Part shown: in pieces, positions 1 to 64,000 of the stretch
How positions within the stretch are numbered: position 1 is the stretch's first letter
How the letters are laid out: each line of letters starts with the position of its first letter
Assembly (NCBI GenBank): GCA_036785375.1
Contig: JAWMAR010000731.1
Coordinates: 496,001 to 560,000, forward strand
Reading direction: 5' to 3'
DNA from: Leucoraja ocellata
Taxonomy: Eukaryota
DNA length: 64,000 nt
The notes under the pieces: model-generated
Told to the model about the DNA's origin: nothing
Database searches by the model: none
The model's input: the letters and a program-made list of their open reading frames with translations, nothing else
Position numbers and translations under genes: made by a program

Positions 1-320
1 AGTAATCTTTTTTCCACAGTGGAAATTTCAAATATTGGAGGGCACAGATTTAAGGTGGGAGGAGGAAAGTTTAAACACGATTCATGTGACACATTTTTTT
101 ACACAGAGATTGGTAGGTGTCTGGAATATGCTGCCAGGAAAAGTAGAGGAAGTAGACATGACAGCAATGATTAGAAGACATTTATGTAAGACATGAATTG
201 GCAGGGAATGGAGGAATATAGATCATGTGCAGACAAATGTACAGTTTAACATGGCATCATGTGCGGCATAGCCATCATCGGCCAAAGGGCTTGATTCTGG
301 GCTGTACAGTTCTATGTTTT
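1..320 (+). mobile_element. CR1/HER1-type LINE 3' end fragment
   Basis: Similar to other CR1 tails in the window (ttttacacagag...tggaa; ggccaaagggc...ttctatgtt). Confidence 0.7.
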
Positions 321-908
321 ATCATCCCTTACTCTTGTAAATTAAAGAGAGTACAGATCTAGTCTAGTTAATTTCTCCTCATCTAACACAGTATCTTTGC
401 TGCAAGAATATCCAAAACTGCACGCAAGAATATCCAGATCTGCACATTTGATTGGGTTTTTTGAGATGATGATCTTCCATTTATATTACTGCAAATAGCA
501 TTTATTTTCTTAAGTAATAAATTTTGTAAACAGGCATCGTAGCAGAGCAATTATCTCAGACAGGATAAAAAGATAATTTGACGGCTTTTACAACTCTAAA
601 ACAGAAATGGAACATGCAAATAAATTAAATGAAGGCTGAGCAATTTTAGAAGACATGAACTTGACCAATTAAGGAAAAAAGTTTGATCTCTTTAACTGAT
701 TTGAAACTCGTTCATTTGGCTTCCTTCCTCTGATTGCCAGAAGCAGGTCCAGATTTTGCAAAAGGCAAGATGATCAATGTTCTGACATTTTTTAAACATA
801 GTAAAGTTCTGCAAATCAAATTCAGAAGAAAGTACTAGCGCGTTCCATTTCTCTGGTATTACATCCAGTAAGCAAATGGAATTTGCACAATTATACCTAC
901 AATAACCA

Positions 909-1093
909 TGTGTGTAGGAAGGAACTGCAGATGCTGGTTTGTAACGATGATAGACACAAAATGCTGGAGTATCTCAGCGGGACTGGAAACATCTCTGGAG
1001 AGTGGGAACCCGAGATCCGAAATGTCACCCATTCCTTCTCTACAGAGATGCTGTCTGGCCCGCTGAGCTACTCCAGCATTTTGTGTCTATCGA
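909..1093. mobile_element. Penelope-derived palindromic (inverted pLTR-like) insertion
   Basis: tagacacaaaatgctggag... and its reverse complement ...ctccagcattttgtgtcta form the two arms. Confidence 0.8.
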
Positions 1094-1132
1094 CATTAAC
1101 CCTGCTCAGCATGGTCGAGGGAAGAGACTGAC

Positions 1133-1387
1133 CTGGACTGCTCCTTCCGAAGTAGTGACCGTGATTTGCTCCGTCCATCTCTCTTATCGTGCGATCGGGA
1201 GCATGAGCGGGACACGGACCTACTGGAGCTCCTGGAGCTGCTCTTGCGCCGGGGGCTGTAGGAAGAGCTTTTCTTTTTGTCCGAGTTGTGGCTGCTGGGT
1301 TGTTCGTGCTTCCTTGGAGACCGGGTGCGGCTCTTGTTCCTGCTCGTGTAATGCCTTCGATGGTGACGACTTGAAGCATGCCTTAAC
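1133..1387 (-). CDS. srrm3: srrm3 exon (255 nt), RS-rich: LRHASSRHHRRHYTSRNKSRTRSPRK...SRSLLRKEQS
   Basis: Acceptor ctttggttttctaaag|, donor ag|gtcagt, phase 2-2, open RS-rich frame. Confidence 0.9.
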
Positions 1388-4300
1388 CTTTAGAAAACCA
1401 AAGAGATGTTCTTAATTTTTGTATTGTGATCTGACGAGCCTAGGACAATGGGGATATGAACAGATCTTCTGCCTCATCCAACTTTGCCTCTACATCTGTG
1501 CATTGTGCATCGCGGACACTCCAAGCAGAATTTTAATGGACTTGCATGTCCTGGATTCTCTAGGAAATAATTATTCATTTTCTGGACATTGTTGCACGCA
1601 AAAGGAAAGGTAGTGATGATATTAATAATGTGTTTTTTTCTGCACTTTTTGAACAGCAAAATACAGACAGTTCTGCGATAGTGTGATAGCTGCATTCCTG
1701 AGAATCTTTGCATTATAAAAACTCGAGCTATCAAAGCAATTATGTCAACAGGGATCAAGGGGTATAGTGTTTCAGATACCAAAGATTTTCAAATATAAAG
1801 TTATTTTTAATAGGTGTAAGTTTATTTATGTTACTGCAATTTGAAAATACTAAAGGCGGAATGTTACCCTTTTTATTAGAATATCCATAAGTGTCAATAA
1901 AAGCAAACATTTGTCCATTTCAATGAATACTGGTGGTGAATCGACAGACTGCATTCTTAAGAGACAATGGTATCTGATTATTGTGGGCAGGTGAAATGGA
2001 AGCAGTTTTCTCCTCCCTAGACTCTTTTTTTCCAAGCTTTACCGGCATGTCAATTTAAAATGCCTTTTAAGTAGTTCTCTAGTTCCTGGTCAAAATAGCA
2101 TTGTAACCAATTCCACCCAGGTAATAGAAATAGCGTTCCCTAATTCATCAATCTTGTCATACCTGATTCGCTTTGCAGAAGTATGTATTGTAGGATAATT
2201 TAAAATGCTGTAAGGCTGAATGCAGTGAGGCTTGGCAGAAATAACATCTAATTTCCAAGAGCACCTCTGCCTGAAGCAGGAAGCAATACTCAATAGCCAG
2301 GTGACAACTTGGGAGAGGTGAACACCTTGATCAAATAAGAAAACAAAAATCTTACTGTTTTATGAGTCTGAAATGAGTTCACTTGGCCATCTTCCTTTTA
2401 GAGATGAATGCAAGGTTAAACAGATGCATCTATTAAGAGTGGCAATCCACATTTACTATTGGACAACTGGGGTGAACAGCAAAGGTACACAAAAAAGCTG
2501 GAGAAACTCAGCGGGTGCAGCAGCATCTATGGAGCGAAGGAAATAGGCAACGTTTCGGGCCGAAACCCTTCTTCAGACTGATCGGGGGTGGGGTGAACAG
2601 CAAACACATTTGCCAATTGAGCTGCATTCACAATCTGGATACTTTGCTTTAAACGTAAAATCTCAACTTTCTTGAGATTGAGTTAGCTAAATTTTGGCCA
2701 GCTTTTTGAGATGCTGAATGGGTCATTCTTTTTACTGTGACTGCAATTTAAAAAAAAAGACAGATACAGCGTGGAAACAGGTCCTTCACTGCTCTTATGA
2801 AGGGACAATTATTGGTAAAATCAGTCAATGGTGGCTTTGTTGAGGATTCTACAAAATTCCTGCAGCAATTTCCTCAACACTTATCTTTTGTATAAAGCAT
2901 GACTCTAACCAGTACATTTTTGATTCATATTGGCCAGTTTGACCAGAGCACTTCATGAAAGTATTTAAACTTTTCACACTGGCCGCAATGCCTTCACAAC
3001 ACCTTAAATAATAAAAATCAGGCATGAATCGAACACAAAGGAGTTTCAACAAAATGAAACCCAAACTCACAGGAGTGCTTATAAATAGTGTATCCTGCCT
3101 TTGGTTGAATAACTATGTGTTGTGGTTACATTTCTGCTAAGCTTGCTTTAATGAAGAAGAATATGATAACATAGACAGAACGTGGGTCACTGCAAGGTGG
3201 TATGAATAATTACATGATTGTATGGTGACTGTCTGGATATAAAAGTCTAGAAAATGGATTTGAACCATTTTTGGTGATCTCAGTTATGCTCTAAGATTAC
3301 ATGGATGTTATCCAACAAATAAAATCTGCTTACAAGGAAGCGTATCAGCATTGTTAAAGAGCTCACGCTACACCAATCACACAGGCTGCCATGTGTAAGA
3401 GGGAAAAGAGAAGACAGAAAATCTGCATAGGGGAGGGGGGGGGGGGGCAGCGCAGAGAATGGGATGGGGAAAACAGAGAAACAAGACTGAAATCAAGGGA
3501 GGAAAGTGGAAATCGTGGGGCCAGGATGGGAAAATAATTTCAAATGAAAGCGTTATGGAGCTGCTGATTGGGCTTCATGTTATATTCACGCCCCAAACTG
3601 CACATAATTATTGGGACTAGCATTTATCACTGTTGACCACCTGCTAAAGGGCAGCATGCATTAATCAATGTGGCTCCCCCTCTCTGTGTGTTGTACTTTT
3701 TGTTTTGCTGTGATACACAAACATCATAGGCCACAGCCTTGCTATTCAATGTCTGTCAGTGAGTCATAAGATGAATGTTAATGATTTCATAGCATGTGAA
3801 ATATGATGGAAAATGACACTTGGAGGGTGAATCATGACAGGAAGTGAATAACTTACGCACATCGTACAGACTGCAGGTAGCCACAGATGTTTATTTTCTA
3901 AACCAATTTCCAAGATAAGTTTGTCAATGGACTGCAGTTTCACCAATACTAAGAGGTTGCATTTTGGGTGCCAGGTCAATTTATTGGTATTAAGGGAATC
4001 GAAATGTGGTTATAGCTACATTTCCATTCCGTCATGTCCAATAACCCAGAAAACCAGATTTGTAACCTGAAGTACAGGTTCCATGGAGGGGAGGAGTACT
4101 TTGGGGCATGTCAACACTGAATTACCTAAAAATGGGTGGACAAAAATTTACGACAGCTGTGGATGCAGAATATGAAGACCGTGTCTTTTTAAAAGCAGAA
4201 AAATAAGAGAGGACTAACTTCTTTGCTCGTGTGCTTTTACTCCGGCCTGACGTATGACGCGATCGTGACCGACTGCCGACACTTCCCGCAGAGTCACTGC

Positions 4301-7300
4301 TGAAGTCCGATTGACTTGGAGAGCGAGAAGATACTTTGTGAGCCGGCAGGATCGACTTCCGTCGGCTTGAGCCTCTGTGAGTGGATGCTGATCTTGACCT
4401 GGGTTTTGCGTTTCTTCCCTCAGTGGAGGACCTCCTGCTGTGGCCGGGAGATTTGGACCTGAAACTCCTGGAGTTATGCTTCGAGTGTTTGCCTTCCTTT
4501 GCCTTTGGCGACTTTGATGCAGACCTGGGCTCTGCTCCTGGGGACAATGACCTGGAGTCCGTGCTCTGCAGCAGGAGAAAAAGGCTAACCTTAAAAGAGA
4601 CCCTGACATATTAGCAACACCATTTTCCAATTCTTGCCATATCCCTATGACACAGCCTACGTCAATATTTTATCTAACACAGTCCTCTACAGTGCAGCTC
4701 ATGCAAGATTTTGCATGCAAACCAAAAACTAATTGAAAATAAAAACCTGGAATTGGAAAAAATAAATAAAGAGTCAACAAAAGTTTAAGAAGGAATAGAA
4801 TGGAAGAATAAATAAACTTTAAAAAGTGAGCTTAACAGGTTGCTGTAATTTTTGAGGAAAGGACAAGTTTTCTTACAATTCCTGGTTTAAAAAAAACAAG
4901 GTGAAGATAGACAACTTGACTGAACAGCACAGAAATGGAAGGCAAAAATTGAAAAAAATTCACAAATGTATTAATTATCACTCAAACAAAACTCGCTGAA
5001 TAAAACTGTTTTCTTTTTGTGCTTTTTCCTGCAGAGAACTGCTCATCTGTCATCAGCGACCCAGATTATTAATTTTTTTTGTACCCCCGTTTGGTTAACA
5101 TACACTTACCAATCAGGTAGCATTTCCTCCATTAGTAGGTAAGGTGTGAGGAAAAAGGGAAAAGCGGGGCAACATAAGTGCATCATTAGAGTCACAAAAT
5201 GCAAGAGAAAAAAAGACACAAAAAAGCCCTTTCCAAGTAGTGAAATATGAACAATGTATGAAATTAAGAATGTGCAAAGGAATTTTTTAATACTACAATA
5301 ATGCAACTGCTTCAATGCCTAAGTATTGATGCACTAAAATAAGGCCAGTCCGGAGTCTCTGGGCTACCGTCCACATTAGGGAAATATATGCACATGGATC
5401 ATCAGATTATACCTGTAAAGCTTAGAGCAGGAGGTTGTAAGAAGCAAGGTGAAATGCAGAATGTCTAACTATGCCTTAAATGCAGAAATGGGCCCCTCAG
5501 CCTCAGCGACCACTAAGACTTCTTCAGGGTTGAACAGCCAAAGGGAAACATTTTGTCGACAAGTTTCAGAGTTGAAGTTAACAATTGGAGTCCAAAATCG
5601 TATATTTTTATGTTCAATGTTTTTTTAATCGCAAAGCTATGTAGATTGGTTCAGGGCAATTTAATCGATCAAATCTTCTGAGTTTCCCCTTGATTCTGGA
5701 GAGGATAGAATATTGTTCTAGAAACCAGTCACTGCTATTTTCTAACCAGAATTTATGTTACTAAGATTAAACCATTCTCTACTAATTCTCCTAGTTAATA
5801 TGCCCTGGTTATAATTGTTGCCCTGACCCATATCCTCAAAGTTGGATTCCAGACGACATTGCAAGTTAATTGTTGAAATAACAAGGTTTTTTTCATTTTT
5901 GAAATGCTTCTATTTGTACAACGTATTTGTAAAATAAACCATCCCAAGATGCTTCATAAAGAATGTGGTTGAGTTGAGGTCTGACTGGTTTAACTGGGCC
6001 CAGCTTGATGATTTTGCACTGCCGATCTTAAGTCTGTGCCAGTTTCCAGATGTGTTTCTAGAATGTCAGCTTGGGGCCTTTCGTCTTCTATGTTAAAACT
6101 GTGGTCCATTATAAGTGACCCGATTTCCTTTCCCAAAAGGAAACATGCTGTAAACATTCAAACACCACACGTCCCAAAAGCCCTATTTCATCATAATAAC
6201 TCTACAACAACAACCATCAATTAGCTTAATTGTTAATTATGTTGATGGAAGATCCCAAATTACCTTCTGGTACAGTGATGTTCTGTGGTGGGCATGTTTT
6301 GCAGTGCCATCTTATGAAAAGCACAATATAAAGTGGTCAATACTTTATTTTTTTTTGGAATAATTAAAAAAATAAAAAATAATTTAACATTACGAATTAT
6401 CTGAGCAATAATTTATTTTTAAATTTTATTTCTCCATCAATTTCTTTTCAAGCCTTTAGAATAGCATAGGTGCAAGGAATATGTATTTAGGTTTCGATCA
6501 GTTGCAACTACTTAACTGGCACCAGCAAATGGGAGAGAACTAACACAGCTCCAAGTAACCCTCCCATCCACTATTGTACTGAATGTTCCTTGAATTACAG
6601 AATAAGAAGTGATGGTCTGGTGGCCTAATGCTGCCATTTTATATCGCATCAAATACTTTGGAATGGAAAAACAAGATGTTTATTTGTAAATTGTAAATCA
6701 TGATTCTTTTAAAAGAGATTACACATTGGAAATGTTTACCTATTCACTTGGCTTTCATTGGGTTTCAAAAGTGAATGGTTGCAAAATGACCCTATAAAAT
6801 TGAACTGGGATTGTACACACAAGAACATCAGAGCTTTCAGTGGGCAGGGATTATTGTTGTTGAAACACATCTAACTTGATTAACAAATTTCAACCTCACT
6901 TATTGATAACATAAAAGAAAGTGATTAAGAAATAACATTACAAAAACTATCTTAAAAATTGGAAAGCAGAATTGGTTTCAGGACTACTTGTAATGAGGAT
7001 TGTTTTGCTTTTCTATTCATTGTTCCCTGCCTTATCAGGAATCTATAATATTACAAGAGGTCAGGAGCTCCAGGCAGAAGCATAGATGCCTCTCCTGCTC
7101 TGGACCAAGTTCATGGGCAACGTTACAGAAATTCTTTTTGACCATTTTCATTTTCTCTCTCCCTAGAGACAGCATTTTGAATACTTGGTAATGTAGCAAA
7201 GCAACACCATTCCATGAGACCCATATCCTATTTGCTTCATCCTGGAGCTTTGATATCCGTTTAGTTAAACTGCATTATGAACACCTTTGGTCTCCCATAA

Positions 7301-10300
7301 TTTTCTTTCAAAGAAGTCAAAGTGTTCATTTAAAATCACTTAATTAAAAATAACTCCAACAGCTTCAAGACTTGATTGTAACCCAATTATGCACGGATTT
7401 CTTGACTTTATTGTGAAGCCACAAAGCAAAATACGAATCAAGGAAAAGGTATAAGAGGCAACCAGCCATGCATTTTAAGAATGCTGTCATCAGCAGCCTG
7501 AAAGCTTGCCCAAACATTCAAAGAAGATGTAAAAGGTGCTAAATAAATATTTGCTTTCCTAATAATCACATTTTCAAGGTAGAGTTGTATTTTCTCACTT
7601 GACACCAGAATAAGTACAAGAAGGTGAGGACAATGGGATGAATAAACCTCTGCCTGGCTCTATCTGTAATGATAGCTGGTGATCAAAGGTTATGAGGGAT
7701 GTTTATTATTGTCTTAACCTCACGTTTTGTTTTCTTTTTAAATGTATTACTCCTCTAGGATAGGACAAATCCAGTGTCGAAAACAGGGAATAGCTGGAAT
7801 AATAATTCTGCCTAATGTACTGGCAAAATACCCACACACTTTATACATACATTTGGTCTTTACTTTTTGAGATCTTTCCCTTGTTTAAATTTTCTATAGT
7901 TAGAGAAGAACAAACAACCACTATATTCAGGGTGCTACTACATATGTTAGTAAAGCGACTGAAAATAAGAGAAATAAAAGAAAATGGCTTAAAAGGCATC
8001 ATTCATGGATCAATGCTACAAACGACACACAGATATGCATCTTAACAACTCTAAAGAACATGAAGGTTAATAAAACACAAATTCAGAGCAGGGGGCTTAT
8101 GGGAGGATTAATAAATGAAGCAGAAGAACCAGAAAATTAAAAAAAAAATCAACCTATATAATAGAAATCAAATAGATTTAACTTCAAGCCAGGGTGCTTT
8201 AACAGACTCGTCTGCAGATGTGTTGCGTGCCAAGGCAAATAAATACCTACCTTTTAACCACTGATAGGAGTGCAATAATAAAAGAAAACAATATTCTCCA
8301 CAATGGAGTGCAGTATGGGAAAGAGACAGTGACTCTTTAGTAACGTGCCTTTTCACTTGATGCTAACTGTTAGTTTTTCCTCTTTTTTTTTTAATGCTCA
8401 AACATTGCAGCCATGATATTTCATTCGCAAAATGCTCAATAAAAGAAAACGTTTGTTAAACATAAAAGCCCATCTGCATGCATTGCAATTACATTACAAG
8501 ACAACTGGCTGAGGACAACAGAAGGTGCACATGGATCATATGCACATTGGGAAGCTCACAGGTGACAAAAAGCACACAGAGAGGGAAAGGAAGCTGTCGA
8601 TGAGAGAATGGGTGACACAACCAGAACACCTTATGGATACTTTCTAATAGGGAAAGTTAACTCTTTGAGAACTATTTAGCAAATGCTGTTGCCAACCTGA
8701 TCAGCATTTAGAAAACTATATGAGTTCCCAGGCTTGGAAATTGTCAACAGAGGTTTGTGCCATATTTAAGGGAGGTTCTTGGATACTCAGGACCAAAATT
8801 GTGCTATAATTGTAAACAAAATATGCAGACAGACAGTGAAAGGCAAGACTGAATGTAAAGATGCAGACTCCATGTGCTTTCCCTTCTCCTACACCTGGGT
8901 GGTGATCTGACAGTCAGCTGTTCGCTATTATGGAAACGGCTTGTGATTTGGTCAATAAACATATTGCCAGGGAAGATTTACGAAAGCATGTGATCACTCC
9001 TTCAAATGCCCACCTCGGCAATGGGAGTGAAAACACAGTTCATTGTGTTTCACCTGCTCCTCTTAAATGAACGTTTCCAACTAAAATTATACCAGTTGAT
9101 GAATAAAGCAAATTTGATGTTAAAAATTGTGAAGACACAGTACATTGAAATCTGCCTATTTTTTTTTCTGTACAAAAATGCATTGTGCCTAAGTGATTAT
9201 TCTCCATCATATCGAATGAAAGTGACAAATTAAATGATACAAGATTTGAATAAGTGGAGGCCAGGACTCGTCACTGATGACAACTGAACAGACACTATTA
9301 TCTAAGAATGGTACAAATTAAACCTTCTGATAAATTGGATAAATATTCTTAGTATATAGATGTTGCTGGCAAGGCTGGCTGTTATTGGTTTCTTTGCAAT
9401 AATGCTGGCGGACCACCTTGTTGATCAACTGTTCCCCATTCTTTGTAGTGATCTGGTACAAGTGGATTTTTACTAGGCCACATCAGAATGCATCTCACAG
9501 TCAATTAGACAGGGGATAGCAGTCTGACATTGTTCTGAACAGTTTAGTGTGTTATATTTCTTTCCGTTAAGGAACATTAGTGAACATGCATAGTCTCTAT
9601 TTTTACTGATAACTATATTAAGATGCATATTAATTGTAAATGATCTAACTGTGATGACACCTTACCTGGTTAGTGCAAGTACAACAAACACAAAGAAAGT
9701 CATTCTCTTCAAACTTGAAATTGGTGAGGTCTTTGTCAACCTGCTTTTAGTTTTATTCATCATAGCCCTCAACATTTTTATTTTAGCATCTTTGCTCGGT
9801 TTAATCAAGTTATATGTTAAATGACCGTTATTACTTAATGTAGCTAATCCCAATAATTTAATGAACAATGTCTAAGGTGTAAGTGATTTAGGTATTTGGT
9901 ATAATCTGAAAACTGATTTGCTGGACAATTATAATGCCATTTATGCAACAGGTACTTCAGTCAGTGGAAGTGAAAAGATAAAGGACATGTTCAGGCATTC
10001 ATGTCTATAATTAGTAAAAGCCGAACTGGTCAATTAAAACTCATTGATCAAGGTAAGTAATGCATCCAGTGTCATGTCAACTTCATTTTTCTGGTACAGA
10101 TTTGAAATTAATGCTAAACTGAATGTAAAAGCTGAAGGTGATATTATAAATCTTATATGTGGCATTATTTATTATCAATTTCTCAAAATACATCCCCAGC
10201 TAATGCTAATATTCCAACTTCCTCTCAGAATCCCTTTAATTTGTCTTCTCCAAATCAATGAACATTATTAACCTTTATCCAAATTTGCAGATCAGTAAAT

Positions 10301-13300
10301 TTGTTTTACATTAAATCAATTTCAGATAATTATTATTTGATTTCCTCTTAAAACAAGTGATTTGAAACAGTATTTCATGTGCTGACCAGTACAGAGAACG
10401 TGTTAAAAAAAATCATTGTTTTAACATGCACTTTAATGAACAAAACCTCTCTATTCTGCCCAGGTGCCATGCAATAAAACAAAAGCAATGATGTACATTC
10501 ATTTATAAAGAGAAGCAATAACAGTTTCACTTTTTATTTTAAATGGACATCGTAGCAACTTTTTGTATAGAGTTTAGTTTTGTATGAATAATGGTGTTAA
10601 ATTGAAATCGGAAGAAACTAAAACTGTGATGGCCTGAAAGGTAGTGATACAATGGAGACACGGGAGACTACAAGATGCTAGGAACTGGAGCAAAAACTTC
10701 TGGGGGGACTCAGTGGGTCAAGCAGCATCTGTGGAAGCAAGCTGACGGTTGACTTTATGAAAACCCTACATTAGGACTGAAATTATAGAGGGCACATAGC
10801 CAATGTGAAACAGTGAAAGGGAGGAATGAAACAGGGGCTGGTATGTGATAAATGGAGCCGGTGAAGTAGTGATTGATGGGCAGATGGAGGTGGAAGATGT
10901 AGTTTAGAGATGGTGGGTGGGTGATGGGTGGAAACAGTTAAAGGAAAAAACATTATGAGCAGGGGTGTGCGGGGTGGGGGGTGGGGGGTGGGGGGGAAGG
11001 TAGCACAAAGGCTGGAAAGTGATCAATGGAATGTGGGAGAGATGGTGGGCAGATTGTACCAGGTGGGAAAGGGAATAGGAAAGGAAGGCTAAGGAGGAAG
11101 AAACCAAAGTGGATAGAAGTGTGGGTGATGGTCAGATGGATCCAGGTAGCAGACGGTAACCAATCCAGGTAATGGGGCAGTGGGGTGTTAGAAGAGGTGA
11201 ACAAACGAGATAGAACCTAAGAGGACTGGAAGGAGTGGGAAAGGAACACTGCAATTAAGAATAGCCTAAAACTGGAAAATCCAATGTTGATACCACTGGG
11301 TTATTGGCTACTCAAGTGGAATAGGAAGAGTTGTTCTCAAAATTTGTGTTTCGCCTCACCATGGTCGTGGAGAAGGCCAAGGGCAGACACACAGGGCAGG
11401 AATGGGAAGGTGAGCTAAATGACATGCAACTTAAAGATCAAGATAGCTGTTGCCCCACAAAACAGTTGCCTAGTCAACGCTTGGTCTCACCGATGTCGAG
11501 GAGGCTGCATTGAGAGCACTATATGCAATGTTAAATACCTTAGTGAGCTATGTAAAGTGGAATGCATACTTTAAGATTGACAGGTCTTAAGTTTCTTACA
11601 AGGGGGGAGTCAGTTGTGTCCAGAGAATTAAACCAATGGGATGATATTACTGTATATGTTTCAGTTTGCTTTCTTATATACCAGTGTCGCATGGGGGCAA
11701 TTGCCACACCTACCATAGTGACATTAGATGCAGATTTCTCCTGGGGATTATAATGGCTACAAAGAATGTTTGTATTTCATGCATCGCAAAATCTACAAAA
11801 CCTTTAACACCCATTGAATGTTTTCATTGTACCACCCAGGTGATAGCCAGCTTTGTATCAGCAAAGCGAAACCAGTCCTAAAAGGGCTGAGCCACTTGGA
11901 TTTAAAACACATCACTCACAATAATCAATAACCGTTGGCTTACCTGTGATGCATAAAAGGAATAAAATGGATAGATACATTTCAGACAAAATTCTATTTC
12001 ATGGAAAAGCAGCAGTAATCATTCTTAATTGTTTGCTTCAATGTCATCCCGTGCAGATTCCCAATTTTATCCTTTCTCTTTTGTAGATTTTTACCTCCAA
12101 CTATTCCTGTTGATCAAGTGGATATGCTTCCATCTTTTTCAGGCCCTGATTAATGATCAGTCTGCTTTGGAACCAGGTAGATTTCAGAATAGGACATGCC
12201 AAAAATTCCAGCGAGATAACAAAAAACAGGAAATTTTGGAACAAAAGTCAGATACCATACCTGGTATGTAGAACCATTAATAATGAAATGTTGTGGCACT
12301 TTTTGTTATCTCTGCAGCAAAGCTCAAATGGGAACACAAAATCCACATAAAGTGTTCAAATTCCATGCTGACACACCCTTAAACCACAAGAACTGGAATG
12401 ATTATGAGTGGAAACTAATTTCTTGTACCCATGGACGAATATGCCATAGTTGTTACCATAAGGAAATGTGTGGAGGAGTGTGTTCCCACCAAGACTGAGT
12501 GTTTTCTTGAATTCTCTGGAATGCCAGATGCCTTGAATGAATTAGGAAATCCATCATATACTGAGGACCTGATAGGCGTTCAAATCTGGCTTCGCCGGTT
12601 CATATCAGAAAGGTTAAGATACATTTTTGCTTTGAACTGGAGGATTAGACAGACATTTGGCAGCTGTGGCAGGGCCCACATGTCATCACTTCCTGCAAGG
12701 GTAAACCGAGTGGTAGCCCAAACGGTAGCAAGGCATCACTGCTCATTGAACAAGCTCAATGCTTACTAGACTCACTTTGATAGATCGAGAACATCGATGC
12801 ACATTCTTATGCCACCAGAGCCTTTGATAGCAGTGTAATCACAGTCATCAAGGCCAACAATAGAGGATTCTTCATGAATATGAACCCTGAAAAAGCAACC
12901 GGCCCTGATGGTATTCCTGGTTACTTTCAAAAAGGGTCAACTAGCTGGAGTGTTTGTGGATATCTTCAACCCCTCATTCCTAAGTTTTGAGGGTCACATA
13001 TATGCTTTAAAAGGACATCAATAAAACCGGTGTGCAAGAAGAGTAAGGTGGCATGCCTCAATGATTGCTGTCCAGTGGCACAAATGTACGTAGTGATGAA
13101 GTGCTTTGACAGATTGGTTATGACATATATTAATTCCTACCTTATTAATGACATGGAACCATTACAATTCATCTACCACCACAATAGATCAATGGGGGAT
13201 GCTATCTCACTGGCTTGCCAGTCTATCACTGGAACACTTTGATAATAAGAGCACTTACTTTGTCAACATGGATGTTGTTCGTTAACTACAGCTTGGCATT

Positions 13301-16300
13301 CAACACCATCATCTCATCCAAACATTATCAAACTCAGAAAACTGTGTCTCTGCTTATCCCTATATAATTGGATCCTTGACATCCTCACTGGCAGACCACC
13401 ATCACTATAAATTGGCAACAGCGCCTCTTTCTCCACAACAATCAGCACATAAACCCTTCAAGCCTGTGTGCTCAGTCCCCTGCTCTACTCTCTCTATATC
13501 CATGACTGGGTAACCAGACACAGCTTCAATGCCATCTTCAAATTCTCCGACAAAACCACCATTGGTGGACAATTGGCCTGAAGTGGTCTGAAGAAGTGTC
13601 TCGTCCCGAAAAGTCGCCTATAGATGCTGTCTCACCCGCTGAGTTTTCCAACATTTTTGTCTGCCTTCGATTTTCCAGCATCTGCAGTTTCTTCTTAAAC
13701 ATTGGTGGACAATTAATGGGTAATGATGAATCAGAGTATAGAAGTAGGATTGAAAACTTGATTGAATGGTACCAGAACAATAATTTTGCTCACAACATCA
13801 AGAAGACTAAAGAGCTGATTGTTGCCTTCAGCGGGGTAAAGACAAGGATCCGGGAACTGGTCTTCATTGATGGGATGGCAGTGGAGAGAGTCAAGTCAAG
13901 TTCCTGTGCATGCATATGTCTGAATATCTTTCCTGTGCCCAACACATTGATGCAATCACAAAGAAAGCTCATCAATGCCTCTACTTCCTCGGTTGATTAG
14001 TGAATGTATTCTCCACTGAGCTTCTACAGGTGTACCATAGGGAGCATAGAGACTGATTGCATCACGTACTGGTTCAGTATATTGAACACCCAGGAATGAA
14101 GGAGGTTAAAAGAGTGGTGCCAAGTCCATCAGAGATACTGACCTCCCAAGTATAGAAACTTGCTGCCTCAAAAAGATAGCCCATATCATCAAAGATCTAA
14201 ACCAGCCTGGCCACGTGCTCATTTCACTCCTACCATTTGGAAGAAGGTACTATATTATGACCACCAGATTCAAGAATACCTTCTTCCCAACAACCATCAG
14301 GCTACTCGACACTAACCTTAGCAACTATGAACCTTCATGGACTCTCTTTGTTTGCACTAAGGACTGCAGTTTCTATTTCGCCTAGTATTATGGCTATTAA
14401 TTCATTAAAAATTATATTATATATTAACTGTGTGTTTTATGTTTATGGGCCTGTTAAGCTGCTACACGCAAGAATTTTACTGTTACATTGTTCGTACAAA
14501 TGACAATTGCGTACTCTTGACTCTTGTCTTGACTAACTCTTTTATATGTCTAAGTCACACAAAAGTTTGTAGCTGGTAGAGTATGGTATGTTGTGATCAT
14601 TTTTCACATTCCCACTTCCAGCTATTACACTGACCTCATTGGAAATGGCTTTGCTGACCACTTCGATAAGTGCAGAGACAGATGATAGGCACAGACTCTT
14701 CCTTCAAGTCACAATCAATACTGAACAGTGCACTGTGATTGTTGTACAGATAGGCATTCACAATGACTAGAAGGGGAAGTTCATCCAATTAGTTGCTTGG
14801 AAGCCTGACAGCCGCACTGTTACTCTCACACTTTATGGCTGTAAACCCTGGATTTACAAAAAGGGTCACTGATCAGATTATAATCAATTATATTTTCTAG
14901 CATCAATGCTTTCCTACTTCATCATGAGTTAATTAGGGGGCATCGTTTCATTTAATTCTAACAGTATCAGTGGTGTTTAGATCTTGAAGAATATCAGAAG
15001 ACCAGCAGATAGCATGGACTGAGCTTCGTGGGGATTCACATGTGCTGTGGGGTCCATACCTGCTATCAGAGATGTATACTAAATCTTGTTTAAAAAATCT
15101 TATAACTGTCACTGGACTGTCATTGGGACAAATTTCCTGTGAAAATGGAGAGGTATTTCAATGCAGATGAATAGAGCTTATTGGGAATTCATGAGGACAA
15201 TTTTGCCTGTGCACACAGCAGCATGAAATCAGTGTCGATAATTTAAGTTCTGTGGTAATGAACTGAAGAAAAAAAAGATCAAAAGGACAGACAAAAAGTG
15301 CTGGAGTAACTCAGCAGGTCAGGCAGCATCTCTGGAAACATAGATGGGTGAAGTTTCGAATCGAGAACTTCAGTCTGATGAAGGGTCTCGACCCGAAACG
15401 TCACCCATTCCTTCTCTCCAGAGATGCTGCCTATCCCATTGAGGTACTCCAACATTTTGTGTCTACCTTCAATTTAAACCAGCATCTGCAGTTCTTTCCT
15501 CCACATCTAACCAAAGAATGTTAGTTAAAAGAATTTATAACATAAATGAACAAAAATAGCATTGAATTGCACTTTTCACCTTTGATTTCTGGACTTGCTA
15601 AAATATAGTAGATCAACCTGCATACTAATTATATCTTTACCATCGTGGATCAAGGGGCATAGTTGCTTTGCTGCTACCCATCATGAAAGAGGGAAATATA
15701 AAATTACAAACAAAATATACCAACTGAATTTCAAGGCTTCTAATTAGACCAAACTGAAGTAGGTAGGGACATGCACATATACACTGTAAATGGATAGATT
15801 GTAATCATGTATTGTTTTTCTATTGACTGGTTAGCACGCAACAAAAGCTTTTCACTGTACATCGGTACATGTAACAATAAACTAAACTGAACAGAACAAT
15901 CAGTAAAGGGGAAGATGTTGAAACACAAGAGGAAGTTGGCATCCATGGTCTGGAAATTTCTCAAGGAGAAATCAAGTAACAAAGGAGGAGAAATTAATCT
16001 TTAGTGATCCAGTCTAAACATATACAATACTAACTGCTGCCTGCTGGACTCACATTCACAAAACCAAATATGCAACTAGCAATCAATGTTCTGCTTTATA
16101 TCTAGCGCTAGCGACCAAAATCAATTGTTTTTTCATCATCCATGAGTCAAATGATAAAGGACTCCTGCACAATCCTTGTTCAGCTGATGTTTCACAGAGA
16201 GCAGGCAGAATATTTGTTATCAACAGTAAAAGACGGCTTCAAGTCGACGGTATCAATAATTTTAAGAGGGATGCAGGCATTTAACTGGAGAACTAACTAA

Positions 16301-19300
16301 GGAACATGGTTATTGCATGGTGTGTTTTGTTTATGAATTCAGCCTCTGAGATAGATGAAGATGTCGTTTAATGTTCCCAGGGTGTGATGTCAGTTACAGT
16401 TTTTTGTATATTACAGTTTTTTCGATTATCGATAATTCGCTGTATTTTTTGCTAATAGTTTCTGGCTAGTGGAGAAAAATTGTAAATGCCCTATGACATC
16501 CATGAATTAGATGTTGCACGTAGAGGTGAATTTACCACTAGCCTTGTCCCAGTCCTATGATTATGCCAGTTCTGTGGACATGGTTCGCTTGAACTTCTTG
16601 CTATGGATGTGGAGAAATGGATCGCAAATCGAAGATTCTAATATTATGAGGCACAGGATGTAGGAAGGAATGTCCAGGAATGTTCTAGTATGCTGGAAGA
16701 TCAGCTCCTATAAATATCACCACTTCGGTTGTTTGTGTGCGTTATGGCATAACTTTATCTTAACTAATTAAATAATTGCTAGACAGCAGAGTTATCTCTC
16801 AGATTGAAGATTAAATACAGGAAAGCAATCGAGCTACAAGAATAAAATGGATAGAGCTTCTGGGTGAAGAGAGCTAGGGCTGGTGAACATGGTGCAGCAA
16901 GTCTGAAACGCATGTGCAGTAGTGGCACCTGGAGAGACACACGGATGGCACCTTGAATAAGTAAATATCATCATGTTTTGCCAAATAAGATGGTATCTGT
17001 TGTATACCCAGTAAGAAAACGCAGACAGCTGCGTTTGAGAATGCTGCAACTGGAAATTGGTGCAGTGTATCTCTTCATCATTTGTTTCCACCAGCTGTAT
17101 CGGTATATTCAAAGTGGTGGCAGCATGAGGAAACACAATAAAATAATCATATCTCCCTAAAAGTTTTACCCAAGGAGGCGTCCTTTAATCGCTAACATGT
17201 GGCTTCAGATTGTTTCTCTTGTATTTCGTTTCAAGATACAGGGAAAATGGAACACACCAATGGAATACATATTAGTTTGGCTAATCCCTGCTCCCTTTGA
17301 GCCAAAATGAAGCTGACAGTAATCACAAAATCTGCAGGGGTCTGATCATATTTCCAGACTGTTGAGCCTCTCAAACAGCACACTTGAATCTATGGCTTGC
17401 ACATTACAATTCATTACAATGGGGATGGGTTGCAAAAACGAATTAAGATTTCATGAAACTTAAATTTTAATTGTCATAACATCCTGCTTTGGACCAAAGG
17501 TCTATCAGTCCCATCCCAATGTTTAACCTATATAGGTTTTTTTCCTTTGAAGTATTTGACTTTCTTAAATTTACTTTTGCATCTGTTTCCAACCATTTTT
17601 CAAACAGGTATTCTGATCAAGAAATCTTAATGCAGACACTTTTTTGTCTCATGTTCTCTTGCCATTGTTAATCAATTTATACATTTGTCATGCGAGCCTC
17701 CTGTCAGTAGAAATAATTTCTCCTTTACCAAGCCATTCATAATCTTGACTACTTCTTTTTGCACTTCTAGCCAACCTTTCCCGCTCAAAAGGAAATATCA
17801 GTTTAACTTATTTATTTGAACAACTGAGGTCTCTCATCACTACTTGAAAATATTAATACTATCATGCAATCAAATTTTGTGAAAGGCTAGTCGGTTCTGA
17901 CTATTCTCCCTTACCAATTGGATATAAATTTTCACTAAAGCCTTTTACGGAATGATCGCTAGTTCAATAGACAAATTTCTGGATACAATTAATATATGGA
18001 GGAAGGACATTCCAAGATTAATAAGGTACTCTCCACTAAATTGTTCATAGGATTTGGAATTTTCTATCACAAATGAAGCTTATTGCTAATGAACTGCACA
18101 TGCTGTTCAGATGGTAATGAGAAATAGAAAACAATGATGGGAATGGAGAGCACACACAAGATTCTGATTGGAAACTGGCTTCAAAACTCCCAGAAGAGAG
18201 AGAGGAAAAGAGAGGGGGCTGGATAGGAGAAAAAGAGAGAGAAAAGAGGAAAACCAGAGAAAAGAAGGAAAAGACTACATACATCCTGTGATCTGTTTGG
18301 TGGATGTCTGTGTCTTGGACTGTGTCTGTCACTCCACGAAGGACCCTTGTGTCCATTCTCTCTGGGAGTCACTGATCTGTTGCGTCGGCCTTGCAGAGGA
18401 GATTGACTGGGTTCGTTTGTGTCATTCTTGGGCTGCCTGGAAATAGCACTGCGTTTGCTTTTGGAATGTGATGTTCTACGCTCTGAAGATGGGCTGTGGG
18501 AACTGGAAAACAAATAAAAGCAAGTGGCTGATTAAGTGTAACCAATAATCTCTTTGCTGAGTTCCAACATTGGTCAGTGGGTGAACTTTGATTAGTTTTT
18601 AGTCAATGAAGAATAGAAAGCTTGTAATATACTGTTGCACACAGTGCATTTGCGAATACAATTCAAGTACATTGATGACCATGCTCCAGCCTCAATCACT
18701 CCACACAGCTTGCTTCATTGTAGTACCACCTAATCAGAAGGCTATTAAACTTCACCCTTAACCTGTCATGCCACTGTTAAATTTAAAAAAAGTTAATGTG
18801 GCACAATCTGGCACTTGCACATTAGGTATTTGTTGATAGTTTATTTTCTCCTATGCTTGATGAACTTAAGCCCAAATAATATTGTGATCAAATAATTAAC
18901 TAAATGCAGATAAATCATCCATGGCATTGCTGTTTTATCAACAATACTTGGGGAAGTATTACAGCAAGAAAGCATTAACTTATAGAAAATGGGTATTATA
19001 AGCAAGGCATCTTAATGTTGTGAATTTTGCCAGTAACTTCACATAAATATCCATGTTTTGGAATTTGATATTTAAATTGTGATATTAAATATTTTTTGTG
19101 TCTTTACCAATTAAACATTTTTTTAAAATTACAATGTCAGGAATAATCAAAAACAATCAATGGCCTTGGTGGCTTTTAAGCTTTGAGTGAGTGGTATAGA
19201 TGGCAATAGTGAAGCCAAGCAGCATTGTGCCCCAGATGCGCCTTCTATTAAGGGCATTGCCAAAAGTTCAGAGGGATTTTTTAAATGGAGGTGGTTCCAG

Positions 19301-22300
19301 ATATCACTGGAATGAGTTGCTGCAGCTTAGGACCTAACTGTTTGGCTCCAGGACCTTGGTGCTGGTGTGATTGCCTTTCAATTTGCCTTCAGATCAATAG
19401 GCTTACAGGCAGCAGGTTGTGAAGTGGAATCCAGGCCTGTGTATCAGTAAATAGACACAAAAAGCTGGAGTAACTCAGCGGGACAGGCAGTATCTCTGGA
19501 GAGAAGGAATGGGTGACGTTTTGGGTCGAGACCCTTCTACAGAAGATCATCTTCTCCAGTATTGTTGACAGGTTTTAAGACCTGCATGTTAATAGAAAGG
19601 ATACATGGACGCAATGCAAATCTGACGTGAAAGCTTGGGGAAAACATTTAATTTAGATCGCTATTGAAAGTATAGGCTGGCAGCCGTACTTTATCTTTAT
19701 GTTCTATGCCAATTTAGAATCGTTGGTCTAGAGATGAGTACATCTGTTAAAACTGCCCTTGCTACACATGATGAAATAAATGGTCAGATAGGATCAAATG
19801 GAAAGCAAAATGACCTGGGTGCCGACATAGCCTATACACATTTTAGATAGATACATTTTGTCCTTTTTCACACTCTGTTGTTATTTATTTATGAAATCAT
19901 GGTAATATATTAATATATTAATAGGCATATTAAAAAAAATAATAAATGTGTGTTAATCAGTTTTAACTATTATGTTAAGGAACAAAGCAATGATTTCTGA
20001 AGAAGGGTTTTGGCCCGAAACGTTGCCTATTTCATTCGTTCCATAGATGCTGCTGCACCTGCTGAGTTTCTTCAGCTTTTTTGTGTACCTTCGATTCTCC
20101 AGCATCTGCAGTTCCTTCTTAAACATAAAGCAATAATAATGTCTCTCTCCCTCCTCCTTCTTTTCTTGATTCCTCACACTTTCTATCTTTTGTCTGTATC
20201 TTTCTTACTCTTCATCCCCATTTTAATCATTCTCAGAACGCATTTACCCATTGCAGCAATCTGCTCTCTAGGTGGGCTGTAATATAAAGTGCCAAATCAC
20301 TAAACTTCCAGTGTTTCATAAAACAGAATTGGGTGTTACATATTATTTATTCTGTTGCAAGTTTTAGATGTTTAACAGATGGGAGTTACAAATTAAGAAT
20401 ACTGTAGTAATTTAATCTCATTTTGACTAGGATCATGAAATCGGCAGTATGGAACCTTTGAAAGCACTGCTGAATATCTAATTCTATTAACTGCTGGGTG
20501 CTGCATTGAACAGATGGCCTTTGTGATAAAACTTGTAACGTACTGCAGAACACGAGTAATATCTAACCTAAATTAGAAAAGCTCCCATTCTAATTATGAA
20601 TGGGGATAGGTAATGATGGTAAAGTTAACATTGGGGAATTAGGTTTACAGACTGGAAGTCAGAATTTGTATAATAACATAACACCTAGTCTGTTAATATT
20701 CAGCTGAATCTGTGGCATGTAATACTGACCTGCTTAGAGATTTGGAGGAGCTGCGTATGGACGATGCAGACACACTGCGGGAGCTGCAACAGCTTCGTGC
20801 TTTGTGCGCTTTCCGTGGTGGTGACTCACTGGGTGACCTGTTGAGGAAAAGAGGCTTGCATGAGAAATAGACCACACTGAGCAATGTCATTCCTGAGGAT
20901 GTTATCAGCAGCGGATATTTCAGTATAATATAGAATAAGTAAAGAGTATCATTAGCAGACAATCAGAAAACAGCCCTTCAAGCAGAATCTACCTTTCAAT
21001 TAAATCACGACTGATTACTTAATGTATCACAGCATTTCATTATTATTTATAATGTGTAAAAAAAAATTCTATTAATTACACAAAAAACCCCATTCTTTAT
21101 GTTATGAGTACAGAATGCAAGAATTTAGGCCACATTTCCTTAAGTTAGGAAGATTAAAGCATAAATATTTCCTCTGGTTGAAGAATTTAGAATAAATACA
21201 CGACTTTATGAATCAGGCGAGATGTCAGGAGGTATTTCACAATAAGAATATTACAAATGGAAATTTCTCCTCAAAAAGCTGCTGCTAATTCATAAATCTT
21301 ACAATTTTTCTATTCAAAGGTACTCAAAACCTATCTGATCACTTGTTCATAAACCTCTTTTGTGATTTAGTATTACATTAGTTTTATAAGACATCTGCAA
21401 AATGCTTTGAGATGTTTCACAACATTGAAGGGCCTGTCCCACTTATGTGTCCTTGGCAAGCAAATTACGTGACCTCGTGGTCACGTTGAGGCGTACGGGC
21501 ATCGTATGGCCGTGCGGGGCCGGTCCCACTGAGAACCATGGAGGGGTATGTAGTTGTGCGCGACATCGTGCGGGGCTCTGAAATTTTTGTAGCGAACAAA
21601 ATCTTCGCGCGCCAACGGCCTGTGGCGTAACTGACAGCCAATGTGGGACAGGCCCAAGACCCTGGCGCGACGCAACGTCTCACCTTCAACAGCAGCAGAA
21701 GCAGGCAAACGATCGCCGAGCTCGGCCTAGGGCTCACGGCCGTTGCGGTCCGGATCCGCCCCCACTTCTACTCCCAGAGCGGGGCCAAGAAAATTGAAGA
21801 TGGACACAAAATTGTGGCGTAACTCAGCGGGACCGGCAGCATCTCTGGAGAGAAGGAATGGATGACGTTTCAGGTCAAGACACTTCTTTCAGACTGAAGA
21901 AGAGTCTCGACACGAAACGTCACCCATTGCTTCTCTCCAGAGATGCTGCCGGTCCCGTTGAGTTACTCCGGAAATTTGTGTCCGTCTTCAAATTACGTCA
22001 CGCTCTCCAGACGGCTGTGCGGGCGAATGACGTTGCGCGCGACCTTCGCGGGACCGTCGCGCCTCAATGCGACCATGAGGTCGCGTAATTAGCGTGCCAA
22101 GGACACGTAAGTGGGACAGGGGCTTAACGGTATTAAAGCAAATAGTAGTTGTCTAATCATTACGCTTATGAACACTGAACTCCATCTGCCAGTTGCCTCA
22201 ACCATACATTTAGGATTATTGTGCATTGACTATTTGTATTATTGTGCATTGGGTTGGTCTTATTTACAAATCTGAACACTTAGAAGCGTGTCTTTCTTTA

Positions 22301-25300
22301 TGATGATTAAAAAACAGCTGATAATCCGTATGAAACTGCATGAGGAACCTGAATTCACAATAACATCTCCGCTGTAGCCATCTCTCATTCATTGTTCCAA
22401 ACAAAGGACTTTCCACAGATCCTGCCTGAGCTGCTGGGTGCTTCCAGCTTTTTATTCCCACTCACACAATTTCTGTTAAATGGTACAATGTAAAACCCAG
22501 ATGGATTCCCATAGATCCTTCATAGATAAAAGAAATATAGGTGACCTAACATTTCTGCATGTCTGCCCTAATTCTCACCATTGGCAAATTACTATCTCTT
22601 GCTTCTGGTATGCTTTACAGCTACTACATTTTTTGCCTAATCTTCCTTTTAATTGTCTAAAATGGAACAGATATATCGGAAAACAACTTACTGGTTGTTA
22701 CCCCACTGCATCAAATATCAACGGAGACCAAGATCCAAAGCAGTTACAACCAACAAGGTATTGCACGTTCCACATGGGGGGTCTTCTATCAGGGTCACTG
22801 ACCTTTCATCTTATGAAGGTACAAAGGAACTGAAGCTACTTTGTGTATACTCTAATGCTCAATAAGTTTGGCTTGTGTCCCTCATTAATTCTATCCTTTG
22901 CATTTTCCTACTTTTCAAAATTAACCAAAATGTAATAATCTCTTTCTTGAACATACATGACCGAGCTCATGGTCATGAGCCTTTGGGATAGAGAATTCCA
23001 AAAAATATCAATTCATTTGAGGTGAACAATTCCTCCTAATCGAAGTCCTAAATATCAGATTTTAATGAATGATTATTGGCCTGAAACACTTGCACTATTT
23101 TCTCTTAACGTATAAACTCTCAATGAATATGATTATGGTACATCAAGGTGTTCTTGAGTTGCTGATTCAAGGATAAGTGTTGGCTATACTACAGAGAATG
23201 TGATTGTGGAACTAAAGGTAGCCCTTGTAAATTGGCCATGGATCTGGAACATTATCAACTCCAACCTGATTTCATACATTATTAATTCAACTGGAGGCAC
23301 AAGCTACATTTTGCAGTTGGTGGGAGCAATAAACAAAATGCCAATTAGAACATAAATGCCTAATCTCTTGGGATTCATTTTAATTAATCACTGATTTGGA
23401 AAAATATTATTATACTGCAATGGATTAATAAAAAATATGTAGTGAGTCAGGAAGGCAGTCGAATGCTTGTGCACAAAACTGTGACTAACCTGAAAAAGGT
23501 TGGTCATACAAATATACAGATCAGAATTTATTTTTGTAGCTTTTAAATTATACGTTAATATGTGAATTGTTTAGTGGATTGGACAAGACAACTATTTACC
23601 AGTACAGAATAAATGCGTTCATTCCGTTCACTCCACTGTTATGCTGCAATATTTTTAGGTTTAGTACATTATTGTGGCTGTTGTGAAATCTGTCTCACAC
23701 ATTAACTAGTAAAATGGGATTATTAAAGTAATAAATACTGCAGTAATTATTCCAAGTTTATTCATTAGTGTGCTTAACGCCCTACAAGTTTTTAAGTGAT
23801 GTCAAACGGGTGAAAAACTTTTTAAACATAGGAAAAGAGTAGACCATTCAACACCTTGAACATGTTTCATTATTCATTAGATTGCAGTTGATTGGCACCT
23901 TCATTTATTTCCCATGGTTTCACATTACTTAATGCCTTGCTAACATAAATCTCCAGTCTTATCAAATTTTAATTGATCTATCCTCAACAGCGTCATGAAG
24001 GACAGAGTTCCAGATTTTCATTACCATTTAGACAAAGAGGTGCTGTCTAAAATTACCCATTCTATACGAGAAAGGCATAGTTCTAATTTCACCCACGGAT
24101 GTAACCTCTCCTACCAGAGGAAATACTTTCTCGACGTCTAATGAAAATATTTGATCATCTTTTAAACAACTCGATTATATACGCTCTTAATTAATTTCAT
24201 ATGAGAAATACAAGCCGAGCCTAGGAAATCTGTTACCATAATTTTCAAGGATTAGGACTGATGCTATTTGAATGTATAAACACTACATGTCCTTCAAGGC
24301 TAATATATCCTTACTGAAAATCAGTGTTCAGAACTAAATGTAGTAGTACTCTAGATAGTATTTGTAGATAGAATTTGTATGCCTCTTCTTTCTGACACAC
24401 CCACTCTATAACAGGCCTACTCATTTGTCCTTTCCTCCTGTCCTTTATTTCTCTAAAAAGCTACTGATCTCCAACGTGTCACAGTTTTGACAAAATACTT
24501 GATTTTAATAGGCATTGAACAAGTTTACCAGATTGCTGATTGGATTAGAGGGGATTAGTTATAGCGGAGGCTGGACACCCTTGGAATGTTTTCTCTGGAA
24601 CATCAGAGGTTGAGGGATATCTGATAGAGGAATAAAAATTCCGAGAGGCATTGATAGGGTAGACTGTCAGAACAAAAGACTAGAAGACTTAGCTTTAAGG
24701 TAAGTCAGAGGGGGAAATGTAAAGGTGTGGCAGTTAAAAGATGTTTAGACAGGCACACAGAAAGGCATAAAATGGAGAGATGTGGATCATGTATAGGGAG
24801 AGATTAGTTTAAATTGAGATCATATTTGGCACAGACATTGTGGGCCAAAGGGCCTGTTCCAGGGCAGTACTGATCTGTGTTCTGTGTGTGCAGGCCTTCA
24901 ACCTGAAATATTATCTCTGATCTCTTGATCACCGATGCAATTTGACCTGCTGAGTATTTACCTTTTTTTCTGTTATTTTATGGTGGATACGTACCCAACC
25001 CTAATGTAAAGTAACACTGCAAATAATTTTACAGACTAAATGGGAACGCCATGTACTTTCCCTGTGCAACTTAAACTATAAACATGCGGTACATTTTAAA
25101 TCGACATAAATTGAACTATAGCAAAAAATCACCGCAAAATGGAAAGTTAACAAACAAAGTGTAATATAAAAGAAAACAGAATGACGGAAGATCTCAGAAT
25201 GCAGTAATGAGTCAAGCAGCTCCTGCAGAGGCAAAACATGGAATTTGACATTTAGGGTCGGGACTGCATCAAGATTGAGAGGGAATAAAAAAAGTTTTCA

Positions 25301-28300
25301 GGAAATAACAGCGCAAAGTGAGGTGGGACAGAGGGGCGATCAAAGTGAGGTGGGTGATAGGTGCAACCATTGGTTCATGGGAGGGGATGAGGTGGGGCGA
25401 GGTGAGGAGACACCTAGAAGGACAGGTGAGTGTGTGTGGAAGGAGAACACTGGGGTGCTGGTGTGTGGTGTAGGTTTGGAAATTAGAACAATTATTTTTC
25501 ATTCCATTGCATTGTAAACTACCAGGCAGAATATGAGTGGTGTTCCCCAAAGTTACAGCTTTTGGTGGCATGGCAAGCCAACATTTCCACTCCCACACTG
25601 AACTGTCTGCCCTTGGACTTCTCCATTGCTAAGGTCAGGCCAACATCCTCATTGGCCTCTATCCCATCTGCCCTCGCACTCCTATTTATTGGAAATCTTT
25701 CCGATCCCCTCTCAATCCTGATGCAGGATCTCAACCCAAAACATTGACCCACTGAGACCATCTGCCATTCTAATTTATGTTCTAGATTCCAGCATCTGCA
25801 GTGTCTTTTGTCTTTAAACACGAAAGCATTGAGCACTATGCTTTATGCTGGTGTCCAATTAGGCTATCTGTTATTTTGGTTTTGGTTACGTAAATCATTT
25901 TGGTTATGCAAATAATTTGAATCCAACATGAAAGAGAAAAAGTAGCATTTACAACAGGCAAATAAGCAGGTGGAACCTATTCTAGGTAACAAATACATTG
26001 TGATGGTGGGCAATAACATTCGCAATTCCTTTGTGTACTTGCGTCCAATTTGTCAGGAAAGAACTTTATTCAGTTGGTCAATTTTAGGTAACCATTTGAT
26101 ATATTTGATTAGAATAGTTTCTTGAATTTTTATTATTATGCATTTATTCAACATTTTAAATTAGGCATTAGAACTATAGAAATGAAAAGAAAAAGAGAAA
26201 AGCTAAAAAGACAAATGTGGGAAACTGAGCTCCACAGGGCTGTGTAATTAGATTATTTGGCATTATCATGAACTCTGCGCCAAACTCTTATAAGATTATA
26301 TGAATAAGAATCACCATGGACCAACATCTAGCATTCAGGCCATCTCTGTGAGCAAGAAGCAGCTTATATCAAAGGCTGAATCCTGAGCCGCTAGGATAAT
26401 CATTAATAATTTAAACATACCGCCTTCTTTGTTTGCTTCTGTCTTTGCGTTTGGTTTTAGGGCTTGTAGACCTACGGAGAAAATTAATAAATAAAAATCA
26501 GGGGAGTAAAATTATATAACCCAATATGTGTGTAGACTTCCTTAGGAGTACTTTAGATTGCAGACTTCCTTCAGAGCAGATTTCAACAGTATGTGTGGTT
26601 AAAATACCTCCCCCCCCCCCCCCCCCCAAGAGAATAATACTGCTACTCATTATAATAAAAATGTGGCAAAATTTGATGAACAATATACTTTACCACAATT
26701 TCCTTGCAACACCTGCATGAAGTACTTCCAGGTCAAAGGGGAGTTGCTTCCATTCATGAGATGCAGCATTAAATTTCATGAATGGAACAATTCTATTAGA
26801 CAACAATTTTAATTGGATTCATGACCACCCATTATGATGGACATTTACCATTTAAATTGCGACATAATTCACGCAATTAAGATATTCAAGAAGGTATAAT
26901 CTTTATTTATTCTTGCTTGATATTTACGGTAAGTAGTTATTGGACTAAAACCTGGGTGCAGAAAATGTTGGGGCAGGAACAATCGGGGTTTGCTGAAGAC
27001 AGTACCAACATGTTTTTGTATAAAACTATTTCTGAACTTCTGAAACGTATGGCTTTAATTTACTGGGTATGTCACCTAATGTCAGAGTCCCCTAATACTT
27101 TGGAAATCAAATCAATTCCTACAGAAGAGGTCATAGAGGAAACGGACAATCGTTTAGGATAGCTAAATATAATTAAACCTAGTCACAACATGATTTTAAA
27201 AGGTAAATTATGTTTGGCAAATCTACTTGAATTCTTTGAGGACATAACAGGGAGTTGATGGAGGGGAACATGTAGCTTTAGTGTAAATTCACAAAGGGCA
27301 TTTGACAAGATGCCACATAAAGGCTTGTGCATAAATTAAAGGCCCATAGAACCAGAGAATGTGTGTTAGAAAGGACTGTAAACTGGCTGTCTCATAGAAA
27401 ACAGAGATAGGCCCAAAATGCTGGGGTTACTCAGCGAGACTAGGCAGCATCTCTGGAGAGAAGGAATGAGTGACGTTTCAAGTCAAGACCCTTCTTCAGT
27501 CTGGCAGGTAGTGACTAGTGGGGTGCGGCAAGGCTCGGTGCTGGAACACCAGTTATTTTACAAGATATAATAACGATTTAGTCGATGGAATTAAATGGAA
27601 AAAGATGGAACAGCTCCAAGTTTACGAATGACACAAAGCTGTGTGAGCTGCAAGGAGAATGCTATGAGGCTGCAGGGTGACTTGGATAGGATGAGTGAGT
27701 GGGCAGATGCATGGCAGATGAAAATAATGTGGATAAATGTGAGGTAAATGGGTATGCTTGTACATCAGTCACTGAATGCAAGCATGCAGGTACAGCAGGC
27801 AGTGAAGAAAGCTAATGGCATGTTGGCCTTTATTGCGAGAGGATTTGAGTTTAGGAGCAAGGAGGTCCTACTGCAGTTGGACAGGGCCCTGGTGAGACTG
27901 CACATGAAGTATTGTGTGCAATTTGGGTCTCCTAATTTGAGGCAGGACATTATTGCTATTGAGGGAGTGCAGCATATTTTCACCAAGTTAATTCCTGCGA
28001 TGGCAGGACTGACATAGGATGAAATAATAGGTCGACTGGGCTTGTATTCACTAGAATTTAAAAGGATGAGAGGCAATCTTATAGAAACATATAACATTCT
28101 TAAAGGATTGGATAGGCTGGATGCAGGAAACAAATTCCCAATGTAGGGGGGAGTGCAGAACCAGGGGTCACAGTTTAAGAAGAAGGGGTAGGCCATTTAG
28201 GACTAAGATGAGGAAAAACTTTTCACCCAGAGAGTTGTGAATCTGTGGAATTTACTGCCACAGAAGAGAGTGGAGGCCAATTCATTGGATGCTTTCAAGA

Positions 28301-31300
28301 GATATTTAGATTTAGCTCTCAGGGCTAATTGAATCAAGGGATATGGGGAAAAAGCAGCAACTGATTTTAGATGATCAGCCATGATCATATTGAATGGCAG
28401 TGCTACCTCAAAGGGTCGAATGGCCTACTCCTGCACCTATTTTTCTCTGTTTCTATGTTTCTATTTTGTGGCTATCTTTCATTTAAACTAGCATCTTCAG
28501 TTCTTTCCTACTCATAGAAAACAGAGTTCAAATAAATATGTACTTTTTCACTGGAAGGAGGTAACTAGTGGAAAACCTCAGGGAGCAGTTCTTGGCCGCA
28601 ATTGTTCATGATTTATATTAATGATCTGAAGGGAGATGTTGTAAGCAAAATTTCCAAATTTGTTGATGGTCCAAAAAATAGATGGAAGGCCGTATTATGA
28701 TACTGCAACAGGATACAAGTATATCGAGTGAATGGGCAACATATTGGCAGATGTAGTTTAATGTGTGGAAGCTGGATTGGTAAGAGGCAGGTTATTATCT
28801 AAATGGAGAGAGACTGGAAATGATTGAAGTTCAGAGAGACATAGGTGTAATAGTAAGAACTCAAAAAAGAGTTAGGATCTCAATGGAAGGACTACAAATG
28901 AGAAGGCAAACAACATTTTGTCTCTCAAGGGATTGGAGTTTAAAAAAGGTAAGTTTTATTGCCACTTTATAGGATGATGATGAGGCCTCCTCGACTACTG
29001 CATACAGTTTTAGTCCACTGAACTAAAACTGAAGAAATATTAACTCTAGAGACATTACAAAGGATATTCACTGGCTGATTCCAGGAATGAGAGGTTGTCC
29101 TATTAATTTAGACTAAATATTTTTTGACATATTCCTTGAAGTTTAAATTCCTCTTTGGGAATAACACAACAGCCATAAATAACATTGTTCAAATTATTTG
29201 ATAATCATGCATTACATAACATAGAGGTAATTATTTTGATTTGCCACTGTCCACAGCCAATAAAGGTTTTTCTCAAGCATACCATCCTGAAATGTTTCAC
29301 CTTAGCAAGTTTGCAAAGGAGGTACCACAGGATATGGAACTCCATGTACTTGTCACACCCAATCAGTACCCCGTTCCTGGCTTCTCCCCATATCCCCTGA
29401 CTCCGCTGTTTTTAAGAGCCCTATCTACCTCTCTCTTGAAAGCATCCATTTATTTATTCCCTGATGGAAATTTCCCTTGTCTCAGGCTGAAAGGAATTCT
29501 CTCTATGTTTGTATTTTACATGTCTACAACAGCTTTTACACATTTTTAAGCTTCTTGTTAGATCTCAAATTCAACGTTCTTATTCCTTATTAATACCTCA
29601 GCCCTCCATTGCCAAATTTAGATATTTCCTCAATGTTCAAGATTTTTCTTTTTTGGCAGCATTGTATGACTTTATCTTTGATCCAATATTACCTTTAAAT
29701 GTTCCTGTCAGCCATGGTTGGACCAGTTTACCTATTTATTGTTAGTGCCTTACAAGAGATATATAATTTGTAGTAGTCAATGAAATAATGAATTCATTAA
29801 TTATTTAAATTGTCTGTTTACTGTTGTACATTTAATGTAGACTCCCAATTTACCACAATTTGCTTGTGCCTCATACCTTTGTAGTTTGCTTTGTTTAGAT
29901 TTAATACTAATTTTGGACTAAATTAAATAAATTCCCATCTCTGTATATAATTCTACCATATTTCCATCAGTCTTCCCTAAAATCCCCTTAACCACACAGT
30001 TATTTAGTTAACTTCTCACTGTAAAATACTGGATCTAAATAACCTGTTCTCTAATTGGTTTATTGACATATTTATCCATAAAACAATCTTGTACAAAGTC
30101 CTGGGACAAAGAAGATTTCTGCAGCATACGCGACTAGCTGATGCCCCTAATCCCAATAGCACTAGATGTGTGATCATTGACAGTAGGCAGCTAATGAACC
30201 TTTACAATGGTATCCAATGCTTACCTATGCTTACCAATGCCTCCTCTTTTTTCGGGAACCTGAATCAGACCCGTATAAGATGAGAAGTGACTAAGTGTAG
30301 GGGTTTACTCGATGTAGCCTCAAGCACAATGCTCTTTGATTGCTCCATAAAGAAAATACTTGCAAAATAAATTTACGATTCCATGTATCAAGGATACTTA
30401 AACAAGTGGTTTATTTCAAAGAGATTAAGACATTCTCCTAGTTTTTTTTTTATCACCGGATCACAACATTAGGCAATTATTGTGGGTCACTTTTTCCATT
30501 TTAGAAGACAAAAATACAAAGACCATTTTCTTTAGTAAGAAGAATTAACACGAGCATTTGGAAAAACCAATGATGCACAATGTTCATTTGGATATCAAAG
30601 AGCTGCTGCACAATTTCTAAGGTCCTACCTTTAATGTTCTGAGAAGAAAGGTTACTGACCTGAAATGATTACCATCTCATACCACAATTGCTGCCTGACC
30701 TGCTGAGTATTTCCAACATTTTAGATTTAATATATAATTTTGCATGTGACTTAAGAGTCAGAGAGCCATACAATGTGGAAACAAGCCCTTCAGCCCAATA
30801 GCCCACACCGGCCAACATGTCCCATCTACGTTACTCCTACCTGCCTGCGTTTGATCCATATCCCTTTAAACATGTCTTATCCACGTACCTATCTAAATGT
30901 TTCTTAAACATTGCGACTGTACCTATGTCAACTACCTCCCCCGCAGCTCCTTCCATACAACCACCAACCTTTGTATGAAAAAGTTAGCCCTCAGGTTCCT
31001 ATCACATCTTTCCCCCCTCACCTTAAACCTATGTGCTCTGGTTCTCAACTCCCCTACTCTGGGCAAGACACTCTGTGCATCTACCTGATCTATTCCTTTC
31101 GATGGATGATTTTGTACAACTCTATAAGATCACCCCTCACACTTCTGCACTCCAAGGAATAGAATCCTAGCCGGCTCAACCTCTTCCTACAGCTCAGGCA
31201 CTCGAGTCATGGCAACATCCTCGTAAATCTTCTCTGCACCCTTTCAAGCTTGATAAAATCTTTCCTATAACAGTGTCCAAAACTGAACACAATAATCTAA

Positions 31301-34300
31301 ATGCGGCCTCATCGACGTCTATACAACTGCAACATGACCTCCCAACTTCTATACTCAATACTCTGAGTGATGAAGGCCAATGTGTCAAAAGCCTTTTTGA
31401 CCACCTTATCTACCTGTGATGCCACTTTCAACACACTATGTACCTGTACTCCTAGATCCCTCTGCTCAACAACACCCCCCCCCAGAGCCCCACCATTCAT
31501 TGTGCAGGTGCTGCCTATGTTAGTGCTCACAAATTACCCCATTTCACATTTCTCTGTATTAAATTCCATTAACCATTCTTCAGCCCATCTGCTCAGCATG
31601 AGTTAACTTCCACATCACATATGAACAAGTCGTTGTGTGCCTGAGATGACTAAATAATAAATCTGTGTTGAACTGGGAAGCCACAAAGGTTAAATCCCGT
31701 TACTTACCTGGTATATGTTGGACATCCCACTATCATAGTTCTGTATTCAACCAAATAATCTCTTCCAACAGCTAATCTCCTTGATCACCAACTTTCTGAT
31801 CTCCAAACTGACACTGGCACTGACCACAGATCTCCTATTAGACCCTTATTGATCTTCAATCCCTACTGGACTCGAGATGTGATCAGACATCTTACTGCGG
31901 CCTCCTTCCCCTGGGAAGCTGAAATGCTACCTTGGGAACCATTTAAATTTGTAGTTGCAGACCACAACTTAAAATTAATATTGGCATGCCTTGCAACAGG
32001 GAGCCAAAATAACAGAAACAACTGTCCATGGAACTCGATGGTACAAGAATTATCCGGACCCCTCACTTTTCCTCGTGTGCAAGGCTTTAAAAAAGATTGG
32101 CTGGAAACAGATTCAAAATTGCAGTGTCATCTATTATTGATGTTATATAGGTTGCTTTAACTATATCATTCAGATAATGTGCTGTGGCCAAGGATGTGAG
32201 AAAGACATTACGATTTTCTCCAGGGATTGTGCAGACGGTCGATTCTGCATTAGATGTGCTATATACCTGGAGGGGTCTGGTATGACTACAGAAGAACAGA
32301 AGCAACTCCACCTGTCTCTCTTGTGTTTCTTCCCACTCTTCTTTTTTCTCTCTTTCCGTGATGATGAAGAACTTTCGCAGCTATGAAGAAAAACAAAACA
32401 TTTTAAATATAACAATTGTCTCTTTCTGAAAATACTTGCATCTAGTACAAGAAGAACCAACCAGGAAACAATGCGTCAGAAAAATAGCTTGCTGGCGTTG
32501 CAATTTTATTTACAGCAGAGGAAGACAAATCAGCAATTCTCAAGCTAGACTTCTCTACCCCTGGTGTCTTTTTTTGTGGCTTTTTATGTAAGCAAGTTTA
32601 ATGTGCTGCGTTTCACAAAATTGCCCGAGCCACATTACATTATAGTCATAGCTTCCCAATAAATGAATGAGTGGGAAGATGGAAATAGAATTTGCAGAAG
32701 AGCAAAACAAAATTAAAGTTGTTCAGGGCGTCAGGAAGTTCCTCTTTGTGCAAATGCTAATGGAAATCTGGAATGCTGACTTCACAAAGCACTGATGAAA
32801 CAGGGAGTACAAAAGTGAGCTTGATAGCTTGTATATAGAAGTGTATTAATGGATTTGGAACTAGAGAAGTAGACAGAGTTACGATGTACATCAGTTTCGA
32901 GGTACTAAATGGAAGAACAGACTCGCAGAATATAAACAGACAATCATGGACCAGGTTAGGGAGAAAACATTAAGGTTTACAGGTTGACTACATGCATGAT
33001 AATTGGAAATGCTGAGAAAGCAGTGAAACAGATGAGCAAGAGTGATTGGTAAAGAGAGAAAGCCAAGTTTCAGTCTGTAAACCACTCAAAGCACAAGAAG
33101 CCATCATGCTATTAAAACAGAAAATGTGCTGTGTCATATTGTAAATTGTGGGACAAATATCCCCATAGATAAGCAGCAAGCAGCATCAATAAAGCTCATG
33201 GGAATATCAATTGCTTGGTATTTATAGAGGAGAGTGTTTCAGGACTGCACTGCAAACAATTTTTAAGAAGGTTTTGTCTGTAATAAATCTAGTGAGGACA
33301 TTGGTTGTACTGAAACTTTGCAGTGAAAGCAGACCAGGATTGAATCTAAACAAAAAGCTGCACTGTTTGCCATGTTTTTACATTTGAACTGCGAAAAGAA
33401 CCCCATATTAGCATTATTAGTGGGGTAAGCCATTTATGATTACTTCCTACATTGATATAATGGAAATAAATGAAAGGGCATCACGTAACAAATCTTAAAA
33501 AGGTAAGAATTATCTGTCATAATTTCAGACTACAATGATCTTCCAAAACCATACTGAGTCAATGGTACAAAGGCATTCTACACCCTTTAGTTTTAGTTTG
33601 GTTTTGAGATACAGCGTGGAAACAGGCCGTTTGGCCCACTGAGTCCACACCAACCAATGATCACCTGTTTACTGGTTCTATCATAGGAACTAGGGACAAT
33701 TTCTAGAAGCCAATTAACTTACAAAACATGCATGTCTTTGAAATGTGGGAGGAAAACGTAGCAACTGAAAAAAGCCCATGCATACTCCGTATAAACAGCA
33801 AGATTGAACCCAGGTCTCTGCCGCTGTAAAGCATCAAGAATTTTTTTTTCACCCTTGTTGTAGAAATCTAGAATCACTTTTATTAAAATGCTGTGAACAC
33901 TTGGTCAATTGGAGCTATCAAGTCAGATATATAGATTCTTGTTCAGTAAGCAATCAAGAAATAGGGACTCAAGGTGTAGGACATGTACACTCCATTTTTC
34001 TGTTTTAAAGTCTTTTATTTTTATAAATTGAATATCTATAAATACTTTTTACAGATATCTATGTAGTTTTATACAATATATTAATGTCCAGTCACAGTAA
34101 CCAAACACAAAAATCCGCAATATACGGGGTTGAAAAAGGAACAGGTTTTTATGTGGTCAAAACTAGTGTTGAAAGGATTAAACCTGCACTACAAGGGAGA
34201 TTCTACACTTAGCCGCACTCTGATGAAAGGTGGCTTTCATAAATAAAACGTTTGAATGAAATGTTCTCCCCTTGTAAATCTTTTTTCAAGATTTAATTTA

Positions 34301-37300
34301 TGGGATTTTTTTATACATTTAAAAAAACTATCAAATATAAGAAACTAAAAACACCAGGAACTGCAGATGCTGTTTTATTTATTAAAAAAGGGACACAAAG
34401 TGCTGGAGTAACTCAGCAGGTTAAGCAGCATCTCTGGAGAACATGGATAGGTGATGTTTTGGGTCCGAATGCTTCTCCAGTCTCTGAATCTGCAGAAGGG
34501 ACCCGGCCTGAAACGTCCATGCTCTCCAAAGATGCTGCCCGACCAACTCAGTTGCTCCAGCACTTTGTGTCCTTTCTTTATACAAGAACCGAGAATATTT
34601 TTTTGCCTGCTTTTATTGCCTGCCCCTAACCACCTGCTGTTTACTTTTCACTTCTTCAAAGTCTGAAATGCAAAATCCACTGTTAGGTGTCACATAAGAA
34701 AGGATTTTGAAATAAAAGAGTTAACAATTTTGAACCCTGTGCAGTTTCATCTGGAAAACTAGGTGAGACGATGTTACCTTTTGGAACCTTACTGAAGCTT
34801 AATACAAACCTCCACCTGTCAAACATTGCATTCCATTGCAGCAAGATTTTTTGGAAATATGCACCAAAAATTCAACAAGCATCAAGAAAAAAGACAGATG
34901 GTTTCCTCTTGATGAATGCTTTGTACATGGATTTAATCATTCCAAGAAGGAATAGCACTTAAAAGATGCTATGATGCCTCAGTAGGTCTACTCTGGGCTC
35001 AGAACCTGAAATGACACCTCATTTTTGAAATACACAAAAAAAACCCAACTTTGTTTAATTTAATAACACAATCTACTTGTATGGTAGGTATCGACAATTC
35101 ATTATGACTAATCGTGAAGCTTCCTATCCTTTTCATGGCATCCTTATTGTACAACACCAAAAGACATTTACCGGATTTTGTAGTGCCCCGATTTCTTCTT
35201 CTTCTTCTTCTTGGGTGGTGGTGAGGGAGAACTGCTTGATTTCCTTTTCTTACTTCAGTGGCATGAGAAAAAATTATTCAGATATAAACACAATAAGTTA
35301 CTTAATGTGGGATAAGAAATCTTTACATAGGATATACAATATATAATCAGACCATATTCTCCCTGCAGATAAGATACACCTTCTCTTTAACTACTCTATC
35401 ATCACATTAATTCTCGATCATGGAAGACATGTCACAGATGCAAACTCTCAATTAATTGATCAAGACAATATAGCTTTGTCAAAGTGATGCACACAGCTGT
35501 CTAGACAGTGTTAGGTATTGTGTCAGAGCAAAAAAACACATATATTGACATACACAAGATTGGTTCCCTTCTTTTTTCACGATTGGGACCTAAACCCCAG
35601 ACAACAAAAGGTTTGTTACTGAGTAGAGACCAACTGATTCCCCACAGAAGAGGAAGGTGAATCTGCTTCAGACACATCCTATCCCTATGTCCCCTTTAAA
35701 ATTATTCTCATGTGTGCAAATTAACAGAGACAAGTGCCACGGCATGTAACAGATTCAAGCCTCATTATTGTGCTGCATATTATACTGACCTGCGCCTTCC
35801 CAAATATTGTGCTGTGAACACTAGCATCACAGAAACCAAGAGGGGAAGAGATGGTTTCACTTAACCTTTTGAATTCATTGTTGCCCAGCAAGAGATTTAT
35901 GCTCCTGTTATTTGTTCATGAAGGAAATAAAAATCTGCCCTATGTTCGGAGTTTTTAAATGTTTACCAGTGACCTCACCTCAAGACCCAATCTTCATGAG
36001 GGACTGTGCTTGATGAAGTGAGCAGAAATTTGAAAGCTGATATCAGTAAAAGTATTACACATCAGTAAAACTATCAGTGACTATAAACATTACACTGGGT
36101 GGGACATTGCAACCTTCACGTGGTCCACCCTGCTTCGACGAATGCAATCAATCTGGCGTGCACAATCAAGTAAGATCAAATAGAACAAGTTGTCCTACAA
36201 TTTTACGCTGTGCACGTCATATGCAAGAAGAAGAATTACACAAACTTCTTTGTTTCTGCATTGTGTAATTTTTCCATATTAGTCCTCCTTCTTTAGGAAA
36301 TGCAGGTTCCCATCTCTCATCATAGATGTCTCCTCGGTACCACGTAGCCCCGCCCTCGCTCCCCCTCTCCCGAGTCACAACAGAGACAAACTCTCCCTAG
36401 TCCTTGCCTTTCACCCCATCAGCCGTTGCATACAATACATAATCCATCAACATTTTCGCCACCTCCAACAGGATCCCAACACTAATCAAATCTTCCCATC
36501 TCCACCCCTTTCCGCCTTCCGCAGAGACCGTTCACTCCACAATTCCCGGGTTAACTCATCCTTTCCCAAACCACCCCCTCCCCAGGTACCTTCCCCTGCA
36601 ACCGCAGAAGATGCAACACCTGTCCCTATTCCTCCTCCCTCCACTCTGTCCAGGGACCCCAGCAGTCCTTTCACGTAAGGCAGAGGTTCACTTGAACCTC
36701 CTCCAACCTCATCTACTGTATCCGTTGTTCAAGATGTGGACTCTTATACATTGGTGAGACCAAAGGTAGACTGTGCAATCGTTTAGCTGAAAACCTTCGC
36801 TCAGTCCGCCTGAACCTACCTGATCTCCCGGTTGCTAAACACTTTATTCTCCTTCCCATTCCCACATATAGATTGGTCTCCTCCATTGTCTAAATGAGGC
36901 TAAACGCAAATTCGAGGAACAGCATTTCATATTTCGCTTGGTCAACTTCCAACCCAGTGGTATGTATATTGATTTCTCTAACGTCAGGTAGCCCCGGCAT
37001 TCCCTCTCTCTATCCCTCCCCACCCAAGTCGCACTAGCTTCTCGTTTTCACCCAACAAGCAGCTAACAATGGCCTGTTTCCTTCATCATCATTACCTTTT
37101 TGCTTATCTTTCATTCATTGTTCTTTATCTCTCTACATCCCTTATCTCACTTGTCCCTTACCAGTCTGAAGAAGGGTCTTGACCCAAAACGTCACCCATT
37201 CCTTCTCTCCAGTGTTACTGCCTGTCCTGCTGAGTTACTCCAGTTGTTTGTGTCTAACTGCAGATGCTGGTATACACATATTAAATAAGAAAATGCAACA

Positions 37301-40300
37301 AAGAAAGGAGAGTATTGTGGGAAAAGGATTAAGACTCATGGTAGCTGGTTAATTTAGTAAGAAACAGACAAGTCTGCAATAATTATAAATCAATGCTGAG
37401 CAGTGACTATTGAGCATTGTTGCCTTGTTTTTTACTCCCTGGAAGCCCACTGTTAATGTTTCAATAGCTATTGCATGTGATTAAATAAATTAGATAGCTT
37501 TGGTGCTATAATATCTGTACACATTCCATTCGAAGAAGGTTCCAAAGTACAACTGTACCATTTCTTACACCTCACAACACTTAAAATGTTTCTCACACAA
37601 TCGAAGCATAAAATTAAAATCCCATGATAATTGCAAGGCGGAGATGATTCACACTAAGTGAATGACTCACAATGCCCTTCATCACCATGGAATTTATATT
37701 TATAGGCACTGAAGCTCAGTGAGACAGCAAGAATGTCTGTTATGCTGTTGTAAAAAATTGACTCTAACTGCATGTTATAATTTTACCAGTGAGTGTCCTT
37801 TAAATTTCCAGTTCGTTTTCTATCTTATCAGGGCTTGAAAAATTAAGGTTTGATTTCCATTAACTAACTGAGAATACACACATACATAGCACAAGATCAC
37901 TTTTCATATCTATCCACTGCATTTGTCATTAATGCCATGTACTGTAAAATAGACAAATTCTCTGATTTTTTCCATCCCTCTCCCACAGATGTAAATTCAT
38001 CCATTATCAATGCCTAATCTGCGACTCTGTCCCTAACTATAAAACGTACAGTACTTCTGCACCACAGTTATGATTAAGAAAACATACATTTCACAATGAT
38101 TGACGGATTAGATTGGATAAAAGACAGTTATATGTTTTTACAAAGGCTTTTGAGGGATATTGACCAAATGCAGGCAAATGGGACAAGCCCAGGGGACAAG
38201 TAAAGGCCAAAGGGCTTGTTTCCATATCATATAGCTCGAGGACCCTATGTCAGTATTTATTCATATTTTAAAGGAACTTTCACGTGCACTTGGAACAGAT
38301 CACCCATTATTGAACTAAGTGGCAGAATGGACTCAATGTACTGTAGTTGGTGGACACCTGAAATATTGCATATTAAAGGGCTACATTTATGCAGACATCA
38401 GGACCTCTAGAGATATCAATTTCAAATTGCCAACGAGTTGTCTTTGGAGATAACAAGCAAGGTCACGGGAAGCAAGCGGATGGGATTCTCATAGCTATCT
38501 GATGGGAAAACACATGACCTTGGCTTATAATCAGCACTCATCGCTGGTCATTTTTAATTCTTTAATCCATCACGTAGAGTACAAGACAGCAATAACTATT
38601 TCTCTGAGCATTCGCTGATTTTGTGGGTGCGTCATCATACCGTGAAGCAGCTCGGATAGCAATCTTTGGTCAGTCCAGTAAGAAAAATGTTTGGGTTTTC
38701 ACCTGCAACTTACATATTATTATGTGTATTAGTGCAGAAGATGGAAGGAGGCGGCTGTGGGATGTCCATATTGGAAGTCATTGGACATTCTGTGCTCATC
38801 AGGATGTTACTACTGCAGTAAGGGCAATGTGCCATAGGTATACCAGCAAAGAATGCGTGATGATCTATAAAGCATTCTAGCCACACAGCATTGTGCTTCA
38901 TTAGAAAGTAGAAGAGCATGAGGAGTATGAGGAAGATCCTTGCATTGTCATTTTGGTGCATTGAAAGAATAGCCACCAACAAAGAACATCAAATGTCTTC
39001 ATCTTACAAGTGCTCATAGGTCTTCATTTAGGGCTTGCACATTATGCATGCAGCTTTGTATTGAAAGCGTCATCACCTCCTCAATCACAGTCTGGTACGG
39101 AAACACTGACAGTCACTCACTACACAGATTACAGCGCATTGTCTCCAAGGCCTCCAGGATCATCAACTCCCCCCTCCCCTCAATCCATTCCATTTACCTC
39201 CAACGTACCTCAAAAGGGGCAATAAAGATCATCTCGGACCCCTCCCATCCAGCAAACCACCTTTTCCAGTCTCTCCCATCAGGGAGGCGCCTCAGGTCAC
39301 TTGCTACAAAATCCACCCGCTTTAAAAACAGTTTCTTCCCCTCAGCAATAAGAACACTCAATTCCCTCCAATAACAGACAATACTAAGGACTTTTGATGT
39401 ATACAGTGTCTTGTCTATGGTATTTGTTTGTTCTTTTGCACTATGTATTGTTGGTGAGATTTGTGATTTGGTATGGATGCACTTTATTACTGTGATCTGT
39501 GTTGTTATTAGTGTTAATGTGACTAAAGCAGTGTACCATCATGTACCGAACCCAGATACCACCAACCCTGGTCNNNNNNNNNNNNNNNNNNNNNNNNNNN
39601 NNNNNNNNNNNNNNNNNNNNNNNNNNNNNNNNNNNNNNNNNNNNNNNNNNNNNNNNNNNNNNNNNNNNNNNNNNNNNNNNNNNNNNNNNNNNNNNNNNNN
39701 NNNNNNNNNNNNNNNNNNNNNNNNNNNNNNNNNNNAAGATATCTTCTACTATGCCTTTTGGTAGCACAGCCAGAGGATTGTATGTGCATTGCAGTCTTTC
39801 TCAAAGCTAATGCATGTACAGACTACACGCATGCAGTATTACACCTAGCAGAGACCATTTTGCAACCTCTTAGCAAGAACATGTGGCAGAGGAGACAAAG
39901 ATTGCAAAGAATGTTGCAGAAATTACAGCATTCCAGACAGAAATAAGCACCACTCCTTTTGCATTGCCTGCATCGTGCACCTTTCTTTTCTTACTGTGCC
40001 TGTGTCTCTGGCTTCTTTATCCTGGACAACAACTTTGATGTTGGGCAATGTGGTTGCTGACAACATTTCTTGTTGATTGTCAACAGGTAACCCTTCTAGT
40101 TGATGAACAGTCCTTAATGATCTGCAGTAAGCCAGAATCATGTTGTCAATTATACGCAGTCTTTGTGGAAAACTGGCAAAAGTCACGTACTCTATCTCAT
40201 CCTGACGAGCTGCATTGCAGCAAAATTGACAAAACTGGTCACTCTGGAAAACAAAGTACTGGTCACCTTACTTCTGCATTAATACCTGATAGGGGGTTTA

Positions 40301-43300
40301 GGCAGCAACCTGGAAGGACCCGAGGCAAAGAGGTCTTCAATGTGACCATGCGCTTACCTTGATCTCACTCATAAATTTTAAGATGTCTGGGAAACCCTTG
40401 CACACTATATTAAAGTAGAAATCCCCTCTTAATAGTACTCATAATGCCATTAACAAATCAACTTCATGCTCGGATGCAAACCGATGTGCCAGGATTAAAT
40501 GGGAAGTCAGTTATTAACGGGCGATTTTGCATCACTCTGGTAATTCAGTCTCTTTCTGGACACTTGTTTTTGCACCCATGATGAAATTTCCATGTTAGTT
40601 GCATGAGGGTTGAATCATTTCCCCTTGAAATGAGACACATTTGTCCCAAGATTAGTCTTCATTGGGTACTCCTGGGACAATTAGTCAATAATAAACTTGA
40701 ATTTGAACTCCTTCATGCCAAGTTTTATACTCTGATATTTCAGACACGCCACTCTAAAGATGCATTGCCTTCCTACCCTCAACCCTTACCACAACCGCTT
40801 CCAGCCACCCCTTCAGGTTATATGCCCAAGCACCTCCCATAACCTTATTTCTTGATGCTAAGATGCATGATGGAAGTCTCATTCTCTACATACCCCCCAA
40901 CTTGATCCATCTGACAGACCTTCCTTCAATCCCAATCCCTCTCTTGATGAAGATAGATACAAAATGCTGGAGTAACTCAGCGGGACAGGCAGCATCTCTG
41001 GAGAGAAGGAATGGGTGACATTTCGGGTCAAGCACCCTTCTTCAGACCCGAAACTTCACCCATTTCTTCTTCCAACTCAAATATTTAGGTTGACCAGGGT
41101 CCTGATTTTTCTGGCTACATTTCCTCGCAAACCATCACTACCACCTACTTTATTTACTCCCTTAGCTGATTCTGGGCTGAAGTCCTCCACCAACAGCATC
41201 AGCCCCATCTCAGGCGCCAACCAAGTACGAATTTCATTGTTCTGGTTTGGGATATATGACAATCAAACACTCTTGATCCTGTATTTTGGGTTTGGCCAGA
41301 AGTGGCACATTTTCCACAATAAAGTGTCCACTGCACTTTCAATATCATATTTTTTATGCCCTAGGATGTCTAGGCAAAATTACTTTTATATTTTTACCCT
41401 CTAACGTTAGATATCTTCTTCAGTGTAATTAAGTAGTACATAAATCTCCCTCTCTCGCTCTCTCTCTCCATCTTTTCCCCACTCCCCTCTGCCACTGATG
41501 AACAGATAGATTTCACTTCGCACCAGTGGTCCCCACTCCCTCGACCTATTAATTAGATTATGGACAAAAATATCCTGGCATCCAACGGAACGCCATCTGG
41601 GAGCTTGTCATAAATTCAGAGCCAAATATCTCATGACGGATTCAAGTCTTTTCATCTGTCAATGTGTGTTCCAAGGTTCTGTTCCTCTAGTTCCTGCCAG
41701 GATTTAACACGTAGCTCTCATTCAGTTCTGCCAAATTCAAATTAAAAATGCCTTTCCCAAATTTCCATGAATAGATAATGGGATGCCAATTTTAAAATAT
41801 CACTGTGTGCTCACTCCATATTTAAAAAAAAAACCCCACAGCTATAATCAATGGTAGACAAAAATGTTGGAGAAACTCAGCGGGTGAGTTTCTCCAGCAT
41901 TTTTGTCAACCTTCGATTTTTCCAGCATCTGCAGTTCTTTCTTAAACAACAGCTATAATTAATAATCAATTTTTAAAGAAATGCACCCAGTTAATCTATT
42001 TTTTTAATGATAGTAATAGCATAAGTAATTCCTACAAATTGTTTATGTTTTACAGTATACATTTATTAGTATATAGGATGCATCAAATAATAGGTATTTT
42101 ATATTAGAATGTTCAATCCTGTGTCTTTAAAATGTAATCACAATTAAAACAGCCAAATTCAGCACGCAGAAGTTTTTATATCCTGATTGAGTTAAACAAC
42201 AAACACAATTAAAGTTCATTTACTGGTGCTGTTGCATTAAATTCACATGCATTTGTGAAAAGATAACTCTATATTGACATCTTCAGCAAACATTACCACA
42301 TTGAATCTTACACTGATAAAAAAAAATGTCATCCTTGTGGTGTGGCAGGTATCTGGCCATTTCCACACTGTTTTCAAACATCTATTGGTATTTTCATAAG
42401 TTAAGTTATAGGAGCAGAATTGGGCCATTCGGACCAACAAGTCTACTTTGCCATTAATCATGTCTGATCTAGCCCTCCCGCAACCCCATTTTCCTGCCTT
42501 CTCCCCATTATCACTCACACCCATACTAATCAAGTGTCTATCAATTTCCACCTTAAAAATGTCCTTTGACTTTGCCTCCTCAACCTTCTGTAGCAATGAA
42601 TTCTGCAGGTTCACTATCCCCTGATTAAAAGAAATCCTCCTCATCTCCTTTCTAAAGGAACATCCTTTTATTCTAAGGCCTCTGGTTTCCACTAGCGGAA
42701 ACATCCTCTCCACATACACTCTATCCAGGCCTTTCACTATTCAGTAAAGTATCAATGAAGTCTCCCCTCATCCTTCTAAACCCTAGCGAGTACAGGCCCA
42801 GTGCCGTCAAACACTAATTCTATGTTAACCCAACCATCCCAATATCATACTTGTAATCCTCCTTTGGACCCTCTCCAACGCCAGCACATCCTTACTCTGA
42901 TATGGAGCCCAAAGCTGCTCACAATACTAAATGTGATCTGACCGCCTTATAATGTTCTTTCAAAAAAGGACCGTTTTTAAAGAGGTTATCCTTAAAGGAT
43001 GCACTGTGGCATTGAGCATTAGGTTGAATTTGACCTATTATGTAATTCTTAGTTTAGTTGTTAGTTTAGTTTATTGTCACATGTACCAGGGTACAGCAAA
43101 AAGCTTTTTGTTGAATGCTATCCAGTGAGTGAAACGACTATACATAATCACATTTGAGCCATCCACAGTGTGCTGATACAGTGCAGAATAACATTTATTG
43201 CAATATAAAGTCCCAACAGGTCCGATTAATGATAGTCCAAGGGTCTCCAATGAGATAGATAATGGCTCGGGCCCTCTCTAGTTGGTGATAGGTGGTTCAC

Positions 43301-46300
43301 TTGCCTGATAACAGCTTGGAAGAAATTGTCCGTAAATCTGGATGTATGCATTTTCACACTTCTGTACCTCTTCCTTTACTGAGGGGAAAAGAGGGAGTGT
43401 TTGGGATGAGATCATTAATTATGTTGTTGACCTTTCTGAGGCAGAGTGGTGTAGATGGACCCAATGGAAGGGAGGTTAGATTGTGTGATGGTCTGGGTTG
43501 TATCCACAATTCTCTGCAATTTCTTGCGGTCTTGATTGGAGCTGTTCCCAAACTATGCTGTGATGCATTCCGATAAAATGTTTTCTACAGTGTATCTGTT
43601 GTTTGGGGACATGTAGCCAAACTTTCTAAGCCTTCTAGAGAAGTAGAGGCGTTGGTATACTTTATTGGCCATTGCTTTGCAATGGTTAGTCCAGGATAAA
43701 TTGCTGGTGATATTTACTATGAACTTGAAGCTTTCAACCATCTCCTCTTTGGTGGCGTCAATGTATACCAGGGTATGTGTATTGCTTCGCTTCTTGAGGA
43801 AGATCACCATCTCCTTTGTCTTGCAGACATTGAGAGAAAGGTTGTTGTCTTGACACAAGGTCATGAGGCTCTTGATCTCCTTCCAGTTACCCGTCTCGTC
43901 ATTATTTGATATCTGGCCCTTTGCAGTGGTGTCGTCCGCAAATCTGTAAATTGATTTGTATTTGGTTGCACAGTTGTGGGTGTATAAGGAGTAAAGAAAG
44001 GGCTGAGAACACATTCATGCAGAGCACCGGTGTTCAGGATTATCATAGAGGATGATTTGTCTCCTATCCTCATTGATTGTGACCTGTTGGTCAGGAAGGG
44101 CCTTGAACCAATGTGAACTATCCTAGACCAGAATCATTCCATGCTGCCTGTTGTAACAAGCTCTGAAATATAATTTAATGTTGTATTGTGACCTCCAAGG
44201 ATGTTATGTTGGGACAGATGGGAAGGTAAAAGCATTTGAAAATCTCAAACTGACACTCTTCAGTTTAATAGGTGCGGGTCAGGCAGCATCCCTCTCCTAA
44301 GGGGTAGATTTTCATTTGAATGTGACAACATTTTATCATGGGTTAATTATTTAAACTTTTGTAGGTTGTAATTCCGAATAAATATTACTGTTAGCTTAAC
44401 GCCTGGGATGAAAGGTTTAACACAACCTCTGGCATTTCAGGTGACTTTGGTCAGAATGAGAGCTGTTTGCAGGTGGCTGTAAAATGTTCAACCGTTCAAA
44501 GAATAAACTCTCAGAATGCCTTGATCCACCATTCATACACATTTGACAATTGTCAAGCAACATCTACATCACAGATATCAGGTAATGACCATATGCAACA
44601 AGAGGGAGCCTAATCAGCTCCTTAGCGCATTCAAAGGCAATGGCATTACCTAGTTCCCCAGCCATCCACATCCTGGGGTCACCTTTGACCAGATTCTCAG
44701 CTGGATTTACCAAATAAATACCATGGTTACCAATGTAGGTCAGTATAGTAATCTTCTTTGACGGAGTCATCGCAGGATATTCCCAAGCATTTAAAAGACA
44801 GCAGATTTTGGAATAATCCTCCACTTGGCTAGATATTGCCACTTGCACAACGCACTCAATGCCATTTGAAAAATTGCTCAATTGTCACCCAATCCACCAA
44901 CCTAAACCTTTATCCATTCACCGCTACATAATGCACTACAGTTATTGCCTCGGCTCCTCTGACAGTAAGTCCTAAACATCTGACTACCTCCAAAAAGTAC
45001 AAGAGTAGCAGGCGCATGGGAGCGCTGCCACCTACTGGCTCTCTTCCAAGTAACACATGATCCCGATTTGGAAATATTATCAACAGGACTTCTTTGTTAT
45101 GGAATCTGATACTTTGGATTCCCACAAACACTGCAAACAATATGGACTTTGCTATCAATTGCAACATTTACCGGCCACTATTAATTAAATTGTGGAAGCA
45201 GTTAAGAGTAAACCTCATTGGTGAGAGTCTGGATTAAGAGATGAACAGGTCTGGAGTTACTCCAGGTAAGGATGCCTGATTTCCTTCCCTTAAGACTGGT
45301 GAATGAGATGTGTTCATGTAAATAAGAATTGGCAATAAATTCTGCCCTTTAGCAATCTTGAAATGCCATAATATTAATTTTTAAATCAATAATATCACAA
45401 CTGATCGTTATGTTAAGTGATCTTTTATGTTAAATTATTAACTCTTGCCATTAAGAATGTTTGGAATTTTTCATTTGATCCTCTCTCAAAACCTTTTGGT
45501 GGTGAGAGCTATTCCAAATTTCCGTTATGCCGTCTATAAAGGAGTACTAGAGTAACTCAGTGGGACAGGCAGCATCTCTGGAGAGAAGGAAAGGGTGACT
45601 TTTCGGGTCGAGACTCTTCTTCAGTCTGAAGTCTGAAGAAGAGTATGAAGAAGGATTTCGACCTTAAACATCACAATTCCTTCTCTTCAGCCATGCTGCC
45701 TGTCCTGCTGAGTTACTCCTGCGTTTTGTGTCTATCTTCGGTGTATAACCAGCATCTGCAGTTCCTTACTACACATGAAGGTGCATTTCCTTATATTCCC
45801 ATGCTCACAATTCTGAATTGCTAGTTCTGGATTCCCACTCATGGAAACAATTCCACAATATCTACTATCAAATATTTCAGTCATTTCAATCAGCCTTTCA
45901 TGACTGTATGGCTCCAAGATTTAATCTCCTTGCATATCAGTTGTCGAGAAGAACATGGAAACCCCACTCTTTATATAACAAAGAAGAAAAATCATAGTTC
46001 CAGAGAAGCAAGCCACTTGCAAGATTGGGGTTGAGATATGCTTCATGACTTGGCATTTACCTATCTGCACCCTCTCCACTCTGACAAATGGCACCTTCTT
46101 AGCCACTGCAGTCAAGGTGGAAAATACATCAATCTGTGCAGCACCTCCCCTGTGCCAAGCTTCATCTTCTTTCCAATTAACAACTAACATCTGCTGGGAC
46201 TCATGAAAAATTGCAAAGATTTGCAAGGTGAAGTATTTCAGAATGAGGATGAATGCATTTTGTACAACTGCAATTGTCAGAAGGTTATAAACTTTAAAAT

Positions 46301-49300
46301 GGGTCTGAAACTTGATCATGACTCCAGCATCTTATTCACCTATCATGTACAATCGGGTGGCGCTGCAATGGCAGTCCTTTCGTCTTATAAAATTATTTTT
46401 AGTGTATTTAAAAGTTTGTGTTAATGTTCTCCAGTTTGTTTTATGTGGGGGTGGTCGGGAAAAACTTTTTTCCAATCTTTTACCTTGCCGGAGATGCGAT
46501 TGTTTTCCAGGTCGTATCTCTGGTCGCTCTGCGGCCTAACATCATGCAGCTGGAGAGCTTGCTCGGGACTAACTGGAAGTCTGCGGGGCGTGGACTTACA
46601 TCGGAGCCGATTCCTTGCCCGGGATCTACGCTCCAACCGCGGCCTGCGGACTTTAACATCAAGGGCTCGCAGTCTCGGGTGCTCCAAAACCACATAACGT
46701 TTGACTAACCCTGACCCGGGGTCTGATCACCTGTGCAGGGGAGCTGACAACCCCCCGTTGGAGGAGCTTGATCGCCCCGTCGAGGAGGCCCACCGCCGGC
46801 TACGGGAGTCAAGATCGTCTTGCCAACGGAAGGCTCAAGGCCCTTGATCGCGGATGAACAAAGTGAAGAGATTTAACTTTTTTTCGCCTTCCATCACAGT
46901 GAGGAATGTAGAGAAGTCACTGTGGTGGATGCTTATGTTAAAATGTATTTTGTATGTTCTGTTGCTTTTTATTAGTAATACTGTATGGCAAATCAAATTC
47001 CTCGTATGTTGCAAAACATACTTGGCTAATAAAGTATGATTATGATTAATTACACACAGCAGCAATATACCCTCAGCAGTCAGTGCAGAATTTTCACCAA
47101 CTTATTATTAAATAGTACTTTCACCTCACGTCAAATCTAGGTTTTCACTAAGGCAAATTGGTGGTAATAACTTTCTTCAAAACTCCAATGAGTACAGGCC
47201 CAGTGCCGACAAAAGCTCATCATAGGTTAACCTACTCATTCTTGGGATCATTCTTGTAAACCTCCTCTGGACCCTCTCCAGAGCTAGAACATTCTTCCTC
47301 AGATATGGTGCCCAAGGCCACACAGCAGAAGGGGCTGTCGGACCGTGGCCATACCCGGCAGCAGGTCTAGCTCACCTGCCATGGAACCGGGGAACCCACC
47401 TGGAGAGGGAAACCAATGAGCCGGGCCCCTGCTCTTCACTGAGGGCCAAAGAACCAGGGAGAAAGGTGGAGGAAGTCATGCAGGTTTTGTTCTTTCGACG
47501 GCAAATGCAAGAACAGAAGGCCGGTAGGAAGAACGAGGGGTCTAATCGGAGTCTGAAGAAGGGTCAAGAACCGAAACGTCACCTTTTCAATTTTTCCAGA
47601 GATGCTGCCTGACCTGCTGAGTTCCTCCAGCATTTTGTGTCTATTTTCAGTATAAACCAGCATCAGCAATTCCTTCCTACACAGGGCTCTTATCTTCTGG
47701 CCGTCTACAGGAGGCACTCCCAGAGCACAAAGACTGAACGGTAGCTGGGTGAGGAGATGGACGATGGTTTGCTGGACACTCCTGATGCAGGCGGCAGATG
47801 CAACAAGCCTTTATGGCCATCTACAGCTTGGACTGTGACTCGTTCATTTGGTCTCAGTGGGTTATTTCTATACACCTTGGAATTAACCTGGAATAGTATT
47901 TATTTATGACAATAATTTATTGAACTGTGTGCAAAAAAGGATTTCCTCTGTACCTTGGTATGTATGATAATTAAGAACCTTTGAATGTATTTTACGACAG
48001 TGCTCATAAGAGTTGGTAGTTACAGTACTCAGAATGAAAATGGTTGGCAAAAGAGAAGACAACTGAGAATGCTATACCCATCAAGGAGATACGCATAGGA
48101 GAAATGGATCCATACACTAAACACTGCAACTGAAAGTGGTTGCATTTTTATGAGACATTTCGCCTTCTTAGGACATTTGAAGCCAGTTCTCAGATGCTAC
48201 CTCCGATTAATTCTGCAAGCATATGGCCATCTCAGTAAGGCCTGCACTGTCTTTGAAAATTATGAACACAGATTGGAAACTCGAAGGGACAGAAAGAAGG
48301 TAGAGGAAGGAGAAGGAGAGATGGAAAGCAGAGGAGTAGAACAAAGAAGATGAGGAGAGAAAATAGGAGAAAAGTGGCAGGGGTTGTGGCAGGGTCTCGA
48401 CCCGAAACGCCACCCATTCCTTCTCTCCAGAGATGCGGCCTGTCCCGCTGAGTTACTCCAGCATTTTGTGTCTATCATCAATAGTTAATTCAGTCCCTCA
48501 AGTTCATGATAGAACTGGCAGACCGATTCTTTCTCTTTGCTCGTGCCCCACTAAACTCATCTTCAAATAACTTGATTCTATCTTGTCCTCCCTTGTCGAG
48601 TCCATTTCGATCTACATCTGACATGCTTTACATGCTCTTCAACAACGTTCAATTCCTAGGCCCCCATCGCCTCATCTTTAACATGGATGTCCAGTCCCTT
48701 CACACCTTCACTCCCAACCAGAAAGGTACCAGGAGCTGTCCCATTCCTCCTTGAACATAGATCCTCTCAGTTCCCCTCTAACAACACTCTCCTCCTCCTG
48801 GTGGAACATCCTCACCCTCAACAACTGTTCTTTTAACTCCTCTTACTTTCTTCAAATCATAGATATAGCCAAGGGGACACGTGTGGGGCCCAGCTACACC
48901 TGCCTTTTTATTAGTTACATTGAATAGACCTTGTTTCAAATGTACGCTGGCACCATCCCCCAATTCTTTCTCCGCTACAACTGCATCAGGGCTGCCTCCT
49001 GGACCCATGCAGAACTCGTTGATTTCATCAACTTTACCACTAACTTTCACCCGGCCCTCAAATTCACTTGGACTATCTCTGACAACCTGTCACCCCTTGC
49101 TCGATCTCCGTCTCCATCACAGGCGACTCACTTTCAACTGACATCCATTATAAACCCACTCATTCCCACAGGTATCTGACTGCACCTCCTCTCATCCTGA
49201 CTCTTGCAAGGATGCCATCCTCTACTTTCAATTTCCCCATCTCCCACTAGCTGGCACCAACCGAGATAAGAAGGATTAGAGGCCCAAGTTAGCTTTTTTT

Positions 49301-51735
49301 TAAGCTTCCTTTAGAACCATGGACAATACTAATGCATCTATGCTCCTATTTTGGAATGAATAACATTTGGTTTCATCAGGCCACCTTTCCCAACATCAGA
49401 ACTACATGGAGAGCTTCTCAGCCAATTCTGTTCCCAAAAACTGTTCGTAACCCAAATTGTTTGCAAGTTGGAAATGCATTCTTAAAAGGGGATACGAGAA
49501 ACTGCAGGTGCTGATTCACACAGAGAACCCATGCAGTTGCAGGGAGAATGTACAAACTCCATACAGACAGCACCTGTAGTCAGGGTTGAACCTGAGTCTC
49601 TGGAGCTGTAGGGCAGAAACTCTACCGCCATGCCACTGTTCCTCCAGTTTGGATGTGGCCTCACTCTAGGAATGGAAATTGGGAGAGGAGTTAAAATGGT
49701 TAGCAAATTGGAGATCCCCAAGGTCTTGGCGGACTAAATGCAAGTGTTCGGCGAAACGGTTGCCGACTCTACACTTGGTCTTGCCAATGTAAAGGAGACC
49801 ATATCGGGAACACCGTATGCAATAGATGAGTTTAGACGAGGTGCTCATGAACCACTGTCTCACCTGGAAAGTGCGCTAGTCCCTGAGGTGAGGGAGGAAC
49901 TAAAGGGACAAGTGTTACATCTCTCATGGTGCAGGGGAAAGTATCTGGTGACAGGATGGTTTGGGTGGGAAAGGATGAATGAGCCAAAGAGATGTGAAGG
50001 GAGCATTTTCTGCAGAAGGTGGAAAGGGGTGGGAATGGGAAGATGTAACTGGTGGTGGGATCACATTGAAGATGGCGGAAATGTCGGACGATGAGGTGTT
50101 GGATGCGACGGCTGGTGGGGTGAGAGACGGGGACCAAAGGAGCTCTATTCTTGTTCCATCTGGATTGGGGAAGTGAGAACAGAACTGCAGGGCACAGAGG
50201 AGATGTGGGCAAGGAATTAATCTATGACAGCAGCGGGGGGGGGGGGGGGGGAAACCACTTTTACTGGAATGTTCTAGAATGGAAAGCCTCATTTAGGGAG
50301 CGTTTGCAGCAGAGAAATTGAGAACAGGGGATAGTGTCTTTGCAGGGGATAGTGTTTACTTGACTTGCTTAAGCCAATATAGTCCAATTAAGCGTTTTAA
50401 ATCACTTTCACCTCATTTTGTAACAGGGAATGTTATGGGAGAGAAATAGATGATGTTGCTTTACAAGTGATTTGATTAAAGGGTGCATTTAACGAGGTAA
50501 ATATATACATGCGTGGGCTGTTTAATTATTATTTTTACAAATGTAGTTACTGAATGCCTCACAGACTTTCCACTTATTGTAATAGTCACGTCCGATTCCA
50601 CAATAACATGACAGCGATGACTGAGGTTCATCAATGCAGTAATTAATACATCGATTATAAAAAATATTGCAAACCTATGATCAATTACAGTGAAACATTC
50701 AGGGGCCCAAATGTACATATGAAAATATGAAATTCATACCGACTACCCTGCATGGACCCAAGAAATGACACCAGATTTACAACATCCTACTGTGATTGAT
50801 AGATACCACTTGACATTCAGTGAAATACATTTCTCTGTTTACTGTAGAAATAAAGAACTACAGATGCTGGTTTACCCCCAAAAGGCACAGAGTGCTGGAG
50901 TAACTCGTCGGGTCAGACAGCGTCTCTGGAGAATATATGATGAGGTGAATTCAGAAGAAGTATCCCGACACGTAACGTCACCTATCCATGTTCTCCAGAG
51001 ATGCTGCCTGACCCGCTGAGTTACTACAGCACGTTGTGTCGGTTTTCGCAGTTTATTTTTCAGACTGTGGGCAACACAGGGTCCCAGGACACACTTGTTG
51101 CTCCAAGTCCGTTTCTCTCGCTGCTTTTACTTTGGACAATGTGTACCAGTGGGAAATGGGCCTATTCTCAAGCTTCCTAATACCTGTCTCTGACACACGG
51201 AGGTCAAGATAGGCTTTTCCACATCGTTCAATGGTAACATTCCACCTGCGGTAATGTTTTCACAACGCTCAGCAAAGGTAATTCAGCGATGCAAATTTCA
51301 ATTTAAATTTTGTTCATAATATTGAACAAAATTACAGTGGTGTTTCCCGATATGGCAAAACTGACTCGGGATAAGGATGCTCTAGGTAGCGCTGTAGCGA
51401 AATGGGCAGCGGAGCATTGGGGGGAAAAAGCATCCATTTTACATACAAGAAAAATGAGCATCAAGCACAACATTTTAATTATTCACAGTGTAACGTCACC
51501 TTTGCACTTAGACATCAATTTAGAAAATAGGGTAGCATTCTCAGGTATGGCGAGGTGTCGTTAAACAATGAAACATGCCACACGCCACTAACCTGCTTTC
51601 ATATGAGCTGACAGGCTTTCTGGAATCAATGTTTTCCAATGGCATACTCTGAGGCCTTGGGGTGGCCACTGTTTGCAACGCTCCTCTCCAAAACTGCTCA
51701 AAGAGCTGCTTCTCATCGCATTCTGCCCTTGTCAT
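1133..51735 (-). CDS. srrm3: Serine/arginine repetitive matrix protein 3-like splicing factor (multi-exon, 3' end runs off the left edge)
   Basis: Nine exons splice in compatible phases (2,2,2,2,2,2,0,2) into 1310 nt with no stop. Motifs SSSSPSPPPKKKKKKK, KKKSGKKHKRDR and SDSGSRKKRRH match human SRRM3 (SSSSASPPPKKKKKKK, KKKKSVKKHRRDR, SDSGSRRKRRH, recalled from memory) in the same order. Confidence 0.88.
2484..2588 (-). mobile_element. Short Penelope-derived insertion with an intact hammerhead-like core and a 16-bp direct flanking repeat
   Basis: tggggtgaacagcaaa at 2468-2483 and 2589-2604; the minus strand reads ctgaagaagggtttcggcccgaaacgtt. Confidence 0.85.
2549..2576 (-). ncRNA. Minimal hammerhead ribozyme core (PLE type)
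   Basis: CUGAAGA-A-GGGU(UUCG)GCCC-GAAA-CG-UU: both conserved boxes, a stem II hairpin and a palindromic ACGU stem III. Confidence 0.6.
4219..4565 (-). CDS. srrm3: srrm3 exon (347 nt), RS-rich: STDSRSLSPGAEPRSASKSPK...SGRSKSTRAK
   Basis: Acceptor tttttctcctgctgcag|, donor aa|gttagt, phase 0-2; overlaps ORF 4122..4547. Confidence 0.9.
10660..11530 (-). mobile_element. Degenerate Penelope-like element 3' fragment
   Basis: The minus strand gives remnants such as EQLFLFHLSS..PSGINIGFS, then a pyrimidine-rich tail and a degenerate terminal motif; parallels 36850-37270. Confidence 0.65.
12780..14530 (+). mobile_element. Rex1/Babar-type non-LTR retrotransposon, decayed RT and 3' end
   Basis: KATGPDGIP, CLNDCCPVA..VVMKCFDRLV, LQFIYHHNRSMGDAI, KKTKELIV motifs; ctcttga-type tail. 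Confidence 0.85.
13575..13699 (+). mobile_element. Penelope-derived short insertion nested in the Rex1 element
   Basis: 15-bp duplication cattggtggacaatt at 13560-13574 and 13700-13714. Confidence 0.85.
15285..15505. mobile_element. Penelope-derived palindromic insertion
   Basis: Inverted arms around cagtctgatgaagggtctcgacccgaaacgtc. Confidence 0.8.
15375..15402 (+). ncRNA. Minimal hammerhead ribozyme core (PLE type)
   Basis: CUGAUGA-A-GGGU(CUCG)ACCC-GAAA-CG-UC with a GUC cleavage triplet. Confidence 0.6.
18283..18502 (-). CDS. srrm3: srrm3 exon (220 nt): SHSPSSERRTSHSKSKRSA...RHRHPPNRSQD
   Basis: Acceptor ttttatttgttttccag|, donor gat|gtatgt followed by a pyrimidine-rich tract; phase 2-0. 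Confidence 0.9.
19451..19545 (-). mobile_element. Penelope-derived short insertion
   Basis: Single arm of the same repeat family. Confidence 0.75.
19996..20124 (+). mobile_element. Penelope-derived short insertion with hammerhead-like core (19997-20024)
   Basis: ctgaagaagggttttggcccgaaacgttgcc; same subfamily as 2484-2588. Confidence 0.8.
20730..20837 (-). CDS. srrm3: srrm3 exon (108 nt): SPSESPPRKAHKARSCCSSRSVSASSIRSSSKSLS
   Basis: Acceptor cttttcctcaacag|, donor ag|gtcagt, phase 2-2; GC-rich island in an AT-rich intron. Confidence 0.9.
21428..22125. mobile_element. Non-autonomous DNA transposon (MITE, Harbinger-like TIRs) containing a Penelope-derived palindrome at about 21796-21990
   Basis: About 65-bp imperfect terminal inverted repeats (agggcctgtcccacttatgtgtccttggc... 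/ ...gccaaggacacgtaagtgggacaggggct); internal extra TIR copy at 21640-21657; CpG-rich. Confidence 0.75.
24515..24885 (+). mobile_element. CR1-type LINE 3' fragment
   Basis: Matches the CR1 end at 27960-28460 and 1-320. Confidence 0.65.
25190..25820. mobile_element. Degenerate Penelope-like fragments in inverted arrangement
   Basis: Degenerate terminal motifs at both ends with purine-rich and pyrimidine-rich arms. Confidence 0.5.
26421..26471 (-). CDS. srrm3: srrm3 exon (51 nt): STSPKTKRKDRSKQRR
   Basis: Acceptor aattttctccgtag|, donor cg|gtatgt, phase 2-2. Confidence 0.9.
27170..29130 (+). mobile_element. Nested CR1/HER1 LINEs: old copy interrupted by a Penelope palindrome that itself holds a younger CR1 3' half (about 27500-28465)
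   Basis: VQQAVKKANGMLAFIARGFEFRSKEVLLQL..ALVR..YCVQF RT-tail motif; 16-bp duplication ctcatagaaaacagag at 27391-27406 and 28511-28526. Confidence 0.85.
30235..30270 (-). CDS. srrm3: srrm3 small exon (36 nt): SDSGSRKKRRH, with a non-canonical CGG acceptor as sequenced
   Basis: Peptide is near-identical to recalled SRRM3 SDSGSRRKRRH. Donor is tg|gtaagc; the acceptor reads cttctcatcttatacGG| instead of AG. Confidence 0.75.
30755..31600 (-). mobile_element. CR1/HER1-type LINE 3' fragment
   Basis: EQRDLGVQVHSVLKVASQVDKVVKKAFDTLAFITQSIEYRSWEVMLQLY. Confidence 0.85.
32312..32380 (-). CDS. srrm3: srrm3 exon (69 nt): CESSSSSRKERKKKSGKKHKRD
   Basis: Acceptor tttgtttttcttcatag|, donor ag|gtggag, phase 2-2. 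Confidence 0.9.
33590..33835 (-). mobile_element. HE1-type tRNA-derived SINE, partly deleted
   Basis: Collinear with the SINE at 60025-60335; CR1-like tail. Confidence 0.7.
34355..34580. mobile_element. Penelope-derived palindromic insertion
   Basis: Inverted arms gacacaaagtgctggag.../...ctccagcactttgtgtc. Confidence 0.8.
35172..35252 (-). CDS. srrm3: srrm3 exon (81 nt): KKRKSSSSPSPPPKKKKKKKSGHYKI
   Basis: Acceptor tttttctcatgccactgaag|, donor cg|gtaaat, phase 2-2; poly-Lys motif typical of SRRM3. Confidence 0.92.
36290..37270 (+). mobile_element. Penelope-like element 3' part (GIY-YIG endonuclease remnant plus terminal hammerhead-like motif)
   Basis: SSNLIYCIRCSRCGLLYIGETK and EEQHFIFRL..PSGMYIDF remnants, followed by ctgaagaagggtcttgacccaaaacgtc at about 37166. 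This links the short repeats to Penelope-like elements. Confidence 0.88.
39040..39400 (+). mobile_element. Rex1/Babar LINE 3' ORF end
   Basis: IESVITSSITVWYGN...IISDPSHPANHLFQSLPSGRRLRS..TRFKNSFFPSAIRTLN. Confidence 0.85.
39574..39735. other. Assembly gap (N run)
   Basis: Run of n characters. Confidence 1.
40950..41070 (-). mobile_element. Penelope-derived short insertion
   Basis: Same repeat family, truncated second arm. Confidence 0.75.
41853..41948. mobile_element. Collapsed Penelope-derived palindrome with flanking duplication
   Basis: acagctataat is present on both sides; the centre of the palindrome is deleted. Confidence 0.75.
42395..42950 (-). mobile_element. CR1/HER1-type LINE 3' fragment
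   Basis: MKGLDRVYVERMFPLV..RGLRIKGCSFRKEMRR..F.Q.IVNL.NSL. Confidence 0.85.
43050..44100 (-). mobile_element. Rex1/Babar LINE 3' fragment
   Basis: YRFADDTT..GQISNNDET, LCQDNNLSLNVCKTKEMVI motifs; aataaactaaac tail. Confidence 0.85.
44560..45150 (+). mobile_element. Old degenerate LINE fragment
   Basis: ILGVTFDQILSW-like remnant; resembles 53570-54090. Confidence 0.45.
45540..45775. mobile_element. Penelope-derived palindromic insertion
   Basis: Inverted arms around cttcttcagtctgaag. Confidence 0.8.
46350..47050 (+). mobile_element. Unclassified GC/CpG-rich non-coding retroposon-like element
   Basis: GC-rich core; 3' end aataaagtatgattatgatt resembles LINE tails; no credible ORF. Confidence 0.5.
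47550..47685 (+). mobile_element. Penelope-derived short insertion
   Basis: ctgaagaagggtcaagaaccgaaacgtcacc... Confidence 0.75.
48390..49245 (+). mobile_element. Penelope-like element: terminal motif followed by RT remnant
   Basis: LIFNMDVQSLHT, GTRVGPSY, ELVDFINFTTNFHPALKFTWTISD motifs. Confidence 0.82.
49520..49640 (-). mobile_element. 5' tRNA-like head of HE1-type SINE
   Basis: Matches 60220-60335. Confidence 0.7.
49645..50360 (-). mobile_element. Penelope-like element GIY-YIG fragment
   Basis: SSKLIYCIRCSRYGLLYIGKTKCRVGNRFAEHL..ANHFN. Confidence 0.88.
50845..51050. mobile_element. Penelope-derived palindromic insertion
   Basis: Degenerate inverted arms. Confidence 0.7.
51593..51735 (-). 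CDS. srrm3: Initiating coding exon with SRRM4-type N-terminus: MTRAECDEKQLFEQFWRGALQTVATPRPQSMPLENIDSRKPVSSYES
   Basis: ATG at 51735 (G at -3); an in-frame TGA lies just upstream of the alternative ATG at 51747. Donor AG|GTTAGT is phase 2 and compatible with exon 35172-35252. Aligns without gaps to recalled human SRRM4 MASVQQGEKQLFEKFWRGTFKAVATPRPES. Confidence 0.85.
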
Positions 51736-53221
51736 GTCCGAACACATTTTGCATCATTTATGTGCTGCTGGCACATGCACCGTGAGCAGACACACAGATT
51801 AAAAAAATGGATGCTCGAGGAGTGCCTTCCAGTTGAATGAAGAGGGTGAAGCAGATCCTCCTCAGCTCTGTCTATGCTCTCACGGTGTGGTTGTAACGGC
51901 GCCTGACATGTTCTTGCTTGTGCAGCACGTAGTACAGGCAGCGTTCGCAGCGCTGTCGACTTTACACTGCACACCTTTTCACAACACTGGCTGCAAGACC
52001 ACAATAAGAACCCTCAGCCATGATCCCCAGGGCTTGCCACTGAGGGATTTATTCTATTGCCTTGTCAGAGAAATGTCCAGAATTTCCCTTTTCCTCCCTT
52101 CCCCGATTAAAACATCTAAGCAAATGCTGCATCCTCAACTTCAAGGCAGCATTTATTTACAGAACTTCAAAAATCCATCATAAAGTATAAAGGCAATTAA
52201 ATAGTTCGGATTTTTGTGCAGTGTAGCCTTTCAATATTCTTGAAGACAGCAGCGTTTCAATGTGAACTGCAAGGTAAAAATCCTCAATAACTGGCTCCTC
52301 AGAAAACCAGGATCCCGGATTTCCCGAGACGCAGGATTCAGTCAATAATGTTCAAGGATTCCGTCTACAATGCCTACGATGTTATGTTAACGGTACAATG
52401 TGCCGGTGGGAATTATTTGATCGGGCATCATACGCTTTGAAGCAAGTGTAAATATGTGTTTCTGCAAAGTGAATTGATTTTAAATGATGTTATCCTGAGC
52501 TACTACTTTCCCCTAAACTATTTGCTTCTCTGAGAAGTGAATCACATAGTGTTTTTATTACACTAAGCAAACCACTATAAATATAACACAGTACTGTAAT
52601 CATTTTCAGATGAGATTCCACCATTTAGTAAGGATCCACATTACTGTTCCCATGTTTTCCCAGAGTCGGATATGCATCACGAAACTCATGTTTGAAACCT
52701 TCACAACATAAATTGGAGCTCCCAGGTCAAACAACTGTAAGCAGTCACAAATAAACATGGCACACAACCCACGTCAAATCCATGGGTAGAATTGTGTTTA
52801 AAAACAGTCAAGCACTTTGTTCATTCCCACCTTCTTCCCATTATTTCAATTATGGATGGCCCTGTATTCTGAAACTATACCCACCATCTCTAGATTCCCC
52901 CATGAGAGAGACATCCTCTTGGCTTCTATTCTGTTAAACTCTCTCAGAATATTATATATTTTAGATGATACTCTCCAGTTCACAAATTTAAATGAGCCCT
53001 TTCAACCTTTCCTCATAAGTTAACCTCTTCTCCCCACAAATCAACCTGGAGAATCTTCTCTGACTTGTGTCTGCTACAAATAAATCCCTCCAATATTGCA
53101 TCTATACTCCAGGTATAACCTCACTAACACCCTGTATGGTTGCACTAAGATTCCCTGCATTCATACTCCATCCTCTTTGCAATAAAGGATAATGTTTAAT
53201 TTTCCTCGAAGAAGCAGGGAA

Positions 53222-53358
53222 ACCCTTCTGAAAAAGGGTTTAGGCACGAAACGTCGTCTATTTTCTTCGCTCCATAGATGCTGCTGCACCCGCTGAGTTT
53301 CTCCAGCAATTTTGTGTACCTTCGATCTGCCAGCATCTGCAGTTCCTTCTTGAACACA
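53222..53358 (+). mobile_element. Penelope-derived insertion within an old minus-strand CR1 remnant
   Basis: atgtttaattt is duplicated on both sides. Confidence 0.7.
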
Positions 53359-55099
53359 TGTTTAATTTGCCTGCCTGGTCACTCACTGTATGTACTTGCA
53401 TTCTAACATGTGTGCTTCAGGCACATTCAGATCCCTTTATTCTGTAACATCCACTATTGACAACATTGACAAGGAACAATTGGACTAGCAACTTAAAAAA
53501 ACCGTGGTCCTAAAGGCAAATCTGAAGTTGGGGATTTTGTGGTGAGCAACAAGATCTCCAATATCTGGTGTCTTTCTAACATCTACAAGGCACAAATCAC
53601 AAAGGTGCTAAAACACTACACACTGGCTGAATAAATGCAACTCCAACAATGCTTAAGAAACTTTACACCATTCAGTGTGAAGAGCATCCAACTGAGACCC
53701 TATGTTCGACCACGAGCAGTCATTATTTACAGCATTTGTACATCATAGCTTTGTATCATCAACAAATTATACTGCAGTCTCTTGCCAAGAATACTTTGAC
53801 AGCATTTTCCCAGTCTGCAATCCCTAGCAACAATAAGGGAAAAAATATGTACCATGGAACACCACTACAGGTACCTGCGAGTTTCTCTCTAAATTACACA
53901 GCAACCGGCTCAGTCCTTCATTATCTGTGGATCTAAGTCTGACAATAACCTACCCAAATGCATTGTGTTAACACCTTTACAATCAGAACTGCTGGAATTC
54001 AAGAAAGTTGCTCACCACCATGTTCTCAACTGCAGGTAGGGATGGACAGTAGACATTGGCTTTGCCAGTGATATCCACCTATCCCCCAAAAAATGATTAA
54101 AACAAAACAGGGGACCTGGCAACAATTTGTCTAGTTTTGCAATTCACAAAGTAAGTACCAATCACATTCAGCAATTGGGATTTTTATAAGATTCATTTGG
54201 TAATGCACATAAACATGGAGCTATGAGAAATAATTTCCAGACCTTTAGCTATCATATCAATGGTTATGTGTGAATTCCAGTGAAACTGTGGGATAGGAGT
54301 CTAGAGGAGTGTTTACAAATGAATTTCACGACTTATCTTCAGCTGAACTGTTGATAATAAACTGCATGGAACACAAGACCTGTATGTAGTGATGTAATGT
54401 AACATTAAAATGCAATGATTCATTGATAAACTGCCACCAAGACACGGAAATGATGCAATATATTTGTGGCACTCTTCTCTCCACAAACAAGAAACAATCT
54501 TAAAGGTTATAACCACCAATTTAAAAATGGCACACACGCTAATGGATCCATTACATTGCATCAGACCATCATTCCCTCTAATTTAAATCAGACTTCAAAC
54601 AGGTAGACATCGCTCTATGAGCCACTTCCTACAAAAAAAGATAAATTAAGAAATTGTGACAATAGATGTGAGGAGAATGGATTTCTGTACCTATTGCTGC
54701 AAGATCAATCCGTACTCAATTACATGGACCATGTAAACTTGCTATTTTGAAGCATCTTTTATTCAGTTCCTCTCAGTGAAGGGAATGTTTCTTCCTTTGA
54801 TTTCGCAGCAAAATTGCTGCTGTATAAACTTTATTTTTAGCTCATGTCTGGCATGACTTCATTAAAAAATCCAGAAACCTGCAATGTTTATAAAGAATTT
54901 ATTACTGGTCATAAAAGAATTATTGAGACTTTCTGAAAGTCTCAATATTATAATTCTTTAACTTAGCCAATATTAGAAATAAGACTATTTTTTTGATCTT
55001 AAGCTGAGATGGATGTGATAAAAGACATATTTGAACCTGCCAGATCCATGCGTCAATGTACCTGCACTTTGTTTTGAAATTAAATTAGCCTTACATGAT

Positions 55100-56350
55100 C
55101 TGAGTTAGCATTTGAAATCTGGCATAAATATACCATTAAATATGGCATTAATACATTGCTAAACTCAAGAAAATATGGCACCAGCAGTCTACTATATACG
55201 ACCACACCTGCCACCAATCTTCCTCAACACAACCCAACACATCAACACATTGCTCTACATTATCAAACATGGCATGAACGCACTGCTGCACTTTACTGAA
55301 TCTGCCATTGAGGCACTGCAACACATCAATACTCTGTCACATATTAATTAGCCTTGCATAAGTATACTTATGCACCTCACTAGAAAAGGTAGCAGATCAT
55401 TATTACACAACACAAGCCAGGCATTCAATGCATTGTCCTGCATTATTAAACAATACATAGTGCTCTGCTAATCCTTATCAAACATGGCATCACAATTCTG
55501 CTACACACTATGAAAACTGGTGTAAAGGCACTGCTATATAGCACCAATCTGACACCAATACACTGTCTCGGATCCCCAACCTGACAGGATTCTGTTGCTT
55601 ATTGTCACCAAACGTGCTATCAACATATTGATAAGCACCACCAAAACTGGGTTCAGCACATAGCCGCACAAAACCAGATCTGGCATCAATGCACAATTGC
55701 ACTTCATTAAACCTGGTGCCAGCAGTCTGGTACCTATTACCAAATCTGGCAACAATACACTGCTACACAACAGCATTGCTGGCATCAGCACTTACCTATA
55801 CATTTTCAAACCTGGCATCCATACACTACCAGATGTATACTGAATCTAGAATGAGTACAAAGCTATACCTAACAAAGCTGGTATAGCTTCATTACTACAC
55901 ATCACCAAAACTGAGCAATAATTAACATACATATCATAAAACAGTGGTAGGAATATATAGCTACTTATCATAAAAGCAGGCACCAGCAGACAGCTACACA
56001 TCATCAAACCCGGCACTGACATACTGTTGCACATTATCAATACAAGAATCAATGCACTGCTATGCATTATCAAAGTTGGCATCAGCACACTGCTACACAT
56101 CACCAAACTTGATGTCAGCATGTTGCTCCCCATCACTAAAGCTGCAACGAGGCCATCCTCAAAGCTACCATAACTACATTGTGACATCAACAAAATAGGT
56201 ATCAGGATAGTGGTACATATCCCCAAACTTAACATGAATGCACTATTACACATTATCAAACATGACATGAATACACTGCTGCACTTCACACAAAACTGGC
56301 ACTAATGAACTGTTCCATCTTATCAATTATGGCACCAGTGATCACAAACA
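55100..56350. repeat. Degenerate ~33-bp tandem repeat (minisatellite); satellite block again at about 56940-57130
   Basis: Recurrent unit ~catcaccaaacctggcatcaatacactgctaca; 11-residue periodicity (MCSSVLMPxLx) in ORFs 55534..55791 and 55846..56289. Confidence 0.8.
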
Positions 56351-57804
56351 TCATAACATTTAGAGGGAATGGAAAATGTGATCTAACTATCTCCCCCCAC
56401 TCACTTTACAACTTTAACTTCTTTCTCCCACTGACAAAGGGTCTCCGGCATATACATTAACTCACCACAAATTCTGCCTGCTCTGCTGAGTGTTTTCAGC
56501 ATTTTCCAATTTTTATCTTGCTGCAAATATCTGCGTCCTCCTCACCCCTTGCCTTCTCCCTCCTCCTCTTTTATTTCATCTGCAAATTTGGCTACAGCGC
56601 ATTCATTTTCTTCCTCTAAATCACTAACGTATTTTGCAACCAGCTACAGTCATATCACTGATGCCTGTGGGATCCCATTGATTACAAGTTGTCAACCTAT
56701 AAATGACAATTCTCTAACAACGCCAATAAATTACTTTTAGCGCCATGAGATAATATCTTTGGTAGATAACCTTTTTTTGTGGCACTGCTCCTAATGCCCA
56801 TTGAATAGCCATATAAATTACATTCACTGGTTCCCTTCTATCCATTCTGGTCTATATTTTCACAAAGGACTCTAGTGATTTGTTAAACACAAATTCCCTT
56901 TCATAAGGCTATCGCTAAACAGTGGATTCTTGTGCATTAAAACACATTGCTGCTCATCACCAAATTTGGCATCAGCAGTCTGCCATAAATTACCAAATGT
57001 GGCGCCATTCTTGCTAACATCACCAAAACTGCAATAACACACCAATTCTGTCCAAATAAAATTTACCAAATGTGGCACCATTCTTGCTAACATCACCAAT
57101 ACTGTATTAACACACTGTCTATCAAAACACATGACCCCTTCACACAGTTTATTCTGTCTGACCTTTGAACAGAGGAAACATTAAAGTAATTCATTTGATT
57201 TAGTAGCTCAGAAGGTCATCTACTGTATCTTTTTCCACTTTGACGGTCATATACTCCAAAAGAAGTCGGTGCTGTTGAGTGATTCTAAAAATCAATTGTT
57301 ATCAATTATTTCAAAGCACACATATATGAGGCCAGATGGTGGGAACCAAATATCTACAGTCTCTGGTTCTGTCCCCCTAAGTATAAGAGACTTACTACAT
57401 GTGTCTCAAATTAATCAGATACTACAGAGCAGGATAATAATTTTGGAAAGAAATCTATCAAATTTGCATTTTAATGTATTAGTGCTATCTGATTGTTTTG
57501 TCTCCTCCAAGGGATAGAATGTGTAAATTAAAGCTTCTGGACCTTAATTATACAAGGGACTTGGCTGTGCAGACTGCTAAAAAAAAACCTCATGCAATAA
57601 TGATGGCAGGTTTTCAGAGAAACGTGTCTGCTCATAAATTTGTTTCAGAAAAATTGTTTTGCTTGTCTTGTACCTACAGAATTGCATGAAGTATTTAAAT
57701 TACCAATTTTGTGGGATTCATACCAAGACTAAATGAAATCTGTTATGTTATTGGTAACCATTCCCCTGTTTCATCCCAATTGAAAAAGATAAATTCAACC
57801 ATAG

Positions 57805-57985
57805 GCTCAACATTCTGGAATAACACAGTGAGTCAGGCAACATCGCTGCAGAAAATGGATAGGTGACATTTAAGGTCATGAAGGGTCGCCTATCCACTTT
57901 CTCCAGATGCTGCCTGACCCACTGAGTTACTCCAACATTTTCTGTCAATCTTTGGTATAAAACAACATCTGCAGTTTCTTTTTAT
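57805..57985. mobile_element. Penelope-derived palindromic insertion (degenerate)
   Basis: Inverted arms. Confidence 0.65.
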
Positions 57986-58544
57986 TACAAGAGAAATTCA
58001 ACCTACATTTCAAGGGCTAAGACACTGATGCGGTCTGATGCGGCCAGTTCGGGAGCTGGTTATTTTGAACCTTGTCACACAATCAATCACAGTTAGCAGT
58101 AGATTCACAGTGGGCTTGTTTACCCAATTGGAAAAGATGTATACCTCTTAATCTGTCTGAAGAAGGAGCAGTCTTGAGGAGATGCAAGAGAGGGTGGCAA
58201 GAAGCAGTAACTGGGAGAATTTAAAAAAATGGTTCAAATGAGCCAATTGACAGAAGTTACCAGTAAATGGAAAACTGGGGGGAAGAGAATGCAAAATACA
58301 AGAAATGGAGATAACCTTAATAAAGGGAAACGTTTGGTGGGCATTATGAAGATATAAATCTTAAAAACAGTAAATGGGGAAAACATAAATGGGGGAAGTG
58401 GAGGAGGATGACAGTAGTGTAAATAGGTGATTTAAGAAGAGCAGAGAATGAGAGAAGCAGACGAACATATCATAAGGAAAAAAGAATGAAGAGCATGGAA
58501 AAGCTACCTGCCACTTTGAGCTTGCTCTGCGTTTATCAAGAACA

Positions 58545-58635
58545 TAGACACAAAATGCTGGAGTAACTCAGCAGGACAGGCAGCATCTCTGGAGAGAAGG
58601 AATAGATGGTGTTTCAGGTCGAGACTCTTCTTCAG
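58545..58635 (-). mobile_element. Penelope-derived short insertion
   Basis: Single arm of the family. Confidence 0.75.
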
Positions 58636-59374
58636 AGCATGGTTGATTTTCTATCCAGCTCCATGTTGCTGCATTATTCATGTATCCCTTGATTTCTTTA
58701 ATAACCAGAAAACCTTTTGATATTTGTTTTGAATGAAATCAGTCGCTCTCACCAGAGCCTCAAGGATAGAGAAATCCAAAAATACATCACCCTCCACTTG
58801 AAATAGGTTTTCATGACTAAATCCTCGAGAACATATTTTTTATTTTGACATTGTAATCCCCAGTTCTAGACTCAGAAGAGTGTAATCCACAGTTCCAGGC
58901 TTCTCAGGCAGGGGAAACAGTCTCCTATCATCAACCCTGTGGGGCCTATACTGTACACTGACAATGACATTAAAGTTGAATCTGAATCTGAATCTGTAAG
59001 AATTTTGAAAGATTCAACACTTCTTATTCTTTTAAACTCTAGAAAATACAGATCTTCACAATACATTTACTTATGGCTTATCCCCTACCATAGAGACCAT
59101 TCACATAGAGAATTTCACTGTGCCTTGTCGCATGTGACAATAAAGTATTCCATTCCATTCCATTCTTGTGAAACTTTGTTGAAATACCCCTAGAGTAAGT
59201 GTTTCATTTATAAATTAATGAGACCAAAACTTTACACAAACACTCTCATACATGGACATCTCACCCCCATTGAACATCAACATCTCCCAATTTGGCAACA
59301 TTTAAAAATATTCTGTTTTTTTTCCTACAATGACTTCACATTTTTCTTCATTATATTCTCTCTGCCAGGTTCAT

Positions 59375-59740
59375 AACTTCATAAGTTCTAGGAGCTGAAA
59401 TAGGCCATTCGGCCCATCAAGAGATCATTCTGGATTGACCATTCTCAACTAATCCTTGATTAGCACAGGCATCAGAGGTTATGGGGAGAAGGCAGGAGAA
59501 TGGGATTAGGAGGGAGAGATAGATCAGCCATGATTGAATGTCGGAGTAGTCTTGATGGGCTGAATGGCCCAATACTGCACCTATCTCTTATGGCCATGTG
59601 ACCTTATGAAGTCTACTCTGCCATTTAATCATGGCTGATCTATCTTTTCCTCTCAACCACATCCTCCTGCCATCTCCCATAACCCCTGAAACCCATACGA
59701 ATCAAGAATCTGCCAATCTCTGCCTTAAAAACATCCAGCT
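59375..59740. mobile_element. Two CR1 3' tails nested in opposite orientation
   Basis: A plus-strand tail at about 59425-59608 interrupts a minus-strand tail between ...cggcccatcaag and ...tctactctgcc. Confidence 0.75.
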
Positions 59741-60024
59741 CTTGATAAAGAGCTGTGACCTTCCCCGTTCTTTACCAAAAAAACCCTCATGATCATCACC
59801 TGAGGGGGCAAGTAAAACCTTGACTTGACATCTCAATTGAAATATGGACCCTCCATCAGTTATAGAGGTATGGTGGCACATAGTACAGAGACAGGGCCTT
59901 CAGACCATCATGCCCATGCCAACTATCAAGTACCCATCTTTACTAGTCCCACTTACCAGCACTTGGTTCATATCCTTCTAAGCCTTGGTGTTTCAAATAC
60001 TCATCCTGATAGTTATTACTGGTA

Positions 60025-60335
60025 AGTGTTTAGTTTAGAGATACAGCGCAGAAACAGTTCCCCTCGGCCCACTGTCCACTCTGATCAGCAATCCCCGCAC
60101 ACTTACACTATCCTACACACACTAAGGACAATTTTACATTTATACCAAGCCAATTAACCTACAAACCTCTACGTCTTTGGAGTGCAGGAGGAAACCAAAG
60201 ATCTTGAAGAAGACCCAAGCAGGTCACGTGGAGAAGGTACAAACTCCATACAGCCAAGCGCGATCAGTCAGGATCGAACCCAGGTCCCTGGCGCTGTAAG
60301 GCAGTAGCTTTACCACTGTGCCACCATGCCACCCC
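60025..60335 (-). mobile_element. HE1-type tRNA-derived SINE, near full length
   Basis: The minus strand has A box TGGCACAGTGG, B box GGTTCGATCC and a CR1-like 3' tail ending ctaaactaaac. Confidence 0.85.
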
Positions 60336-61486
60336 TATGTTATGAGAGTGCCAGATTCCACCAGTTAGATTGGGACAGTTGGGAACAGGCTACTTTTTTA
60401 GAACTGCCTAAGAAATTGGCCAGAAGAAAGAAAACAATTGCTGCATTACAGGGTTATGTTGAGGGAGAGAGAAGTGTAGGATGTATTTTGGAGCTAGCAT
60501 GACTTATGTTTCCATATCTTGGATTTATAAATGTGGTCTACTTGACCAGATGCAACAAGAAGATGAATCAAAAATGATGTTACACAGTGACTTAGTTAAA
60601 CAAACATATAATGAAATATTAGATTTCACAAGGCTGAATATGAATTCAAGTGGATTCAAGTTCCAAGAGATAAAACAGAGAGTTCAGGCAGAAAAAAAAA
60701 ATCCATCATTTTTCATTGTCTCTGTTAGATCTTCCTGCCATATTAATTGAGGTCAGTTTCTACTCTAGCGAAACTCAGCAGGAAAGGCACATCAATTGGT
60801 AGATTTGGGATTATTTCAACTTCAAGCATCGATTTTCCAATCTAAATTATACTGGAGTAACAAACCGTTTCCTTTCCTTCTCTGCTGACAAAGTGAAATG
60901 AGATGCACTTATGCACCATTTGCGGCTGCACTTTACCAATTTTGCAAATCATAGAGCTTGATTACGAGCTACTAAAACAGATTTACTAGTCAACTGGCCT
61001 TCCATGAAAAAAAAATCACATTAAAGAGCATGCTTTTAAAATATCTTTTGCTTCTTTTCCTGCTCCTTCACAGCACAGGCTGAATGTGAAAATGATTAAT
61101 CCCAACATCCATTGCATTTATGGATATTGACACTGACATTATTTGCATTGATGCAGAGCTTGGCTACCCAATCTGAGCCTGGCAGAAACAGACCATGCAT
61201 CAGATTTGGGTAGGGTTGGGTGTGAATGCTGACAAAATGTTCAGCTTCAGGTCAGTTGCAACCCACCAACCAGGTCTTTTGCCTGATAGAATGAGAAACT
61301 GAAGCAACCATGTGTATCTCTTTACTTGCCTGCTCTGTCACAGTAAAATCATGGCTAGTTTTTTAAAACTGTGCCACATCCCTGCACTAACTTCATTAAA
61401 TGTTGGTCTCTGTTTTCACTGAAAAAAAATTCATATTTTAGTTCTGAATTGCCAACACCTTACTTTGAAAACTGCAAAATATATTC

Positions 61487-61684
61487 ATAGAAACATAGAG
61501 AATAGGTGCAGGAATAGGCCATTCGGCCCTTCGAGCCTGCACTGCCATTCAATATGATCATGGCTGATCATCCAACTCAGTATCCTGTACCTGCCTTCTC
61601 TCCATATCCCTGATCCCTTTAGCCACAAGGGCCACATCTAACTCCCTCTTAAATATAGCCAATGAACTGGCCTTAACTACCTTC
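61487..61684 (-). mobile_element. CR1/HER1 LINE 3' tail
   Basis: Reverse complement of the tail at 28270-28460. Confidence 0.8.
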
Positions 61685-62380
61685 AACATGAACCTGTCTT
61701 CATTGATGGGTTGGCTGTGGAGAGGGTGAACAATTTCAACTTTCTGGATGTACATGCCTTTGAAGGTCTGTCCTATGCCCAACACATTGATGCAATCGTA
61801 AAAAAAGCCCATTGGCTTTCCTTAGAAAACTGAGGTGATTCGGTGTGTCAATGAACATTCTCTTCAATATCTATAGGTGCACAGTAGAGTGTATATTAAT
61901 TGGTTATATCATGGCATAGTTCAGTAACTTGAACATCTAGGAAGGAAGGAGATTACAAAAGGTGGTGGACACTGCCCAGTTCATCACTGGTATTGAATAC
62001 CCCACATAGAAGGGATCTATAGGAGGCGATGCCTCGAAAAGTCAGCAGCCTCATTAAAGACCCACAGCACATGGCCACACTTTCATTGCATTCCTTTCTG
62101 TCCAGAAGAAGGAACAGGAGCATGAAAACCATGATCATCAAGTTCAGGAATAACTTCTTCCCAACAACCATCAAGCTCTTGAACACTACACACACTAACC
62201 AATGAACTATTGTTGCACTAAGGACTTTGGGATTATTTTGGTACAAGAACTGGTATTATGAATTAAGATTGTTTTTGTTATTATGTATTATCTATGTGTA
62301 TTGTGTCATTGGTCTGTTAAGCTGCTGAATATCATTGTTCCATATGGCAATTAAAAACTGCTGACTCTCGACTCGTGACT
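61685..62380 (+). mobile_element. Rex1/Babar LINE 3' fragment
   Basis: Collinear with 13850-14530. Confidence 0.8.
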
Positions 62381-62549
62381 TATTGTAGCAAATGATACGG
62401 CAACTGACGGAGATCAAAAGTATTAGCCTGGAAGGCTCCTGAGGCTAAGACGCTGAGAGTGACTATGACAGTAACCCATATGGGTAAAGTTATATTTTAA
62501 ATCATGGGATCCGACATCTCAGTGAGATATAAAGAATGTAGTTTGAGTT

Positions 62550-62720
62550 GAAGATAGACACAAAATGCTGGAGTAACTCAGCGGGACAGGCAGCATCTCT
62601 GATGAGAAGGAATGGGTGACATTCTTCTCTCCAGAGATGCTGCGTGTCCCCCTGAGTTACTCCAGCATTTAGTGTCTATCTTTGATTTAAACCAGTATCT
62701 GCAGTTCTTTCCAACACAAT
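62550..62720. mobile_element. Penelope-derived palindromic insertion
   Basis: Inverted arms; flanked by aatgt(a/g)gtttgagt. Confidence 0.8.
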
Positions 62721-63454
62721 GTGGTTTGAGTAGTGGTCCTTTCAAAAATAAAATCTAATGGGGAAACGGCATCTTAAACACTTGCCAGTACTGTGAGTTA
62801 ATACAACTTCAGATTCTTTCCAGTGTGGCAAGGTTGAAAATCTATTTTTTGTAGATTCAGTGTTAGTACATTTGGGTTGTTTAATTCTGCCAAAATTCCG
62901 ATCTGGATCTGTATGCAAATTTACTCACCTCTGGTTTGAACTGAATATTTTTTTACTGAATCTCAACGGCACATCTTTTCTTTTCTGGAACTGAATAAAT
63001 GAACATCTAAGTCTCAAACTTTCAGGCTTTGAATGTAAAGTTGACTAGGGAAAGCTTCTTAATAGTCAAACCTCTCAGGATTGGTACTGAATCGCATTGT
63101 CATTTATCTGTTTGATTTTTATGAAATGCGTGCTGTCTGAGCAATGACTGCAGGGGCCGCAGTTGAGTTTGGAAGTTGGAGAACAGAGGAGGGAATGCAA
63201 TTAATCTACATAAAGTGCTATGACTCCCATTGCCATTTAGGTTAATGATCTACTGATGTTAATGTAATTTTCTTGCACAGATCTAACTACCTGAAACTGG
63301 TTCCATGAATGACTAATGACCTTGATCTGATTATATTTAAAAATAAATATTGCACCTGTAATTTGATCTGCTAATGTGGAAGGTACTACATTATTCAAAA
63401 GAGTGAAGAATGTTTAATTGTCACATTCATTGGGACCAATACAACATTTATTAA

Positions 63455-64000
63455 TGGATCCCTCACCTGCGTCTCTTCTCTGTCCTTAGTTCTGCTCTCA
63501 CTCCCTCTCTCCCTAGACGCAATAAGGATAGAGTTCCCGTAGTCCTCACCTTCCACCCCACCAGACACTGCATCCAACACATCATCCTGTGACATTTCCG
63601 TCACCTCCAACGTGATCCCACCACTAGTCACATCTTCCCATCTCCACCCTTTTCAACTTTCTGCAAAGACCGCTCCCTCAACATTTCTTTGGTTCATTCA
63701 TTCCTTCGCTCCCAAACCACACACTCCTCGGGCACTTTCCTCTACAACTGCAAGAGATGTAACACCTATCCTTAAACCTCCTCCTTCACCTCCATTTAGG
63801 GACCCCTGCAGTCCTTCCAGGTGAGACAGAGCTTCACATGCACCTCCTCTAACCACCTCCTCTTACTGCACTTGATGTTCCAAATGTGGGCTCCTGTACA
63901 TTAGCGAGATCAAGCGTAGACTTGGTGACCGCTTTGCCGAACACTTGCGCTTGGTCCACCAATGCCTACAGAATCTCCAGGATGTTAACTATTTTAACTC
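63455..64000 (+). mobile_element. Penelope-like element GIY-YIG fragment (runs off the right edge)
   Basis: Collinear with 36330-36850; CSKCGLLYISEIKRRLGDRFAEHL. Confidence 0.85.

What the first reader, a model, noticed from the sequence alone, without database searches (positions are those of the whole stretch)
30211..30300. Conserved exon with CGG acceptor and duplicated donor: possible compensated frameshift
Seen: the SDSGSRKKRRH exon (30235-30270) is preceded by ...tatacGG, not AG. Its donor region is a 10-bp tandem triplet (gcattggtaa gcataggtaa gcattggata) giving two GTAAGC donors 10 nt apart. The nearest upstream AG (exon start 30290, +20 nt) combined with the second donor (30225, +10 nt) gives a fully canonical 66-nt phase 2-2 exon with no stop. 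It encodes a new peptide HFSSYTGLIQVPEKRGGIGKH(R) read in a shifted frame from the same DNA. Mixed site choices frameshift or hit TAA. Inference: a rare GG acceptor, exon skipping, exon rescue by compensating frameshift, or a base error.
Basis: partly seen in the sequence, partly recalled or inferred. Interest (0 to 1): 0.7.

Follow-up and report, generated by a model that had tools for sequence, protein, structure and literature searches.

The report
Decaying SRRM3 exon with broken acceptor
In this cartilaginous fish and its close relatives, a 36-base exon of the neural splicing-regulator gene SRRM3 has GG instead of the normal AG splice signal and has picked up different damaging changes in different relatives, so it is likely skipped without breaking the protein, an ordinary kind of exon loss.

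Summary
The gene is SRRM3 (minus strand), intact and canonical at every other splice site. The GG acceptor is no base error: the genome's second allele and 4 of 4 DNA runs laid (another sample of the same organism, three related organisms) all carry it. Beyond the GG the lineages differ. The second allele lacks the 10-bp unit, so the 66-nt 'rescue' exon would be 56 nt and frameshifted. Organism D has lost the donor, gained one base and has a stop in the shifted frame. Organism F has gained one base. Five substituted sites in 36 nt (four amino-acid-changing) and one indel fall in an exon that is near-invariant from chimaera to mammals. This fits a dying symmetric exon; skipping gives an open 609-aa protein with both domains. 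The RNA lay did not show the decisive junctions, so actual splicing is untested.

The parts
30235..30270 (-). SRRM3 36-nt symmetric (phase 2-2) exon, SDSGSRKKRRH; the exon in question ('exon X')
   Evidence: 11 of 11 residues identical to Narcine and Callorhinchus SRRM3; only copy in the intron between the flanking exons
30271..30273 (-). CGG at the ancestral acceptor position (G instead of A at -2, 30272)
   Evidence: same GG in the second allele and in 4 of 4 DNA runs
30211..30240 (-). 10-bp imperfect triplet holding donor 1 (after 30235) and donor 2 (after 30225)
   Evidence: identical in runs X8 and X2, one unit shorter in the second allele, donor 2 absent in X12 and X17
30291..30293 (-). 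upstream TAG acceptor candidate (exon start 30290, 20 nt upstream); use not shown
   Evidence: CAG in organism F
30260..30262 (-). internal CAG|G acceptor candidate (exon start 30259), frameshifting with both donors; use not shown
32312..32380 (-). upstream coding exon (69 nt, phase 2-2), U2-type donor CAG|GTGGAG
   Evidence: joined to the exon ending 35172 in 142 reads of run X24
26421..26471 (-). downstream coding exon (51 nt, phase 2-2)
35172..35252 (-). coding exon (81 nt)
20730..20837 (-). coding exon (108 nt)
18283..18502 (-). coding exon (220 nt)
4219..4565 (-). coding exon (347 nt)
1133..1387 (-). coding exon (255 nt); the two cwf21 exons lie beyond the window's high end and the two SRRM_C exons beyond its low end

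Best explanation
The 36-nt SRRM3 exon has a GG where an AG acceptor would stand, shared by this organism and three relatives, and it is likely a dying exon that is skipped in frame. Inferred sequence of events: an A>G change at -2 in the common ancestor disabled the acceptor; because the exon is phase 2-2 and a multiple of three, skipping only removes 12 residues from the basic low-complexity linker between cwf21 and SRRM_C; freed from selection, the exon and its donor then changed differently in each lineage (10-bp unit gain or loss, 1-bp indel, donor loss, amino-acid changes). The doubled donor is slippage in an already repetitive GCAT..GCAT stretch. Shown: the GG, its sharing, the lesions, the open skip ORF. 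Inferred: ancestral AG, order of events, actual skipping.
For: GG present in both alleles of the assembly and in 4 of 4 DNA runs laid, each with a contig across the site and all its differences accounted for (tables 3, 4, 8). Lesions, read by hand: organism D donor GT>TT (30234), +1 nt (30246), stop in the shifted frame (30262); organism F +1 nt, no second donor. Second allele: one unit shorter, K>N. Across these sequences 5 substituted sites in 36 nt, 4 amino-acid-changing in the ancestral frame, against 1.9 expected from 16 sites in the 310-nt upstream flank (Poisson P 0.04). Between the two alleles 2 substitutions in 36 nt against 4 in 1131 nt of the 7 other in-window exons (Fisher P 0.013); genome-wide allele mismatch here is 1398 of 112085 nt. 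The exon is conserved elsewhere: of 153 homologues, 124 have the upstream anchor; 107 match the exon pattern strictly, 7 more with small variants, 4 skip it cleanly, 6 are truncated or different; none of the 107 has W at position 12. Skipping gives an open 609-aa ORF with the C-terminal motif; the 12 residues lie between cwf21 (59-102) and SRRM_C (481-544) of the closest homologue. Precedent that A-2G causes skipping: SLC26A4 c.919-2A>G (PMC8987850, start of abstract in the listing).
Against: No skip junction was seen: one search showed 15 joints and hid 273, none of the shown ones involving 32312, exon X or 26471. Depth in X24 (organism B, same GG and triplet) is compatible with full inclusion of the 36-nt exon at the level of the next exon (upper bounds 33.8 and 19.5 against 18.2) as well as with intronic background. 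In the window and organism B the 11 coding residues are still perfect. In-frame canonical routes in one shifted frame exist in the window/B (66 nt) and F (57 nt), and F's upstream AG has the better CAG context. No outgroup genomic sequence was seen, so the ancestral AG is inferred. The statistics are post hoc, on few changes, and the lineages are not independent.
Confidence: 0.6

Rival explanations
1. Compensated frameshift: after loss of the acceptor, splicing moved to the AG 20 nt upstream, and a +1 (mod 3) change restored the frame, by the +10 donor in the window/organism B (66 nt) and by the 1-nt insertion in organism F (57 nt), giving a new peptide beginning HFSSYTGLIQVPE as a main or substantial isoform.
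For: 66-nt form gives an open 631-aa ORF. Triplet shared by the window, X8 and organism B, with donor 1 weakened (TG|GT) and donor 2 consensus-like (AG|GT). F: upstream TAG became CAG and 20+37 = 57 nt is in frame (by hand). D has a new TAG 2 nt upstream that is also in frame with its +1 (39 nt). No change in 30255-30290 in F, B or the second allele.
Against: Second allele gives 56 nt, frameshifted, so it would be a loss-of-function allele of a gene whose zebrafish mutants die early under standard rearing (PMC12626424, passages). D has a stop in that frame and no donor. 4 of 10 AG x donor pairs are in frame anyway; two in-frame outcomes have a chance of about 1/9 to 1/4 (inference). Zero changes in 36 nt is expected about one time in four at the flank rate (by hand). 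The 40 nt upstream of that AG, where its branch point should lie, carry 5 changes in F, and another AG lies only 17 nt further upstream.
Confidence: 0.22
2. The GG is a working non-canonical acceptor used with donor 1, keeping the 36-nt exon (R>W at its last codon in the window allele).
For: 621-aa open ORF; coding residues intact in window and B; good pyrimidine tract before the GG; X24 depth does not exclude it; precedent in BANP, where a GG acceptor derived from AG is used (PMC4176328, passages).
Against: 37-nt frameshifted exon from the GG in D and F, donor lost in D; competing stronger donor 2 would give a stop at 178 aa; upstream donor GTGGAG is not U12-like, whereas the GT-GG introns tabulated in PMC1557818 are U12-type; K>N and R>W changes.
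Confidence: 0.1
3. The remnant acts as a frameshifting (poison) cassette through the internal CAG|G at 30259 or mixed sites, lowering SRRM3 output by nonsense-mediated decay.
For: The internal AG keeps the old pyrimidine tract and truncates the ORF with both donors (178, 228 aa); donor weakening or loss in two lineages would fit selection against such leakage.
Against: No reads; no conservation of the frameshifted state (second allele and B gain another in-frame AG at +18); D has removed the donor altogether.
Confidence: 0.06
4. The GG is an assembly error or a private variant.
For: None found.
Against: Both alleles and four independent runs from four samples carry it.
Confidence: 0.01

Closest known systems
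Vertebrate SRRM3 (closest found: Narcine bancroftii isoform X2, P0002)
   Same: Same exon order, cwf21 and SRRM_C domains, 79-100% identity per exon.
   Different: Here the SDSGSRKKRRHR exon has no AG acceptor; the annotated Narcine and Callorhinchus proteins include it. Four other annotated vertebrate proteins (P0006, P0028, P0040, P0096) lack it cleanly; whether by real skipping or gene prediction was not checked.
Exon skipping or loss after an A-2G acceptor change (e.g. SLC26A4 c.919-2A>G, PMC8987850)
   Same: Same substitution at the same acceptor position.
   Different: Fixed across several species and in a frame-preserving exon, so harmless to the ORF rather than a disease allele.
Functional GT-GG introns (BANP, PMC4176328; U12-type ARAF and SLC12A7, PMC1557818)
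   Same: GG inferred to derive from an AG.
   Different: Those are supported by transcripts and, for BANP and ARAF, conserved; here the downstream exon is broken in 2 of 3 related organisms and the donor is not U12-like.
Pairs of compensatory frameshifting mutations (PMC8935012, abstract and outline only)
   Same: A short stretch of an exon re-read in another frame with the frame restored downstream.
   Different: Here one of the two shifts would come from splice-site movement, not an indel, and use is not shown.

Membership tests
SRRM3 | N-terminal cwf21 domain (PF08312) | tested here: met
   first exon scores 34.2 bits, cut-off 23.2
SRRM3 | C-terminal SRRM_C (PF15230) region in the same ORF | tested here: met
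   96% identity to P0002 residues 487-532 just beyond the window; ORF reaches it; Pfam was run on P0002, not on the spliced product
SRRM3 | Best hits named SRRM3, colinear exons | tested here: met
Pseudo-exonised (lost) symmetric exon | Fixed splice-site lesion | tested here: met
Pseudo-exonised (lost) symmetric exon | Relaxed constraint on the exon sequence | tested here: met
   small numbers, post hoc
Pseudo-exonised (lost) symmetric exon | Skipped in mRNA | tested here: inconclusive
U12-type GT-GG intron | RTATCC-type donor at the intron's 5' end | tested here: not met
   donor is CAG|GTGGAG
Functional U2-like GG acceptor (BANP type) | Junction reads at the GG | tested here: inconclusive
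Functional U2-like GG acceptor (BANP type) | Exon behind the GG kept intact in species that share it | tested here: not met
   +1 nt in D and F, donor lost in D; intact only in B
Compensated frameshift | Net frame restored in all carriers of the first lesion | tested here: not met
   met in window, X8, B, F; not in the second allele or D
Compensated frameshift | Shifted form present in mRNA or protein | tested here: inconclusive
   no protein of this clade was returned

The most novel reading that the evidence does not exclude
After the acceptor was lost, related fish lineages independently rescued this SRRM3 exon by moving to an AG 20 nt upstream and restoring the frame in different ways (a duplicated donor in one, a 1-nt insertion in another), so the master regulator of neural microexons carries a new peptide read in a shifted frame from old exon and intron DNA.
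Probability: 0.2. Interest if true: 0.62.

Novelty: new member of a known kind. Interest (0 to 1): 0.3.

Why it matters
As read here it is a tidy, caught-in-progress case of exon loss in a conserved neural splicing regulator, and a warning for homology-based annotation, which would force the exon in through a GG. It suggests the 12-residue basic segment is dispensable. If the rescue reading were true it would be a rare splice-site-mediated compensatory frameshift, repeated in sister lineages and polymorphic within one species, which could be tested directly with one RT-PCR.

Tried and rejected
RNA lay (X6, X9, X24 of organism B, X22 of organism D; 26300-35400): repeats swamped the tables; the only exon joint shown is 32380-35172; 273 joints were not shown and the tool's two lays are used. 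X6 contigs cover the bins of the three neighbouring exons and give 0 in both bins of exon X (0.73 x 304 / 51 = 4.4, close to the 4.36 of the contig at the shown joint), but no contig join across exon X is listed, so this is not counted as evidence. X9 has 0 in the bin of the upstream exon; X22 has next to no depth on the exons. X24 depth bins fit either inclusion or intronic priming at A-rich stretches (30443-30454, about 29645-29655); no RNA holder listed on record, none for organism A; no evidence either way. Of 24 runs listed, 8 were laid; organisms C, E, G, H were not examined. Protein searches returned no protein closer than Narcine, so no annotated isoform of this clade could be checked. 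AT-AC or U12 reading: rejected, donor not U12-like; two RTATCCTT 8-mers lie inside the intron, and the nearer one is broken in D. A relocated second copy of the exon: none in the intron of either allele and only two genome matches for the 251-nt stretch. Paralogy of the two genomic copies: disfavoured, X8 has one clean contig across the site. One search's ORF test used a wrong start for the 35252 exon and is superseded. Literature: 'SRRM3 + skate + microexon' gave 0 papers; two searches listed nothing on this exon by title or abstract start; the library misses most subscription papers and no supplements were read. Earlier findings of the scan: none for relatives.

Full report
Observation. On the minus strand the 36-nt exon 30270-30235 is preceded by CGG and followed by a 10-bp imperfect triplet with two GTAAGC donors. 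The periodicity exceeds chance (0 of 2000 shuffles). There is also an internal CAG|G acceptor at 30259, and 4 of 10 AG x donor pairs between -20 and +30 are in frame and open.

The gene. The first coding exon, about 59 kb beyond the window's high end, carries cwf21 and its best hits are named SRRM3, closest a batoid, Narcine. Eleven other coding exons map colinearly, all with canonical AG and GT sites. Skipping exon X gives 609 aa, GG plus donor 1 gives 621 aa, upstream AG plus donor 2 gives 631 aa; the four other forms tested stop at 178-235 aa. In organism B the gene is spliced: 142 reads with 58 starts join 35172 to 32380.

Conservation of the exon. Of 153 homologues, 29 lack my anchor motif; of 124 with it, 107 match the exon pattern strictly, 7 with small variants, 4 skip it, 6 are truncated or different. 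Chimaera and Narcine have the same 11 residues as the window. The exon is therefore old and normally constrained.

The GG is real and shared. The assembly holds a second copy on contig C8, 1.25% different over 112 kb, which I read as the other allele because run X8 has a single clean contig across the site. It has the same CGG, one 10-bp unit fewer and two substitutions in the exon. Four DNA runs were laid on 29950-30600. X8 (organism A, a sample other than the best holder) is identical to the window. X2 (organism B) differs at 4 sites and keeps GG and triplet. X12 (organism D) and X17 (organism F) keep the GG. The listed differences plus the inserted base equal the per-contig totals, so nothing at 30271-30272 is hidden. 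Contigs drop rare variants, so this shows presence, not allele frequency.

What happened behind the GG (by hand). D: donor GT>TT, +1 nt in the A run, S>L in the old frame that is a stop in the shifted frame, and a new TAG 2 nt upstream. F: +1 nt, R>K, upstream TAG improved to CAG. Neither has the second donor. Window and B: AG>TG at donor 1 (R>W) and the second donor. Second allele: K>N. That is 5 substituted sites, 4 amino-acid-changing, and an indel in 36 nt, against 1.9 expected from the intron flank (P 0.04), and 2 in 36 against 4 in 1131 nt of other exons between alleles (P 0.013). The numbers are small and post hoc, and the tree could not be rooted, but nothing here looks like purifying selection on the old frame.

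Mechanism. Most likely the A>G at -2 disabled the acceptor in the common ancestor (inferred; no outgroup DNA seen), skipping kept the frame and removed 12 residues of linker between cwf21 and SRRM_C (shown as an open ORF; use inferred), and the remnant has drifted since. The doubled donor is most simply slippage in a stretch that is already periodic in the short allele. Confidence 0.6.

The rescue reading. It deserves more than dismissal: the +10 donor (window, B) and the +1 insertion (F) both put the upstream AG in frame, and D's new AG is in frame with its +1, all in one shifted frame. Against it: the second allele is out of frame, D is dead, two in-frame outcomes arise by chance one time in nine to one in four, and the branch-point zone upstream of that AG is not conserved in F. 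Confidence 0.22. A working GG gets 0.1, a poison cassette 0.06, an error 0.01.

Direct test failed. The RNA lay covered 9.1 kb with repeats, which crowded out the exon joints (273 not shown). X24 depth allows up to 33.8 and 19.5 on the two halves of the 36-nt exon, or 16.4 and 12.3 for the 66-nt form, against 108 and 18.2 on the flanking exons, and intronic bins range from 0 to 8.3, so it cannot separate the readings. No RNA run of organism A was listed.

Literature seen. PMC4176328: passages (GG acceptor of BANP). PMC1557818: table passages (GT-GG among U12-type introns). PMC2882926: passages, not used for a claim. PMC8935012: abstract and outline. PMC12626424: passages. PMC8987850: start of abstract in a listing. 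Searches showed no report on this exon, judged from listings only. That SRRM3 regulates neural microexons is from the listings and the passages.

Verdict. Real feature, shared by a clade, best read as an exon being lost; a known kind of event in an interesting gene. Interest 0.3; the rescue reading has probability about 0.2 and would deserve about 0.62.

Noticed in passing
G000:C731 versus G000:C8:9295001-9415000: The assembly holds both copies of the locus, 1.25% apart with many indels; over 29950-30600 the C8 copy differs from the window at 7 substitutions and 2 indels, more than organism B does (4), hinting at deep polymorphism or introgression.
   Followed up: partly
window 32381-35171: The chimaera protein has about 9 residues (KKRKPGCER) between the 35252 and 32380 exons that have no match here; organism B joins the two exons directly. 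Possibly a second lost small exon or shifted acceptor in the same gene.
   Followed up: no
window 18283-18502: This exon lacks a 9-residue stretch present in Narcine.
   Followed up: no
window 35172-35252: The Narcine X2 isoform lacks this 81-nt symmetric exon; a 9-nt indel between the two alleles lies just upstream of its acceptor.
   Followed up: no
window about 28990-30192: Organism D's contig leaves the window at 30192 with letters matching window 28990, suggesting a roughly 1.2-kb intron indel just downstream of its dead donor.
   Followed up: partly
window 30390-30397, minus strand: U12-donor-like GTATCCTT about 125 nt upstream of the GG; a second one lies further down the intron; broken in organism D, likely chance.
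   Followed up: partly
window 30040-30078: A 39-nt piece matches a second, single-copy-depth contig in all four DNA runs; an old repeat fragment or small duplication.
   Followed up: no
window 39574-39735: Run of 162 N, in an intron of the gene.
   Followed up: no
G000:C225:1407156 and 2008525, G000:C46:9631306: Three further cwf21 matches with equal scores, two on one contig in opposite orientation; likely SRRM2 copies or alleles.
   Followed up: no

Follow-up and report, generated by a model that had tools for sequence, protein, structure and literature searches.

A homologue of SRRM4 exon 1 in an intron of skate srrm3, a probable alternative start exon older than the SRRM3/SRRM4 duplication

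We describe an intact homologue of the first coding exon of SRRM4 inside an intron of srrm3 in Leucoraja ocellata. With a probability of about 0.6, we take it to be an alternative start exon that goes back to the Srrm3/4 gene before the duplication. SRRM3 and SRRM4 are presented as master regulators of neural microexons in PMC8797185 and PMC10551640, and the legend of Fig. S7 in 10.1101/2021.09.08.459463 names the first coding exon of SRRM4 (nSR100) the 'srrm4 specific N-terminal domain'.

An SRRM4-type coding exon between cwf21 and body exons

The window is the whole stretch analysed, 64,000 nucleotides of contig JAWMAR010000731.1 (C731). On its minus strand, flanked by cwf21 exon B and the SPSPPPKKKK exon of srrm3, lies a coding exon of SRRM4 type (Table 1). 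From an ATG at 51735 down to 51593 it encodes 47 codons (MTRAECDEKQLFEQFWRGALQTVATPRPQS...SYES) plus 2 bases, and it ends at a phase-2 donor, CAG/GTTAGT. The start-codon exon, peptide, upstream in-frame TGA and phase-2 donor given in the initial annotation are all present in the sequence. Its single start holds in part: the ATG at 51735 is there, and a second in-frame ATG, with A at -3, lies 12 bases upstream at 51747 (MCSD-MTRAE) and may be the real start instead. In a relative's low-depth contig, the 51735 ATG reads CTG while 51747 is unchanged (depth 3.6; possible error). The TGA that closes the frame shares bases with out-of-frame ATGs at 51757 and 51754. The exon is the same on both contig copies; none of the 27 substitutions in 3127 aligned bases falls inside it, which alone is not significant.

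The donor is in frame with the exon starting at 35252, as had been proposed, the junction itself being predicted; the 35252 acceptor is predicted to be common to cwf21 exon B and the SRRM4-type exon. Joined to the body exons, the SRRM4-type exon opens a cwf21-less frame of 553 codons with 0 stops through to the eMIC, and the frame starting from cwf21 runs stop-free for 621 codons. On both contig copies the acceptor of the 36-base SDSGSRKKRRH exon is non-AG; skipping the exon preserves the frame, and it is possibly skipped or decaying.

Table 1. Positions in the window of the SRRM4-type exon, its surroundings and the exons of the host gene
Feature	Position	Strand	Remarks
srrm3 cwf21 exons	window-equivalent 77922-77821 and 123191-122947	-	same contig; 26 and 71 kb upstream of the SRRM4-type exon
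Putative 5' leader with promoter region	51748..52600	-	from composition
In-frame TGA closing the frame of the SRRM4-type exon upstream	51754..51756	-	sequence
SRRM4-type N-terminal coding exon in srrm3 intron	51593..51747	-	sequence; SRRM4 homology
srrm3 exon KKRKSSSSPSPPPKKKKKKKSGHYKI	35172..35252	-	81 bases, phase 2-2; SRRM4 exon 3 homologue
srrm3 body exon CESSSSSRKERKKKSGKKHKRD	32312..32380	-	69 bases; 96% to Narcine SRRM3 P0001
srrm3 exon SDSGSRKKRRH	30235..30270	-	36 bases; non-AG acceptor
srrm3 body exon	26421..26471	-	51 bases; 94% to Narcine SRRM3 P0001
srrm3 body exon	20730..20837	-	108 bases; 92% to Narcine SRRM3 P0001
srrm3 body exon	18283..18502	-	220 bases; 79% to Narcine SRRM3 P0001
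srrm3 body exon	4219..4565	-	347 bases; 79% to Narcine SRRM3 P0001
srrm3 body exon	1133..1387	-	255 bases; 82% to Narcine SRRM3 P0001

The host locus is srrm3

The host locus is srrm3 and not srrm4. Firstly, its domains are those of vertebrate SRRM3 (cwf21, PF08312, plus SRRM_C/eMIC, PF15230). The cwf21 exons expected beyond position 64000 were found on the same contig and strand (PF08312 match with E 6.5e-8 at C731:618946-619017; the other exon at 573921-573820), and the two eMIC exons lie 2.2 and 9.5 kb past window base 1, downstream of the last body exon of Table 1. The eMIC is of SRRM3 type (SPSFMEPRRIT and SARKRPIPYY), a motif that accompanies cwf21 in 79 of 257 database proteins and an SRRM4 N-terminus in 0. 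Secondly, the body exons are 79-96% identical to Narcine SRRM3. Thirdly, a YWHAG-type 14-3-3 exon lies 87 kb downstream, and MDH2 exons lie upstream of srrm3 on the second contig copy, C8, in the order MDH2 - SRRM3 - YWHAG that we take to mark the srrm3 locus; MDH2 and SRRM3 are also adjacent in a fused protein model (P0037), while HSPB1, looked for between these neighbours, was not found. These features bear out the SRRM3-type gene body first recognised by motif.

The genome has srrm4 as a distinct gene with a first exon of its own, on contig C132 next to an Sds3-family gene, SUDS3 presumably being the neighbour that marks SRRM4. Its eMIC reads SPSHLEPRRIT, and no cwf21 exon was found at srrm4 in this genome, in agreement with the lack of cwf21 in human SRRM4. 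The traits of the SRRM4 gene (no cwf21, eMIC SPSHLE.RRIT, SUDS3 neighbour) belong to C132 and are absent from the host locus. Synteny, proposed as the check on a locus that is simply srrm4, hence points to srrm3.

The host differs from vertebrate SRRM3 in its additional exon: an SRRM4-type N-terminus occurs in 0 of 204 SRRM3-side database proteins, a set that includes three cartilaginous-fish clusters, so that the isoform, whose novelty had been left to a check of vertebrate srrm3 annotation, is annotated in none of them. We found no report of an SRRM4-type exon in srrm3 in the literature covered, a key 2019 paper lying outside that coverage.

Homology to SRRM4 exon 1, age and selection

The exon is genuinely homologous to SRRM4 exon 1; it is old, and its protein sequence has been under constraint. 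A profile built only from SRRM4 (151 N-terminal segments), searched against 11,903 reading-frame fragments from 264 kb of contig, matched it over all 44 positions with an E of 9e-16, the runner-up standing at E 0.14. It shares 20 of 43 residues (47%) with the genome's own SRRM4 exon 1 and has the same phase-2 donor, which upholds the SRRM4-type N-terminus of the initial annotation. Between these two exons, codon positions 1, 2 and 3 are identical in 27, 32 and 14 of 43 codons, indicating that the copy is old and has been selected as protein. Among degenerate codons for the same residue, 13 of 18 differ (pS saturated, pN 0.29); the corresponding counts are 21 of 24 and 8 of 14 in SRRM3/SRRM4 body exons and 78 of 183 between YWHAG and its own paralogue. 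Neutral decay since the SRRM3/SRRM4 split is rejected under a simple Jukes-Cantor model (P about 6e-4).

Like SRRM4 exon 1, the exon has a start codon and the EKQLFE.FW.G....VATPRP.S core; as in SRRM4, an SPPP..KKKKKKKS exon, an SR body and an eMIC follow, and the exon to be joined at 35252 matches SRRM4 exon 3 in 14 of 22 aligned residues. Unlike SRRM4 exon 1, it lies downstream of two cwf21 exons and has evolved far faster, with an end branch of 2.95 against a median of 0.05 for SRRM4 exon 1 in a 23-row tree, and it has lost the IIVAS stretch, with MPLEN in its place. The long branch and this loss imply that constraint on the exon has relaxed. The conserved residues that it keeps are K, L, W, G, V, P, R, S and I. 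A search of C731:528-620 kb, save one masked stretch in the 16-kb intron, found neither a homologue of SRRM4 exon 2, a further difference from SRRM4, nor one of bony-vertebrate SRRM3 exon C. Both coding differences in a relative's low-depth contig alter a residue, outside the core.

The N-terminal peptide is predicted, at low confidence, to form a helix at residues 7-28 (pLDDT 68, pTM 0.36). No Pfam family or PDB entry covers the exon peptide, and the literature searched gives no function for the SRRM4 N-terminus. As a protein query the exon peptide alone returned 2 candidates, none significant, and in the ESM Atlas only unrelated bacterial clusters, under 0.85; exact look-ups of two read-through frames were negative. 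A metagenome scan yielded 3 loci, among them a teleost-type srrm4 exon 1 (L063).

Origin, use and meaning of the exon

A second form of SRRM3, resembling SRRM4, is the likely product of the exon. Transcripts would begin just upstream of it, at a promoter or with a non-coding upstream exon, and its donor would compete with cwf21 exon B for the 35252 acceptor, or for the phase-2 acceptor that follows, at 32380. This would give an SRRM3 of 541-557 residues with an SRRM4-type N-terminal helix, SR body and eMIC and without cwf21, which would favour neural microexon inclusion as SRRM4 does.

In the presumed promoter region, 52101-52600 has a CpG observed/expected ratio of 0.78-0.90, the 97th-98th percentile of the window, at a GC of only 0.38-0.41. 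There is no CpG island upstream of the exon: 600 bases hold 16 CpG, a count reached by 8% of windows, against 29 for srrm4. The 600 bases upstream also hold ten ATGs, against four for srrm4, and three out-of-frame ATGs at most 30 bases upstream open short frames overlapping the exon's start. A search of sequencing runs listed no RNA run with a match. Records from four runs compared with 51460-52600 gave one 200-base contig (51664-51866) and one 158-base contig (51802-51954), both stopping short of the donor; the two runs behind them have coverage in intron bins too and are possibly DNA, and the other two, one of them read to 6 in 100, gave nothing. A comparison of such records with 17.7 kb of the locus was swamped by repeats. 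The cwf21 start of srrm3, and not the SRRM4-type exon, has an RE1-like cluster. Two further RE1-like candidates were rejected: a 3-mismatch match at 51921 is no more than chance would give (2-5 per shuffle), and a 25-mer present both in the srrm3 intron (C731:564454) and upstream of srrm4, considered as a paralogous regulatory element, belongs to a repeat that occurs at several sites.

The overlapping upstream ATGs and weak promoter signs, together with the long branch, the loss of IIVAS and the absence of the isoform from the SRRM3-side proteins, would suit an ancestral exon, long used, that is now a silent relic making no cwf21-less isoform. We consider this unlikely: frame, donor and core residues are intact, and the coding part is free of indels in two low-depth contigs from relatives, though indels are seen just upstream. 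Decay since the duplication being rejected, any silencing would have to be recent.

A second alternative is that the exon arose within cartilaginous fishes as an old copy of the srrm4 exon, brought into the srrm3 intron by exon shuffling or ectopic conversion and then used; it would then say nothing about the gene before duplication. AU tests do not reject its grouping with cartilaginous-fish SRRM4 (p 0.28, 0.10 and 0.07, on an unrooted 23-row tree with a long branch); the 63 profile matches included no recognisable homologue from lamprey, hagfish or amphioxus, which leaves the tree without a root. Moreover, silent saturation sets a minimum age only, and no annotated bony-vertebrate SRRM3 protein examined has the exon. 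Against such a copy, the exon is placed as in a duplicated gene, upstream of the SRRM4 exon 3 homologue on the same strand and in the same phase, and its silent divergence is as deep as that of the paralogous body exons. It is also no closer to skate SRRM4 (20/43) than to tetrapod or lungfish SRRM4 (20-24/43), it has RKP as in lobe-finned SRRM4 where the genome's own SRRM4 has RRS, and its flanks resemble those of srrm4 in nothing but repeats. We therefore hold a copy to be quite unlikely.

A pyrimidine-rich acceptor candidate at 51990 and an open frame that begins at 52013 and ends in a TGA overlapping the 51735 ATG could instead suggest an internal exon, spliced from cwf21 exon B, whose early stop lowers SRRM3 output; this is highly improbable, for it leaves the protein-level constraint on the downstream SRRM4-type peptide, in another frame, unexplained, and a relative's contig (depth 2.9) has a 1-base deletion at 51923. 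Finally, a locus that is srrm4, or an srrm3/srrm4 chimera made by mis-assembly, is a reading to which the N-terminal peptide alone and an assembly with duplicated haplotype copies and an inverted partial srrm4 copy could lead, but we count it as already contradicted, since C8 and C731 share the order cwf21 exons, N exon, SRRM3-type eMIC, the exon and the true SRRM4 exon 1 on C132 share only 47% identity, and the synteny is that of srrm3.

Under inheritance from the pre-duplication gene, the Srrm3/4 ancestor would have made both N-termini; srrm4 would have kept the internal start only, and srrm3 the cwf21 start and, in the Leucoraja lineage, both. The reciprocal loss of first exons suggested in the initial annotation would be a possible part of this history, the coverage of bony vertebrates being of annotated SRRM3 proteins. 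In one form of subfunctionalisation, ancestral alternative first exons are partitioned between copies after gene duplication. Here likewise each copy would keep one of two start exons, with the difference that the partition is incomplete in one lineage, where the two-start state is kept. There is also a likeness to invertebrate Srrm234, in which an alternative last exon encodes the eMIC (PMC10551640, PMC8797185 and 10.1101/584003): alternative isoforms of a single gene have their domains later split among vertebrate paralogues. That case differs in concerning the 3' end and the split of SRRM2 from SRRM3/4, whereas ours concerns the 5' end and the split of SRRM3 from SRRM4.

The 'SRRM4-only' N-terminal piece is likely older than the SRRM3/SRRM4 duplication. 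We give even odds to the wider proposal that both starts, cwf21 and the SRRM4-type exon, were already present in the pre-duplication Srrm3/4 gene and that cartilaginous-fish srrm3 still expresses both; SRRM4 would then be a fixed internal isoform, and the srrm3 introns of other vertebrates may also contain the exon, unannotated, or a remnant of it. The finding concerns gene history and brings no new mechanism. If true, it would move the origin of the SRRM4 N-terminus before the SRRM3/SRRM4 duplication, and SRRM4 would have kept one of two ancestral starts rather than lost cwf21 and gained a new one. The SRRM4 N-terminus is nearly invariant; the srrm3 exon is a natural diverged version of it, in which the conserved residues would mark what the peptide needs.

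The gene that hosts the exon, and its relatives

The initial annotation had placed an SRRM4-type start exon (N exon) on an SRRM3-type gene body and expected cwf21 exons beyond window position 64000. Both cwf21 exons, which are 5' coding exons of srrm3, were found there (see table), and the assignment of the gene body, at a locus that is not simply srrm4, was borne out by several features. Firstly, the window, which corresponds to C731:496001-560000, contains eight srrm3 body exons, and past its first base follow the two exons of the eMIC, the C-terminal microexon-regulating domain, at distances of 2.2 and 9.5 kb. Ten segments of the Narcine bancroftii SRRM3 protein (P0001) match the locus at 79–96%. 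Secondly, the eMIC of the locus reads SPSFMEPRRIT. Among 257 fetched proteins, this form occurs together with cwf21 in 79 and SPSHLE.RRIT together with the SRRM4 N-terminus in 81, while the SRRM4 N-terminus is combined with cwf21 or with an SRRM3-form eMIC in none. Thirdly, a 14-3-3 exon of gamma type, typed on the gamma/eta tail motifs, is located 87 kb downstream, and exons of MDH2 are located some 470 kb upstream on the contig C8, which carries a second copy of the srrm3 locus that is 98–99% identical; this neighbourhood fits the human gene order MDH2 - SRRM3 - YWHAG, and HSPB1 was looked for near the locus and not found. Finally, contig C132 carries a separate srrm4 that has its own exon 1, an SRRM4-type eMIC and a neighbour of the Sds3 family and lacks any match to cwf21; over 43 residues, its exon-1 peptide is identical to the Amblyraja radiata one, which makes the genome skate-like. 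The host locus is srrm3.

Several further features of the srrm3 locus were observed. Five RE1/REST-like sites with at most two mismatches lie within 300 bases, 0.7–1.0 kb upstream of cwf21 exon A (C731:619933-620224, L024/L025); six such sites occur in 264 kb, compared with 0–2 in eight shuffles, and REST control of the cwf21 start appears likely. In the 36-base SDSGSRKKRRH exon (window 30235-30270, L066), CGG replaces the AG acceptor in both contig copies, which differ from each other at the donor and at two codons; it may be decaying, or be left out by splicing, in this species. In the 81-base exon, the acceptor (window 35252-35275) resembles those of SRRM3/4 targets, with a TGC near the AG and a pyrimidine tract that is interrupted, and self-regulation is possible. 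No homologue of the bony-vertebrate SRRM3 exon between cwf21 and the SPPPKKKK exon was detectable in C731:528000-620000, and the Callorhinchus and Narcine SRRM3 models also lack it. The 16-kb intron (window 36000-51400) contains many high-copy repeats, and L041 carries, beside MDH2, a long integrase-like retrotransposon frame.

At srrm4, the last exon (L057, C132:2676528-2676818) shows several small indels when compared with the skate proteins P0121 and P0296, one of them within the eMIC, which are most likely assembly errors. Comparison of C132:1207890-1581115 with 2676528-3069920 revealed an inverted second copy of the srrm4 5' part and the Sds3-family exon, probably a haplotype mis-join; on C225, an SRRM2-type cwf21 exon is duplicated in the same manner. 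Two further SRRM2-type cwf21 second-half exons (C46:9631306 and C225:1407156) are 79% alike over 94 bases and lie on different contigs, which suggests two SRRM2-like genes in this genome.

Structure, predicted product and homology of the N exon

The N exon lies inside an intron of srrm3. Its initial description stands as regards the ATG, the upstream TGA, the phase-2 donor and the in-frame exon at 35252, but it had missed a further in-frame ATG at 51747, which adds MCSD and has a better -3 base than the downstream one, and the splicing that it stated is a prediction.

Features of the N exon and of the srrm3 5' coding exons (positions without a contig name are window positions)
Feature	Position	Strand	Details
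N exon start	ATG 51735	minus	47 codons (MTRAECDEKQLFEQFWRGALQTVATPRPQSMPLENIDSRKPVSSYES) + 2 bases up to donor
N exon donor	51593	minus	CAG/GTTAGT (slash, splice point); sequence
In-frame stop upstream of N exon ATG	TGA 51756-51754	minus	sequence
cwf21 exon A	C731:619191-618947	same as N exon	profile/sequence comparison
cwf21 exon B	C731:573922-573821	same as N exon	phase-2 end, as N exon

The predicted shared 81-base exon (35252-35172) has a phase-2 acceptor and continues the frame of the N exon. Joined in silico, the N exon and ten downstream exons give 553 codons with no stop, and the cwf21 route gives 621 codons. Most srrm3 junctions are phase 2-2, so the frame would survive skipping of the 36-base exon or of the 81-base exon, the latter being skipped in Narcine isoform X2. 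Since no AG is present in the stretch that separates the in-frame TGA from the ATGs, the N exon peptide requires translation from its own ATG, and its use as an in-frame cassette behind cwf21 is ruled out. AlphaFold modelled, with low confidence, a helix over residues 7-28. The eMIC is reported in 10.1101/2021.09.08.459463 and 10.1101/584003 to be both necessary for microexon inclusion and sufficient for it, and cwf21 to be dispensable, so we infer that the predicted product would behave like SRRM4.

The N exon is identical to the genome's own SRRM4 exon 1 at 20 of 43 residues, and the two have a phase-2 donor in common. A profile of 151 SRRM4 segments retrieved it with E 9e-16, the next best of 11,903 fragments scoring 0.14; compared with 22 SRRM4 peptides, it shares 19-24 of 43 residues, skates not being highest. 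The exon to which it would join is a homologue of SRRM4 exon 3 (81 and 78 bases, both phase 2-2, 14/22 aligned residues); SRRM4 has one additional exon between its exons 1 and 3, of which no homologue was found at the srrm3 locus (C731:528000-620000).

With a two-sequence profile, the protein matches listed (best 120 of 251) were all SRRM4-type. Among 1.84 billion representatives, 63 matched: 62 SRRM4-type N-termini and one repetitive frame. Neither cwf21 nor an SRRM3 eMIC occurred in any of them. No SRRM3-side protein scored against either profile (0/204; a cwf21-derived set of the best 120 of 181 matches plus cluster members, in which clustering can hide isoforms and cartilaginous-fish SRRM3 is represented by three clusters, none from skate). 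A full-text literature search, its scope excluding Torres-Mendez 2019, Nakano 2019 and supplements, found no description of an SRRM4-type exon in srrm3. It covered passages of 10.1101/2021.09.08.459463, which label the SRRM4 N-terminal domain "srrm4 specific", and of PMC12626424, PMC8797185, 10.1101/584003, 10.1101/2024.11.29.626094, PMC10551640 and PMC9303857.

Age, constraint and possible use of the N exon

Compared with SRRM4 exon 1, the N exon is identical at 27, 32 and 14 of 43 first, second and third codon positions (position 2 vs 3, Fisher p 2e-4), with pN 0.29 and pS saturated. Degenerate codons for the same residue differ in 13 of 18 cases, the calibrators giving 21/24 (eMIC exon), 8/14 (exon D) and 78/183 (14-3-3 pair); the last-exon pair was left out of the srrm3/srrm4 calibration because of frameshifts in the C132 copy. 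Under a simple model of neutral drift on one branch since the split, the expected position-2 identity is 49%, and the observed 32/43 has a P of about 6e-4. Judged by this silent divergence, the calibrators and the position-2 excess over drift, the N exon is not a recent copy, and it is not an ancient relic either. Constraint on it is weaker than on SRRM4 exon 1. In a 23-row tree (21 rows hand-picked from SRRM4 matches and two from this genome), its branch measures 2.95 against a median of 0.05, and AU tests did not reject its grouping with cartilaginous-fish SRRM4 (p 0.28, 0.10 and 0.07).

The signs of use point both ways. Speaking against efficient use, three ATGs that are out of frame with the N exon, at 51776, 51757 and 51754, open frames of 13-14 codons over its start, and the upstream region holds more ATGs than that of srrm4 (ten vs four in 600 bases) and fewer CpGs (16 vs 29). 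For use, the local CpG ratio at 52101-52600 ranks within the window's top 3%, none of the 27 substitutions between the C731 and C8 copies falls inside the N exon, and its coding part has no indel in the low-depth contigs of X8 and X1, two related organisms. The X8 contig (51572-51761) shows three differences and no gaps, though both coding differences in X1 change a residue. Among the sequencing runs compared with this region, no record from one established as RNA crossed the donor.

We conclude, with a probability of about 0.97, that the SRRM4-type start exon within srrm3 here is real, old and under constraint as protein. Its position, phase and silent divergence are read most simply, and probably correctly, as inheritance from the gene before duplication; that the N exon is still expressed is likely, and ancestral origin and present use taken together stand at somewhat better than even odds. 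The presence of this exon in srrm3 matters to work on microexon regulators and on duplicate-gene evolution.
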